Positions 1-64,000 of a stretch of 64,000 nt of DNA are shown here, piece after piece. Numbering within the stretch: position 1 is the stretch's first letter; every line of letters begins with the position of its first letter. The DNA comes from Trichosphaerium sp. ATCC 40318 (taxonomy: Eukaryota > Protista > Tubulinea). Below the pieces are notes generated by a model, which was given only the letters and a program-made list of their open reading frames with translations, did no database searches and was not told where the DNA came from. The translations under genes and the position numbers were made by a program. The stretch covers positions 186,001-250,000 of the forward strand of contig JALMLS010000062.1 of NCBI GenBank assembly GCA_038496445.1, given 5' to 3'.

Positions 1-377
1 ATTTGCTTTGTTAAAATGATGTACCTCTCGCTATAAACTCTAGAAACGCTACTTCTTCGCCTTGTAGGTAGTCAAACGCAAATGGAGCAAATACCTCGTC
101 TATCGGCATATTTGCTATAAGGCTCTGTTGAGGTGTAAGTAGCACTCTACGGGCTTATAAAGTACTTGATGCTGTGGGACACGCCAAGAAATATTGCTAT
201 CGTCCAAATATTGCTGGAAATCACTATAATAGGCAGTGTTGCCTAGGGTAAAGGTGCCTCTTTTACAATTTGAGAATAGCTCTCTGTAACTTTTATTGGG
301 TACCTCGTGTTAGTGTAGACAACGACACCTCCCGCAATAAGATAAAACCAAAATAGAACCAAAAGAAGAGCGTTCAT
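1..377 (-). CDS. Pro/Thr-linker membrane glycoprotein family, copy Z (5' exons only; runs off window start)
   Basis: ATG at 377 with signal peptide MNALLLVLFWFYLIAGGVVVY; GT-AG introns; 1-117 nearly identical to 2421-2537 of copy A (tandem spacing 2420 bp). Confidence 0.8.
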
Positions 378-1045
378 GACAGCGTTTGGTAGATATTTTA
401 AAAACGTGCACAACTCACAGCGACTTTGTAGAAAAACATATTGCTTTTTTATCTGTACTACACACGTGGTTATTAATAATAGGGCGAGAAAACGATATAA
501 AAATCGATTTGTACACGAACTGATCATTTCTCAATAGTATCACCTATTTAATGTTTACTTTACAGGCAATTGCGGGTCATGAAGATAAAAAACTGTTTTA
601 TTAAATAGTCCAAAAAGGAGTAATAAAAAAGATTGGTGTTAGTGTATGTGATTAAAACTACAGAGATAGTACACCTGAGTTATCTAAAGTACGTTTATGC
701 TTTTTTTTGACACATACGTGAGAGATAAATTCAGTTGAGATATTTTTATTTTTTCCATCTTTGTAGTGGTTTTGTAAAATTACCTATTCGTTCGTTTATC
801 ACATCCTATGAGCAATACGAGGGAAATTGACAACTATGAAAGGGACGAAAAAAACCGTTTCTTCTACATAGATACATGTATGTAGGTTTATACTAGGATC
901 CATTGGAGTCTCAACATGTTTAGTCATAATGTTGTCACACTTGTTTTAGAGGATTGTGTACTGAGATTACAATGTCCAAGTTTTGACTGAACTGTTTCAA
1001 GCAACACGCAGCATTGAAAACGATATATATTTTTTACAATCATTG

Positions 1046-2808
1046 TTATGGCTTGGGAGGTTCTGGTATTACTTTACCGCGCGGCCTTACAGCACTCTTA
1101 GACAAAAGTTAGTACAAAGGAAAATGGCAAGAAAATTGTGAGAAAACGAACCCAAGAGGCAAATGGAAATACACGGTCGCGTATTGGTTTTACAAAAACG
1201 ACAAGAACTATTACTGTGAACACAACGATTGTAAGAACAATGGGTACTGATATAACCAATGCCATTGGAAATGAAGCAGAGTTACAAACGTCTGATACAC
1301 TAAATACCACAGACAACTCTCCGCCATTGTTCTCTTGCGATTGAGAAATATGTCGGCAGTCATTATCGTCAAACGGTATATCCACATCAACCTTGAAATC
1401 CTCGTCACAAAGAGTGTTGTTTACTGTCAAGAAGTGTATCTTTGTATAGCCAACGTCCGGTTCTTTTTTAAACTCGATTGTGATGTTTGTGGAGACCATA
1501 CAACCTGCGAACTACATTAGAACTAATAGAGCTTATCAAAAAAAACTGGGACTCACCATAAATTGTGACTACAGGTACGTGCTCTGTAGTGTTATGTTGT
1601 ACCAACACAATATGAGGCCCATCAAGTGATACTAAAACTACGTCTTCAAAAATAAAAAGGCGACCTACATTAAAGTGAGTTATCTCCCGCAACGTTTCTA
1701 TTACCATCAACACAAATCGCTTGTGTTGGTATGTCTCCACAACTACTTGTAGGTGGTACAGTCGTAGGCACAGATGTTGGAGGAATAGGTGTAGGTAATG
1801 TTGACGGATGGATTGGTGTTGGAGGAATAGATGTAGGTGGCAGTGTTGATGGCGGTATAGGGTCAAGTCGTTTAAGCATATTTTCAACAAAGATCCCATC
1901 TGCAAGAGTAAAATGGCTGTTTCGTAGAAATCCTAGATCTCCAAGAGCAATAAAAGATCCCAATCCTAAATATTTAGACGATAAATGAAATTGTTTACTT
2001 TTTAAAACCTTACCGTAAGTGACTTCAATAATAACATTGTAAGTTTGGCTGTTATATTGTAGTGTGCCAAGTACGCTTACATCGGATTGCTTTGGAATGA
2101 AGTACCCAAACTTATTTTTAAAGTAAATTGGTGGTGTAGTAGACACTCTCTAAATAAGATTTTATTGTAGTGTTTATACTTGTACTGTACATGAAATACG
2201 TTTTCGTTTTTGGGATCCACAATCCCAAATCCAAACATATCTGCAGAGAAGATTGTAAGATAAAACCAAAAAATATATGAGCTGAAATACAGAACAATCA
2301 CGTGATTGATGGAAACTTATTCTTTTCCAAAAAGATGTTTACCGAAAGTATTACAGAGTGTACTAATGAGCTCACAAGCAATAATAGCTTTTCCACCTAA
2401 ATCGTGCTGTAAAAAACTTAATTTGCTTTGTTAAAATGATGTACCTCTCGCTATAAACTCCAGAAACGCTACTTCTTCTCCTTGTAGGTAGTCAAACGCA
2501 AATGGAGCAAATACCTCGTCTATTGGCATATTTGCTGTAATATACTTGCGGTTGTATAAGCGACGTGGTATGGTACTAAAACAGACCTGATTCTGCGGTA
2601 CACGCCAAGAAACACCGGTATTATCCAAATATTGTTGGAAATCACTATAATAGGCAGGGTTGCCTAGAGTCCACGTGCCCCTTCGTACAAGTTAAAAATT
2701 AGCTTGAAAAGTTTTTTCTGGTATGTTGTGGTGCCTTATATTATTGTACACGACGATACTGCCTGACACAAGATGAACGCCAACGAAAAAAAAAAAGAGA
2801 GCGTTCAT
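1046..2808 (-). CDS. Type I membrane glycoprotein family, copy A (signal peptide, N-domain, PPT-rich linker, Cys-containing domain, TM, short tail)
   Basis: Multi-exon model from ORFs 2431-2628, 1670-2146, 1098-1499; motifs MPIDEVFAPF, GLGSFIALGD, KIHFLTVNNTLC and TM followed by KPIRDRVFPFAS shared with paralogues. Confidence 0.8.
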
Positions 2809-2949
2809 AACACGTGTTTGAAGCGAGAAACCAGCGAACCTAAACCAACGTTCACAGTGCACACCTACTGTAAATTTTGTTTTTAGCACCAACACAAAAT
2901 AGGATATGCTCAGCAAAGATGCTTATTTGTTCGCAAGTCCGTTATCAGC

Positions 2950-4460
2950 TAAGATGAAAGTACCATGTGATATACAATCTTTTGTGTGCTTTCAGCACAG
3001 TTGCCAGAAATGGGGAAATTTTATTTTTTTTTACCAAGTCTGGTTTTTGTTATCACGTGCGACTAAAAACTCGTATCTTACTTTGAAGTATACTACAAAT
3101 GCGAAGATACAATGATTCATTGCGTTTATACTATTCACATGCTTAATGGATAATGGCTTATCTCTAGTACACATTTTCACGATGGGAGACAGCTGGAGAA
3201 ATATGTAACTTTTGTATTTGGGAGAGTGTAGGAGAGTATTGTTATTCTCACGATGAGCACGATACACGCAACGGAACTTGTAACTACCGCTGGTAAACCC
3301 TTTTTTGACAGTTGTAGTACTAAATAGCCTTTTGTAGATCGTTCGAAAGCGAGTGACGATGCCCTCGACATTCCAAGCGATATTGAGATGCGTACAGGTA
3401 TTAGCAAAACAAATATTTACCGAGACTCCAATCGCGTTTAATAGATGCGGGTGATGATATTGACTCGGACGTAACTCTTCAAAGGAGAGTCTACGGATTT
3501 ATACTTATACTGGTTGTCAGAGTGATCTGGACATGTATTATCCCTGCTATGCTTGTAGTACGCGCTTTTCAACCACGTTATTTTTTTAGACGTGCGAGTC
3601 TGTGTATGTTATTTTCCGCAAAGTCACGTGACTTCTGTTTTTTTTTCAACATGCGTTTTTTTAAATGAAGTGTTGCGTCAATTTTCTCTGTGGTGTGTAA
3701 CTTTTCCTCAAAGGGCTTCTTACTCACTGGTGTGACGGAAGTTTTCGACAGTTCTGACAGTTCCGGTGAGGATGAAGTTTTTGGAATGGTAGGGTGTTCC
3801 ACAAAGATAATTACTTGTTGATTTTAATTTTCCTTCTATTAGATGATTGGTTTACTTGTTTTAATGTTCCTGTTCAGTGGTTTAAAAATAGTAGTTTGTG
3901 TCTTTGGCATCATACAGAGGAGCTATTTTGATATATTATCTGCTTTGATACAATCGCTATATGTCCTGCAATTCATTGTCATAGCGCCTCTAGTTTTTAT
4001 GCTAGTATTGTTTGTTATATTTCACGTTCAAAGAGCTTTGTTTGTTATGATGTACATAGTCTTTACTCTACACTTAATTTCAGCAGTAGCTGAATACGTA
4101 TTTATCCTGGTCTTGCAAAATCATAGTAGAAAAGGGTGTTTCTGTTGTGGAGGAAAGTGCTGTTGTTGTGGAAAAAAATAAACTATACTGTACAACTAAT
4201 TTGTATTGTTAACAACTTAAGTAGCATTACCTTGTTTTTCTTCGGCCTTCAATTTGTCAATTAACATACGTAAAAACAAATTGCCACATTATGTACATAT
4301 AACAGCGGTTAGAAAGGTCTGCCGCAATGGAACAGTTTTTGTTGAGCTGTTGAAAAGTTCTTGATAGTCGGTCGTGTTGATCTGTACAAAAAAGCACCTC
4401 AAACTCAACGCCACCAATACTCGCTTCCTTAAGCCAAATTAATTCGAACAAAAATACGTA
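2950..4460 (-). pseudogene. Probable decayed intron-containing gene for a low-complexity Q/H/N/K-rich protein
   Basis: GT-AG intron-like segments on the minus strand (~4190-4230, ~4249-4297, ~3364-3421); hydrophilic frames (FPQQQHFPPQQ; 3578-3802) broken by stops. Confidence 0.3.
3843..4181 (+). CDS. Possible small hydrophobic protein with Cys-string tail (may be an antisense shadow)
   Basis: 112-aa open frame with about three hydrophobic stretches, ending CFCCGGKCCCCGKK; overlaps the putative minus-strand pseudogene. Confidence 0.2.
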   Translation: MIGLLVLMFLFSGLKIVVCVFGIIQRSYFDILSALIQSLYVLQFIVIAPLVFMLVLFVIFHVQRALFVMMYIVFTLHLISAVAEYVFILVLQNHSRKGCFCCGGKCCCCGKK

Positions 4461-4730
4461 TTTGTATCCACTCCACAGCGATAATCCTTAAAGACAAATT
4501 CAATTTTTTTAATTTATTTTTCTTCCTACATCCTGTTCTCGAATCCGTTCCTGCTATCGGGTTATAATTATCGCGCCCCGTTTTAGTACACCCATAGCAT
4601 TCTATGCAACACAGCTATACATACGGGGAACGAGGAGCTGTGAAATGAATGTCCTTTTCAATGAAAACTTAAGCACACACGCCAGAAAGTTCAACTTACT
4701 CTTCATACGAAATTTGCTCCCGGCTTGCGA

Positions 4731-6069
4731 ATGATAAAGCTACTAGTATTCGTACTCTCAGTCGTATTGGCGATAGACGCTGCAGAATATCCAACTGTAC
4801 AGCGACCACCAATGTTTTCATTCAAAACGTTACCTGTATTTGCCCACGTGACCAAAGAGGCACCTTTTAACGCAACAGACCTTGATTTGCTTTCAAAATT
4901 TCAGATAGTACAATTCGATAAAGGCCAAGGCTTGAGTTTAGGAGGTAGCCAAGAGGACCGTTTTATTGCGGCTTCAAAACAGATAAAAGAAAAAAATCCA
5001 AAAATATTCACTCTCATGTACGCAAGCTGCTATCTAAAATGACGAGTCTAACTATAATATCATTAAAGGTACTATAACTCAGTCATCAACTTTCCAGAGT
5101 TTGGTCTGCTTAACATAACACGTGGGCGTTCTGATTTGCTTGTATCTTATCCAAACGGAAGTATCTTACCTTTTCCTTCGCATATGAAAGGACTGACAAC
5201 GTTTGATTTGAGCAAACCAGCTATGCGTAAGCTTCTTATTGATGACTGCTTGAATGGTATAAAAGAGGTACGTTGTGATAGGTTTTTTAGAAGCGAAGGT
5301 TAGGTTGTTTAAAGTTGATATTTTTTTAAGGGATTTGATGGATGTTTCTTTGATAGAGCCAACTGGGCAAAGCAGCTCTATGTAAGGAAAGCAATACCCA
5401 CAGGATGGACAGCAGAAATGATCCTTAGTCTTGCTGAAGGAGGTGTAACGCTTCTAAAAGAGGTTCAAGGCAATGTCACAGAAGACAATATTGTTTTGGC
5501 AAAAGAAACAACTGTGATTGTAGCAGAAGACTGGCACTACGCTAATGCGATGATGTTATCGGATGCATTCTGTACTAAACACGTAAGCGAATCATTGTAC
5601 AATCCAGATCAATGCGTCATGGATATAACAGCAGCTCAAGGCGCAGCTAAAAGGTAAGGTGAACCAAACTTGTGCCAAAAAAACAAAATGGGTTTTATTT
5701 AAGACATGTCCACGTGTTTGCACATGGCGATTGTTGGGGTTGTTTCGGAATAATTGTTTGTTTAGAGGTCAGTTGACTCAAATTCACATACTTGGACGAA
5801 GTCAAGACGACTTTGAGTTCGGACTTGCAGCATACCTCGTTTCAATGGGAAAGCTGTCATACTTTTCTTATCAAACTAAAGGCAATGCTTGGACTCTTGC
5901 TGGGTTATCTTGGCATAAGGAATACGATTACGACCTCGGTGAACCAAAAGGTGATGCTGTTAAGAACGGTTACATCTACACAAGATCATTTGCTTCTGGC
6001 ACAACTGTTTGGGTTGACGTCAAGAATCGAAATACAACAATCACATGGGGCAACTCAATGAGTGTTTGA
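4731..6069 (+). CDS. Secreted putative glycoside hydrolase (GHL15-like)
   Basis: Signal peptide MIKLLVFVLSVVLAIDA; FDGCFFDRANW motif; C-terminal YDYDLGEPKGDAVKNGYIYTRSFASG; 3 introns. Confidence 0.75.
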
Positions 6070-6392
6070 CTTTACAATAAAAAAGTCTATTCAAAGACAT
6101 CTACAGTATTGCCTAAATTGTTTTTCTGCGAGATTTGTCATAAGAGCCATTGATATGTTGAGTTTATTGTACAAAAAAACTAAAGGATGTTATAACATAG
6201 CAACGTTTGTAGTCACTTGCAGCGCTTCTTTTCAACACATGCGTAGTTATCAAACCACTGTGGTTTGTAGTGCAGTCATCTAAGCTTAGCTCAGCGTGTT
6301 ATACCTCGAGAAGCTAATAAGAGAATACAGTTTTATTAAATGACCTTTCTACAGCGTTTTTTTAGTTCGTCACATTTACTTGTGAAAGTGAC

Positions 6393-8186
6393 TCATGACA
6401 TAGGGACTTCGGACATTGCTTGCTTTCTGCGCTTTGCTACTAGAGCAGTCTAATCAAATAATTAGTTTAGCTATTAGGTAATTTTCTGAATGTAAAAAAG
6501 AGTGAAGACGAACCCGTGAAGCAAATGGAAATACACGCTCGCGTATTGGTCGAACTAATGCGACAACAAGTACTATCACCAACACAATGATTGCAACAAT
6601 GGGTAGTGATATAGCAATTGCCAATGGGAACGAGTTGGATTGACAAACGTCTGATACACTGAGTACAACAGATAACTTGCCATCATCGTTCTCTTGCGAG
6701 TATGAAACACTTCGACAGTCATTATCGCCAAACGGCACATCCACATCAACCTCGAAATCCTCTTCACAAAGAGTGTCGTTTACTGTCAGGAAGTGTATCT
6801 TTGTATTACCAACTTCCAGTTCTTTATTAAGATCGATAGTGATATTTTTAGAGACCATACAACCTGTAAGTGGCAACGTCAGAACACCCAATAATGCTAT
6901 TAAAGGTACATAGAAGAAACTGCGAAAAAAATATGTTGCAACTTACCTCCAATTGTGAGTACAGGAATATCACCTGTGGTGTTGTTTTGTACTAACACGA
7001 TCGGTGCTCCTGTCAGTGAAACAACAGTAGTATCTTGTATTATCACAAAACGACCTAAAGTTGAAGTGAGTATCGAGGATCTTTTCATACTATTGTACCA
7101 TCAACACAAATCACTTGTATTAGTGTGTTTCCACAACTACTTGGTGGCGGCGTTGGTGACATTGCTGGTGGTATTCGTGTTGTGGGAGCAATTGTAGATG
7201 GAGGAACAGTTGTTGGTGGAACAGTTGTGGGAGGTACAGTCGTTGGTGGAATCGGTTCTAGTCGTTCAAGCATACTTGTTATGAATACACTATTTTTCTC
7301 ATTGAAATTATCGTCCCTCAGAAACCCATGATCTCCAAGAGCAATGAAAGAACCCAATCCTATTTTCGTAAGTACGGCCAAAGATACGGCAACTTACCAT
7401 GAGTTACCTCAACGATAACATTGTAATTAGTGCCTTCATATGTCAGTGTTCCAAGTACTTCTACATTGAAACCAGGCGTAGGTATAGGTATAAAATAGCC
7501 AAACTTGTTTATAAACGTAGCCGGTGGTGTGGAAATTACATTCTACATCAGTTAGTTTGCGTTTATCTACCATAGTGTACAGTTGTTCCAGTCAGTGAAA
7601 CTATGTCAAATTGCAAGAAACCTATCATAAATTAATACCGCTCTGGAAAGAATCCAAAAATAAAACACGTGATTTTTAATTTTGCATCAACTGTATAAAG
7701 TCATTACCAAAAGTGCTACAGAGTCCCAACTCCACTGCCTCACAAGCCAGAAGAGCTTTTCCTCCTAGATTAGTGATTAGAAAGTTATTGAATTGGTACG
7801 AAATGATGTACCTCTTGCGATAAACTCTAGAAACTGTATTCGTTCCTCTGCTCTGTGCTCAAAACCAAAAGGAGCGAATAACTCGTCTATCGGCATATTG
7901 GCTGTTATAGACTGTTGAAGTATGTTAGTAATACGTAAGAGCTTGATAATAGTACTTGAGTGGCCGGTATTCGCCAAGGAATATTGTTGTTATCCAAATA
8001 CTCTTGAAAACCTTCGTAGAAGCCTACGGACGACATATCATTGTTGCCTAGAGTAAAGTCGCCCCTTTACAAGTTTGAAAAAGATTTGTCAAGTTTTCGG
8101 TACCTTTGCGTGTCATAAACGACAATGCTATCAGATACAAACACCAAACCAAGGCAAAAGATAGTCAAAAGGAAAAGATCTTTCAT
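6393..8186 (-). CDS. Membrane glycoprotein family, copy B
   Basis: ATG at 8186; same exon layout as copy A; PPTTV repeats; tail RPIRERVFPFASR-TALVAKRRK. Confidence 0.8.
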
Positions 8187-10475
8187 CGCACGTTGTTAAA
8201 GCTGGAAATGTCGAAAGAACAATACACCTAATTGTTAAAGCGTGATCTCCCTGGAGGTACTAAATTAGCACGTTTGTTGGAGATTAAGTGAGAATATATC
8301 GGCATTTTTTTTTTGAGAGTTACTAAAAATGGTACCGTAATAAAAAAAATTCGTGATTTGAGAATGTTAACACGTGATAGAATATAAGAGCATTCAGGTG
8401 TTGAATTGTAGAAGTTTTACAAAAACTCACTTGAAATGAGCACATCGTTTAATATTTGGTGGGCGCCAGCTGTTTTTTTGAGCGTAGACACTGTTGGGCT
8501 ACATTACTAAATTCTGTTTCTCTGTCAGCTTTCGGAAGACACTAGAGATTTAGTCACAGAACCAGGAGCAGGTGTGGCAGGCTCGCAATCGCAGCAAGAG
8601 TATTCAGCTGTTGTTTTGGTTATAATACCGCTATCACAGCCAAGATCCATCTCAGTTACAGGTAATTTGACAGCCACCACAGTCAGCAACTAAAGGAAAA
8701 CCCAAGGCAACACATTGACTTGAGTATAGTAGTGTTTTGGTCAATCCACGTGGTATATAGAACATTTTATTGTGAACTCCGCACAACAACTAAAAAACGA
8801 TATACAACGACGCAACATATAAGGCTAGTAGCTACAGTAACACAGAAGTATTTCTACAAGGAAGTGAGTCCGGAACATTCAAGTGCACTAAGATTCTAAT
8901 TCAACAGTCAAGATGGCTGTGCACTGTGAACGGGTGTTTATTGTTCTCGTTGTCCAACTTATGTAACACGCGATGAAAACTCTTGTACTTTTAGTTCTGT
9001 TTGTCCTTTGTTTTGTATCATACAGTATTGTAGTCTATGACACGGAAAGGTACCAAAAACTAGACAAGTCTTTTTAAAACTCGTAAAGGGGCGAGTTTAC
9101 TCTAGGCAACAATGATATGCCATCTGTAGACAACACAGGTTTGTACGGCGATTTTCAAGAGTATTTGGATAACAACAATATTCCTTGGCGAATACCGGCC
9201 ACTCAAGTACTAGTATCATAAGGTCTCACGCATTGCTAACACAATTCAACAGTCTATAACAGCCAATATGCCGATAGATGAGTTATTTGCTCCTTTTGGC
9301 TTTGAGCACAGAGTAGAGGAACAAGCACCGTTCCTTGAGTTTATCGCAAGAGGTAGATCCATTTCGTACCAATTCAAAGACTTGGTAATCGCTTTTAGGA
9401 GGAAAAGCTCTTCTGGCTTGTGAGTCAGAGGAGTTTGGGCTCTGTAGCACTTTTGGTAACGTTAACGGTTTTAAAAAAGTTGTAATCAAAATCGAAATCA
9501 CGTGTTTTGCACTGTCCACTATTTCTCTGTCTCAATTTAGAATAAGTTGTAAAAGTTTATTTTACTACAGGTTTCTTGCAATTTGACATAGTTTCACTGA
9601 TTGGAACAACTGTACACTATGGTAGATAAACGCAAACTAACTGATGTAGAATGTGATTTCCACTCCACCTGCTACTTTTATAAACAAGTTTGGCTATTTT
9701 ATACCTGTGCCTATGCCTGGTTTCAATGTAGAAGTACTTGGAACACTGACATATGAAGGCACTAATTACAATGTCATCGTTGAGGTAACTCATGGTAAGT
9801 TGTCGTAAATCCGTAGTCACTTACAAAAATTAGGATTGGGTTCTTTCATTGCTCTTGGAGATCATGGGTTTCTGAGGGACGATAATTTCAATGAGAAAAA
9901 TAGTGTATTCATAACAAGTATGCTTGAACGACTAGAACCGATTCCACCAACGACTGTACCTCCCACAACTGTTCCACCAACAACTGCTCCTCCATCTACG
10001 ATTTCTCCCACAACGAGAATACCACCAGCAATGTCACCAACACCACCACCAAGTAGTTGTGGAAACACACTAATACAAGTGATTTGTGTTGATGGTACAA
10101 TAGTATGAAAAGGTCCTCGATACTCACTTCAACTTTAGGTCGTTTTGTGATAATACAAGATACTACTGTACTTTCACTGACAGGAACACCGATCGTATTA
10201 GTACAAAACAACACCACAGGTGATATTCCTGTACTCACAATTGGAGGTAAGTTGCAACATATTTTTTTCGCAGTTTCTTTCTATGTACCTTTGTAGCATT
10301 TTTGGGTGTTCTGACGTTGCCACTTACAGGTTGTATGGTCTCTAAAAATATCACTATCGATCTTAATAAAGAACTGGAAGTTGGTAATACAAAGATTCAC
10401 TTCTTGACAGTAAAACGACACTCTTTGTGAAGAGGATTTCGAGGTTGATGTGGATGTGCCGTTTGACGATAATGA
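6690..10475. repeat. Inverted duplication B/C; near-identical arms ~6690-7622 and ~9570-10475 including introns
   Basis: Direct reverse-complement comparison. Confidence 0.9.
8415..8712 (-). pseudogene. Decayed small secreted Cys-containing protein
   Basis: Frame reads LPWVFL*LLTVVAVKLPVTEMDLGCDSGIITKTTAEYSCCDCEPATPAPG with in-frame stops. Confidence 0.3.
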
Positions 10476-10768
10476 CTGTCAAACTGTCTCATACTCACAA
10501 AAGAACGATGATGGCAAGTTATCTCTTGTATTCAGCGTATCAGATGTTTGTCAATCCGCGTCATTCCCATTGGCTGTTGCTATATCATTACCAATTATTG
10601 TTACTATCGTTGTATTGGTAGTACTTATTATTATCTTGTTAAAACGTGGAAAGTTTCCGTCACTTGACAGGTTCGTTTTCTTGTGATTTTTTTCCAATTA
10701 CAATGATAGCCCATTTACGTTCTTATTATAGAGTAATGAAAGACTACCAAACAGAGACTAATCAATGA
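8973..10768 (+). CDS. Membrane glycoprotein family, copy C (one-base frameshift at 10412-10415; pseudogene or read error)
   Basis: ATG 8973, signal peptide, same exon layout; GTAAAACGAC has four A where paralogues have three; tail RVMKDYQTETNQ. Confidence 0.7.
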
Positions 10769-10899
10769 CAAACCCTTACGGCAATGTTTTTGTATATTGT
10801 CTCATTAAATGCCCACAAATACCACTTATTTGCCTTTAAAGCGGTTTTATTATGTTATTGTGTTTGTTACTAAACAATAATGTTGAACGTTAAGAAGCA

Positions 10900-13270
10900 G
10901 TGTACCCTGATGCTTGTCCAAAGTATGATCAGTTTACCGACACGCTGGTTACCAATCGAAAAAAACTAGTATTCTTTGTTTTTGTTCGTACCTGTTCACT
11001 AGAATAGGCAATAACACCGTACGGGCGATTAGTAATAATAGTACTTCCGTGCTAGCTGTTTGTAAGAAAGTTAACCAGTAGAGTTTTCAGTGAACACATT
11101 TGACATGCAATGTGTCATTGTTGAGTATACAATAGCTTCGTATGGTCAGCGTAGCACTGCTACAGAACTTGCTATGCATACTCCGTTAGTGACTTGTAGT
11201 ATACTGGCGACAAATATTATTGAAGCTGTTGACTTAGCGTTGATTAAGGTGGTTAAAAAAAAATAAAAAAGAAAACGTACGCACTATTTTGTTAAAAACC
11301 TCGCTGTAACAATGAAGTTATCGATAGGTTAATCTGGCGGTAGCTAATTAGAATCAGATAGCCAACATGATTAGTAAACGCACCAGTACGTTAAAAGCGC
11401 ACTGTTGTTCTTGGATGATGTGTTTGATGCACTCTGAAATAAATGGAGGTACTAGGATACGATTTTTTGTTATTGTCTCGTTGAAAACATACGGAGCACT
11501 TTAATGAACGAATATTGACCCCTTTCAATCCAAAAAACCAACCAGGCTAAAAAAAGCGCTAGGTTAGTTGTGTCGCATGGTCACGCCAAGGCATTGATAC
11601 TGGCGCACGGTAATACACAATTGGTCACTATTTAGAAAGCATACAGCCTTTGATCCAAAATCGCAGCGAAAAACCTGGTGATAACTAAAAACTGCACGTT
11701 CTATTAAGAAACAGCGCGTATTATTTGCACAGAAGCATTAATCCATGCTTGCCTTCATCGGATAGACTAGCTTGCAATTTATACGTGCCCAACTCTAAAA
11801 AGATAGTAAGCAACAAGACATTACGTCAGAATGCGTACCAATGATGTTTGTCCAACAAGATGATTTCATACAAAGCTTCAAGAACTCAACGAAATTGCTA
11901 CAAATACACTACATTCCACCGTATAAAATCTGGCAATTGCTTCAGCGATTAGTAACCTCCGTAGAAAGTGGTGGCGTTTATAGCAAAAAAAAACCGTTGT
12001 GGTCTTGAGGCAACCAGTTGCTTACTCACAATAGAGAGGTAACTAATATTGCTCATTACTGTCGTTTAGTTTTAATTTCTAATTTTCGCTCATACTTAGT
12101 GTTCCCCTCGGAAAAGCGCATGATACATTCAGTGCAACTGTGGGCAAGCTAAACGTTTAATTTTGTAGATACCGTGTACACAGATTATTTTGAAGGTATG
12201 TCCTCGTAAGCTTTCTATTGCACTTTCTAACTATTATTCAGGCGTCAATTAACAATTTTGTATGCAATTGATATTTTCAGTCGCATCTATTCATGACTAC
12301 AATTTCACCTCACGCTCAAATAAAGCTTGAACTCGGTATGCCTGCGTTTCTATAGACAGTTTCTACACGAAGGAGCCTATTTTATACTCTAACTCTACGG
12401 CACAACAGAAATAAGATACACCTACGCGATGCGGATATACTACAGCCGGAGAAGTAGAGCAAGATTCGAAATTAAGCAAGTTGGAACTTTTTGAAGCAAC
12501 AGCCATCGTCAGGAGTAAGTTGTTGGCGTGGAATTCAAGTATTCAGGTTGCAGATAATATTGGCTTTGTAGAAATATTAAAACACCTCGTTAGCGTTCGA
12601 TATTACGTGAGTGTGGGTGTTAGCCACAAATTAAAAGGTACGAAGCATTTTCGAAGCTTTCTTGATGAAGATTCTGGCTTTACCCAAACGTTAACACGTT
12701 AAATAGTGCAACATGAGCTATTTACATGAATTCCACCGAAGAATTACCTCTTGGGCCACTGATTACTTTTTTTTTGGTTTTACATCGAAAGCGAAGTTGC
12801 ATTTCCATGCACGTACTGTACGTTTAAGACAAATTTGATTCGATTAAAGAAGGTTGTTATACATTGTATAAAACAGACCCAAACCTATCCAGAACGTATA
12901 CTCAACCCCTCACAATACGTTTCCGCGCATTAAAAGTACGAAAGCTTCATTATTTTGCATTTTTTGAATCCCATAATTTATTTACAACTGACATTTACTT
13001 AGATAAAAGGAAACCAGAATATTCATAAAGTGTATCAAGTTGAACCAGTAATATTGATACATCCACATGACGCTTGCCCAGACTTGAAAGCATGTGAGTT
13101 GTTAGCACAATACAGAAAACCCAACAAGCAAAGATACACACAGCTTAGTAACCAATGTTCCATGAGAGGCATCGGTGAATCTATCTCCGTATGGAGGGTT
13201 GTGCAATCTCTAAGTACCCGGCTTAGTAACCATATAGCATTGGTGAATCAATCTCCGTAGGAGGGCCTAT
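10900..13270 (+). pseudogene. Decayed multi-exon gene, probably a large extracellular protein
   Basis: Recognisable introns (e.g. ~12039-12099, ~12196-12241) flanking long frames with isolated stops (ASIHDYNFTSRSNKA*TRYAC...QQK*DTPTRCG...). Confidence 0.4.
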
Positions 13271-14039
13271 GGGTGCTGAAAATTAACAACGTGTTAATTT
13301 TTTGTTTTCGGCTCTTGTTGGGTTGATATATTCTCCGCAGCGTGTCGTAACTATTACTCCATTGTTCGTTCCAATCGCAGTAGTTGGTGGACATAAATAA
13401 AATGAATGTTCTTCGAGAATGTAAAGTGTAATTCCTGCCTACGCATGCTTGGTTAATTTCACGATTAATACGTTCGAAGAGTGCAAAGACTACAGAATCC
13501 AGACCAACTGCGCAAATACACGAACGTAAAGTTGTTTTAGTAGATTTTTTGCAAACCAACTCTAAATGACCTAATATCGCTGTAACTAACTAATTTTGAT
13601 GCGTTGTCGCCGACAAAATGACGTACCGGTTTTTCGCTTTGAACAGCTTGCAAGTTATTAAATAAAGCATTCTAAAACGTCACCTGCCTATTTAGACCTT
13701 TTTGGCGACGTTCCAGCAAACAAAACGTGATTTTGCCAAAGATGTAACGACACGCTAAAAACGTATTTCGTACTCTTTACTATTTCTCCGTGCGCCTGAG
13801 GTTATTATCGAGATACTATAACGCCATTCCGTGAGTAATCGATGTCTTTGCCGGTTTTTTTTAAATATTTGAAAAAGTCAAGTGGCATCGTAAATTCTAG
13901 TCAGACTGCGAAGTTTTGCCACAAATAGATTGCTACGCAGTTCGGCTCAGCTTATCGCATTTTAAGTCAAAATACTTAGCTTCTCAACCTCAACAACTCC
14001 TCTAGTACTGTCCTTCATCACAACATCATCGCCAACCTA

Positions 14040-15600
14040 TTTTCAATACGAACGACTAAGCGCAAAGTGCAGTCTTTGCATAAACTTGCTCGTCAGCCTC
14101 AGCATCCGTGCTACAGCAACGGCACTAAAGGAGACAGGTAACGCAAGTAGCAACCATCCAAAAGCTGGCTACGCGCACTTGACAGTATCTTCACAAAGCA
14201 TTTAGCATCATGCCTAAGGGTATGATACAACTAGGTGGTACGAACGGAAGATTGGCAATAGTGAAATCTACAAATTCCTGGACGAAGGCTTCCATGACTA
14301 CAGATGTCTCTCATTGGATACTTGGCTGTAGAACTTTATCTAGGCGACCACGCGGGAATGGATCGATATGATCAACACAACGCGATTCGAGTACCTCGCA
14401 GAGCAATACACAAATTCTGGGCGACAAACTAACAGACTGACAGAAGCCAGGGCTCCAGAGTGTTCGTTAATTTGTTCAGAAATGCTTTGACAAAACACAA
14501 CTGCAGTGGCTCTACTGGCCACATAGTTGATGCCATTTGCGTCCACAACACGCATCACGAGTTTCTCTCGTGCTTGCAAGAATAATCTATAAAAAAACGC
14601 TTGTATTGAAAAACAACTCTCAAAATAAATGTACTATACCTCATACCAGCTTGCCTTCCGTTGTTTGTAGGTTGTAATAGAAGTTAGGTCAGTTGGACTA
14701 AGATCCCTAAAGTTCCTCACTTTCATGTCTTTCAGGGCCATCCATTCACCGTCTTTGGAATAAACGTCTTTTATGACATTAACTTTTGATACCTCTGTAT
14801 TCTAGGCACAAGTAAAACAATACATGATTAAATGTCTAACAAATACCTGCGAAGATACTTGGTTATCCAAGGCTGTGGCTAATCCAATGAAAACGCGAGG
14901 TAATGCGATGAAGCGAATAGCAGTTTTTGCTGGTACTTTTTTGTAGATTAAAGACGATAATAAGAGACTTTGTAATGGCAATGACACTGCTCACAGGGTT
15001 GGTTATTTTACTTACGAGTGACAAAATTAACAATATGACTACAACTCAAATCAACGTTGATGGTGCTATAGTTAGATCTAAACAAGTAGATAGCCAAATA
15101 GCAACTTTACTGCCATTAACTACTTGCAGTATCAATTTTGTTTTGTTCCTTTTTGTCGTGTCTTTAACCCATGTCAAAACACATTCGTTGTCAGAGTGAT
15201 GTAGAACCTTACACGACACTTTTTTTATCACATGCTTTCCACCAGTGCTTCTTCCAGTAACAAAAGGAGTCTAAATTCTATTGTTCAAGTTTTTTGCCAC
15301 ATATGAAAATCCTGTTTATACAGCGATATACAACTGTTCAGGGCTTTATGTAGGATGGCGAGGGGGGAAAAAGTAGGGACTGAACAAACAGAACTGTAGG
15401 AGTACAAGAGAACCATTCGATAGATTACAAAACATGTTACAAGTAAGTCACTAGGTGAAAACATCTATGTTGACTGTTAAACAACATCTTCTGAATTCAA
15501 ATCAACTATTGATTACAGATCCACTCATCACTTTGACGGAATATGGATTGTCACGAAACAAAATTGGGTGTTTATTTTACCCGGGTACAATTCACAAAAG
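14040..15600. pseudogene. Fragments of further decayed genes on both strands
   Basis: Exon-like open segment 14640-14801 (-) bounded by AG/GT; stop-broken frame with an intron at ~15290-15590 (+). Confidence 0.3.
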
Positions 15601-16022
15601 TTGCGGGATTTATGCATCCTAACTTTTCACTTCCGTTCTGTTTTCTTTGAATCTGTGAACTAGTTTTTAAGCTAAACTTTCTACCACAACATGGAATGTC
15701 CTTAAAAATACAACCGCAAATAAGTATCTTATCAAAACCGAGTTCCTTTTCGGGCCCATAGACCCAGTACCCAATGGAACGCATCCCAAAACCCCTTTCG
15801 CAAAAATACAAGCTTGTAAAAAATTCCCTACTTCGCCAGCTACCTTGACAGATACAAGTTCTTGACGCTAAACTCCTATAAGGTTCCTAAAGGTAATTGA
15901 CATGGTTATTTTTCAAAGAAATTTCTCCTGTGACGTAATATGTGTTTGTGACCTAAAAAAATGAAACCAAAATCACATGTTTTCAAAAACAGCAAAACCG
16001 CAAACCAAAAAATCTCAAGACA

Positions 16023-17145
16023 ATGAAACAACACGTCTGTATACTGCTTCTACTTCTGTTATGTGCTACTTCAAGTATCTACGCTTACTGGCAAACACAT
16101 GCCTCTGGTAACCAGATCGTGGCAAAGAGATACCAAAATAGGTATTTTGTCGCAAGCGGACCTTATACAACTATAACGTGGAATGTTGCAGATGGAGATA
16201 AATTCATTCCGATGGAGTACTTATCTTCCACCCACGGTACTTTTACTTTGTTTATAAAGCCGGGTAAAATGTGGATGTTAGCGTACATCGATGATACTAC
16301 AAAGGAGTGGCGTGTCGCGGAAAGCGGGAGAGCTAGAATTGGGTCTTGGCCAACAAAGTGGAACGACAAGTATGTCTCTGGACACTTCGACAGCTCAGCA
16401 CATAAATCTTTGTTCGTACTCAACCCAGACGGTAGATACGCAACTCTCAGTATTGAATATTTCGCTCAATTCGGTCTTGATGGCTTCACGTGGACACAAA
16501 TCCAATACGCAACAAACGGAGACATTTCTTCTTCAGATCAGATTATTTCGGGTTTTTTTGAAGTAATCAACCCTGATCCTCAAACATATGTCGGTTCATA
16601 TCAAATCCACTGGGTATAAAGTGATGAACTACAACAGAAATACAAACAGCTGGGATATTCTATCAAGTACAACGTCAGGACGAATATACTGGTGGGTGAT
16701 CAATCCAAATGACCATTATGTTGTAGGAAGCTTCTATAATTCTCCTAGAGAGGATCTCTTAGCTATAAACTCGTACGGATGGCATCATACAATGAAATTT
16801 GATGGAACTACAAAACAGTTTGTTTATACAGAAGGAGGACATGGAGGTCTTATTGGTGTGTGGGTCATTCATGATAGCGATACTTTTCTCGGTGGGAACT
16901 TTGACGTGTCTTCATATTCTAGCACTGATGCCGTTGTGGCCATTAATCATAATGGTTATTCGCAAATGATGAAGCTTGTGAACAATCAGTGGACTTATGT
17001 AACTGGTAATGCTGGCGATGGGTTGATTGGTACTTGGCATATTGGTTCAGATGACCACTATACGCAAATCGAAGCGGTTGGATATGGGCGCAGCAGATTA
17101 ATTTGCATTGGTACTAGTCAGGCATGGGCAAGTGTTAACGAATAA
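16023..17145 (+). CDS. Intronless secreted FG-GAP/VCBS-like beta-propeller repeat protein, split by a +1 frameshift near 16593
   Basis: Signal peptide; repeats of form IGxWxxxxxDxYxxGxF...L/VxxN.G in both overlapping ORFs; removing one G in GTCGGTT joins them (QTYV-VHIKSTG). Confidence 0.65.
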
Positions 17146-17507
17146 GAAATAAATTCGCCGTTTTAGTTAAAAATAGTCTTGACTAGCTTGTATTCGTTGA
17201 CTATCGAACCTTGTGTTGTCTTTACTGAACGTACTCAATTTGCCAATACCTGCCTTCTTTTATTTTAAATCGACTCATTACTTATACCAGGCACTTCACT
17301 GGATCTATGTTTGATTCCGTGTACAAAAGCTTATGATATTTGTATCGAAAGAAAAGTACAAACTATATCTGGATGTAGAATTGTTAGATGTGATTGCAGG
17401 CGTAGTTGCTTTGAGAGATTTCCATTGGTACCACCAAACTAGAACTTACAGAAATTTCAAGTTTTTTTTCTTTTTTTCTTGTTCTTTGAATTTTGATAAA
17501 ACATATT

Positions 17508-17546
17508 TGGCGACACGAGCAGGATTTGAACCTGCGCGGGCGAAGC
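17508..17546 (-). pseudogene. 3' fragment of a tRNA-Ser-type gene (part of variable arm, T arm, acceptor strand, G, CCA)
   Basis: Minus strand GCTTCGCCCGC-GCAGG-TTCAAAT-CCTGC-TCGTGTC-G-CCA; no D arm or anticodon arm adjacent. Confidence 0.75.
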
Positions 17547-17743
17547 TATGTGATTGTGAACTTTTTATGTTAATTGCGGTAGACAATTTACGATTAAAAA
17601 TTGCGATAAATTTTTCTCAATTATTTCTTAGTACTATAATACGATTTTATTGAATAATCTGGCCTTTTCAAGTAATCTCATCCGCAGTTATAGGAAGGGT
17701 GTACGAAACACTATACTTAGGACCAATGCACGCATTGCTACGC

Positions 17744-19736
17744 TTACGAGTCTGTGAGTTCTACCATTGATTTATCTCCTCGCGTTGCGGTTGCGACGCT
17801 CTAGAAACAATATTAGTGATTGTGTTAACGTACCAATTAATTAATTTGTTTACAACGAACCTTTGAGGCAAATGGAAATACACGATCGCGTATTGGTTTA
17901 ACAAAAACGGTAACTAGTATTACCACCAATACAATGAGTGCAACAACAATGGGTACAGCTATAGCCACTGCCAATGGGAAAGAGTCGGAGTTACAAACAT
18001 CCGATACACTGAATATCACGGACAACTCGCCAGCGTTGTTCTCTTGCGAGTGAGAAACATGTTGACAATCATTGTCATCAAATGTTGCATACACATCAAC
18101 CTCGAAATCATCTTCACAAAGAGTATTGTTTACTGTCAAGAAGTGTATCTTTGTATTACCAACTTCCAGTTCTTTATTAAGATTGATAGTGATGTTTGTG
18201 GAGACAACACAACCTGTAAGTATTAGCATAACTAGTAAACACTTACGAAAAAATCTAAACGTACTGCCAATTGTGAGTACAGGTACACGGCCTGTGTCAT
18301 TATGTTGGACTAATACAATAGGTGCTCCTGTCAACGACACTGCAACAATATCTTGTACGATTATAAGACGACCTGAAGGGTGGTGAGTACAAGCTTGAAT
18401 CAAATTTAATACCATCAACACAATCTGCTTGAGTTTGCGTGTTTCCGCAGCTGCTAGGTGGCATAACCGGAGGATCTACTGTTGGTGGCAAGGAAGTAAC
18501 CGCCGTAGGTTCTATGGTTGGTGCTCTTGTTGGAGGTTCTGTAGTAGGTGGTTCCGTTGTAGGTGGTTCCGTTGTTGGTGGAATAGGCACAAGTCGTTGT
18601 AGCATTCCTACCAAAAAGTCGCCTCCTCCATCGTCGAAATTATCGTCTCGCAGAAAGCCTTGATCTCCCAGAACAATGAAAGAACCCAAACCTTATATGT
18701 TTGTTAGTAATGCCAAATAATGAAAACAACAATACCATGAGTGACTTCAAGAATAACGTTGTAAGTCGTTCCATCATACATTAATGTGCCGAGTACGGTT
18801 ACGTTGAATGAAGGCGTAGGGTTAGGTGTAAAGTACCCAAAGATGTTGGTAAAAACTACAGGTGGAGTGGATGATACGGCCTACACGGATTTTAGATTAC
18901 GTTTAAATTAGAAAAGTACATGGAAGACGTCATTCTGGCCATCCGGATCTTCTCTCCTAAATTCAAACATATCTACAAGTAATGAGAACATAAAATTTTA
19001 TTGCTTCCAAAATCAAGCAAACTACATAAGAGTTCAAATAAAAAGCGGCTAGAGATTGGCCCTGAGATACGGAACAAAATAGAGATTTTAGCCCGTAAAC
19101 ATCAAGTTGTTTTTAATTACGAGAAGGTCATTCGGACCGTTAGGATGTTTTTACGGGATGTTCTCTTGTTTCGGACCAATATTTTGGCCGTCACCTCTAA
19201 GATTTTAAAAACTATCACGTGACGGAGAAATTATCGTGAATTCGCTAACACTGTTTCAAAATACGTACCAAGCTCGCTACAGAGGCCTCTGTTGTCGTTT
19301 TCACAAGATAGAAGAGCTTTTCCACCTATAGTCGTAATTACAAAGTTGGCAAGTGGAGTAGAACGATTTACCTCTTTCTATGAACTCTAGGAACGGTGCT
19401 ACTTCTTGTACGTTGTGCTCAAAGGCAAATGGAGCAAATACCTCATCTATGGGCATGTCGGCTGTTATAGACTATCGGGATGAGTAATCAACACTACAAG
19501 GGTAGAAAACGTACTTGGTTGGTTGGAACACGCCAAGAAATATTCTTGTTATTCAAATACATTTGAAAGTCTCTGTACTCTTCTCCGTTGCCCAAAGTAA
19601 ACGTGCCTCTGTACAGAGTCTTAAAGAACTTTCACTAGCATTTTTTGCTTTTTTTTTTGAGGTACCTCGGTTTGTCATAGACGACAATCCCCGCAACTAG
19701 ATAAACTCCAAAGACAACCAAAAGAAGAACTTTCAT
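17744..19736 (-). CDS. Membrane glycoprotein family, copy D
   Basis: ATG 19736; PPTTE repeats; tail KPIRDRVFPFASK-SVATATRGDK; one intron expanded to ~296 nt. Confidence 0.8.
19049..19200. repeat. Imperfect foldback (MITE-like) insertion in an intron of copy D
   Basis: CCCGTAAACATC (19092-19103) pairs with GATGTTTTTACGGG (19144-19157), with outer imperfect arms; absent from the orthologous introns of the paralogues. Confidence 0.45.
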
Positions 19737-20005
19737 TCGCAAAACACTGTTTTTATCAAGACAATTAAAATCTTTTGACAAAACGTGACCAAACGTCAAA
19801 AGCACAAACTGCCATTTTGGTTTACATCTGAAAAAAAAAAAAAGGACATATTTGCTGTCAACCCTTTTTTGTTTTAATTACTGGTAAAAAAAGTGAGGTA
19901 AATAATGAAATGTAGGGTTGTACAACTACTTAGAAAACTCTAGTTCCTACTAATTCATCTTAACAACGACACGGTTTGGGAGGAATACTACAACATCTAG
20001 TGACT

Positions 20006-20749
20006 CTAAGGCAGCCCTTTGATGTTGTTGTCTGCTTGCTTTGATGCAAGCATTTTTATATAATGCTCTGTAGTTGAAGATAATTGTAGATGTTTATAAA
20101 CTTGGTTTAAATCCGTCATCTTCTTCTTTTTTATCATCCTTTTCTTCTTTTTCACTTGGCTTAGATTCAGAGGTTTGTTCATCATTTTCTTTACTTGCGC
20201 TTGTTACTTCAAGCTCAACGTCATCTTCTTTATTATCCAAAGAGTCATTTAGGCGTTTTTCATTCTCTTTAATCTTTTCTGCAAGTTTTTCATCAATTTT
20301 GGGCATAAAAGTCCTTAATCGATACCATTGAGTTGGTGTGAGGCTTATACCTACCAGGTTTCGTAAGCCATTGTTATTCTAGATGAGCTGCGACAAGAAG
20401 TGTTTTTACCTTTCCTTCCTTTCTTTTCAACGCCCTCTCTGTCATGGTAGAACTCTCTGATGTCTATCAACACTCTATTTTGGTAATTTTCTATGTTGAC
20501 TCGTCTGTTGCGAGAAAGCTGTTTAATATTAGTTGTATACGCGATATTACCACGTGCCGCCCATTTTGAGAGTACTTCTGCGTCTTCTTTTTTTTCTTCC
20601 TTAGTTGTGTAAAATTGTACAGCCGGCACTGCAGAGGCTCGCTTGGATACTCTTTGAGTGAAATTATTAGTGTCTGCCAAGATAAAAGCGTCAACTCACC
20701 TGCTACCCAAACACGCGCTCGTGTTTCTGTACAATACTCTTGTTAACAT
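20006..20749 (-). CDS. PC4/Sub1-family ssDNA-binding protein with presequence-like N-terminus and acidic tail
   Basis: QLSRNRRVNIENYQNRVLIDIREFY...GRKGISLTPTQW is the PC4 signature; last exon uncertain (alternative stop at 20094). Confidence 0.8.
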
Positions 20750-20920
20750 CGTTGTGGGAGGCTTTAGTACGAATTTGAGGAAGTAAGAAGTCAATTGTAT
20801 TCTATAACCAACGCATACCACCTACTACGAAGATCTGACGCGTGAACGTCACAAACGTGGTCTTTTTTCCCGCCAAGGTTGCCATAATTTTTTGTGATCA
20901 AAATACTACGCAATACATCT

Positions 20921-22432
20921 ATGTCTTTGTTTAATGTACGCTTAAAAGCGAAGCAACAGTAATTGTGAACAAAATTGTAGTATGATGGAGCAATAAGTCG
21001 CGAGGAGGCACTAAAAGCAAGCTCAGAACTCATCATGGACGAGGATTCAGATGAAGAGTACGATGTATGCAAGGAAGAAATAAAATCGTCAACTAAACGC
21101 AAAAACGAGTCGGAGGAGAGCAGTCCACGCCCTACAAAAAAAACAAAAAAGACATCTGTTTTAACTCTTGATATAAGTTCCGGAGAAGGTTAGTTCTACC
21201 CGCAAAACCGTTTAAAAAACAACGCACAACCCAACAACGATAAAATTGATTGACAAATGTCATGACATTCGGTTTTTTTTTCTCCACAACAACGTCTCCA
21301 AGCTCTCAAACACTTACACTATTCAAGATGATGACTTGAAAAATCTATTAAGCAGTATTGATGAGATTCCAGACGATGACGTAGAGGATGATTCATCAAG
21401 CTCATTAGAAATTATTACAAAAAAATCAGCGCCTGCTGTGAGGGCTACTGGTTCACACCATAACACTAGATCATCTAGAAATAGGAAACCTGTTCTTGAT
21501 CTACTTGACAGTGACGATGAGGATGACGTGTATGGCGTGGATGAAATTGACGATGTAGAAGAAGTTGTAACTGCTGTTAATTTGACGCTCAAGGTGAGCC
21601 AAAAGTCTGATTCAGCGATTATGAAGGTTATAACAAAAAACGGCCAACTGCCAAAGCCGATGGTGTTCAAATTAAGAATGGTACGTTCTTAAACTATATT
21701 ATAAAGTAATTAGTGGATTGGACTCATGTTTTATCGTTTAGGACCAAAAGTTTTCCACTGTTGTTGATTTATCAAAAAAGATACTTGGTATTGAAAGGAT
21801 ACCTGATTTAAGTGCGTTTTATGGAGTTAAATACCTCACTTGGGCTTTTTTTTTTCCTCTTTATTATTTTTTGTCTAACGTTGATTCAGTCGTTGAGTTG
21901 AAGCTAGATGGCGTTTTAACGGTGCCATTAAATGACACGCCATCATCTCAAGGGATACAAAGAGATGAGGAGGTCACCATCAAATTTTCTTTGCCAGAAA
22001 GTGAAGTACGCACTTACAGATTTTTCTTCAATTTGACATTTCCAAATAAGTACTTACGCCTTTTCTCATAGGACGATGATCTTATTCTCAAGGCATTGCC
22101 ACAAAAAGTAGTAGTTGAGGATAGAATAAGAATTAAGATTCTTGTGAACGGCAAAAGCGAAAAGAAATATAGGCTTGGGAAGGTAGGCACATTTTGTCTA
22201 AGTATTGTTGATTATACTTACTTCTTGTAATGTACTCGTTTTCTTAACGCATTTTTCGTTTTTGTAGAATGACACTTTTGATAAATTATACGCCAAGCTT
22301 GCAACGGAATATAAGGTAGCGAAGTCTGCAGTTAAGCTCACATTTGACGGAGATAAAATCGGACTTAAAGAGACACCAAACGATATTGACTTGGAAGACG
22401 ATGATCAAATTGATTGCAATATAAAACGATGA
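20921..22432 (+). CDS. Rad60/Esc2/NIP45 (RENi)-like protein with tandem SUMO-like domains
   Basis: Acidic/basic disordered N-terminus with SIM-like VLDLLDSDDE; C-terminal KLTFDGDKIGLKETPNDIDLEDDDQID; divergent from the PC4 gene across ~170 bp. Confidence 0.7.
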
Positions 22433-22960
22433 ACCTAGTAAGAGGGTTTAAAAAAGAAAAAAACAAAAACCAAACTTAGCGTCTACTCGCACTTGTATTA
22501 TAAAAGAAAATTAAGACAATCCCTCTTATGGCTTCGTTGTTGAGTTTTAGGGCATTTTAACAAACGACGTATAGTCAGAAAACAGAATCACTTCGCAGTT
22601 GACGTAACGTCATGACGCGATAGATGGTAGCGTGTATCAGCCGTGATGCAGCTGTGTTTAAGACCGAATGATCGGTTTTTTTAAATTGATGGCTTTTTGT
22701 TAGTCAAATTGAAGTCATACAACAACCCAAATACAGCGCAACAGACTGTTTTGGGTGTAGTCGGATAAAAACCTTATGTTTGGAATGAGTTTGCTCATAG
22801 TTTAAATTCCACGTACGTTGTTTACTGTATAAACGGAGATATGCAACGCAGTCCTTGTTGCGGCTTTTGATACTGCGGTATCTAAAGTACAAGCATCGTG
22901 TCTATAATTCCAATCAACAGACGATAATATCATTAATGGAGTACGCATAGGTTTATTAAT

Positions 22961-25900
22961 ATGGCTTTCAGCTCCGCTTGCTCAATACAGGCACTTCCAG
23001 TAGCGGAACAGCTCCCAGCCATTCTGACGTTACTGTCGCAACCTGAGAGTATATTACTAGCCAACTGGGACAATTTTGGTATCTACACTAAATTATAACG
23101 GCAATTTACACCTAACGCTCCATAAGTTGAGTTTGTGGACTTCTATAAGCCCAAGGAGAAGTTTTATGAGTACAAAACGACATACGCAGAAGAGTTTACA
23201 AACGGAAAAGTTGTGCAGAGGTGCGTTCGAAACAAACTTAGAACAAACGAGCGTGACAGACGCTTTGAATATATTTTTGGTTTTCAAGAAAATAATTTAC
23301 AATCAAAATGTACTAGCGTTCAGTTTTTATCTAATAATGGATTTTTTTGTTCTAGGTTGATCCAAAATTCAAGAGAAACACCTCCTAGTGATCCTAGACT
23401 TAGTGTTTATGTAATTTTATTACGTATATTAGCTAGAATACGTGAGTATTGGAGGAAATAATATTTCTTTTTTTTTGATTTAATTTGTTTTTTCTTACAA
23501 AACCTTAGCTTCTAATGTCGATACAATGATCAAGTCGTCTGGTAATGAGTTGGCGTATACTATACTGTCAAAATCGAAAAATACAGTGGTTTTGGCTGAG
23601 ACTTGCGCTTATATACAGAATCTCGCACTAGACGAAGATAATAAGGCAGCTTTACGAGAGATTGGCGTCATTGATATGGTGACACTTTTTTTTTGTGAAT
23701 TAGTCTCTACTCTCTTATTTACGCTTTAATAGATTGTAAATAGCGTTAAACAGCATTTCGAGAGTGTCAAAGTAGTCACTAATGCGTGGGGATCTTTAAT
23801 GAATTTAGCTATATGCGGTAAGTTGTTATTTTCGTCCAAAGTCGTTATTTAGGTATGGTTCTATTTGTGTACTAACAAACTGTACGCTAGATGATAATAA
23901 AGATCACATTGTAACTTTGGGATGTATTCCATTAGTAACAAGATCACTGGACGCCTTTGCTGGTACGAATCTTTTTTTTTTGTTGTTCAATTTTCCAGGA
24001 CCACGTGGAGGTCAACGTGCTTGACCAGCAGTAGTAGGAGCTTTATAAAATTATTCCACTAATATTTATTTAATTAGCGCACACTGATTTGATTACAAAC
24101 GCTTGTGGTATTCTACAGGTTCGTTTCAAACCCTTTACATTACGTAATAGCTATGAATATTTATTTTGTCTTCATTTAGAATTTGGCGTTAAATGATGAT
24201 TATAAAGTCAAAATTGCTGAGCATGATGGCATAAAACTAATTTTGAGGGCAATGAACTGGCATTCTTCAAAAGCAAATTGCAATTTACCAGCAAAAGTTG
24301 GATCGCCGCCACTGTCGTCTGCTGATTTAGAAGCTACGCTCCAAGAACGAAAGACATCAGCTGCGAGTATTTGCGTTGCTGCTTGTAGCGTAATACAGAA
24401 CCTTGCATTAGACGGTTAGTCAAAGAAAGGGTAACACAGCTTTTGATTAATTTTTACCTACCAGACAACAATCAGCAAAAGATTTCTGAAGAACATGGTA
24501 TTCAGCTTATCCTACAAGCGATGCGTGCTCATCCAACTGGAGAACACGTTCAAGAACATGGTTGCGCTGCTTTGTGGAATTTAAGTCTAAACAGTACGTC
24601 AGAAAAATGAGCTAGAAAGGTTTCTAATTTTTTAATTGAAGAAGACCATATGGAGGAAATTATCGAATCTAACGGTATAAAATGTGTTATTGATGCTATT
24701 AAAAATCATATACGATGTGTTGGTGTATTAAAAAACGCTTGTGGAGCTTTATGGAATTTATCCGTTTCAGGTACACGAAAAACGTTGTACTCATCCTAAA
24801 CTAACTAAAAAAAACAGAAGAAAATCAAAAAATTATCACTAAACACAATGGCGTTGGTACGTATTCAGAAAAAAAAGAAAAAGCTTTTTTGGATGAATGG
24901 TTTTTTTGGATACTTTTTTAAGTTCTCGCTATGAATACTGGTAACTCATTATGAAATTCATAGATGTTCTTCTTTCTGTAATGCGCGAAAATGATGATAG
25001 CGCGGAAGTACAATTTAATGCATGTGGTGTTATTATGAATATGGCAAGAGATGGTAAGAATTCGAAAGCATTATTTTTTTTAGCTTCATTTTTGTTTTCC
25101 TAATTTTTTTTAGAGCCTACAAAGGTGATGATTGCTGCTAAAGGCGGTATTGATTTAATTGTTCACTCAATGACAGTTCATCCAAACAATGTTGAGGTTG
25201 CACGATATGCTTGTGCAGCGTTATGGAATCTCGCTGTCAATGGTACGTACACTTCACCTTGTACCTACATGTCAAAGCTTATATTTCTTTAGATGACAAC
25301 AAAGATCTTATCGCTGCAAAGAAGGGTATAGATGCTATATTAGGTGCAATGAGAGCTCATGAAAAAGACCATGAACTCATAAATAATGCATGTGGAGCTC
25401 TGTGGAACATTTGCGTGCGAGGTACGTTAATTATTGTTCAAAACTGTTAGCTAAATTTATTTCCGAATAAGAACACAACACCTTGGAAATTGCTCAAAAA
25501 GGAGGGATAGAATTAATAATTACAGCGCTTAAAAATTTTACAGAGCAACATGATGTCCAACGTCATGCTTGTGGCGCTTTAAGAAATCTAGCCGTTGATG
25601 GTAACTGAACTTTTAATTGTTTGTTTGATTTCTAACCTCCTCAAGATAACAACGCAAGAGCTATTCCAAACCTTGATGGTATTGATATCCTTGTTGATAC
25701 AATGAAACGTAATATAAACAGTCCTCAAGTGTTAAGCGAAGCACTAGCTGCCCTTTGGAATGTAGCCATTCATGGTATGATCTTTTTTCTTTAACTTCTT
25801 CGTTTGTTTTTTTTTTGTCGCTGATTTAGTGTCAGATGAAAATAAGGCTACTATTGTGAGTGCTTGTCAAGTTGTTGCGGATATTATGCGGTCACATCCT

Positions 25901-27436
25901 TCTCTGCTTGAAGTACAACATGTAGCAGTAGGTTCTTTATTCCATATATCAAAACTTGGTACGTCCTAGTACACTTCTGGAAGCGTCACCGTACACTAAC
26001 TTGTATCCTTTTTAAGATAAAAATAAGACTGTTTTGGCTCGGTGTGGGATTTTGCCACTGTGTGCCGCTTGTATACTAGAGTTTGGTAAAGAAGGTATTG
26101 TCCCCCAAAAAGTTAATTTGGTTTGGTTTACTAAGTTCTTGTCTAGATGCTGATAGTGATAATGAGATTATTGTATTCGCTGCAGATGTTATACACCATA
26201 TTGTTACTGTTAAAGATGATTCAAAGGGAGGATTTATTGTTGATTTTTTGAAAGGGTACGACATTTTGCTAGCAAACGAAGTTGTAAAGCAAAAGCCTTC
26301 TTTAAAAGTATGCCAAACGTTAACTTATTTTGTAGTGGAACAGCGAAATTACTCAGTTCAGTATCGCCAACATTACAAAAAGCAACTGGTATACCTACTG
26401 TACGTGTTTAAACAGAAAAAGAAACTTGTTGATAAGCACAAAAACTCAATGTTATTAGATCTTTAGGCATCTACGCAAGGCATCTTTTGGTACGTCTGGC
26501 TTCTGTTGTATCTTCTTATTATGTTTTATTGGGTTTTACTGACTTTTTGAACAAGTTAACGTTGCAGCACATTCGATAGAAACTGTTGATGATGATGCCA
26601 AGAAAAATATGGCGCTAGATTTACCTTATCTTGTTGTTGATACTACTCAAAGACGAAATGTTTTTATTAAGCATGAATGGCTTAAAGTTCTAATAGATCT
26701 CTTAAAAGACAGTAAAACGCGTAAAAGAGCTTGTGATGCATTATTACACGTATTCAAAGACACAATGCTTAAAACATATTTAATGCCTAAAGTATCACCA
26801 AAAAGCATTCAGGATGAGCCTAAGGATATTCTGTTCTCTATTCTTGGACAAGATGGTACTACAGTAGAGATTGAAGCGAGTAAGGATTTGCTTTCTGAAC
26901 GATCAGAATACTTTGCGAAATTATTCGGTTCTCAAATGAGAGAATCATCTGAAGGTATTGTGTACCTTGAACAAGTAGATAGTTGTATTTTTAAACGTGC
27001 TTTGGAATTCTTGTATACGTACACGTTCGAAGAGAAGATAACAGATATTGATGAATGCTATGAGTTAATGGTACCTTCTTTGCTGTTTTGTAGACTTGAC
27101 AAGTTCTATTTAATTTTGATTAAAACGTTACTCAATTTACGTACTGTGTGGCTCACTGGTAGTATTTAGGTATGCGCTGATCGCTTTCAATTGGAAGACT
27201 TGAAGCTCTATTGTGAGTTGTACTTTGCTGATCGTCTAAATCTACAAACTATTGTATCCTTCTATGATTTGGCGATTTGTTTCAATGCAGCGAAGTTGAG
27301 GCTGCTATGTGCTGATTGGTTTTTCACAAACTTGACTTTGTTGTGGGATGACGATGGTAGCGATGTTGGGCTCCAATTACTAGAACTACCCCTATTTGAA
27401 CGTACATTGTTTGCATATTTGAACGAGATTTCATAG
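22961..27436 (+). CDS. Armadillo-repeat protein with C-terminal BTB/POZ(-BACK) domain
   Basis: Repeated NACGALWNL..D.NK..IA..GGI..I exons; BTB motif LLSERSEYFAKLFGSQMRES; about 20 introns; start approximate. Confidence 0.85.
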
Positions 27437-28397
27437 CACGCGCTCCGAATGACTCTGCGCAAAGGACGTATTTGTAAAGGCAACAAACAGTGTTGTATTA
27501 AAATTGTAAAGAACTGACGTCACGCGTTGTTAAATGAGTGTCGTTTTCTTTTTTTTTTTCGTGACTTAGCCAGTTAAGCTGTTACCTGAGTTATTTCCCA
27601 ACTATTTTACATCGGAAGCTGGTCGTTTCTCATTTCGCTTGAAAACAGCACGTTCATGTCATAAGGTATGTCACAGTGATTCCATTGCATCCTTTGTTTT
27701 TGCTTTTATCGATGATGCTTTAAATATTTGCAATCAGCTTAGCGCTTAGTCGCGTTGCGGAAAAACTGGTCTTACCTATGTGAGGTTTCACAAACAAAAC
27801 ATCAGACTATTTTCTACGCGTATAAATATGATTCTTATACTCTTCATAGCACTATACACATACGTCCGACGCGTTCCAGTATGAAAGGGAGGACAAGGTA
27901 AGCGTTTCTCAAGGTACGTCTCAAAGTCTCTCATAACCTGCGCCCAAGCGCATCTGTACATCAATAAACACTATTATACTATTCTTCTCTTGTTATTGTC
28001 AAGGCCTCTATTTTTTAAAACGCCGCACCGCGACTTGGCGTTCTTCAAGCGTTCCAGCTGCGTGCGCGTGTATTACTCTGAACAGAACAGTACGGAGATG
28101 ATGTTCACCGTTGATCGAAGTTTTTTTCTGTCCGTCGCCAACTGCTACTGAGAATAATGCTTTGTAGTCCAAAGGGTTAGGAGTGGTGCCCAGTTTTTTT
28201 CTGATCGTCTACCGTTCTTATGACCAACGTCAATGCTCAGTTCTACCTACAGTAACTAGTTGCATGCAAAACTGATAAGCCGACAAAATTTAATAGACTA
28301 AATGTTGGAACTTTGTTTATTTGAGATGCCGGATGATCCAAAGGCGTTTGTTCTTGCTTCTTTGTTCAAAAAATACCCTCACCCTGAGAGTACTTTT

Positions 28398-28763
28398 TCA
28401 TGTATTCGCTACAACAATCAAATGTCCGCTTTTATTCCATTTTTTGTATACTCCATCTAACTTACCATCGACGTAATTAAACTGTTCCTTCAATTGGCCA
28501 TTGTCATACCACGTCTTACATTCTCCATACAACCTGCCATGATCCCAATACTCTTGACTATGAGCAGAAGAAGACGAACTATTCATCCGAAACTTTAACC
28601 ACTTTCGATGTTTTTTCAAATCCGAATCAAACCTCGTTGTTGATGCTGCCTGCTTAGACAGAAGTGGCCAGATTAAATACACTTTGACGTCAATATCAAT
28701 AATATAAAGTTGTAGCTCCATAGGAAGGCCTAATAAGTGTCCATACTCCGATCTCTGGTTCAT
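28398..28763 (-). CDS. Short F-box-like + MORN-variant repeat protein
   Basis: LLGLPMELQLYI...WPLLSK N-terminus; GECKTWYDNGQLK repeats; paralogue of the adjacent gene. Confidence 0.65.
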   Translation of the reverse strand: MNQRSEYGHLLGLPMELQLYIIDIDVKVYLIWPLLSKQAASTTRFDSDLKKHRKWLKFRMNSSSSSAHSQEYWDHGRLYGECKTWYDNGQLKEQFNYVDGKLDGVYKKWNKSGHLIVVANT

Positions 28764-29400
28764 CTAGGTTTTTTTTGGATGTTAGCTGTAGAAACTTGTG
28801 GTGACGTTCTCCGTGCTAGAAGAACAGAAATAAGGTGTTATTTTTGTTTTCTAAAGTCAAACAGCCAGTAGTTATCTCAAAATGATCTTGATACTGTTTG
28901 TGTAACACTAGTGTTACTGTTATATGCGCTAATTTCAACTAAAGACCTACTTACACTATTTCAAAGAAAGCCACAAAACTGCAAGACTTAATCAAGGCAT
29001 CCATTGCCAATACCCACTACTTGTGTAACAACACTTAGTCACTATTGATAATAGTTGTAACAATCTATCACTGAGGCCGACATGTTGGTTGCCTGAGGTT
29101 TCCGGAGTGCGTCTGCCCTTGATGAATTGATGTTACAAACACGAAAAAAGTTACTTTGCAGAGAAAACGTATGTTTAATACATTAGAACAACCTAGAAAA
29201 AGTTCAAATTGCTAGTAACGTATTAGCACCTAGGCATTGTATTGACTTCCAAAAAGTACCAACACACTGCTACAAATAAATTCAACTTAAGCACACACAA
29301 ACAAGTAGCCTCTTCCCATAACTAGCAAAAACGTAAAAAATACTGAGAAACAACTTTAAGATCTTTGGTTATTTTTGTCAGTTTATGTGCAGTCTAATTA

Positions 29401-31103
29401 TTATTCTACAAGATCACCATTGACGTAGCTACAATGGTTAAGTACTTGTCCATCTGAAGTCCAACTTTTGAACACACCATGTCTCTCACCATTAGAATAA
29501 TATACATTCATATGCAACTGCCCATTATCATACCATGACGTGTACTCTCCTTCATACTTATCATTAGCAAAAAAGCAGTTTATTCTCTTCTGTCCATTCG
29601 GATACCATGCAATGAACTCTCCCTCTCTACATCCGTCCTTATATTGTACCTTAATCTCAATCTTTCCATCAGTAAACCATGTCTTTGATTCTCCTTCCTT
29701 CTTACCACCAACAAAGTAAGATTTCATTTCCATTTGTCCATTCTCATGCCACATCTTACTTTCTCCTTCTCTAACATCTTCAACAAAATTACAATGCTCA
29801 GCAAGTTGTCCATTTTCATGCCAACGTCTATGCTCTCCTTCTCGTTTATCATTAGCATACTGAGATATCTTCCATAACGCTCCACCTTCATGCCACTCCT
29901 TCGCTTCTCCTTCTATTTTTCCTTCTTTATAATGACAATGAAGTGCCAACTGACCATTATCATACCATGTCTTACTAGAGCCATCAAGTAGGTCAAAAGC
30001 ATAAAAAAACTGAACTTTCAATTGACCAGTCTCATACCAAGACTTGCTCTCTCCATGAAGCTTATCATTCACATAACAACTTGTAACTTTCAACTGACCG
30101 CTATCATACCAAGCTTTAAGAATACCTTCTATCTTACCATCAACAAAAACTTGAAGCTGAGATAACTGTCCGTTTCTATGCCACTTCTTTGTTTCTCCTT
30201 CTTGTTTACCTTCAATAAAAAATAAATGTTCTTTCAACTGGCCGTTATCATGCCATTGCTTTGCTTCTCCTTGTATCTTACCTTTACAAGCAAAATACTC
30301 CTCTCTAAGTTGACCATTATCATGCCATTCTTTTCCTTCTCCATCAAGCTTACTATTGACACAATTGAAGTGTTGAACGAGTTGTCCGTTTTTATTCCAT
30401 TTCTTGACTTGACCTTCAATCTTCCCTTTAATATACATTGTCTTTCCTTCTAATTGTCCATTATCATGCCACGTTGTATACTCTCCATCCCGTTCATCAT
30501 TGACATAAGTGAATGTATACTTCAACTTACCATTCTCATGCCATCCTTTCTTTTCTCCTTCTAGTTTACCGTTGATAAAATGAGAAAGTGCCTTTAGATT
30601 TCCATTATCATGCCACATCAAGTACTCTCCTTCACGTTTTCCATTGACATAATTATGCTTAACAATCAATTTACCTTCTTCGTTATACATCTTACACTCT
30701 CCTTCTTTTAAACCTCTAACATATGCGAACTGATCACGTAATTGTCCATTATCATGCCAGTGTTTAAGCTCACCATGAGGTTCACCATGACTCCAATATA
30801 AGTGTAATTTGATTTGCTTTTTCGATGTTTCTTTGTTGACTTTTAGTAGAATCCATTTTCTGTGTTTTTTTAGCTCGCCATCGAACCTCGTCATTTGCGC
30901 CGTGTGTTTTGATAGTAACGGCCACTTTAGATATACCTCGAGGTCTATTTCAGCCATTTCAATGTGTAAATCACTTGGAAGGCTTAAAAGGCTCGTTTTG
31001 GCCCTTCGGTCGGTTTCCGGTATAGTAATCTAGTTGTATGTGCGTTAGGGGATCGAACGTTGGTTTTTAGCGGAAAACAAAGTACCTTGCGTTTAGTCGC
31101 CAT
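29401..31103 (-). CDS. F-box-like + ~19 MORN-variant (YwqK-type) repeat protein
   Basis: Micro-exon MATKRK (ATG 31103), intron, then one long exon with LLSLPSDLHIEM and 24-aa repeats GExKxWHDNGQL. Confidence 0.85.
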
Positions 31104-31784
31104 TCTATACGTAAACTACAATGTGTATGCGAAGAATTCAATGTTTGGACGTATTTGAGCTCCGGTTAGCGTTTTACGAAAATAATGACTGCGGTTGACT
31201 ACAACACGTGCCAAACAATCGCTTGTACGCTGACGTATTTTTGCACTAGGACTTCGACGAGCTTTGTGGTACGCCACAGTTAGGTCTGCATGTAACTTCG
31301 AGGAATCTAGTGCCACCTTTTTAAAACACGTGCTCATTTCATTTGGTGCGCTAAGACATCTGATAAAAACTCAATAAATCTGCAGCCAAATACTTTGTGG
31401 TACTAGCAAGGCACTACCACTGTATTCAATAGTATATTGGTAATTGTTACGGTATAGCTAACACTTTTGTTTACCCGTATTCCCAGTAAAACGGTCATGT
31501 GCAACTGCTGACAGAGAGTGGCTAAAAAGATAACTTCAACGTGTTGCATGACAATCTGTGTGCAATGCTGACATCCCTCATGCGAAGTGATTTACTTGTG
31601 CTAGATTGTTAGTAATGGTTCATATTGTAAGGACTTGTAAGCACTAAGCCATTCACTTTTGTATCGAATATTTTTAGCACGAAGAAAATAAAAATTGTTT
31701 GTGTGGGACAATATTGACATAAGCATAAAGGTAATGCCGCTTTTGGGTGGCTACGTGCCCGCACTGTCCCCTTATCATATACAA

Positions 31785-31859
31785 GCTTCTGTAGCTCAGT
31801 TGGTTTAGAGCGCACGACTGTTAATCGTGAGGTCGTAGGTTCGATCCCTACCAGAAGCG
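31785..31859 (+). tRNA. tRNA-Asn(GTT)
   Basis: Full cloverleaf GCTTCTG...CACGACTGTTAATCGTG...GGTTCGATCC...CAGAAGCG; T-run terminator. Confidence 0.97.
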
Positions 31860-34129
31860 GTCTGTTTTTATTCAGTTTTCTGATGTGTGCAATATCCTTC
31901 ATTTGTACTATCCTGTAACGTTAGTGCCACAATCGCTAACTACAGACTGAAGAGCTGTATTTATTAAGTTCACATGTGATGCAATTAAGATGTGAATACT
32001 AAACACTGTTTTACTATTGCCGATTCTAGCACAATACAGTGTCGCATTAATTGTATAGAGTCACATAATTACTCATCGCTTTTAATAGTGGAGTTATACA
32101 ACCTGAATGGTGAAACTTACAGGGAGATTATATAGCGCGAGAAAATACGTCTCAACTGCACAGAAGGATAGAAACTATTCCAAAGAAAAAAAAAGAAGTA
32201 AATTTAATTTACAACATTAAGTGTGGAAGCACATTTGTTTAAACATTGCTTTTTACTGTGTCTGTTATACAAGATTTTCGCCAAAACAGAGAGAGCCAAT
32301 AATATTCTTTTTGACTTCAAGTACCGCTTGTTTTTTGGGTTTTCTGTTAAAATGAGAATTTCAAAAAAAAAAAGAAGTTGCGTTTGATGTTTGTATGTTA
32401 TGTATGATTGTTAAACCACGTGTGGGTATTGTTCTTTTTTTGTTTTCCTTTTTCTACCTCTTATATCCAAAGGTTTCTGAGTGGGGCGATTTTTTTACAA
32501 AACCGAACACCAACCTCTTCTTTTTACTGTACGTTTGTATGTCATAAGGTAATTGAGCTGTTTTCTATTAAATGCGTTCTTACGCTGTGAGCGTATGTAA
32601 TCTACAGCCTAAGTACACGTGTGAAAAGTACAGAAAGGCAAAAAAAAGGCTTGCGAAACTACAAAAAAGTTCTCAATTTTTTTGCTTGTCTCAAAAGAAT
32701 TCAATTTAAAAAACCCCAAGCGCCTGAAAATGCTTTTCCCGAGCGTCCTATGCATTAAATAGGTACCCGTACTCAGAATTACGGTCGTCCTGAGTAAAAT
32801 CGGCATAATAAAGCCTTAATTACCGACAAAAGCCCGACCGAAACAGAATACAGCTACGTCAGTGCCAAGTGCAAATATTAAAAAAAATAACCCAAAAGGT
32901 TCTATCCTCATAAATTTGATAAAAAAGTTATTTTTTTAGTGTTTTCAAACAAACTGTGCACTACTTGTAAAGGTAGATGTCTATTTCACTAACCTGTAAA
33001 GGATCCATTCCATTCTCTATAAAAGCGATAGCTACAAGCACAGGAGCACGACCAAGGCCAGCCTACAAGAAATGTGTTAGAGATGTAAAGTCTTTGTAAT
33101 TTTCGTGGAGAGTTGAAGTTTGATTTGCTTGTTGACGCTTGGCAATTTTTTTGTTTATTTCTATACTACTAAGAAGCGTATAATTTTGTAGTTTGTAGAT
33201 AACCAAGATGATTTTTTAATTTTTTCAAAAAATTTTTCTAGCGGGCTTGTACCTGACAGTGTACAGCTATAGTCTCCTCAGCGTCATGACCTTTACAGAA
33301 TCTATCGTCTACGAGTTGAATCCACTATTTTAAGAGCCATTAAATCGTAAAAACTTGTAATTTTCGAAAAAAATAATTTCAGTGTTTTTTGGATTTACTG
33401 TTTTTTTTTGTAAAATGTCTCATGCTCGTAGAAAGCAGTTTTTTTTGATCAGTTTTTTAAACGGCAAACGGCTTAATGTTAAAATAGGATGAAATGGGAG
33501 ACTTGGGCGTACATCGCGTATTAGTTGTGGGTCTGGTGTTGCGCCATCGGCAAAGACCATAGGCTATGCCATTGTCAACGTAAACACGAACGACATTTTG
33601 TTTTTTGTTACCACAACCGTAATGCCATTATTTTCTATAACAGATTGGTCGTACTCCTCTTCTGATGCGCGTACAAGCGTTGAAACAGAGTTTTTTTCGA
33701 GTTCCTGCCATTATTATTAACCACGGTTAATTTTACAAACTTAGAGCTCGTACGTTCGCAAACTGCTTCATCTGGGAGTTGGCAGGCGCAGCCATGATAA
33801 GAAATCTCCTATCCTTGTTTTAAAATTTACTGGGCCTTAATTTGAACTAGTACCTATCACCATCGTCGACTAAAGTAGACATGACTGCTTTTACCTCATG
33901 TCCAAAATTCGCTACAAAAAGTTTTGACCAAAGTTTGACTTTTGTGAAGCGAATTATCCAATGTTCCAAAAATAATGTCACGTGGGTACTCACCATTTAA
34001 GAAAACAGAGGAAACGCTGCTGTATTTAGGTGTTGTGAATTGTTGTAGTGCGTAACGTGTACGCTAGAGTATTGGAACCTACACAGAGTGTATCAACACA
34101 TACTTTCAGGAAACTGAATAAAAACAGAC

Positions 34130-34204
34130 CGCTTCTGGTAGGGATCGAACCTACGACCTCACGATTAACAGTCGTGCGCTCTAAACCAACTGAGCTACAG
34201 AAGC
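34130..34204 (-). tRNA. tRNA-Asn(GTT)
   Basis: Reverse complement of the 31785 gene. Confidence 0.97.
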
Positions 34205-34575
34205 TTGTATATGATAAGGGGACAGTGTGGGCACGTAGCCACCAAAAAGCGGCATTATCTAACTCTGTGCTCCTACTCTAAGATTGTACTCATTTTTTTG
34301 AATTTCATTGGTTAGGAAAAAAATCACGTGGGAAAATAGATGTTACCAACTGAGAAACTTCGTCACTAAAGGGCAGCCTGACATTTTATTGGTGACAGCT
34401 ACAGCGTAACTAACACTTTTCTACCTCTACGCTCCGGGAAAATGATCATTGAACGTCATTAAGATATTTATTAAGGTCAATTAACTCCTGGGTACCAAAA
34501 AATAGAGTGTTTAATGGTCGTTGTGTGCTGTGAACGTTTTAGCTAGCTTTACTATTGTGTTCTTATAAAGCTGCT

Positions 34576-36414
34576 ATGAAATCTCTTCTATTGGTTCTCT
34601 TTGGAGTTTGCCTTGTTACTGGCATTGTCGTCTACAACAGGGACAGGTACTGAGGGAGCTTCATCTCCATACTACTCTTGTGAGCTCTTTCTCAAACTCG
34701 TAAAGGGGGAGGTATACTCTAGGGAATAGTGGTGATTTTAGTATGTTTCAACAGTATTTGAATAACCAAAATATTCCTTGGAGAGTACCGGCCAATCAAG
34801 TACTTTAACATTTATTTCAAGCCTACACCACGTGGCTTACATTCGATAGTTTATTACAGCAGATATGCCGATAGATGAGATATTTGCTCCATTTGCCTTC
34901 AGGCACGAAGAAGAGGAAGTAGCGCCGTTTCTACAGTTTATAGCACGAGGTAAGGTTTCTTCTTACAATTCGAAGACGTTTGTAATTATGTTTTCAGGTG
35001 GAAGAGCTCTTCTAAATTGTGGAACAAGCAGCGAAGGTCTCTGTAGCGATTTTGGTAATTTATTTTAGAAAACTTGATAATCTAAAAAGCTAAAACCACG
35101 TGACGTGGTATTACATTCTGACATTCTGGAAACCTTATCCACTTCTTCGAACCCACTAGTTCTGTTCTTAAACTGTTTTTTAGCTATGTTTGGTTATTCA
35201 TCTCTTAATCCATCGGACCCTGAGTTCAACGTACTGCCTAAATACGAAATAGTAATTTTTTTTCTAAAACACGATTAGAAAATATCTTCAACGCCACCTG
35301 TTTGGTTCAGCAATATCTTTGGGCACTTTACACTTACCCCTACGCCTTTGTTCGATGTAACCGTACTCAGCACGTTGACATATGATGGCACGACTTACAA
35401 CGTTGTTGTTGAAGTGACACATGGTATTTTCGACAAACGAACATTTTTGATCACTTACGGAGCTTAGGTTTGGGTTCTTTCATTGCTATTGGAGATCCAG
35501 GATTTCTACTGAATTCGAACTACAATACAGATGCTGGACGCTTTGTTGTAAATATGCTTGAACGGCTCAACCCTATTCCACCGACTAGACCGCCTACTAG
35601 ACCACCTACTAGACCACCTACAATACCACCATCGACACTTTCGCCTACAACTAGTCCACCAACAATGACGCCAACTCGACCACCTACAACGCCACCATCG
35701 ACGCTTTCGCCTAGTACTAATCAACCAACAAGGCCACCAAGCAGTTGTGAAAGTAAATATACAAGAGCAAAATGTGTTGATGGTACAGTTTTAGAAATAC
35801 TTGATACAGTGGTACTTACTTTAATCAAAGGCTATTTTATAATTGAGACTGATACTACCATTGTGTTGCTTACAGGATCACCAATTGTATTGGTTCAAAA
35901 TACTACAACAGGGCGTGTACCAGTAATCACGCTAGACAGTACAGTTTTGTTATTTTCACTGCGTATAACTAACGTTCTCCACTCAGGGTGTATCGTTGAA
36001 ACAAACATCACCATCGATCTGAAGGAAGAAATAGAAGTTGGCAATACGAAGATTCACTTCCTAACTGTAAACGACACTCTTTGTGAAGAGGATTTCGAGA
36101 TTGATGTGGATGTACCGTATGATGACAATGACTGTCGAACTGTTTCATACTCGCAAGAGAACAATGATGGCGAGTTATCTCTTGTATTCAGTGTATCAGA
36201 TGTTTGTCAATCCGCTTCATTCCCTATGGCAGTTGCCATATCATTACCAATTATTGTCATAATTGTTGTATTGGTAGTTGTACTGATTATAATCTTTTTT
36301 CAACGTCAACACCAGTCACTAGACAGGTTCGTTTTCTTGCATTTTAGCACCTTACTACCCCTCTCAATTCTTATTAGAGTAATGAAAGACTACAGAAAAG
36401 AGACAAATCAATAA
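34576..36414 (+). CDS. Membrane glycoprotein family, copy E
   Basis: ATG 34576, signal peptide, PPTR repeats, tail RVMKDYRKETNQ. Confidence 0.85.
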
Positions 36415-36778
36415 CGGCCAATTTAGTCATGTTGTAAAAAAAATTATAGTGGCAAGGTGTTCTTCACGTGAATTGACTAAATGTAATTACCACCGCAACC
36501 TGACGTTTCTTGTAAGTTTACAACTACCTTTGGTCAATAATAGACTTTTATTGTTATGTACGGGCTATAAAGATAACTGATATTGTGATTGTGATTGCAT
36601 GCGAACAGTCTTTCTATCAATCAACATAGAACACAGTATACTACATTCCTTCGGTTTCAACACCAATGCGATAAATGGTTTATGTGGCTACAGGGCCTAA
36701 CATGGCGTAATGGGAAGGAGAAATGTGGCATTAGTGAGAAAACAGCTTTTTATTATTGTGATAATCTTGAAGTTAAAT

Positions 36779-39700
36779 TTATTGTTTTGACAACAATGTT
36801 TCAAATTTCTCTTCAAGTGACTTTAATCTACTCTCTAATTCGAATACTCTTGACTCTAAAGCAATCTCTCTTGCAGATGGTATAGAAGATATAGAAGGCG
36901 CAGCCATACTTTGTATTCTTATTCCTGAATTTTTCTTAACTTGCTTTCTTATCTGTGATTCTTTCTCCATCAACGTTTTCAACTGCCGCAGTTCACCAGC
37001 CTGAATTTTTTTTAGATTCTTTACTTTGTTCTGTATTGTCGCTCTCAACACGTACCAGTCTCTTGTTCTCCTCCTCTACTGTACCTTGGACATGACCTTT
37101 ACCAATAACAGATCCCCACATTTTTCTTCCTGATAAGAACTCCTCATCCTCGGACACAACTTCTTCGTCTGAATCACCTGCGCAAATATTTTTAGGTATT
37201 GTTTTTAGTCTTCAAAAAAAATTGATATAGAAAATCTTACTGCCAGCTATATCTGTTGGTCTCCTTTGGTGTGCGCGTATCTTTGTCTTTTTTGTTTTCG
37301 TTTTTTTACGGTCACGTGGAAGTTTTTCTTTATCCAGGTACACAACATACCTGAGAAGAGAAATAAGGTTTTTGGAATATTAGTTTATGTTGTTGCTGTT
37401 TTTTACCTTGGTACGATTTGTGACTCGTCAAATAAAACCACTTCTGTGAAAGGTTTCTCTTCAGACGTTTTATAAGGCATCCCTTTTTTGTTCACAAGAA
37501 CAACGTTACTATGATAGCCGGTTTTGCAAGGCCTTCCTGAAATACGCTTGTTAGAAATGCAAAAAGTTGTCGTGACGTACCAGAAAGTGCGTCAGATTTA
37601 CTTTGTGGGGACTCAATAGCCTGTAGTACATTAATATTATGCGCTGAGAATAAGGAAACTAATTAAGTACGTACTGGGTAGTAGTTACCAAGAATACATG
37701 AACAAACAATATAAATCTTTTGATCATCTCTTGAATACTTCGATGCATAAGAAGCGTTCGAGGTAAAGTACATCCCTGTACGTTAATACTTGTTATTTCA
37801 GAGCGGTACAATACTATTTAATTACCTTTTCCATACCATCCATCGTCTACTAATGCCAAAGAAGAGAATCCATTCTGGCAAAGGTTCCAAACTATTTTGT
37901 GAATGTTATTAAACTTTACTTTTCTTGTATTCTTTAGTACCTGTTTCTTTGTTTGTACCGTGGATTAGTGGAACCATATTTACGTCAGGATATTCCTTAG
38001 ACCATGGAAATTGAGTAACATAATTAGTAAAGTATTGGTGGACACCCTGTCGATCCTCAACACGATCCTAAGATAATAATAAGCTAACAGGATATGTCAA
38101 TTTTTTGTAAACATACATCTTTCCATGAAGTATTTTTTGAAGAACTGTTGTTCTATGTACGCATTAGAATATTTACATTGTCGGTTGTTGTTTGAAGCGT
38201 ACAGCATTGGCTCTACCAGATGCTATCTTCAGTTCTGCTTCAAACTTTTCATCAAGCAAAGGATTTGATATGGCATAAAGCTACATTTCATTCAGTTTAA
38301 AAGAAATTGGCTTTAAAAAGTATGTAATAGCCAATGGACTACGCCCTTACTTTAGATATTTTCCAACCTAGGAAACAAGAGTAAGCTGAAATTACATTTA
38401 AAGATAAACTATCACTTTGTACCTGTTCCATTGAAGTGTTTATAAAACAACCTCTCAAATTGCTACCATAAAATATCAGTACAACAAAAACGGTTCACAA
38501 TTTTTATCACGTGTTTTTTTTTCGATTTATTTTTTCGTGACGCAGTTTTTTTTAACTTGATAGCAAAAAGAAAAACAAAACAAATACCTTGTACTCAGCG
38601 AGTGCATCGTTGTTAATTGTGCTACCGTCTCTAAGCATGTAAGTCCTAAATTTAGGACCTCCAGCTACGATTGTTCTCTCTTCCCATCCTTGAAGCATCT
38701 TGAACGACTCCGCGAACCGAGAGTCAATATGTGGAGAACGTGTACCAATACCCAAAGAAAATCCATTTGCTGCAATAGCGCTTCTGAATGAAATATCATT
38801 TCGTAAGCGAATGAGTGTTGGCTCAGTAAGATTTGTCTTATCACTGCTGCCTAAAGAAAAATGTCTCAACAGCTTAATTCATCCCTCTTTCTTAAACAGC
38901 CTAAAGTTTCTTACCAAGTTGACCTTTATCATTAGTGCCCCATGAATATACGTCACCAAGAGCTAAAATAAGGCAATTTAGAAACAAGTTAAGTTAATAT
39001 TTTCGGGTTTTTTTAAAAGGTTGTTTTTGACTTTGCTTGTTACCTGATACAGCAAGTGCATGGGAATTACCAACGTTTACAGATACAAATTTTCTAGGAC
39101 ATGTGGATATACGTGCTGCATTTTTATGACCTTTACCCCAGAAGTAAAGAGCGCCAGAAACTAAAAAAAACTTAAGACTGTTCGAATTTATAAAAGAAAG
39201 AAAAGTACGCACGTGATATTGCTGCTGAACCAAAACCTCCGGCAGAAATACAACGAAAAGATTCTTTTTTCGCAGATAACTTTCGTGGAACATTTATACG
39301 TTGCTTCAATGAGACTTCACCCCATCCATAAACTTGTAACTGCTCTAAAGATGTTGTTTTAGCAAAAAGTTAAGCGTATTTTGCAGTCTTTTTTTGTATT
39401 TGCCTCACCTGAAATAGCTACTGCGTGGTTTGGTCCTGCGCTAACTGAACTGAACTTAACATTTGCAGAAACATACTGCAATCTTCAAGATTTATGTTAG
39501 TCACGCGTGCGTAAACATGTTAAGTTAGAACGTACTTCTTTGGACCTCTTACTTTCTTTAAATCACCTTGTCCAAGCGCACCCGAATCTGATCTACCCCA
39601 GGAATACAATACTCCATTTTCTAATTGCGTCCACGTTAATAACACGTGAATGACATATAAGGTATTAAAATTACCGAACCATACCAACAATAGCCAAAGA

Positions 39701-42700
39701 AAAACCATCTCCACAAGCACAATCAATACAACGCTCTTTACCGAGTTTGGCAAGCCTTGTTTTCGCTCTTTTCTTTTCTCCTGCCTCTCCCCAAATATAC
39801 AACTTGCCACTGTCTAGTCACTTTTAGCATACGCACAGAGGTAGTATCAAGTAATACGTACACATAAGAAGTAAAATATGCGTTTTACTGGTGTCAATTT
39901 TCTTGACTGTCATGAGCTTACTCATCCTGATACTGCTTGGAAGTCCGGCTATTCTTCGTGTATCTTTACTACTACTGGAAGGAGGACTTGTTGCTTCATC
40001 TGGTTCATACACAAATAAACTGCCTCTATCAAGTAAAAGTATAATAGCTTCACCGAATGTTGCTATCTGTTTTACATGTTGTGTATTAGGTAGTGTATTG
40101 GCTTTTAACTCTAATTTTTGAGGTATTAGAGCGCTATTCTCTAACTTCATAGGAAATGGAACATCTTCTCCCCATGCGTAAAAATGAGAAGGAGTTATAC
40201 TTGAGTCTTGTCAAGGACAAAAAGATTGGCTTGTAAAAAAAGTCACGTGAAAAGCACGGTGAACAAAAGTTGAGTTAATGGCAATGTTATGTCTTTTATA
40301 GAAGGATACGAGAGTGTGTATACCGTAGTAAAGTCCCAATAACCTCCACCTGTTTTAGCACCACCAAGGAAATATATAATATTATCGACAAAAGAAGCAG
40401 TGTGGTAGTATCTAAACATTACACGAATTTGGTAAGTGCTACAAATTATTATTGTGCTGTAACTCACCGAGGTGCTGGTATATTTCCCTATACATCACAT
40501 CAGGTAAAATTCTTAATTTACTATGACGTACTGCTACTTCAATTGACTCCCATGAGTTAGTGAAAGTGTTAAAGACATAAACGGCATTATCAAATTTTTC
40601 TTTTCTTTCATCGAAACCACCTTTGAAAAAGTTAACAAAAAAGAACTTGTACAATATACTATTCGCACCAAATACTACTATTCTTCCTCCTGGAATACCT
40701 GTAGCAGTATGTCGGTAAAGTGGTGGAGAAGACTTGGCCTGCAAATAACATTGTTTAGTAATGAAATAATTGGAGGTGCGTCTCTTTTTACCGGTAGCTT
40801 TTCCCATGAATACAAAAACTCTACAACAGTTGTTTAGTTCATACTTTTACAATATTATATGTACCTTGCGTAATGCCTAGATGATAGCCTACACCTCTTC
40901 CAAGGTGGCCAACTGATTGCTTAACTGTGGGGTAACCTATCAATCCTACATATTCGATAGATAAGGGTCCCTTAACAAGTCAATAAGATGAGATTACAAC
41001 TCCGTGAGTACCTCATTCTCGAATGGCAGTATCTGAATTACAAGTTCTTTACATATCATAGGTTCCGGTAGTTCTATTTCTACCTATTTGCAAAGGGAGA
41101 CGCGAGCGTAAGTAAAAACTACTGGTTGTAAACTATTTTTGGAATAGAAGGCGTACTTCATTGAAATCGCCTGTAAACTCTGCAAATGCCACGTGCTCTC
41201 CAGGTTGCCCCATTAACTCGCCAATAATATATCTGGACATACAATTAATACATGGTTTTGTTTAAAAACCTTGACGTACGATCGTGGAGCAGATGGCTCA
41301 ATCACAGTTGCACTATTCGCAGTTTGCTAGTATTAAAAAATGTAAAAAAATAAGAACAGATAAAATATCAAGTCTACCTCTGAATCATATATGAGTATAC
41401 CTCGACATGTTGTTGATGTACGTCTTGCTACAAGATGTGTAATAGTAACCAAACCTTAAATTGATATATAAGTATCCAAATAAGGCAATTATGTTGGTGA
41501 CTCGTACTGGAGCTTGTCAAAACGACGCTTATTCTTTTTGAAGAAACTGACGATAACAAGAATACTTTCTTTTCATCTTTATCCAAAAAATGATTTGCAT
41601 GCGCTATGGTACCATCGCTAACTTTTGATACAGAAAAGGGAAGGATTTCTAAATCTTTAGGCATTGTATGCTTTCCTAAAGCCGGAAACTTAGTACAAAA
41701 TGAAGAAAAAAGTTGTCGTGCCTGTGTCAAGAGCATATACATCAGGCAGACAATGGTCACCGTCACGGCCACCCATAAAATACAACGTTTTACCATCAGC
41801 AACGCACGTATGTGCACTGACTTCTACAGCGTCAAAAGGCACTTTTATAGTCTCCCATTCGTTGGTTTCTATTGAAATTAAACAGCTTTTTGTGGAAGAA
41901 TAAAAAAAAAAGAGCTTACCGAAAGTATACGCGTGGATTGTCTTCGATAGCCCAGTATCACCACAATAACCACCCTGTAACCACATTCTATCATTAGATA
42001 TAGCGCACGCGTGGCTAATTATGCATTAATTCTAGCGAGAAACGAAATTGAATCCGTTTTTTTTAAATACATTAGTTTCGCTAGTTTCTAACAATACTAA
42101 AATTAGTGATTGTTCTTACCTGTTACGGGCGCTAATATCATCTCCTTTATACGAAACCTCTTCCCAAGTTCTCTTATCTGGAGAAAATTTCCACATGTCG
42201 TTGTACCTTTTGGGTTTTTTTAATCACGTGACTATCAATTCAGTGCGAAAGAGGCTAAAAAAGCACGTACCTTATTTCTTTTCTGCCTTGTCCTCCAAAT
42301 ACGTATAAATTTCCTTCATAAGCAACCATTGACATAACACCGCGCGCATTAGGTTCAGGAGAATTACGCTAACCGTTTCATAAGCGATTTCATCCAAAAC
42401 AAAAACTCTCAGCATCGAATTTATACTTTTGATAAAAAAACAACTTACAGCTTTTGTTATTTTCTCCCATACGAGCTTTTCTATACGTTTATCAATATAT
42501 GTGGTTGTATACACCTTATTTTAAAGCGCTTTATTTTACTTACTTGTATCTAACACGTGCAGCTCATTCACATAGCGACCTTTGGTGCCATAACCGCCAA
42601 AAACATATATTTTACTACCAATCACTGCGCTAGCGTGATAGGCCTTGGGGAATGGTGGATTTCCCTGCGCTGACCTTTCCTGCCAGTCTAGGCGCGTAAC

Positions 42701-42706
42701 AGACAT
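36779..42706 (-). CDS. Multidomain protein: Kelch repeats - RCC1 repeats - PARP-like ADP-ribosyltransferase domain - coiled coil
   Basis: Kelch (HASAVIGSKIYVFGG), RCC1 (LYSWGRSDSGALGQGD), ART motifs IHGT / GWYGKGMYFT / TEVVLFDESQIVP; exons join in frame. Confidence 0.75.
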
Positions 42707-43420
42707 ACCAGGAGAATATTTTCGTTGATGAAATTTAGAAAACGTGCGACAAAAAAATCTCAGCTTTTTTTCTCTCTTCAAAAAAAAAGATAACAATAGT
42801 GGGAGACCTTCCAGCGATCTTTCGAGAAATTAAACAATAATTTTTTCGCACAAGGACGAGAATTCTTGAATGTTTTTCGTGTACAATAGCTAGTTTATTG
42901 CTAAAGTTGGTACGCACGTACAGAAGAGAAAATGAGGGTATTATTTGTTTTAATTCAATCAATACATTCTCAAAAACTGCACTGCAACTTTTTTATTTTC
43001 CATTCTTCGTACTTACATGTAGTTGAATGTCAAAGGGTGAAAAAGACACTCGTTTGTCTACGTTAAGAAGATAAACATGAAACTAGACAATAATACTAGT
43101 ACCAATCGCGTACATTTTATCAACTGTACCATAAAGAAGTTTGTAATTTTTATTCAAAACTCTTTTTCAAAAATGTGAAAAAAACGGCCGTCCTTCTAGA
43201 AGACATCTTTCGTTCGTTTGACTCAATGCTGGGCTTCTTATTGCGCGTACATTTTTGTATACAGCGAAGTATCGGGTGGTTACTTTAGTGGAGTTACAAA
43301 AACTCGCTTTATAGTTGTCCAAATCATCTCTCTTAACTATGATCGTGACACCTTCCACATAGACCACAAAAAAAATAGAACACATACGAATTGGGAAGCT
43401 TACGGACGAAATGTCCGAAA

Positions 43421-46400
43421 ATGTCACTAAAACACAAAACAGAACAAAACAAGCAACGCCTTACCGTTTGATACTTTCATTTCATGTTAGGTACACTACT
43501 TAGTACATTCTTGAAGTTCATATAAACTAGTTTTGTAGCAATTTGTAGCTTAAACGTAAAACCATCGTTTTAAAACCTAATAATATGTGTAGTATCATTA
43601 CAGGCGTTATTATACCGCGGTTTCGCGTTACTTCTCGTATTCGTTATCGCGACTTGTTACGGTGCTTCAAATGCTAGCCCTGAGTTTGTATACTCTTGTG
43701 ACGCTACATCTGACAACTGGGGATGTAATCCAAACGACTGGGCCAAAGATTCCGACGGCAACGCTGATCGCTTGGATTGCAAGACAAGCCCAGAGCCAAT
43801 AATGAGTTGGGCTTCTAAAGTAGTACCTACGTCAAACTACAAGGTATTTGCTGGCTTAGAAGACGAACCACAAACTCAATACGTACCTGGTGAAATCCTT
43901 GACATCACTGTTCTTGTTACAAAGTATAGTGCAAAGTACAGAGGGATCTTGATGTACGTAATTGTCTGCTTCTTTCTTTTGATTTTTTTTGTTTTTTTTT
44001 TTACAGTTTTTCACTCTTCGTTTTGAACGCTCTTCTGCAAATACCTCTTGATTTTTTTTTGTCTAATTTTGAATCTAGATATGCCGAAAGAGAGAACGGT
44101 ACACATGTTGGTCAATGGAAACTACCTGACGAATTTCCACGTGCGTTTTCTTATTTTTCTTTTTTTTTTTTTGGTTTTTTGTTTTTATCAATCTTTTTTT
44201 GTGTACGTTTTCTCTGATCTTGGGGTTTTGTGAATTACCTCAATGAATCTTTCTGTAATAACGCTCGATGTTTACATTTTTTCTTTAGCTCTTTTCCAAT
44301 TACCTTGGGGTGATAACAACGGTGTTTGCGCAAAGACTTTGATGCACACCAATGCTATTTTGAAACCTCTTTCAGTAACACTCAAGTTTATCGCACCTGC
44401 AAAGGGCACTGGTAAAATATATTTCCGTACACTCATCAAGAGTGGTGGTGCCAATACTGGTGCTTTCTGGTGGCCAAACAATGGTAACGAGTTTTCCTTG
44501 AGCGAATCCTCAGAATCTCTTCCAACAAACCATGGATGGTTTCAAACAAAGGTATACCTTTACTTACACGTTCTCCATACTCACTCTCGTGTTTAGCTTG
44601 GTCAATCATGTACTGAACGTTGTAATGAGGAAAGTCTTCTTTGCGATACAGTGTCACTACAAAGTATATCTGGTGTTTCAAAGATAAACTCGGAACTCAA
44701 GTCCGCCGGATTTATTTGCAGAAAACCTTATGTGAGCTCATGCAATGCTATCGGCGCAACGCAGAGTGTTGAAGGTAATTGCTATTTTGACGACACAAGA
44801 TGTGCCGCACAAGGACGTGATGAGGAACATGTTGCATGCGATTCCAAGAGCTCGAACGAAGAAAATGGGTACGGCTACTTTTTCTTTTACTATCCAGAAT
44901 TTTGAATTGACTGTTTTTTCCAGACTCCGCTTTTGCAGATGTTTGGAGTCCACTCTAGCACCTATGGTTATAGACAATACTACTGTATCAGAACCTGGGT
45001 CCTCAGTTAATCCATCAGACGGCATCAATCCATCATCAAGACCAACTGCTTCTTTCTTCATGATTGCTATGTGCATTTTGAGCGCTGCTTTCTTCAACAA
45101 AGGCCGCGCTACAACCTCAATGCTAATTGGCCTTTTCCTTGTCGCCTTGGTGGTATTACCATCGGCCAGCGCACACAACTGGATGAACAGTCCTACAAGA
45201 TCAGGATTCGCAAGTACTGAAATTCCATGCCCTCCGAAAGTTCAAACTGGACCACATGTTCAACTTGGTCCAAACCAGGTGTTCCAAGTCGAATGGGCTT
45301 CGGGTCACGGAGGTATTTCGTACTATGCTATTGTTAAGAAGGACAACGAAGAAAAACTGAAACTTCACAACAAAGCACTCTTCAATAAGTACTTTGCAGA
45401 AGCACCACCTGACGCTATATCTACCCTCACGGTTTACCACAGACGTAGCAACGCAAATCAACATGGAGCTGAATTACTTGCAGATGAGATTAAGCCTAAC
45501 ACTACTGATTACATTGAGAGACCATCTGTTTTCAGAGGTAGCCAATGGAGTTGGCAAGATAACACTAAAAAGCTTTTTGGATATAAACCTGAGTTCCATA
45601 AAGACAACTTCGCTTCATACGACAATCCTGATATACCTTGGATGATTGCACTATTCAAATCTCCTCATTACAGTCACAGGCCATCTGATGCTGATGTAGT
45701 ACAACTACCAATACCTGGACGTGCTGGTGCTGGTCAATATATCGTACACTGGTACTGGGGCGGATACCGTGATTGTATTGATGTAGATTATGTTACCGAA
45801 CCAGTTGATAATATCTATGGTTCACCAAGGACGCAAACAACTTACACGTGCGTATTTCTTTTGTCACGTGACCGAAATCTCTCCAACATTTGTTGGGTTC
45901 ATTTTTTTTTGTTTATCGTGTATTGATATCTTTTTCTAGACGTGTTGATCATTGTTACTTTCCGGACTGGAGAGAAGTGAGGCGTACGTTTTTATCATAT
46001 TTTATTGCCATAGTTTCTGACACTTTCTTGTTTTAGATTGCTCTGGTGTTTACACTGATGTTGACTACTGCGCTAAAGCATGCGAACAATTTTACTTTTG
46101 TGAAGGTATCACTGTCGCCCCTCTATCCGTTGCATTGGATACAGGCAGATACCCTGGAGCGAAGATTCTAGACGATGCATGCGTAGCAAGATTCGATGTA
46201 GAAAAACTAAAAGCAGAAGGAAAGGATCCTGAGGACATTATGGTATGTATGGCTGTTCGATCACGTGGAGAAAACCAAATCCGAGGTGACTACGAAGTTG
46301 TATACCCAGGTGACCCTGCTTACAAATCCACGTGTTATATCCGAAACAGTCACAGCCCTATCTTCCCAAATTTTCCCGAACCAACACACACGGAGATTCC

Positions 46401-46683
46401 TTGGAAACACGGTGAACAATGCATTGACTGTCACAGTGTTAGAGAAAACAGAAACATTACTGTATTCCCTAAATGGAAACTAACAGATGACTGCATCAAC
46501 TGTAACCTCGAACCGGATACAGCGCCATTGACTAGAAGACCTGTTCTCACCAATAAAGAAGATAAAACAAGATGCAACGGTGTTGCAGGAGGATGGGAAG
46601 GATCCAAAGGACATTCTTGCAACGGAACAGATGCAGAAGTTACAGCGCTGTGTAGTAAACAGTTCTTCAAACGCAGGGTTTGA
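43421..46683 (+). CDS. Reeler-domain protein continuing through a TM segment and internal signal peptide into an LPMO-like His1 domain; 3' end interrupted
   Basis: Signal peptide; Reeler motifs (YVPGEILDITV, YRGILMYA, GQW, APAKGTGKIYF); ...LVVLPSASA|HNWMNSPTRS...WASGHGG...YIVHWYWGGYRDCIDV; start approximate. Confidence 0.75.
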
Positions 46684-48421
46684 GAATCTGACTAACCTCG
46701 AGAATTTAGAACTTGCTTATTGTCGTACAATTTCAAATGGTTGCTTGTTACACCTGACTTCTCTCAAAAAACTTGAAGCTCATCATAGCGGGGTAACACA
46801 AGATGCAGCTAAGGCACTGGATAAATAAATCTGGTTGAGTAAAACAGTCCGTAATAGTTGTACATTGAGATGTTAAAATACATCAAGTCAATATCTCCAT
46901 CCAATGGAACCACAAATACTTCTACTTCTTCTAAAACCAGTTGTAAGTAAACAACAGCTATTATATTTTCTACAGACAAACCATACCTATTTTTTTAAAG
47001 TGAATGAACTAAGTAGATTTATTGCTGTACAAGATATAACAATGACATAATGCGTAACAAAAGTGAATCTGCACTTGTTATTATTGCAGGTTGGTTAAAG
47101 ATGGAGCTGTTTGGCGCCTGAAGCGATGAATGTACAAAGTAGCTTTGCGTAGACATGTGCTATATGGGCGTTTCGTTACTATCGACACTATTTTTATTGT
47201 TAAACAAATCTGGTCTACTATTTGTGTTTTTTAAAGCGATAAATGCATTACAAGTACTAACTACTTATCTCATGATGGAATTGAAAAACAATTAAAGTCT
47301 AAAACCAACAACGCTAGTAATGCATTTGTTATTACATAACCTGGTGTTCTTCACTCTCCTCCCAAATGAGAGGCTTGTCTATTGTGTTTAAAGTTGGTCT
47401 GTCACGTGTACCTTTTCATTGAGTATCCTTGCTTGCACAGGGTTCAACACCATTACTTCTTCATCTTGTAGGGAAGGCTAACAGAGTGGTGTACATACAA
47501 TAATATTTATGGTTGCTTCCTTATTTCTATAAAAGGAATAAAGGCTCTAAAAGATGTACATAACATTACACTCAGTGATCCAAAAGATTCATGGCTCAAA
47601 CATCTTGGGAATGCACACTGTTTGCATTTTAATGGAAAGCGAATGACAGATGATGGACTCAAATCATTGATCAATGTCAAACGCTTGGATTTGTACTTAT
47701 GTTCCAAGATAACAAACGCAGGGTTTGAGAATCTGACTAACCTCGAGCATTTAGAGCTTGCTTATTGTCGTACAATTTCAAATGATTGCTTGTTACACCT
47801 GACTTCTCTCAAGAAACTTGAAGCTCATCATAGCGGGGTAACACAAGATGCAGCTAAGGCACTGGATAAATAAATCTCTGTGTGAGTAAAACAGTCCGTA
47901 TTAGTTGTACATTGAGATGTTAACATACATCAAGTCAATATCTCCATCCAATGGAACCACAAATACTTCTACTTCTTCTAAAACCAGTTGTAAGTAAACA
48001 ACAGCTATTATATTATCTACAGACAAACCATACCTATTTTTTTAAAGTGAATGAACTAAGTAGATTTATTGCTGTTAATCATTCTTGAAAACAAGATCAT
48101 AACAATGACATAATGCGTAGCAAAAGTGAATCTGCACTTGTTATTATTGCAGGTTGGTTAAAGATGGAGCTGTTTGGCGCCTGAAGCGATGACTGTACAA
48201 TGTAGCTTTGCGTAGACATGTGCTATATGGGCGTTTCGTAAACTATCGACACTATACTATTTGTGGTTTTAAAGCGATAAATGCATTACAAGACTAACTA
48301 CTTATCTCACAAAGGTAAACATCACAGCAAAGAGAGATGGAATTGTGCAAAACACTTTCCTATTTTAGGTCTAGAACCAACGACGCTATTGTAATGCTAT
48401 TTGTTTATTACATAAACTGGT
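46668..48421 (+). repeat. Direct duplication (~46668-47344 and ~47713-48421) of an LRR gene 3' end plus downstream DNA
   Basis: Two highly similar ~0.7-kb units with small indels, both starting CAAACGCAGGGTTTGAG. Confidence 0.9.
47480..47873 (+). pseudogene. Intronless leucine-rich-repeat gene fragment
   Basis: LINVKRLDLYLCSKITNAGFENLTNLEHLELAYCRTISNDCL; frameshift near 47500 and no clear start. Confidence 0.65.
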
Positions 48422-48432
48422 TAACATATCTA

Positions 48433-48882
48433 TCAATCCTCTTCCTCGCCATAATAGAGAGAATCTTCTTTTGTAGACTTTAGAAGTTGCTCACCGGAAA
48501 TAACGATGTCTCCTTTTGCAAACTGAGCTTTCTCTTTAGTCTCTGCATCAGGGTTCAACAACAGTACTTCTTCATCTGATGTACAATCGGCGGAAGGCTC
48601 AGCAAAGTAATATAATACGATAATAGTGGTATGAGGGCCCACGCGTTCGTCTTCTTTGCATATTTTGACGCTAATCATCTGGTTCTTTGGGTTATTTACT
48701 TTGTCTTCGACACTTTCAGTTATGCTTTCTAGAACAGCTTCCCAAGGCTCGCTTTCGCCGTTACCATGCAAAACAGCTATGTTAGCCGTAACCTTACGCC
48801 CTTTTTCTTTGGTCATTCTCTCTGTTTCGCCACCTGGTCCCTTAATAGCCATAACAACTTCTATTTCCCCTTCTCTGCTCAT
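48433..48882 (-). CDS. Intronless acidic hypothetical protein (149 aa)
   Basis: ATG-initiated ORF with protein-like composition; no family recognised. Confidence 0.5.
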   Translation of the reverse strand: MSREGEIEVVMAIKGPGGETERMTKEKGRKVTANIAVLHGNGESEPWEAVLESITESVEDKVNNPKNQMISVKICKEDERVGPHTTIIVLYYFAEPSADCTSDEEVLLLNPDAETKEKAQFAKGDIVISGEQLLKSTKEDSLYYGEEED

Positions 48883-49814
48883 TGGAGGTGTTGTTTCTGT
48901 TGTGTATAAAATTAGATACTATTTTGTCCGTTTTTCTGCTGGAGGTCCTTTTTGGGTCATTCTCTGAACAACTTTAATGTGTCAAATGCTTAGTAGGAAT
49001 TGGCTTTCCATAAACATTCTGCGAGATGATTCTACGTTTTTTAAAGTAAATATAACGATGTCATGCCCTTATTACGAAAGAGTCAACCATTTAGTGAAAA
49101 GAGTTAACCCAGAAAAGCGGGCGAGTGTTTGAACGTTTTTATTAGCTTGAATAAGGTGGTGAGATAACACTGAGTTGTACATAACCGCCTAGCTTTGTTC
49201 TATCGGTACTTTCTTACATTATCACTGAACCTATGTGCTGTTGTGTCTCTATGTCTCGTAATGTACTAAAACTATGCCAAATAGAATGGAAACATACTAA
49301 CAAAACAGTTGTGTTTTAGGTTGTAACAACTGCTTTATTACGGAATGGAACTTAGGCATTGAAAAAGTCTAAGACGATACATAATGAAGAGTATGAATAT
49401 CCCATAGTTCTGGATCTTACTCTGGGTCTGTGGATCTTTTGCAGCGGCAGTAGCAAAATGACGGTTGTTCCAAGGCTCTGGACGTCCTGTGATTGTTTGG
49501 CCAATAGAAAGTCCAGTATTAGCATCGCCTTGCTTTCCTGTCACTAAGAGCTACCAAGTAAATAGAGGCCAAAATTAGACTGGCTGAACCATCATTTAGG
49601 ATTCTAATAACCCACATGATCAAAGTGAAAACAATTTTTATACATAGTTGACATTGTAGCTTACAAATGCCAGATCTGCTTAAACTTCTACACTAAGCAG
49701 TTGGCGTTAAAATCACGTATATATATACCAAGCCTTGCACGAAATGAATTTTGAGGAAATAAAATTCCATACGCACAGCGACATCTTATGAAGGTTGGTA
49801 CACCAGTAAAAACC

Positions 49815-49892
49815 AAAAAGATCCATAGAGCCGAAGCTCCAATCGGTTTATTTGTAAGAAAGTAAGGTTGAGGTAAGATGACTGATGGATCT
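49815..49892 (-). ncRNA. Candidate novel Pol III small RNA, copy 1 (identical to copy 2)
   Basis: Terminal stem AGAUCCAU/AUGGAUCU, inner stem CAGUC/GAUUG, GAGC-UUCG-GCUC hairpin, T5 end. Confidence 0.65.
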
Positions 49893-50005
49893 GGAAGAAG
49901 TACGAGTGCAAGCAGTTTTTATTTACGATCAAAACCAAGATAAAAAAAAAAGTGGTTTTCAATATTACGCTACAATTGCGTCTAATCAATACGCACATGT
50001 AAATC
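49893..50005 (-). promoter_or_regulatory. Conserved upstream block of small-RNA copy 1 (TATA-like TAAATAAAA near -33)
   Basis: Shared by all three copies. Confidence 0.45.
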
Positions 50006-50227
50006 CAAGCGTAAATGTTTGTTCTTCTACATTTCATTTGAAACGAAAACTCGATTTTTTTTGGTTTTCGGTTTAGTGACTTGTTATCAGAAAACTCACT
50101 TGTTTTTGGATTTTCCAGTCAACTACTTTACAAACAACTGTAAAAAACCTTTGCACTTCATCATAGTTTACATTACTTTGTAATATTGGGTTGTAAAGGT
50201 ATAAGGTTAATACGTAATACTTTATTT

Positions 50228-51241
50228 CTATTTCTTTCGTGAAATGAGTACAGTGTCTGTTATATGTCCTCCTATGAATCCTTCTGTCTCTCTTGATTCA
50301 GTAACATAATCTTTGTTATTTTCTATATACTCTTTATACTTTGGTGACCCAGGAAATCCAACATTATCAGCACAAACATAGCTTCCTGGAAACGAGAAAA
50401 TTAATAAGTATCAAACTATAAAAGCCGCTCTTGGAAATGCTGGAACCAAATTGTTTAGTGAATTGATGTACCTGGATAAAGTAAGTTTAGACCTTCTGTT
50501 GTCTTTAAATCAGGAAGATACAAAGACTTGAGATGATCAATAAACAGAAAATCAACTTTTCCTGTCAAATTATCTCTCTTTGCAATGTCTTTTATTCTTT
50601 CGCCAGCAGAACCAACAATAACCTCTACAATATGGGATAACCTACAATACATTAATACTCATAATGGAAGGTACAAAATTGTAAACGTGACAAAGGTACA
50701 TACCCAGCATGTTCAATAATCTTTGTTGCAATGGCGGCATAAAGTGGATTGAATTCAAATGAATAGAACTTTGCACCTGGCTTATCTTTTATTGCGTTAC
50801 CCATCAGAAGTGCAGAGTAACCTGTATGACCACCATATTCGAATATTATCCTTTGAGCAACAACGATTTAGTTAAACCCAAAAGGAGAAAACGTACTTTG
50901 AATCGCTTTTTTTGATCATTTCTGTCAAGAATGCTCCTTTTTCATTACCAACGTTCATTAATATTAGTTTCGGCATTTTCCCTTTTACATCTCCAGTCAA
51001 GTCATCAAAAGCTTTGAGAACTGATTCAGGGTTTCCTTTTTTCACATTAACAAATCACGTGACAAAGATAAACATAATAGTGTTAAAACTTACCTTCTTC
51101 AGAGTTTGCTAATACATACTCTAGTGTATATTGCTCAGCTGTTTTACCTCTAAACATAAGCCTGATTTTTTGGGAGAGTGCTGGAATGACGAGAGGAGTA
51201 ACCTGTTTTAAGTAATCGATATAAGGAGAGATCTGCTGCAT
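50228..51241 (-). CDS. Catechol O-methyltransferase-like SAM-dependent methyltransferase
   Basis: MNVGNEKG, IFEYGGHTGYSA, VDFLFIDHLKSLYLPDL, ADNVGFPG motifs; 4 introns. Confidence 0.88.
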
Positions 51242-52635
51242 TGCTTGATAGTTGTTAGTATTTTGAAGAATGTAACTGTCGACGTGTTTTGAGTGACTTA
51301 ACAATATATTTTTCAAGTAATTTCTCGAATATATGAGACCCCACGTTATTCTCCTTATTGAGAATACGTTTTTTAGTATGTTGAAAGTGTATCACAATGG
51401 TTTTAAGTCAAAAAACGTGAAACACGAGAAGATTCCACGCTTTTATTCCCAATTTAGATTTCTTGCATTTTGCAACTTAACGCCCGACCTCTATCCCCTA
51501 CAAAAAACTACACCATCGCAATAGCGGTATTTTGCTGGTTTTCTAATTCCGGGTGTACTGTTTGGCCGGTAACGATTATTGGCGAAAAGTAGACGGGGGT
51601 ACAGTTTATCCGGCTACAAAAACACCAGTGTAAACGACATAACAAGAAAGTACGAAAGATCTGTCCATTCTATATATACTGAACCAAGTTGTAGGTAAAT
51701 TATATAGCACACAATCTTGGACTCTAACTGACCGTACCCTCTACCAAAATCTGTATAGATTTATTCTGTAAGATTAAGCATTAAACACCCTCTACGCTTT
51801 AGACGTAAGCTGCTATCTTTTCTTCAATTATAAGTTACGATTCAAGAAAGCAAACCTCATGGCTTTGCGCTGTTCTTAGTGTACCAGTCATGAAGAGCTT
51901 GTTGCTATCTTTTACTTTGCAACATGTTACTCAAATAGCATACTATTTACCAAGTAAAAATAAACCTTTACCATTAGCTATAGAGGAAGAAGATGAATAG
52001 CTAGTGAAACCGGTAGTTAAAAAACCAAATAGCAACATGATTTTCAAGTAGATGCTTTCATCATATCTTACAAGATATTCAGTTAACGACCGAGACTCAA
52101 ATCCGGAAAGCCCGAGGGCTAATAGAAACCAACAACGTTTGTAGAGAACGAGAGTAATAGATTACACTTGTTATATCCTTGTTCACTTAGGAAAACTGGT
52201 AATGCCGAAAAAAGTCACCATGTTATCAAACCACCCTAACCACGTCTAACAAATTAATTGTTGGAAGATTAGGTGACTGGTTGAAAAAGTCAGTTGACGT
52301 TTAGTTGAAATAGATTGCAAACTATTGACCAAGTAAAAATATACAGTAAACCTGTTTGCGTCAAATTAAGCGGACTCGGACAAAATGTATACGCGGCTGG
52401 AAAAACGTTAGTACTTAGATGATATACGTTTTAGAGTATAGTGGTAATATTGTAAAGAAATCTAAATAGCAATCATGATTTTCAAGTAGATACTTTCATC
52501 ATAACGTATCTTAATAAGGAGAAGAACGTAGGTCCTCATATATTCGAGAAATTACTTGAAAAACATATTGTTAAGTCACTCAAACACGTAGACAGTTACA
52601 GACTTATATTTTCAAAACAATAACAAGTTAAAGCA

Positions 52636-53649
52636 ATGCAGCAGTATGATTACATAAACAAGGCAGTTGATCATTGGTGGTATTGCTAAGTAGCTGCCGT
52701 GTTTGTTGTGTCAAAAAGACAGTCTTCCTTTGTCATTCCAGCACTCTCTCAAACAATCTTTTCTTAAAGGTAAAACAGCTGAGCAATACACCTTAGAGTA
52801 ATGGCGAACTCTGAAGAAGGCAAGTTGTTAAATCAAACTGAACTCATAATGTTTTTTTGTCCACATCTAAAAAAGTAAAACTAATTTGTTGTGAAGATTA
52901 CTCAAAGCGGACTGACTGGAGACGTTAATGGTTGGTAATGAAAAAGGAGCATTCTTGACAGAAATGATCAAAAAAAGCGATTCAAAGTACGTTTTCTCCT
53001 TTTGGGTTTAACTAAATCGTTGTTGCTCAAAGGATAATATTCGAATATGGTGGTCATACAGGTTACTCTGCACTTCTGATGGGTAACGCAATAAAAGATA
53101 AGCCAGGTGCAAAGTTCTATTCATTTGAATTCAATCCACTTTATGCTGCCATTGCAACAAAGATTATTGAACATGCAGGGTATGTACCTTTGTCAATCTT
53201 GTTTACAAAAATCATAACCTCAATATGAGTATTAATGTGTTGTAGGTTATCCCATATTGTAAAGGTTATTATTGGACCTGCTGGCGAAAGAATAAAAGAC
53301 ATTGCAAAGAGAGATAATTTGACAGGAAAAGTTGATTTTCTGTTTATTGATCATCTCAAGTCTTTGTATCTTCCTGATTTAAAGACAACAGAAGGTCTAA
53401 ACTTACTTCATCCAGGTGCGTTAAAAAACATAAATACTTAACAAGAGCGGCTCTATGTACTTAGTTTGATACTTATTTTTTTCTTTTTCAGGAAGCTATG
53501 TTTGTGCTGATAATGTTGGCTTTCCTGGGGCGCCAAAGTATAGAGAGTATATAGAAAATAACAAAGATTATGTTACTGAATCAAGAGAGACAGAAGGATT
53601 CATAGGAGGACATATAACAGACACTGTACTCATTTCACGAAAGAAATAG
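52636..53649 (+). pseudogene. COMT-like pseudogene (5' part broken by indels and stops, 3' part intact)
   Basis: Alignment to 50228-51241 shows many small deletions and an insertion before ~52930. Confidence 0.8.
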
Positions 53650-53844
53650 AAATAAAAATTACATTTTAACCTTGTACCTTTACAACCCAATATTACAAAG
53701 TAATGTAAACTATGATGAAGTGCAAAGGTTTTTTACAGTTGTTTGTAAAGTAGTTGACTGGAAAATCCAAAAACAAGTGAGTTTTCTGATAACAAGAGCA
53801 CTAAACCGAAAACCAAAAAAATCGAGTTCAAACATTTACGCTTG

Positions 53845-53953
53845 GATTTACATGTGCCTATTGATTAGACGCAATTGGAGCATAATCGAAACCACTTTTT
53901 TTTTATCTTGGTTTTGATCGTAAATAAAAATTGCTTGCAGTTGTACTTCTTCC
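53845..53953 (+). promoter_or_regulatory. Conserved upstream block of small-RNA copy 2
   Basis: GATTTACATGTGC.TATTGATTAGACGCAATTGGAGC...TAAATAAAA (53921). Confidence 0.45.
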
Positions 53954-54031
53954 AGATCCATCAGTCATCTTACCTCAACCTTACTTTCTTACAAATAAAC
54001 CGATTGGAGCTTCGGCTCTATGGATCTTTTT
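53954..54031 (+). ncRNA. Candidate novel Pol III small RNA, copy 2
   Basis: P1 53954-61/54020-27, P2 53962-66/54002-06, loop 53967-54001, UUCG hairpin 54007-18, T5. Confidence 0.65.
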
Positions 54032-54209
54032 GCTTTTGTTTGATGCCTCGCGCTAGTCTTCAATGCCTTTTTGCTTTTGTTTCATTACTACAATAACGAT
54101 TTAATTGACTCCAGTTGGCAGGTTAATGCACTTTGTTTTACAAAAATGTGGTTAAGAAACAGGTAATAATGAGACAAATAAACTCTGTTAAAGGTAAACC
54201 AAGTTGATT

Positions 54210-57200
54210 TTATTCTTCAAGCATATGCGTTGTTGTTTTAGCTGACAAGAGTTCTTGGGCACGTGCAAGACCTACCGCAGCTTCCAATTGAAATGTGTCA
54301 TACCGAGAAAAGAGAACCAAGCTCTGAGTCTATCAAGGAAAAAACGATACCGTCAGCAAAGAAATAAAACAAGCAAACTATTCTTACCTCATTCGTTGAG
54401 TCAAGGTTATTTAAAAACTCTGGATAGTAGTTTGGTAGTGTTGGTAATCCGTAAAATACAACAGTGCGTGTCTGGTATATCCGAGATCTAGAAAAGTAAT
54501 CAATCGAATTTCAAGCTCAAAGTCAACGCCAAAAAACAAAAAACAGAAGAAAGTAAAGAAACTTGAATAGATTCGAATGACTATAACTCTGCATTCCACA
54601 GCTTATTATCTAACCCGAAAAGACTTTCATATCACAAGTATCATTCGCAAGAGTTTTACAAACATTTTCCAACTGCGAAAGAGGTGCAGATGTCGAAAAC
54701 AAATCAAATCAAAGGTTAAAAAAAAAAGCATACCTGAAAAAAAAGTGTTGTCGTTCTGTGTACAATAAAATGTCTGCTACACCCTTCTCAAAACGTTTAA
54801 GCTTTTCCATAGATTGCTTAGGGGCAATGTACCTTATTATAAAATAAGCACATAGAAGTTCAATACGGATTTTTATACAACAATAAAGATAAAAACAAAA
54901 AAAACGTACTCGCTGAGCGTTGCAAATCGTATTTCATGCTGCATATTCCTTCCTTGCTCTTCTCTGAACCAATTTCTAACACGCACAAGATCATAGTATG
55001 AAGGAAAGTACATTAGGACGTGTTTCTTTCCTTTTTCAAGGAGATGAGGCACAATCTTTTCTAAAAAATAAAGAAGTCAGCATTCCGCATAAAAATCAGC
55101 TCCCTGAATGCCCTCTTGGCATCCCAAAGCTAGGACAAGCTTTTTAAGGAATATGAAAGTGTACCTGTAAAGTGTAAGAATCGATTCTCTTCTACATCAT
55201 GAATACTACGGCCATCGATCCTAAAAACAAAAAAAAAATTAGTACAACATATCGTTGTTTCGCTATAATGACACTTACCTGTGGAATATCTGTTGAACCC
55301 CACTTATTGTAGATGCGCTTCCAGACTTGAAATTACGTCTAATTTTAAACATACCACGATAGTTACTGCAATGCTTATTCATCAATGAGTTGAACTCAAT
55401 GTGCATTGTTGATGTGAACATTAAAGTTTGCCTAAACTGTTTGTAAGAATGCTGTGCACAGTTGTAATTGACTTTTTTTTGTCCATAATATCCCAGCATA
55501 TGAATGGAATGGTAGCGCACCTGTGGTGTTGCGATTGTCCTTGAAGGAAGCGATCCATTATCGAAAAAACAGGAGAACTAAACCGAGATTTTGGAACTTC
55601 GTTTAGTCTTGTCATAATAAACCGGACATGCTCCCAATTCTGCATAAGCATAGTTTCTGGACTATCAATTACTACCAACTCAATAGAAGAAAGATAATCA
55701 TAAAAAGAAGCTAAAAAAGAAACAATAAGAAACAAGATAAAAAGGGTGAGATTCTCAAGAACTTTTTCACATGACTAAGTACGCAAACTATCGCTTGCTT
55801 TAAGGCCCCTTAATCCGTATTACCGACCAGTAACTTCTCGATCTCTATTAAATGTACAATGCGCGTTCTTCAAGCGATGGGGATTAAAGCAAAGCGACAA
55901 TCTTCGTGTGTAGTCTCAAAAAAAGAAAAGGAAGAAAATTATCAAAACCACAAAATTGATCGTACTCTGTTCTATTCTGACACGCAAGTTTATTGGACTT
56001 GCAATAATAATATCACTCTCTTTTATATCTGAATATAATTTTATACGGCCTTGTTTAAACCTTATATTTATCATAAAATCATCTCCAACATTTCCTCTCA
56101 TGATATGATTCCAATCATCTATTGAAAAAAAACCAAATGTCAGTTCGAACTTGTTGAGAAAACCATAATCCGTGATTATATAGATGTGGCGAGAGTATAC
56201 TCTGTTTATGTGTGTATGACTATGTAAGAGTATTTACCTGGTTTATTTGGGTTGGGATCGTCTTCCTGTTCAAAACCGTTTATGAAATCTTTAAGGTTCT
56301 CAACACAATCTTCAAGATTTTCTGTTTTAGCGTATTGGTTTGGAAGGAGTGATAAAAACATATTCACTACGTCATATACAATATTACGTATAGGTGCTAA
56401 TATCAAAACGCGCGGCTTAAAGTATCCTACAACACGTCAAAACGAGTGAAAATTTATAGAAAAAATAAGAAAAAAATAAGAAAAATAATTAAACGCTTTT
56501 CCTTTACCTCTATCTTTTTGAGCGTTAACGTCACCGTTCTCTGTCTTTTTCTCATTCTTTGCAATGGTTGCAAAAGCTTTAAATAAATGATTCATAATAT
56601 GTAGTACATAAGTACGTCTTATATTATTTTCGTTCTTTGCACTCATCCTACTGAATACTAAATCTTTATATGCATTTTGTAACGTAAACAGTCGCTGTTG
56701 CAATCTAGACATTGGCATATTCTCAGTCTGTGATGCTTTAGATTGAGACCTTAATGAAGTCCACTTCTCCAATAAGTTATTACGGATCTAATAGTACAAA
56801 TCAGCAAAACAATCAGACACAATCAAAAAAAAGATGACAATACAAACTTTTTGTTTTTTTCTTTTGAAGTGTTCTTGCTATGTTATCTTGCTTATAACTT
56901 ACCTCGTATGATTCTATATTATTATACAATTGCGGGAATTCTGTAGTAGAGAAATTCAATCCCATAAAATCCCAGTCAGGATGGCTATGCTGCGTGAACT
57001 TTTTCTTGATATTTTTTGTTAATATTTTTTCATCTGATACTTCTGGCATAAAAATAGCTCTAACAGCGATTAAACTCTCTTAAAATACTTCAAATGCTTT
57101 GAAACCAATCAATATAATATTTATAAAGCGTACTGGAACGAGTTTAAGCTATTTGTGACCTGTCTTGGTGGTTTTTTCGCAAGCAACTTTTTTTCTCGCT

Positions 57201-57673
57201 TTTCTGGCGTTTTACGCTGCTTTGGTGGCGTTCGTTTTATTTTTTTAGGCGCTGGTTTTTCTAGTATGGTCTGGGCGCGCCTCTTCTTTGGCTTTCGATG
57301 GCGTTAGAAATAAGTTGAGAAAAAGAATACGAAAAGCGTATTTCGCATTACATGCGCGTGTAGTGTGAGTTTTATCGTACCTTAACGCCTAGCGAGTTCA
57401 AAAGAGAGCTGTATGCGTCTTTTGTTTCAAAGTTGGTTTCTTCAAGATCTGCGTTGTCGTTTGACGCCGTAGCTTAAAAAGAGAATGTTTTAATAAATTA
57501 CGTTGAATTAAATCGCATAATATACCTCCTGGTTTACTCTTCTTGCCCAATAGGTGCGTTACATCTTTGTAAATAATATTATTATCATCGTCATTCAGCA
57601 ATTCTTCCTCTACAGGATCTAGACGTTTTCTGGGCGCGTATTTCCTTGGTTTCTTGCCCCCTTTCCGTGGCAT
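54210..57673 (-). CDS. UTP25: U3 snoRNA-associated protein 25 (Utp25/DIEXF)
   Basis: PRVLILAP, GNVGDDF, IKLYSD..SDIIIASP.NLR, DYLSSIELVVID...MQNWEHV, RQTLMF motifs. Confidence 0.9.
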
Positions 57674-57750
57674 AGTTGCGTTGTGAAAATAATTGGTTTT
57701 TGATTGTACTTGACTGTTTTTGTCAAAACGCCATTTTAACCATTTGCCGC

Positions 57751-58708
57751 ATGACTTCCATACCAGAAGAAGCTCCAATTGATACCTTGCCGTACGAAAT
57801 ACTTCTAGATATTTTGTTACGCTTAAAACATCTGCGTGATCTACTACGTTGTGAGAGTACGCATTACAGTGTTGTTTCGGTTGAAAAACGGTAATAGGTG
57901 TTTGTAAACATTGGAACATGCTCTGTGGAGATAACTACCTATGGAAGCGCATGTATTTAACGCTGTTTGGGCGTGAGAAGGAGCATTTCGCAATAGACTT
58001 CCGTGAAGATATTTTTAACACAATTCGAAAATTGGGAGCACCTAGGACATCTACAAGGCTTTTAAAGAGGCTGAGGAACGTCTTAGGAGGGCCTTTGGGT
58101 CCTATTGATAACCGGCGGTTAAATAAGGTCAGTGAAAAGCGCTTTTCTTGCTTTTACACTCTATTCCCAATTTGTACTACAAATTCCCGTGTGCCTCCTA
58201 CATCTCGTAGTTGTTGTAAGAACACACAAAGCTGGTTCAAGTCATGTTCTAAGTAGAGTGGAGCCTTCGTATTTTACTGACTTTTTTTTTTGGTAGATTA
58301 AGAACTTTGTCAAAATTGGTGTTGATGTAAACGACAAGCCACAGTATACAGGACTCACGTTTCTTGAGCTTGCTTGCTCAAGGATACCAAACCCTGTTAG
58401 TACTTGTCGTGTACTATTGAAGGCAGGTACGTACAATGAAGACTAACTAAAAAAAAGTGACCTAGTACATTTTGTTTTCCTAAAGGTTTATTGGTAGGTG
58501 CAGAAATAACTCCTTTGGCAAAACAAACAGCAGCAAAACATAGGCATTGGTACATTGCCTATTTCATAGTTAGTACGCTAATTGGTTGTATAGCTCTAAA
58601 GAATTGGCTGAATTGTTTCACGAATTTGAAGTAGCACCTATTAAAAGAGAATATCATGTTCTTATTCGTGGGTGGGAAATATTATTAAGTAAGAACAACA
58701 TGAAGTAA
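57751..58708 (+). CDS. F-box + ankyrin-repeat protein
   Basis: IDTLPYEILLDILLRL...CKHWN...DNYLWKRMY; KIGVDVN...TFLELAC...LLKAGAEI. Confidence 0.75.
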
Positions 58709-59218
58709 TAAGCAAAAGTCAAATAAAACCGAAAACCAAAAAAAGCGAGTTTTCGGCGAAGTTGCAAAAAATTGATTTCTAGTTGTTGGTCTAAACCACA
58801 TGTTTCTTCAGAGCTCTAACTAAGCTAAAGAGCTTTGAGGTTCATTTTTTTTTGCGATAGACTAGTCCAAAGCCATCAATTGAGTGTGTTTAGCCGAATT
58901 TAACAAAAGTGCAAAAAAAGGATAATATTGTTGTACCAATGTTTTGAGCGAAAATTTCACTTGAGAGAGTTACTAATAGTCATATTTCTGCTCCACCAAA
59001 GCAGTTTCGCTTGCTAAAAAAAAACAGCGCAAAACCTTCATTTTTGGCATCGCGTGGGTGATGCTAGCGTAGCATTATTTCAACTTTGCCTCTGCCTTAA
59101 AACTCCAAACCACAAATCAACAACCACTCCACACGGTTATTCTACGCACAACAAATCAGTGTAGAGTCGGTAAGTTAAAAATAACAGTCGTCAAAATGTT
59201 GAAGAAAAAAGCAACACT

Positions 59219-59331
59219 GATTTACATGTGCGTATTGATTAGACGCAATTGGAGCGTAATATTGAAAACCACTTTTTTTTTAATCTTGGTTTTGATCGTA
59301 AATAAAAGCTGCTTGCACTCATTCTTCTCCC
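59219..59331 (+). promoter_or_regulatory. Conserved upstream block of small-RNA copy 3
   Basis: Same block as copies 1 and 2; TAAATAAAA at 59299. Confidence 0.45.
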
Positions 59332-59400
59332 AGACCCATTAGTAATTACTACTTCATCTGCCGAAAAAATACTGGAGCTTCGGCTCTATGGATCTTTTTT
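59332..59400 (+). ncRNA. Candidate novel Pol III small RNA, copy 3 (different loop)
   Basis: AGACCCAU/AUGGAUCU, UAGUA/UACUG (compensatory changes), identical UUCG hairpin, T6. Confidence 0.6.
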
Positions 59401-59585
59401 GTTTGTTGCTTTTTGTTTGATACCCTCGCATCGCTCTGGTCTTCAATGTCACTGTTTGATTTGGCCTTTTACTTTTGCTTCATATTTCTTTTTGTGAGAG
59501 CGTGTCTTCTACACTTATCGAGACATAAACTATTTCAACGAATCTACTATGTTACTTTAGCTAAAACCTCTTGGTGATAGCACAT

Positions 59586-60480
59586 ATGCTTCTCAGTCTT
59601 CCTGACAAGCTTTTATACCGTATAATAGACGCTTTAGACGCAGATATAGATAGAATGCATTTAATTAGCGGGTGTAGACTTCTTTGGCGTCATGCTTACT
59701 CTAGAGAATTTTGGAGCTTGTTTGCAGAAAAATACCATCAGCATCTATCAAAACTTTTAAATCTCGCGCCACCGGGAAAGTATGTATGGCGTTCGCTTTT
59801 CGTGGATGGTAGAGCCAAATTTACACTCTCACTAGCTAACAAAGCTTAAATAGGTATTTACCGCTTTAAAAAGCAACGTAGTGTTTCACTGTACAACGAA
59901 GAGTATTATTGTGTAGTTCTAGGCGTTGTAGTAAAAGACGAACACATAACTGTTCATTTTGATGTACATGGTGACATGAGTTTGGGCAAACTCCAAACTG
60001 TAGAGTGTACGTTCAACAGCGGTTTGTAATTTTTTATTGTTGCGTATTCTTAACATCGAATATTCAGGCTCTAGAGTATGTAATATAGCACCTGTCGTAT
60101 ATGATAGCGAAATTAACGATGTGTCAAAACGAATTAAAGGCACGTGCTTGTCAGTTTTTGAAGAAATTTTTTTGTACTAACTTTTTGTTTGGAGCCAGGT
60201 ATGCTTGTGTACGATAAGGATAAGGTTATTAAAAGAGTATCGTCAAGCCTTAGCGATGTTTTAAACTTCTCTTATGGGCAATCAGGGTACGTGTGAACGA
60301 GTTTTTATCTTATGTATTTGACAACGTTTTTTTCTCGTTTTGATTGTGAAAAGAAAAATAAATGAATTTTATAGGTACACATCAACCCCTATTCTTTGGT
60401 ATAATAGAACGTTAAGAACGCTTGAAGTGTATCGAGGACAAGAGGATATAGGCAGTAACATTTATATAAACGGCCCATAA
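59586..60480 (+). CDS. F-box-like protein with unrecognised C-terminal domain
   Basis: MLLSLPDKLLYRII...CRLLWRH...FW; 4 introns, one probably GC-AG at ~60140. Confidence 0.65.
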
Positions 60481-61087
60481 TTCATCAAAAAAACAAGACT
60501 TGTTTGTTGCAAACATCTCCGCTCAACTTGAAGTTTTTAGAACACGCCTTTGTACAGATCATCCTTTTTTAACCAAAAGGAAGTTTTACACCTTCTGAAC
60601 ACGACATGGATACCTTCATAGGTATTTCTGACGTTTTTACAGTACGTGTGATTGGCGTTACGCTGTAAACTTCTTTTTATAGAGCATTGCTTTGTTGTTG
60701 CTAACGCTCAAAACCGCTACTACTGGCGTGTTTCGTGATTGGCAGTATCAACAGTAAGCGTTGGGGTGAGGAAGAAAAACCAGCGTGCACCCAATAGCTA
60801 CATAGCAAACATAACCTACGCAACAACAACTCACCATGTTTTCGTAAACAATCATTGTATCGTCTCAGGAAGCACTTGTAAGCTATTTTCTTCAGAGGCG
60901 CGTCTATGACTTCCATTACTACGCCACGACGCTGAACTTGTATTTTGTTGGCGTATGGACCTGTTGTCGTTCTTTGGAAAGCGGGCAAATCTGTCACAAC
61001 GAACCGCTTTCTTCGTATATTTGTGCACTACTAAACTAAGTGATTTAACGTTTAAACAACCAAACAAGCAACGTAACACAACCAAAC

Positions 61088-63047
61088 ATGAGCATGTACA
61101 AGTGGGAAGACTTTGTAGCTAAGAACTACGCCGAGCAAGGGAAAGGTAGTGTTATTTTAGTGTTATTTAGAGTCTAATGCCTTTCTAGCGTTTCTAAACG
61201 CTTACTGGGATCAAGTTGGAGGTATGCGAGGCCGTGGTCTTTTGATGATTGTTTTTCTAGACGAAAAAAAGTTTCACGTGACGTGAAGTGGTTCTCACGT
61301 GTTTTTTTTATTGTTTAGATACCGCAGAGGATGTTTGGAACTGGGCGCTTAAGTTTGCGGAGCTAGACCTTGACAAGGCAGAGCAGGGTAGTGACCTCGA
61401 CGAATTCGGTGCTCATAGATTCCTTGAGAGCATAGGTACCCTTTTTACAGCACCTCTTTTAGTTTAACATCGTTGTCGTCTAGGCGAGACAAAAACCGTC
61501 AAAGAAATGAGGCAACAATTGGTTGAAACCGATCTTGACTTTAACAAGCGTATGCTACTTCTCACGGATATAAAATGCGTTACTAACATCACTAAGGCAT
61601 TGCTTTACTTGAATATTGCTTGTGGAAGAACCAAAAGTCGATCAAAGAGTTTTGCTCCAAGCCACAGGCAAGTGGATACGTTTAAAGTATTTGTTTTAAC
61701 GTAAATATAACAGGGTGATCCAACTGAAGTTGAGAAAGCCCAAAAACTCCTTGAAGAGGTACAAGCAGCCTTGAAGGACTCTAAGGAAAAGGCTCAAGCA
61801 GCACGTGAAGCTGATACAGCCGCTACAAAAGCTGCAAAGGAGGCAAAAGACAGAGAAGCTGACGCCAAGGTTCGTTTTATTTACCGTTCTAACACATTGT
61901 TAATTGGTTATCTTGTAGGCTAAAAAGGAAGCTTCCCTTGCTGCCGCCGCTGAAGCAAAAGAAAAAGAAGCACAAGCAGCAGCTGACGCCGCTGAAGCTA
62001 AAGCAAATGCCGAATCTGCAGCCGCTGACGCAGCAGTAGCAAAAGCCGCTGCCGATGAATTGAGGTACCACGCCTTTTGTTTTACTCTTTTCGTAACTAT
62101 TAAACCAGAGCTGCTCTTGCTGATCTCAAGGCACAAGAAGATGCATACAATAACAAGACCGAAGATTTGAAGAAAAAGGTACCTTCGAGCGTGAACTGCA
62201 AGTTTTATTTTTTTCCTCACGTGATTTTTAAAGAGTGAAACTGGAGGTGTTGTATCAAGAAACAGAGCAAAGAACGAACTTGCTCAAGTGCGGTTAATTT
62301 TTTTGAACGTCCTTCTCGTTTAATTCATACCCTTTTTAGCATCTAGAAGAAGATCCTCTTCCACTCCGTACAGCTAAACTCACAACTGAAGCTGCCACTC
62401 GTAAAGCAGAAAAGGTACCAAAAAAAGCAACAAGGTTTTTGTTTGACAATGTCACTAGACACAAGCTGCTGCTGATGCTTCACACGCTGAAGCTGCCCGT
62501 ACTCAAAAGGAAGCTGATGAATCTCATGCAGCTGCAGTACAATCTCGAAAAGAAGCTGATGAAGCCGCAGCTCAAGCTTCTGCTGCTGCAGATGCTGGTA
62601 AGTAAAGTTGATCCGTGTAGTCTGAAAGTAATTGTGCAATAGCAACCCAAGCCAGAGAAGCCGCCGAAGCTGCCGCTGACGCTGCAAAAGCAGCCAGAGC
62701 TGAAGCTGACGCTGCAGTGGATGCTTGCTTAGCTAAATTTGCTGAAGCTGAGGTATGTTTTGTAAAGTTTGTTAGTTTTAGTGACTCTTTTTTTAAGGCC
62801 GCCCTTGAAGAAGTGAAGAAGAACGCTGTTCAAAAAGGTCACGTTTGGTGGTATGTATCCTAATATCTTTCTATTATTATTTTAGTGAGTACGCATTGAT
62901 TAAAATTCCTACTAGGGTTGAGAGAGAACTCCACGAAGCCAAAAAGTAAGTTATCATACTTTTTGATTTTTTGCTACTCGAGAAATTTCGCATAACTTTT
63001 TCTACAGGTACATGCCAATGAAAAAGGGAGGTATTGCTAAGAAATAG
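61088..63047 (+). CDS. EF-hand-like + Ala/Lys/Glu-rich coiled-coil ('TolA-like') protein
   Basis: FLNAYWDQ, LDEFGAHRFLE, ETDLDFNK, SETGGVVSRNRAKNELAQ, EDPLPLR.AK, WW.ERELHEAKKYMP; about 14 introns. Confidence 0.8.
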
Positions 63048-63352
63048 AGAAATTGGTAGATATGATACCAAGACATGGATAGAAAGCGTACTAAATACCA
63101 AAATAATAAACAACCGAAAGTAGCAGTAGCTCTTTACAACCAACACTTATCTTTAAAATATGTTGAGCCAAACTTGCACTTATGATCGCGCCTACCCATG
63201 GCCAACGCGTGACTTGACAAGGTTCCTTTGGCATACAAGTTCAGAGAATGCAATGTATATATCACGTGCTTAGTACCAAGCTCTTTTGGTGAGCTACGGC
63301 TTGCTTGTGTAGTGTATGATTTGCATACTTTCACATCTAAATAAAAATGGAA

Positions 63353-63427
63353 CGCTTCTGGTAGGGATCGAACCTACGACCTCACGATTAACAGTCGTGC
63401 GCTCTAAACCAACTGAGCTACAGAAGC
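63353..63427 (-). tRNA. tRNA-Asn(GTT)
   Basis: Same sequence as the other two; partly conserved upstream GGTGGCT...ATCATAT.CAA. Confidence 0.97.
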
Positions 63428-64000
63428 TTGAATATGATATAAACGGCGTAGCGTGCAGCCACCGAAAACGCGTTGCTTTGTGTAACTTTTTTTGCAATGT
63501 CAAGATTGTTCACAACATGAGAATTTTGAATGACTTTTTTTGTTTTTACATTGGTCACGTGTTTGTTCATTCGAGGTTATCGAATAAAGGAGTTCCAAGC
63601 TTTCTCAATCTCCATCTTTCATATAAAGTATGCTTTGCGCTTTCTCTTGAGCATACCATTTTGTGATAGGTGTTCAAGTATGGATACTTTTCAATGGTAA
63701 ATCCATGGGAAACTAAAAAGCATAAAAGAGGGTGGAATGCGCAACACTGCACTTGTTCATGTATTCATTTACACGAAAAGCTCAGTGAAAACAAGTATTA
63801 TATAATAGCCTGAAAACTCATGTCTTTGAAGAGGCGTCATCCGTTGCAGTAGTAGAAATCTTGTTGATTGTGTAGTATAATTTGGGTGTTTACTAGCAAC
63901 GGACATCTGTTTGATAAATGCAAAATGACTTGATGTTGTACCTAGTATTCAAGTTTACTAATATTTTCTAGAAAGTGAGTTTCTAGCACTGTTAGCAGAT

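Follow-up and report, generated by a model that had tools for sequence, protein, structure and literature searches.

Organization of the gene

The window (the whole stretch of DNA analysed, 64,000 nucleotides from contig JALMLS010000062.1 of Trichosphaerium sp. ATCC 40318) contains a gene that, in the present assembly, encodes a secretory precursor of 859 codons (Table 1). Spliced together, exons 1 and 2 supply an N-terminal signal peptide that begins M-L-V-S-L-Q and ends Y-G-A-S-N-A. The introns on both sides of exon 2 (43491-43592 and 43954-44078) appear as joints in RNA contigs, and so does the intron between exons 5 and 6 (44869-44923, joint 44868/44924). The donor GT of exon 3 at 44141 was placed from the frame and from an RNA contig starting at 44289, the intron between exons 4 and 5 (44552-44596) is a predicted one, and the loose end of the RNA contig starting at 46037 sets the end of exon 7 at 45983.

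Table 1. Features of the precursor gene, in positions of the window
Feature	Positions	Strand	Basis or remark
End of exon 1, including the start codon (ATG at 43484)	43484..43490	+	RNA contig joint 43490/43593 over a GT..AG intron
Exon 2: remainder of the signal peptide, Cys-containing lead-in, first half of the Reeler-like domain	43593..43953	+	
Exon 3: Reeler-like domain, middle part	44079..44140	+	Joint 43953/44079 RNA-supported
Exon 4: Reeler-like domain, second half (MHTNA...KGTGKIYFRTLIK...)	44289..44551	+	P0014 alignment, E 4e-19
Exon 5: Cys-rich module resembling the GnT-V (MGAT5) C-terminal domain	44597..44868	+	Profile A2 match
Exon 6, start: RFCRC motif and Ser/Pro/Thr-rich linker	44924..45047	+	RNA contig over 44923-45017
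Hydrophobic segment 1, ASFFMIAMCILSAAFF, predicted stop-transfer helix	45048..45095	+	Sequence, paralogues
Basic NKGR loop, predicted cytosolic	45096..45107	+	Sequence, paralogues
Internal signal-peptide-like segment, ATTSMLIGLFLVALVVLPSASA, ending A-S-A	45108..45173	+	Predicted signal-peptidase cut after 45173
LPMO-like HNW domain, 225 aa	45174..45847	+	H1 45174, H45 45306, Y198 45765
Exon 7: conserved RVDHCYFP motif after the HNW domain	45940..45983	+	Joint 45847/45940 RNA-supported
Exon 8: Cys-rich C-terminal region, up to the limit of RNA agreement	46037..46667	+	RNA contig 46148-46638
Junction with a duplicated segment; frame stop TGA 46681-46683, five codons past the junction	46668..46683	+	

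Exon 6 (44924-45847) stays open in frame 0, with no stop from the linker (...VSEPGSSVNPSDGINPSSRPT) through the HNW domain, and its CxC motif and linker are conserved among paralogues and foreign relatives. The RNA contigs at the locus, which derive from one run of low and fragmentary coverage, include none over 45018-45731, that is, none crossing the junction between the hydrophobic segments and the HNW domain. Further downstream, the motif of exon 7 recurs as W-x-R-I-D-H-C-x-F-P in full-length relatives, and 53/150 relatives have C-terminal regions homologous to exon 8. By way of a lead from the Atlas only, exon 8 resembles PAN/Apple (scores 0.83-0.85). At 46667 the RNA contig diverges from the assembly: positions 46668-47176 repeat 47713-48239 at 97-98% identity, and the continuation of the RNA beyond 46667 was absent both from the 64-kb window and from the whole assembly. 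The 3' end of the locus is disrupted in the assembly, and this copy may be damaged or misassembled.

An earlier note, written from the sequence of this window, had described a linker, two hydrophobic segments, NKGR, A-S-A, HNWMNSPTRS, a His at 45306 and a Tyr at 45765, and all of these lie where it had put them. Its assignment of a Reeler domain has support from profile A2 and P0014, but it was wrong in placing this domain in the same exon as the HNW domain, for the Reeler-like domain occupies exons 2-4 (43593-44551). Likewise, of the Cys-rich half that it had read in exon 6, only the last CxC motif (RFCRC) and the linker are found there, the Cys-rich module being exon 5.

As for the upstream half, the family profile A2 matched the F-spondin reeler domain 2zou (E 7e-5), and the homologue P0014, to whose Reeler region exon 2 aligned at E 5e-12, scored over the Pfam Reeler cut-off (24.2 bits vs 21). 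Exon 2 matched 39/150 relatives, and exon 4 has 48 copies in the genome. Pfam Reeler (PF02014) was matched neither by the exons of the locus scanned singly nor in a six-frame scan of the genome. Positions 202-301 of profile A2 matched MGAT5 chains (6yjq and others; E 7e-6), and the matches to Pfam Glyco_transf_18 were weak and under the cut-off. Judged by these profile comparisons, the upstream half is probably a Reeler domain with a module like the GnT-V C-terminal domain.

Junction between the two halves

All the sequence features expected of a polyprotein processed by signal peptidase (a stop-transfer segment, a basic loop, a short h-region, a helix breaker, and small residues at -3 and -1) are found at 45048-45173 and likewise in 44/44 paralogues. 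The hairpin and the small-x-small|HNW junction recur together in all 44 paralogues with a usable junction (47 loci inspected), with hydrophobic segment 1 present in 44/44 at a median length of 17 residues and the loop in 44/44 at 3-12 residues and a net charge of +1 or +2. At the cut site of these paralogues, the residue at -1 is A, G or C and that at -3 is A, T, I, V or S, and a Pro stands at -4 to -7 in 37/44. The internal junctions of foreign relatives (n=95) have A (78), G (11) or S (6) at -1, and the -1/-3 rule holds in 95/95. Across paralogues and foreign clusters, -1 is A, G or S, with one C, and -3 is small or aliphatic throughout. The n-, h- and c-regions agree with the signal-peptide-like junction that the earlier note had proposed, and the -1/-3 residues are the same in kind at the internal junctions as in the N-terminal signal peptides found ahead of the HNW domain in 41 relatives. 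The pattern, with its recurrence in 44 paralogues and 95 foreign clusters, is far beyond chance.

The reading frame across the junction is open not only at the locus but also in 44 paralogues and about 95 foreign clusters, and the assembled contigs of relatives (Trinity/metatranscriptome, ~3 kb) carry the whole precursor as a single ORF of about 1000 aa; the observation made at this locus holds beyond it. A fusion of two genes through a gene-model error was rejected, as no gene model was used and the raw frame is open in the 44 copies. We also considered segment 1 as a GPI signal (small residues, a spacer and a short hydrophobic tail), for which its internal position is not canonical.

A putative histidine-brace domain

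An alignment of 97 sequences has H1, R9, H45 and Y73 invariant and Y198 conserved at >= 90%, so that the His, His and Tyr singled out in the earlier note fall exactly on invariant or near-invariant columns. H45 is invariant in the 70-sequence alignment A3 as well, Y198 lies within W-x-G-Y-x-D-C-x-D-V on model strand E198-206, and His1 follows small-x-small in 44/44 paralogues and in 136 foreign clusters. With the 97-sequence alignment, AF2 gave a model of pLDDT 93.3 and pTM 0.90; without an alignment the model was unusable (pLDDT 31).

The best structural match of the model was the copper protein LaX325, with Z 8.0 over 123-126 aligned residues and the first residue of the model placed on the first of the chain, followed by an AA15 lytic polysaccharide monooxygenase (LPMO; Z 7.3, rmsd 2.5, 115 aligned) and by AA10, AA9, AA11, AA13 and AA16 (Z 5-6, aligned from residue 1), it being common for models without a clear structural match to reach Z 5-8. 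Among the best 20 of 48,161 representative chains, 11 are LPMO or LPMO-like, drawn from eight families (X325, AA15, AA10, AA9, AA11, AA13, AA16 and the unassigned LPMO 6ndq), and every LPMO or LPMO-like match lays model residue 1 on the N-terminal His of the chain. Foldseek against the PDB returned nothing at E <= 0.001, with several LPMOs among its weak rows (E about 5e-3). In the ESM Atlas, the search by shape had as its best relevant rows fungal clusters named 'lytic polysaccharide monooxygenase', at a TM of 0.43-0.46 that is not decisive, and the search by features gave LPMO_10 and BIM1-like clusters at 0.80-0.89, to be taken as a lead only.

The HNW domain had no match in Pfam, and its profile met only noise among PDB sequences (HopA1, E 0.8). 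When the 97 family members were run against the LPMO models of Pfam, LPMO_10 matched 0/97 and AA9 2/97, weakly. The genome scan with PF03067 and PF20238 matched no HNW copy, and the Pfam BIM1-like model matched nothing in the genome. A word-indexed protein search with the HNW domain gave no match either, probably owing to its length window and to low identity. In agreement with the earlier note, then, the family is unclassified in Pfam by these searches, and the LPMO-like fold that it had supposed is what the modelling suggests: an immunoglobulin-like beta-sandwich whose best matches are LPMO or LPMO-like and align from His1. We infer that H1 and H45, with Y198 nearby, would make up a putative copper histidine brace.

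Copies and relatives

The genome holds about 49 diversified copies of the family. In 46/49 HNW copies a Reeler-like exon lies 784-2158 bp upstream, and about 44/47 inspected copies have the full layout. Among other protists we found 424 related protein clusters, of which 136 hold the start of the domain; 131/136 begin HNW, and the start stands internally in 95 and straight after an N-terminal signal peptide in 41. That homologues keep the layout, a check for which the earlier note had called, is seen in about 44/47 genome copies and 95/136 foreign clusters. On a quick unrooted tree the N-terminal and internal forms are interspersed, which forces at least 7 changes, with the reservation that some 'N-terminal' rows are possibly truncated models.

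Discussion

The reading we prefer, to which we assign a probability of roughly 60%, is that a single gene and a single mRNA give rise, through an internal signal-peptidase cut, to a Reeler protein held in the membrane and to an LPMO-like protein that starts at His1 and bears a copper brace. In this process, the N-terminal signal peptide would bring both upstream modules, Reeler and GnT-V-C-terminal-like, into the lumen of the ER, hydrophobic segment 1 would halt the transfer, the 4-residue basic loop would remain cytosolic, and hydrophobic segment 2 would restart translocation as an internal signal peptide. Signal peptidase would cut after A-S-A (45173|45174), leaving the Reeler protein held in the membrane as one product and, as the other, the HNW beta-sandwich domain with its His first, followed by the Cys-rich modules. 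The new alpha-amino group and the imidazole of His1, the invariant His45 and the nearby Tyr198 would compose a copper brace as in LPMOs and X325/Bim1. The HNW product may plausibly be released, since a membrane segment downstream of the HNW domain is lacking in most full-length relatives.

Were the precursor left uncut, it would be a double-pass membrane protein with a permanent hairpin, in which Reeler and HNW both lie outside and the His stays internal, with no N-terminal brace. Two hydrophobic segments around a short basic loop do form a normal helical hairpin, and the cleavage itself is predicted only. However, in 41 relatives the HNW domain starts exactly at the His that follows an ordinary N-terminal signal peptide, so that the His must be the mature N-terminus there, and an uncleaved anchor would have no need of a small residue at -1 in 100% of cases, an allowed one at -3, a short h-region and a Pro at -4 to -7. 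We consider such a permanent hairpin quite improbable. Fainter still is the chance that the HNW protein arises from its own transcript, or from internal initiation at Met 45120 (...TTSMLIGLF...), with the open frame to the Reeler half merely incidental. This Met exists here, 24/44 paralogues have a Met either within the loop or where segment 2 begins, and no RNA contig spans the junction at the locus; nevertheless, a Met is missing at this place from 20/44 paralogues and from many foreign relatives, and all of these keep the frame open, the assembled transcripts of relatives have both halves in one ORF, and initiation at 45120 would leave no charged n-region. The independent start at the Met before LIGLFLVALVV, which the earlier note had named as the outcome that would speak against it, is therefore not general.

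The nature of the released protein is a separate matter. Cleavage may occur as proposed and the product still be a non-enzymatic protein for copper binding or uptake, or a binding module, rather than a polysaccharide oxidase. The closest structural match, LaX325 at Z 8.0 (within reach of models lacking a clear match), favours this, as X325 proteins bind copper through a His brace but show no action on polysaccharides, and the role of Bim1 is in the uptake of copper (PMC7924993). On the other side, with about 49 diversified copies in a single genome and C-terminal Cys-rich modules of some length, diversity of substrates is a better fit than metal uptake, a point that is suggestive only, and we hold the non-enzymatic product to be a real possibility with the odds against it. 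Because of the same roughly 49 diversified copies, together with the attached binding-type modules, we think an enzyme that oxidizes a glycan, be it of the prey or of the own wall, somewhat more likely than pure copper handling.

Going beyond our preferred reading of an internal cut, one may imagine that phagotrophic protists have a new active LPMO family whose catalytic His1 arises through this cut, and that the Reeler fragment, present 1:1, remains with the enzyme at the surface of the cell or the phagosome, where it would serve as a tether, bind the substrate or supply electrons. We regard this extension as unlikely. A complex prediction for the N-terminal ectodomain of the relative P0001 with its own HNW domain scored 0.00, which is no answer, neither for nor against binding.

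Topical full-text literature searches found no paper that connects internal signal peptides, polyproteins, Reeler domains or amoebae with LPMOs or histidine-brace proteins. To our knowledge, all known histidine-brace proteins obtain their metal-binding N-terminus from a domain-first precursor, and LPMO discovery pipelines and domain-architecture rules assume such placement. If the proposed processing is true, there would be a protist family, large with its 424 clusters and about 49 copies here, that has the domain hundreds of residues into the chain and depends on an internal signal peptide to expose it. It would then represent a new LPMO-like family outside the coverage of Pfam, and searches confined to N-terminal domains would miss such proteins.

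Relation to known proteins and polyproteins

The N-terminal half is probably akin to the Reeler proteins (F-spondin, the N-terminus of reelin, insect Noduler and FRRS1), with the profile match to F-spondin at E 7e-5. Unlike these, the locus adds three further parts to the Reeler-like domain, namely a module like the GnT-V C-terminal domain, a hairpin and an LPMO-like domain, and this combination was not found in the literature searched.

With the AA15, AA10, AA9, AA11, AA13 and AA16 LPMOs the HNW domain shares, in its model, a beta-sandwich aligned from His1 (Z 5-7.3, subject to the reservation on such values given above), as well as the invariant H1, a second His and a conserved Tyr on the C-terminal strand, and its start, H-x-(Y/W)-x-x-S-P-x-(S)-R, presumably resembles the N-terminus of AA10. 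In contrast to LPMOs, it fails the LPMO models of Pfam and lacks a sequence match in the PDB. We know of no LPMO family in which the catalytic domain is not the first in the precursor. X325 (LaX325, Bim1) is the best structural match and is alike in having a His that becomes N-terminal after a signal-peptide cut, with another His in the early part of the chain; however, it has no detectable sequence relation to the HNW domain, and it is about 150 aa long and first in its precursor, whereas the HNW domain has 225 aa and usually lies internally, behind a Reeler protein and a hairpin.

The arrangement can also be compared with that of enveloped viruses. The envelope polyproteins of flaviviruses (prM/E), HCV (core-E1-E2) and bunyaviruses (Gn/Gc) are cut by the signal peptidase of the host, and there too a TM segment is followed by a short loop in the cytosol and then by an internal signal with its signal-peptidase site, so that two ectodomain proteins result from one chain. 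The HNW precursor differs in being a cellular gene family of protists and, if our reading is true, would be a rare cellular counterpart to these viral polyproteins, with the further difference that the proposed cut would also be chemically needed, to make the metal-binding N-terminus.

Results

The window is eukaryotic (about 37% G+C). From the start codon the gene encodes an ordinary N-terminal signal peptide ending ...GASNA, and its summed coding exons amount to 2577 nt (859 codons), with the first His (H1) of the LPMO-like HNW domain at codon 406. The locus is present as assembled contigs in one public run, which is RNA, as its contigs skip GT..AG introns. None of these contigs covers 45018-45731, and therefore the locus has no RNA contig across the junction, i.e., two hydrophobic segments and a basic loop leading to H1. 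The introns within 43491-46036 measure 45-148 nt with T-rich tracts preceding the AG, and the donors at 43954, 44141, 44869, 45848 and 45984 have GTACG or GTGCG in common.

Features of the gene, with the basis of each placement (window positions)
Feature	Position	Strand	Basis
Start codon, ATG	43484	+	RNA joint 43490/43593
Intron 1	43491-43592	+	RNA joint
Intron 2	43954-44078	+	RNA joint
Intron 3	44141-44288	+	inferred
Intron 4	44552-44596	+	inferred
Intron 5	44869-44923	+	RNA joint
Exon 6, single frame throughout	44924-45847	+	read from sequence
RFCRC motif and Ser/Pro/Thr linker	exon 6, before 45048	+	read from sequence
Hydrophobic segment 1, ASFFMIAMCILSAAFF	45048-45095	+	read from sequence
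Basic loop, NKGR	45096-45107	+	read from sequence
Hydrophobic segment 2, ATTSMLIGLFLVALVVLPSASA	45108-45173	+	read from sequence
HNWMNSPTRS, domain start	His at 45174	+	read from sequence
His45 / Tyr198 of the HNW domain	45306 / 45765	+	read from sequence
Intron 6	45848-45939	+	RNA joint
Intron 7	45984-46036	+	loose end of RNA contig

The earlier note had read the Reeler domain, anchor, internal signal peptide and HNW domain within one exon. The linker, both segments, NKGR and HNW do share exon 6, with His45 and Tyr198 where it had placed them, but the Reeler domain, like most of the Cys-rich module, belongs to earlier exons. The Reeler identity is supported through homologues: profile A2, built from 32 N-terminal ectodomains, finds the F-spondin reeler domain (2zou, E 7e-5), and one homologue passes the Pfam Reeler cut-off, its Reeler region being matched by exons 2 and 4 (E 5e-12 and 4e-19), which like all exons of the gene were searched singly. 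Between the Reeler domain and the junction hairpin, exon 5 (44597-44868) encodes a Cys-rich module resembling the GnT-V C-terminal domain; positions 202-301 of the same profile A2 separately match the human GnT-V/MGAT5 domain (6yjq, E 7e-6), which to our knowledge is not known outside the GnT-V glycosyltransferase context.

At least 49 copies of the HNW domain occur in the 70-Mb genome, forming one clade in a quick unrooted tree, and nearly all match from query residue 1, the His. We fetched 47 of these loci, 44 of them with a usable upstream frame, and every one of the 44 has hydrophobic segment 1, whose median length is 17 residues. The loop behind it spans 3-12 residues and always carries a net charge of +1 or +2, and segment 2 has a small-x-small end directly followed by HNW. 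Position -1 is A in 26, G in 17 and C in 1, position -3 is A or T in 14 each, I or V in 7 each and S in 2, and Pro stands at -4 to -7 in 37/44. A same-strand Reeler-like exon is present 784-2158 bp upstream of 46/49 copies. The proposed order of Reeler, hairpin and HNW is kept in about 44 of the 47 copies inspected, and the junction is a conserved design across copies.

As to the domain itself, the suggestion of an unclassified family holds: Pfam has no match for it, the LPMO_10 and BIM1-like models match no HNW copy in the genome, the AA9 model touches only 2/97 family members, weakly, and the family profile finds no match among PDB sequences. Weak Pfam LPMO_10 matches lie elsewhere, at G000:C163:23656-23922 (-; 22.2 bits, 27.5 with neighbouring matches) and G000:C7:776223-776501 (+; 15.4 bits), and the two loci are possibly ordinary LPMO genes with no relation to HNW proteins. 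In the 97-sequence alignment both putative brace His residues are invariant (H1, H45), as are R9 and Y73, and N2, W3, W195, G197, Y198, D200 and D203 are conserved at 90% or more. AlphaFold2 with this alignment gave a beta-sandwich (pLDDT 93.3, pTM 0.90), which was compared exhaustively with 48,161 PDB representatives. LaX325 ranked first (Z 8.0, 126 aligned) and the Thermobia AA15 LPMO second (Z 7.3, rmsd 2.5, 115 aligned), followed by AA10, AA9, AA11, AA13 and AA16 (Z 5.4-6.0); of the 20 best chains we count 11 as LPMO or LPMO-like, each LPMO-type alignment sets model residue 1 on the chain's N-terminal His, and a repeat look gave the same picture. With moderate Z values and a Foldseek result that is weak when taken alone, the expected LPMO-like fold is supported by the enrichment of LPMO hits and by the register, and by no single score.

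An exhaustive HMMER search gave 424 cluster representatives at E <= 0.001 (best identity 43%), with named sources in the amoebae Flabellula baltica and Rhizamoeba saxonica, MMETSP0437, the acantharian Phyllostaurus siculus and the chlorarachniophyte Lotharella globosa, whose relative is an 'Uncharacterized protein' in UniProt. HNW forms the first residues in 131 of the 136 relatives containing the domain start; in 41 it comes right behind an N-terminal signal peptide, and in 95 it is internal, with its first residue at positions ranging from 49 to 921. The internal sites carry A (78), G (11) or S (6) at -1 and A (40), V (26), T (10), S (8), C (7) or G (4) at -3, residue types that also occupy these positions in the relatives with an N-terminal domain. 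The two forms are interspersed in a quick tree, from which, being unrooted, their order of origin is not readable. Among the matches listed, 73/150 relatives have the upstream Reeler-like exon and 53/150 the downstream Cys-rich exon.

The assembly and the RNA part at 46667/46668, five codons before the gene's frame stops, and the RNA's in-frame continuation was found nowhere in the whole genome assembly; accordingly, either a duplication (structural variant) truncates this copy or its 3' end is misassembled. From that point 46668-47176 repeats 47713-48239 (about 510 bp, 97-98% identity), where a leucine-rich-repeat gene ends and its downstream sequence follows; the source copy of this duplicated 3' end is an open frame with leucine-rich repeats at 47560-47873 (+; ...NLTNLEHLELAYCRTISNDCLLHLTSLKKLEAHHSGVTQDAAKALDK). 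The junction and the HNW domain are unaffected. Cys-rich exon 8 (46037-46667) has no Pfam match, and its nearest neighbours by language-model features are PAN/Apple clusters (scores 0.83-0.85, a lead only). On the other side, open frames at 39824-42800 (-) resemble the exons of a Kelch-repeat gene (...GGRIVVFGANS..., ...LYFMGGRDGDH..., ...IYVFGGYGTKGRYVNELHVLD...).

Discussion

The layout looks like a hydrophobic-tailed surface protein and a secreted protein with its own signal peptide, fused head to tail. The Reeler part would enter the lumen via the N-terminal signal peptide, segment 1 would stop transfer and leave the basic loop in the cytosol, and segment 2, which has n-, h- and c-regions like a signal peptide, would re-initiate translocation and be followed by a signal peptidase cut, yielding a Reeler protein that stays in the membrane and another protein starting at His1. 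We give this full mechanism, including the internal cut, a probability of roughly 0.6. Its strongest argument is comparative: in the 41 relatives with an N-terminal signal peptide this His must be the mature N-terminus, and the internal sites retain precisely what signal peptidase requires. A separate start at a Met before the HNW domain, which if shown by transcripts would have refuted the note's reading, is not general, because Met is absent from the loop and the start of segment 2 in 20/44 paralogues; both halves also share one frame in several Trinity/metatranscriptome contigs of about 3 kb from the relatives, where a single ORF encodes the entire precursor (about 1000 aa). Most full-length relatives lack a hydrophobic segment downstream of the HNW domain, so that the C-terminal product of the internal cut would be soluble unless something holds it.

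The observation of the earlier note is confirmed, and its interpretation is supported at the level of sequence and predicted fold. In full-text searches we found no paper tying LPMO or histidine-brace proteins to an internal signal peptide, a polyprotein, a Reeler domain or amoebae. The predicted chemistry of the HNW domain is most likely copper binding in a histidine brace. We lean, as a preference and not a result, to an enzyme whose substrates are glycans, either of prey or of the cell's own wall, because there are about 49 diversified copies with binding-type modules. The fold does not decide the activity: X325 proteins share the brace yet are not polysaccharide oxidases, and the role of Bim1 is copper uptake (PMC7924993).

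Follow-up and report, generated by a model that had tools for sequence, protein, structure and literature searches.

Three loci in the window, the whole 64-kb stretch of DNA that was analysed, carry a unit of 69-78 nt that consists of paired ends, a UUCG hairpin and then a T5-6 run. Copy 1 lies at 49815..49892 on the minus strand (78 nt including T5) and is identical to copy 2 at 53954..54031 on the plus strand (78 nt, T run at 54027-54031); copy 3 at 59332..59400 on the plus strand has 69 nt including T6. Re-examination of the sequence confirmed the positions and strands given by the original prediction, as well as the invariant hairpin, whose 12 nt (49828-49839, minus strand, in copy 1; 54007..54018 and 59375-59386, plus strand, in copies 2 and 3) occur exactly three times in the 64 kb, always at the small RNA loci. 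A model (R1) that was built from the three copies, as the prediction had suggested, scored 87-102 bits at its own loci and did not exceed 12.8 bits anywhere else in the window, and this search found no fourth copy in the 64 kb. Copies 1 and 2 agree at 78/78 positions and both lie within one inverted duplication, as had been cautioned.

Upstream of the genes, the copies have a block of 113 bp in common (49893..50005, minus strand, for copy 1; 53845..53953 and 59219..59331, plus strand, for copies 2 and 3; copy 3 is identical to copy 1 at 107/113 positions), which is a putative external promoter. All three blocks have the TATA-like sequence TAAATAAAA at -33..-25 (49917..49925, minus strand; 53921..53929 and 59299-59307, plus strand), in agreement with the predicted 110 bp or so of common sequence and an element at about -33. 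A DUSE-like AACCAC box, not part of that prediction, precedes the first G by 57-58 nt: AACCACTT at 49950..49957 on the minus strand in copy 1 (58 nt) and the corresponding plus-strand boxes at 53890..53897 in copy 2 (57 nt) and at 59267-59274 within the block of copy 3. Together with the T5-6 run, these boxes support the view that the family has the U6-type Pol III layout, with external promoter and oligo-T, that had been proposed. Pol III would be set by the DUSE-like box at about -60 and the TATA-like box at -33, transcription would begin with the first A that follows a pyrimidine run and end within the T5-6 run, and the product would have 65-78 nt.

In four RNA runs, available as contigs, spliced UTP25 mRNA was seen, and no piece covered the small RNA genes. 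This does not mean that the loci are silent, since contigs lose short RNAs; the small RNA itself is a predicted gene product and is not proven. The lack of a transcript in these runs would also fit a duplicated block without function or the terminal part of a SINE/MITE, as would the identity of copies 1 and 2, which is only weakly above that of their flanks (P=0.02-0.14), and the stretch of about 35-45 bp that copies 2 and 3 have in common after the T run (54032..54065 and 59401-59448, plus strand; not in copy 1). We consider such an origin very unlikely, since neither target-site duplication nor terminal inverted repeat was found, no A/B boxes lie inside the RNA, and the upstream block contains a T9-10 run at which Pol III read-through would end. 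Retroposed copies lose external promoters; here, two promoter boxes are present at fixed, expected spacing, and there are only three copies in 64 kb. Helitron/Helentron ends were also considered and dropped, as their signatures are absent from the sequence.

Folding supported a terminal stem of 7-8 bp that begins with AG (53954-53961/54020-54027 in copy 2), with pairing probabilities of 0.7-1.0 in copies 1 and 2 and of 0.5-0.87 in copy 3, where one pair is replaced by a C-A mismatch at position 4. The predicted stem with U/C variation is thus present, but the variable pair is not kept, since copy 3 has this mismatch. An inner stem (53962-53966/54002-54006 in copy 2) reached pairing probabilities of 0.61-0.66 in copies 1 and 2 and was not formed by copy 3 folded alone (0.01-0.02). 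With an inner stem this marginal, the constant three-way junction that had been proposed is not supported. The base changes in this stem are as described, but they give weak support for covariation: a single pair, at the loop-closing edge, is altered on both sides, and the covariation score, derived from two independent sequences, was equalled in 240 of 500 shuffles.

The loop of copy 2 (53967..54001, plus strand) has 35 nt with no G (P=7e-4) and three CUUAC (P=2e-4 for this word and 0.03 if any 5-mer is allowed), and that of copy 3 (59345-59369, plus strand) has 25 nt. Overall, the two loops cannot be significantly aligned (shuffle P=0.07), which agrees with the earlier description, but both start with UUACnnC and have an A-rich end. 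The term "hypervariable" does not hold, as there are only two loop sequences in total and that of copy 1 is unchanged in copy 2. The small RNA probably displays this loop in single-stranded form, as had been assumed in the original idea of a protein-bound scaffold with a guide or decoy. A guide RNA family, in which a constant scaffold would carry exchangeable antisense loops against different RNA or DNA targets, is in our opinion highly improbable. The inner stem and loop do differ far more between copies 1 and 3 than the promoters (4/10 versus 6/113 changed, P=0.004), as would be expected for a cassette swap. However, a search of the window with the reverse complements of the two available loops gave longest matches of 13 and 11 nt, which is the chance level, the two loops have a start motif and an A-rich end in common, low-complexity G-poor loops are poor guides, and C/D, H/ACA and Sm signatures are absent.

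The 5′ end of U1 snRNA carries the word CUUACCU, which is complementary to GUAAG donors. The loop of copies 1 and 2 might accordingly pair with GUAAG 5′ splice sites through its three CUUAC words and compete with or replace U1: the first of them reads CUUACCU, as in U1, and a pairing of 10 bp is possible with a donor site that has RNA support, that of the last intron of UTP25, at a distance of 360 bp. We estimate that chance would give about 0.5 such 10-mers at the AGGTAAG sites of the window, CUUAC is absent from copy 3, and the RNAs have a Pol III-type layout with the word in an internal position and with neither an Sm site nor the U1 stem-loops. Class I RNAs of dictyostelids carry CUUAC too and are mainly cytoplasmic. 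A function as U1 mimic is therefore distinctly unlikely.

In order to compare the loci with known families, Rfam was scanned, the library of which includes Class I and II RNA models. At gathering and E-value thresholds nothing was found at the three loci, only three tRNA-Asn genes being matched, and the Class I/II models gave no match at E<=10 on 120-base stretches of the loci, which agrees with the original prediction, where no match to tRNA, snRNA, snoRNA, SRP, Y or vault RNA could be made. An exact pattern revealed no relatives in metagenomes or viral contigs. Another pattern, with gaps, matched 120 loci (84 distinct) in contigs of 46-76% GC; the terminal stem together with the T run was absent from all of those inspected. 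In two dictyostelids and Balamuthia, model R1 had no significant hit in the vicinity of UTP25. Assignment to snRNA, snoRNA or telomerase RNA was rejected for lack of an Sm site, C/D boxes, an ACA box and a telomere template, and hammerhead, C/D, H/ACA, U7, vault, telomerase and permuted tRNA candidates were dropped, as their signatures are absent from the sequence.

The closest known system are the Class I (and II) RNAs of dictyostelids (PMC7919456, PMC3188802). The extra hairpin had led the original prediction to discount Class I. Some published members, however, do have a hairpin that precedes the 3′ strand of the stem, and the ends of group 1 and 2 members are nearly identical to those found here, which makes Class I the closest match. 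Gene anatomy and sequence both resemble Class I: the size range is alike, the genes are multi-copy and intergenic with a T-run terminator and a 5′ G after A, and a short stem, here of 7-8 bp, joins the ends with a conserved first G. The ends read (A)GAUCCAU...AUGGAUCU here and GAUCCCU...AGGGAUCUG in several group 1 RNAs, and a GGAUCUG end is found in 14 of 143 curated members (143 by hand count). In expressed Class I genes that lack a TGTG box the promoter spacing is 56-60 nt, compared to 57-58 nt here. Class I has a motif near the 5′ stem, which copies 1 and 2 match more fully than copy 3, and, as here, a variable, G-poor interior, which is rich in A/C/U; several of these interiors repeat CUUAC and end in A-rich runs, like the loop of copies 1 and 2.

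The 11-nt motif of Class I has the invariant positions U3, C6, C9, A10 and A11 (PMC7919456). All five are present in UCUUACCUCAA of copy 2 (53968-53978, plus strand) and thus in the identical copy 1 (49868..49878, minus strand), with 8/11 matches to the group 4 consensus; the chance probability is P=0.004 if the motif may start in any of the first four registers of the loop, and 0.02 if it may lie anywhere in a shuffled loop. In copy 3 the motif is partial (59344-59354, plus strand): it has 3/5 invariant positions and lacks both invariant A residues, and it contains UUACUAC, which also occurs in some members of group 1. A short grammar for Class I, tuned after the loci had been seen, selected only the three loci in the window and none of 80 null sequences. 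A/C/U-rich sequences easily match one another, which weakens the resemblance.

Several Class I features are not found. The Class I motif adjoins a 6-bp terminal stem, while here a second stem of 5 bp lies in between, and the motif begins at RNA position 13-15, which is 7-9 nt further in. The termini are AAG ... CUGU in Class I and CAG ... CUUU here, so that the RNA ends in CUUUU instead of CUG. The dictyostelid DUSE is WCCCATAA, and AACCACTT differs from it in the final two letters, TT rather than AA; the box fails the dictyostelid matrix, on which the near-identical AACCATTT scores -4.4. The TATA-like box is a further difference from Class I genes, the fixed UUCG hairpin has no counterpart in that CUUCGG occurs in no curated member, and no Class I/II Rfam model matches. 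The host is not a social amoeba either, since its UTP25 (31-35% to dictyostelids, exons scored one by one) is no closer to dictyostelids than to fungi; by this measure it is a non-dictyostelid amoeba. A search reported in the literature for Class I genes in six other amoebozoan genomes was negative.

These differences in motif place, CUG end, DUSE consensus, Rfam match and CUUCGG would be expected if the genes encoded an unrelated orphan Pol III RNA, also protein-binding, whose closed-stem, open-loop and oligo-U layout arose by convergence. Y RNAs and nematode stem-bulge RNAs (sbRNAs; PMC4726728, PMC4450293) illustrate this layout: they have Pol III genes, paired ends, a lower and an upper stem, a pyrimidine-rich variable loop and an oligo-U tail, as here, and their UUA(U/C)C at the loop start is matched by UUACC in copies 1 and 2, though not in copy 3. 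Since this sequence fits both families, such short matches are cheap. The hallmarks of Y RNA/sbRNA are absent: instead of the single bulged C (the Ro60 site) the stem is fully paired or has the C-A mismatch, there is no A/GUG-CAC/U upper stem (the 5′ strand of the inner stem contains no RUG), and the RNAs are shorter and carry a hairpin where the bulge would be. The ends, the motif, the promoter spacing, the composition of the loop and the host group all favour one family with Class I, and we regard an unrelated orphan as rather unlikely.

Our preferred reading, held tentatively at somewhat below even confidence, is that this amoeba, which is not a dictyostelid, may have a small family of Class I-like RNAs in several copies, and that these RNAs would bind protein and not act as guides. 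Paired ends and UUCG hairpin would form a stable closed frame that keeps the G-poor loop open, and the loop would offer UUACnnC-type motifs to an RRM-type protein, by analogy with the binding of DdR-21 to Rnp1A in Dictyostelium. The RNA could then serve as a protein decoy or scaffold. Kinship to Class I, judged from sequence, is not proven. It is conceivable, with appreciable doubt, that the RNAs are true Class I homologues, the first outside Dictyostelia and in a distant amoeba, and that a stem and the UUCG hairpin were added to them; in that case the family would be older than aggregative multicellularity, and the CUUAC loop might act on proteins that bind splice sites or branch sites.

Class I RNAs are abundant and needed for normal early development of Dictyostelium by an unknown mechanism, and as they were reported to be unique to social amoebae they have been tied to the origin of aggregative multicellularity (PMC7919456). 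If the RNAs described here are true kin, this link weakens and the origin of the family moves back; an outgroup would be gained to find which Class I features matter, and it would become testable whether the RNA-Rnp1A pair predates multicellularity. If they are unrelated to Class I, they still constitute an unclassified small RNA family. Duplication of DNA together with patchwork gene conversion may have spread the copies and would account for the near-identical promoter and 3′ end around the different middle of copy 3.

Three candidate small RNA genes lie at 49815-49892 (-), 53954-54031 (+) and 59332-59400 (+) (copies 1, 2 and 3), as the original prediction placed them, and the window contains exactly three GAGC-UUCG-GCUC hairpins. 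A covariance model of the three loci scored 87-102 bits there and at most 12.8 bits in the rest of the window. The predicted common upstream sequence was confirmed as a 113-bp block, a putative external promoter with a TATA-like TAAATAAAA at -33 to -25 and a DUSE-like AACCACTT at -65/-64; its edge is sharp, about 110 bp before the start, and copy 3 is unalignable beyond it. The RNAs are predicted to begin at the first purine following a pyrimidine run, a T5-6 run directly follows the closing stem, and we infer transcription by Pol III. In line with the original prediction, the loci match no Rfam family; no relatives were found in public contigs.

Support for the terminal stem and UUCG hairpin is good in copies 1-2 (pair probabilities mostly >0.9). 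A constant three-way junction had been proposed. The RNAalifold consensus has this shape, but pair probability of the inner stem is 0.61-0.66 in copies 1-2 versus 0.01-0.02 in copy 3, and its covariation (two distinct sequences; one two-sided and two one-sided changes) did not exceed that of shuffles. A three-way junction is plausible as a model. Copy 3 favours alternative folds and carries a C-A mismatch within its terminal stem. Part of its loop (GCCGAA, 59360-59365) is fully complementary to UUCGGC in the same RNA (59379-59384), a pairing that gives a fold competing with the hairpin.

The RNAs resemble Class I RNAs, small RNAs of dictyostelids, in a comparison that relied on visual inspection and short patterns rather than on model scores. 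Class I members outside D. discoideum often begin GAUCC or GAUCU and finish GGAUCUG or AGAUCUG (PMC7919456), the GGAUCUG end being present in 14 of 143 curated RNAs of that set; the RNAs described here begin AGAUCCAU or AGACCCAU and finish AUGGAUCU. Copies 1-2 have all five invariant positions of the 11-nt Class I motif (P=0.004-0.02 versus shuffled loops), copy 3 has three. The 35-nt loop of copies 1-2 lacks G and contains CUUAC three times; UUACnnC opens both loops and an A-rich run closes both. Class I interiors are likewise G-poor, with CUUAC repeated in some and an A-rich final run in many. Some also have a hairpin ahead of the 3' stem strand, and promoter spacing agrees. A short grammar of Class I features, tuned afterwards, found the three loci and no others in the window, and gave no match in 80 null sequences.

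Unlike in Class I, the motif is shifted inward by 7-9 nt, the RNAs do not end in CUG and the DUSE consensus is mismatched at its last two bases; the Rfam search did not report the Class I family. Since defining features of the class were tested and not found, we do not assign these RNAs to Class I, which they look like. An orphan RNA unrelated to Class I, to which these differences would point, is a less probable reading, ranking second. Y RNAs and sbRNAs have a common outline with our RNAs, which however lack matches at the sites defining those groups. The RNAs probably work like a Class I RNA: a stable closed frame would present an open loop, and, by analogy with DdR-21 and Rnp1A, an RRM protein may bind the RNA. 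A Class I-like decoy or scaffold is the reading we prefer, tentatively and at somewhat below an even chance, from three loci that represent only two independent sequences in 64 kb of genome.

The original prediction saw a guide family with a hypervariable loop. Alignment between the loops of copies 1-2 and copy 3 is indeed non-significant (P=0.07), but no complement of either loop above chance was found in the window, and guides are the least probable reading. A U1-mimic is unlikely: one CUUAC segment of the loop in copies 1-2 forms a 10-bp pairing with the donor site of the final UTP25 intron, which is near chance for the window. This donor (54382-54391) is the only 10-bp pairing site outside the RNA genes for the first motif of that loop. 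UTP25 intron donors vary (GTAAG, GTACG, GTGCG, GTACA).

An intron-containing O-methyltransferase-like (COMT-like) gene is duplicated in inverted orientation (49809-51370 and 52503-54037), and copies 1 and 2 lie at the 3' ends of the duplicated stretches. The introns are strongly diverged, the exons and 3' flank nearly identical, and the duplication stops about 6 bp beyond the T run of the RNA gene. The RNA bodies of copies 1 and 2 are identical, versus 8/109 differing positions in their upstream blocks (P=0.02); against all flanks, body identity gives P=0.07-0.14. Upstream, copy 3 is closer to copy 1 (107/113); downstream it is closer to copy 2. Divergence is much greater in its inner stem and loop (P=0.004). 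Gene conversion between the copies would fit this mosaic. That the loci are a non-functional or mobile unit is improbable, given that neither target-site duplication, terminal inverted repeat nor internal A/B box was found at them. At all three loci a hairpin-like motif of 26-31 bp lies beyond the upstream gene's 3' end (58726-58755, 50044-50074 and 53803-53828). In copies 1-2 it is no more than about 40 bp away from the shared block, in copy 3 about 460 bp ahead of it.

The window is intron-rich with a GC content of 37%. UTP25 (54193-56800, -), which converges on copy 2, has at least nine GT-AG introns in RNA contigs. No RNA contig from the four runs covered the candidate small RNA genes, and short RNAs are lost from contigs of this kind. 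Scored one exon at a time, UTP25 shows 31-35% identity with its dictyostelid orthologues and 31-36% with those of fungi and animals; among dictyostelids the same stretches are 55-71% identical. As UTP25 is no closer to dictyostelids than to fungi or animals, the host is, judged by sequence, very probably not a social amoeba. Dictyostelids occupy several top ranks in this comparison, consistent with a long-branched amoebozoan.

Two intronless MORN-repeat ORFs (518 and 121 aa; 28398-30957, -) with an F-box-like start contrast with their intron-rich surroundings and are reminiscent of giant-virus genes. Three identical tRNA-Asn(GTT) genes lie at 31785-31859, 34130-34204 and 63353-63427, two of which have about 50 bp of upstream sequence in common, in inverted orientation. 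A gene for a Pro/Thr-rich membrane-anchored protein occurs five or more times, as dispersed or inverted copies (1-19600 and 34600-36400), and a tandem duplication of about 500 bp (46668-47176 and 47713-48239; 1045 bp apart) has 97-98% identity.
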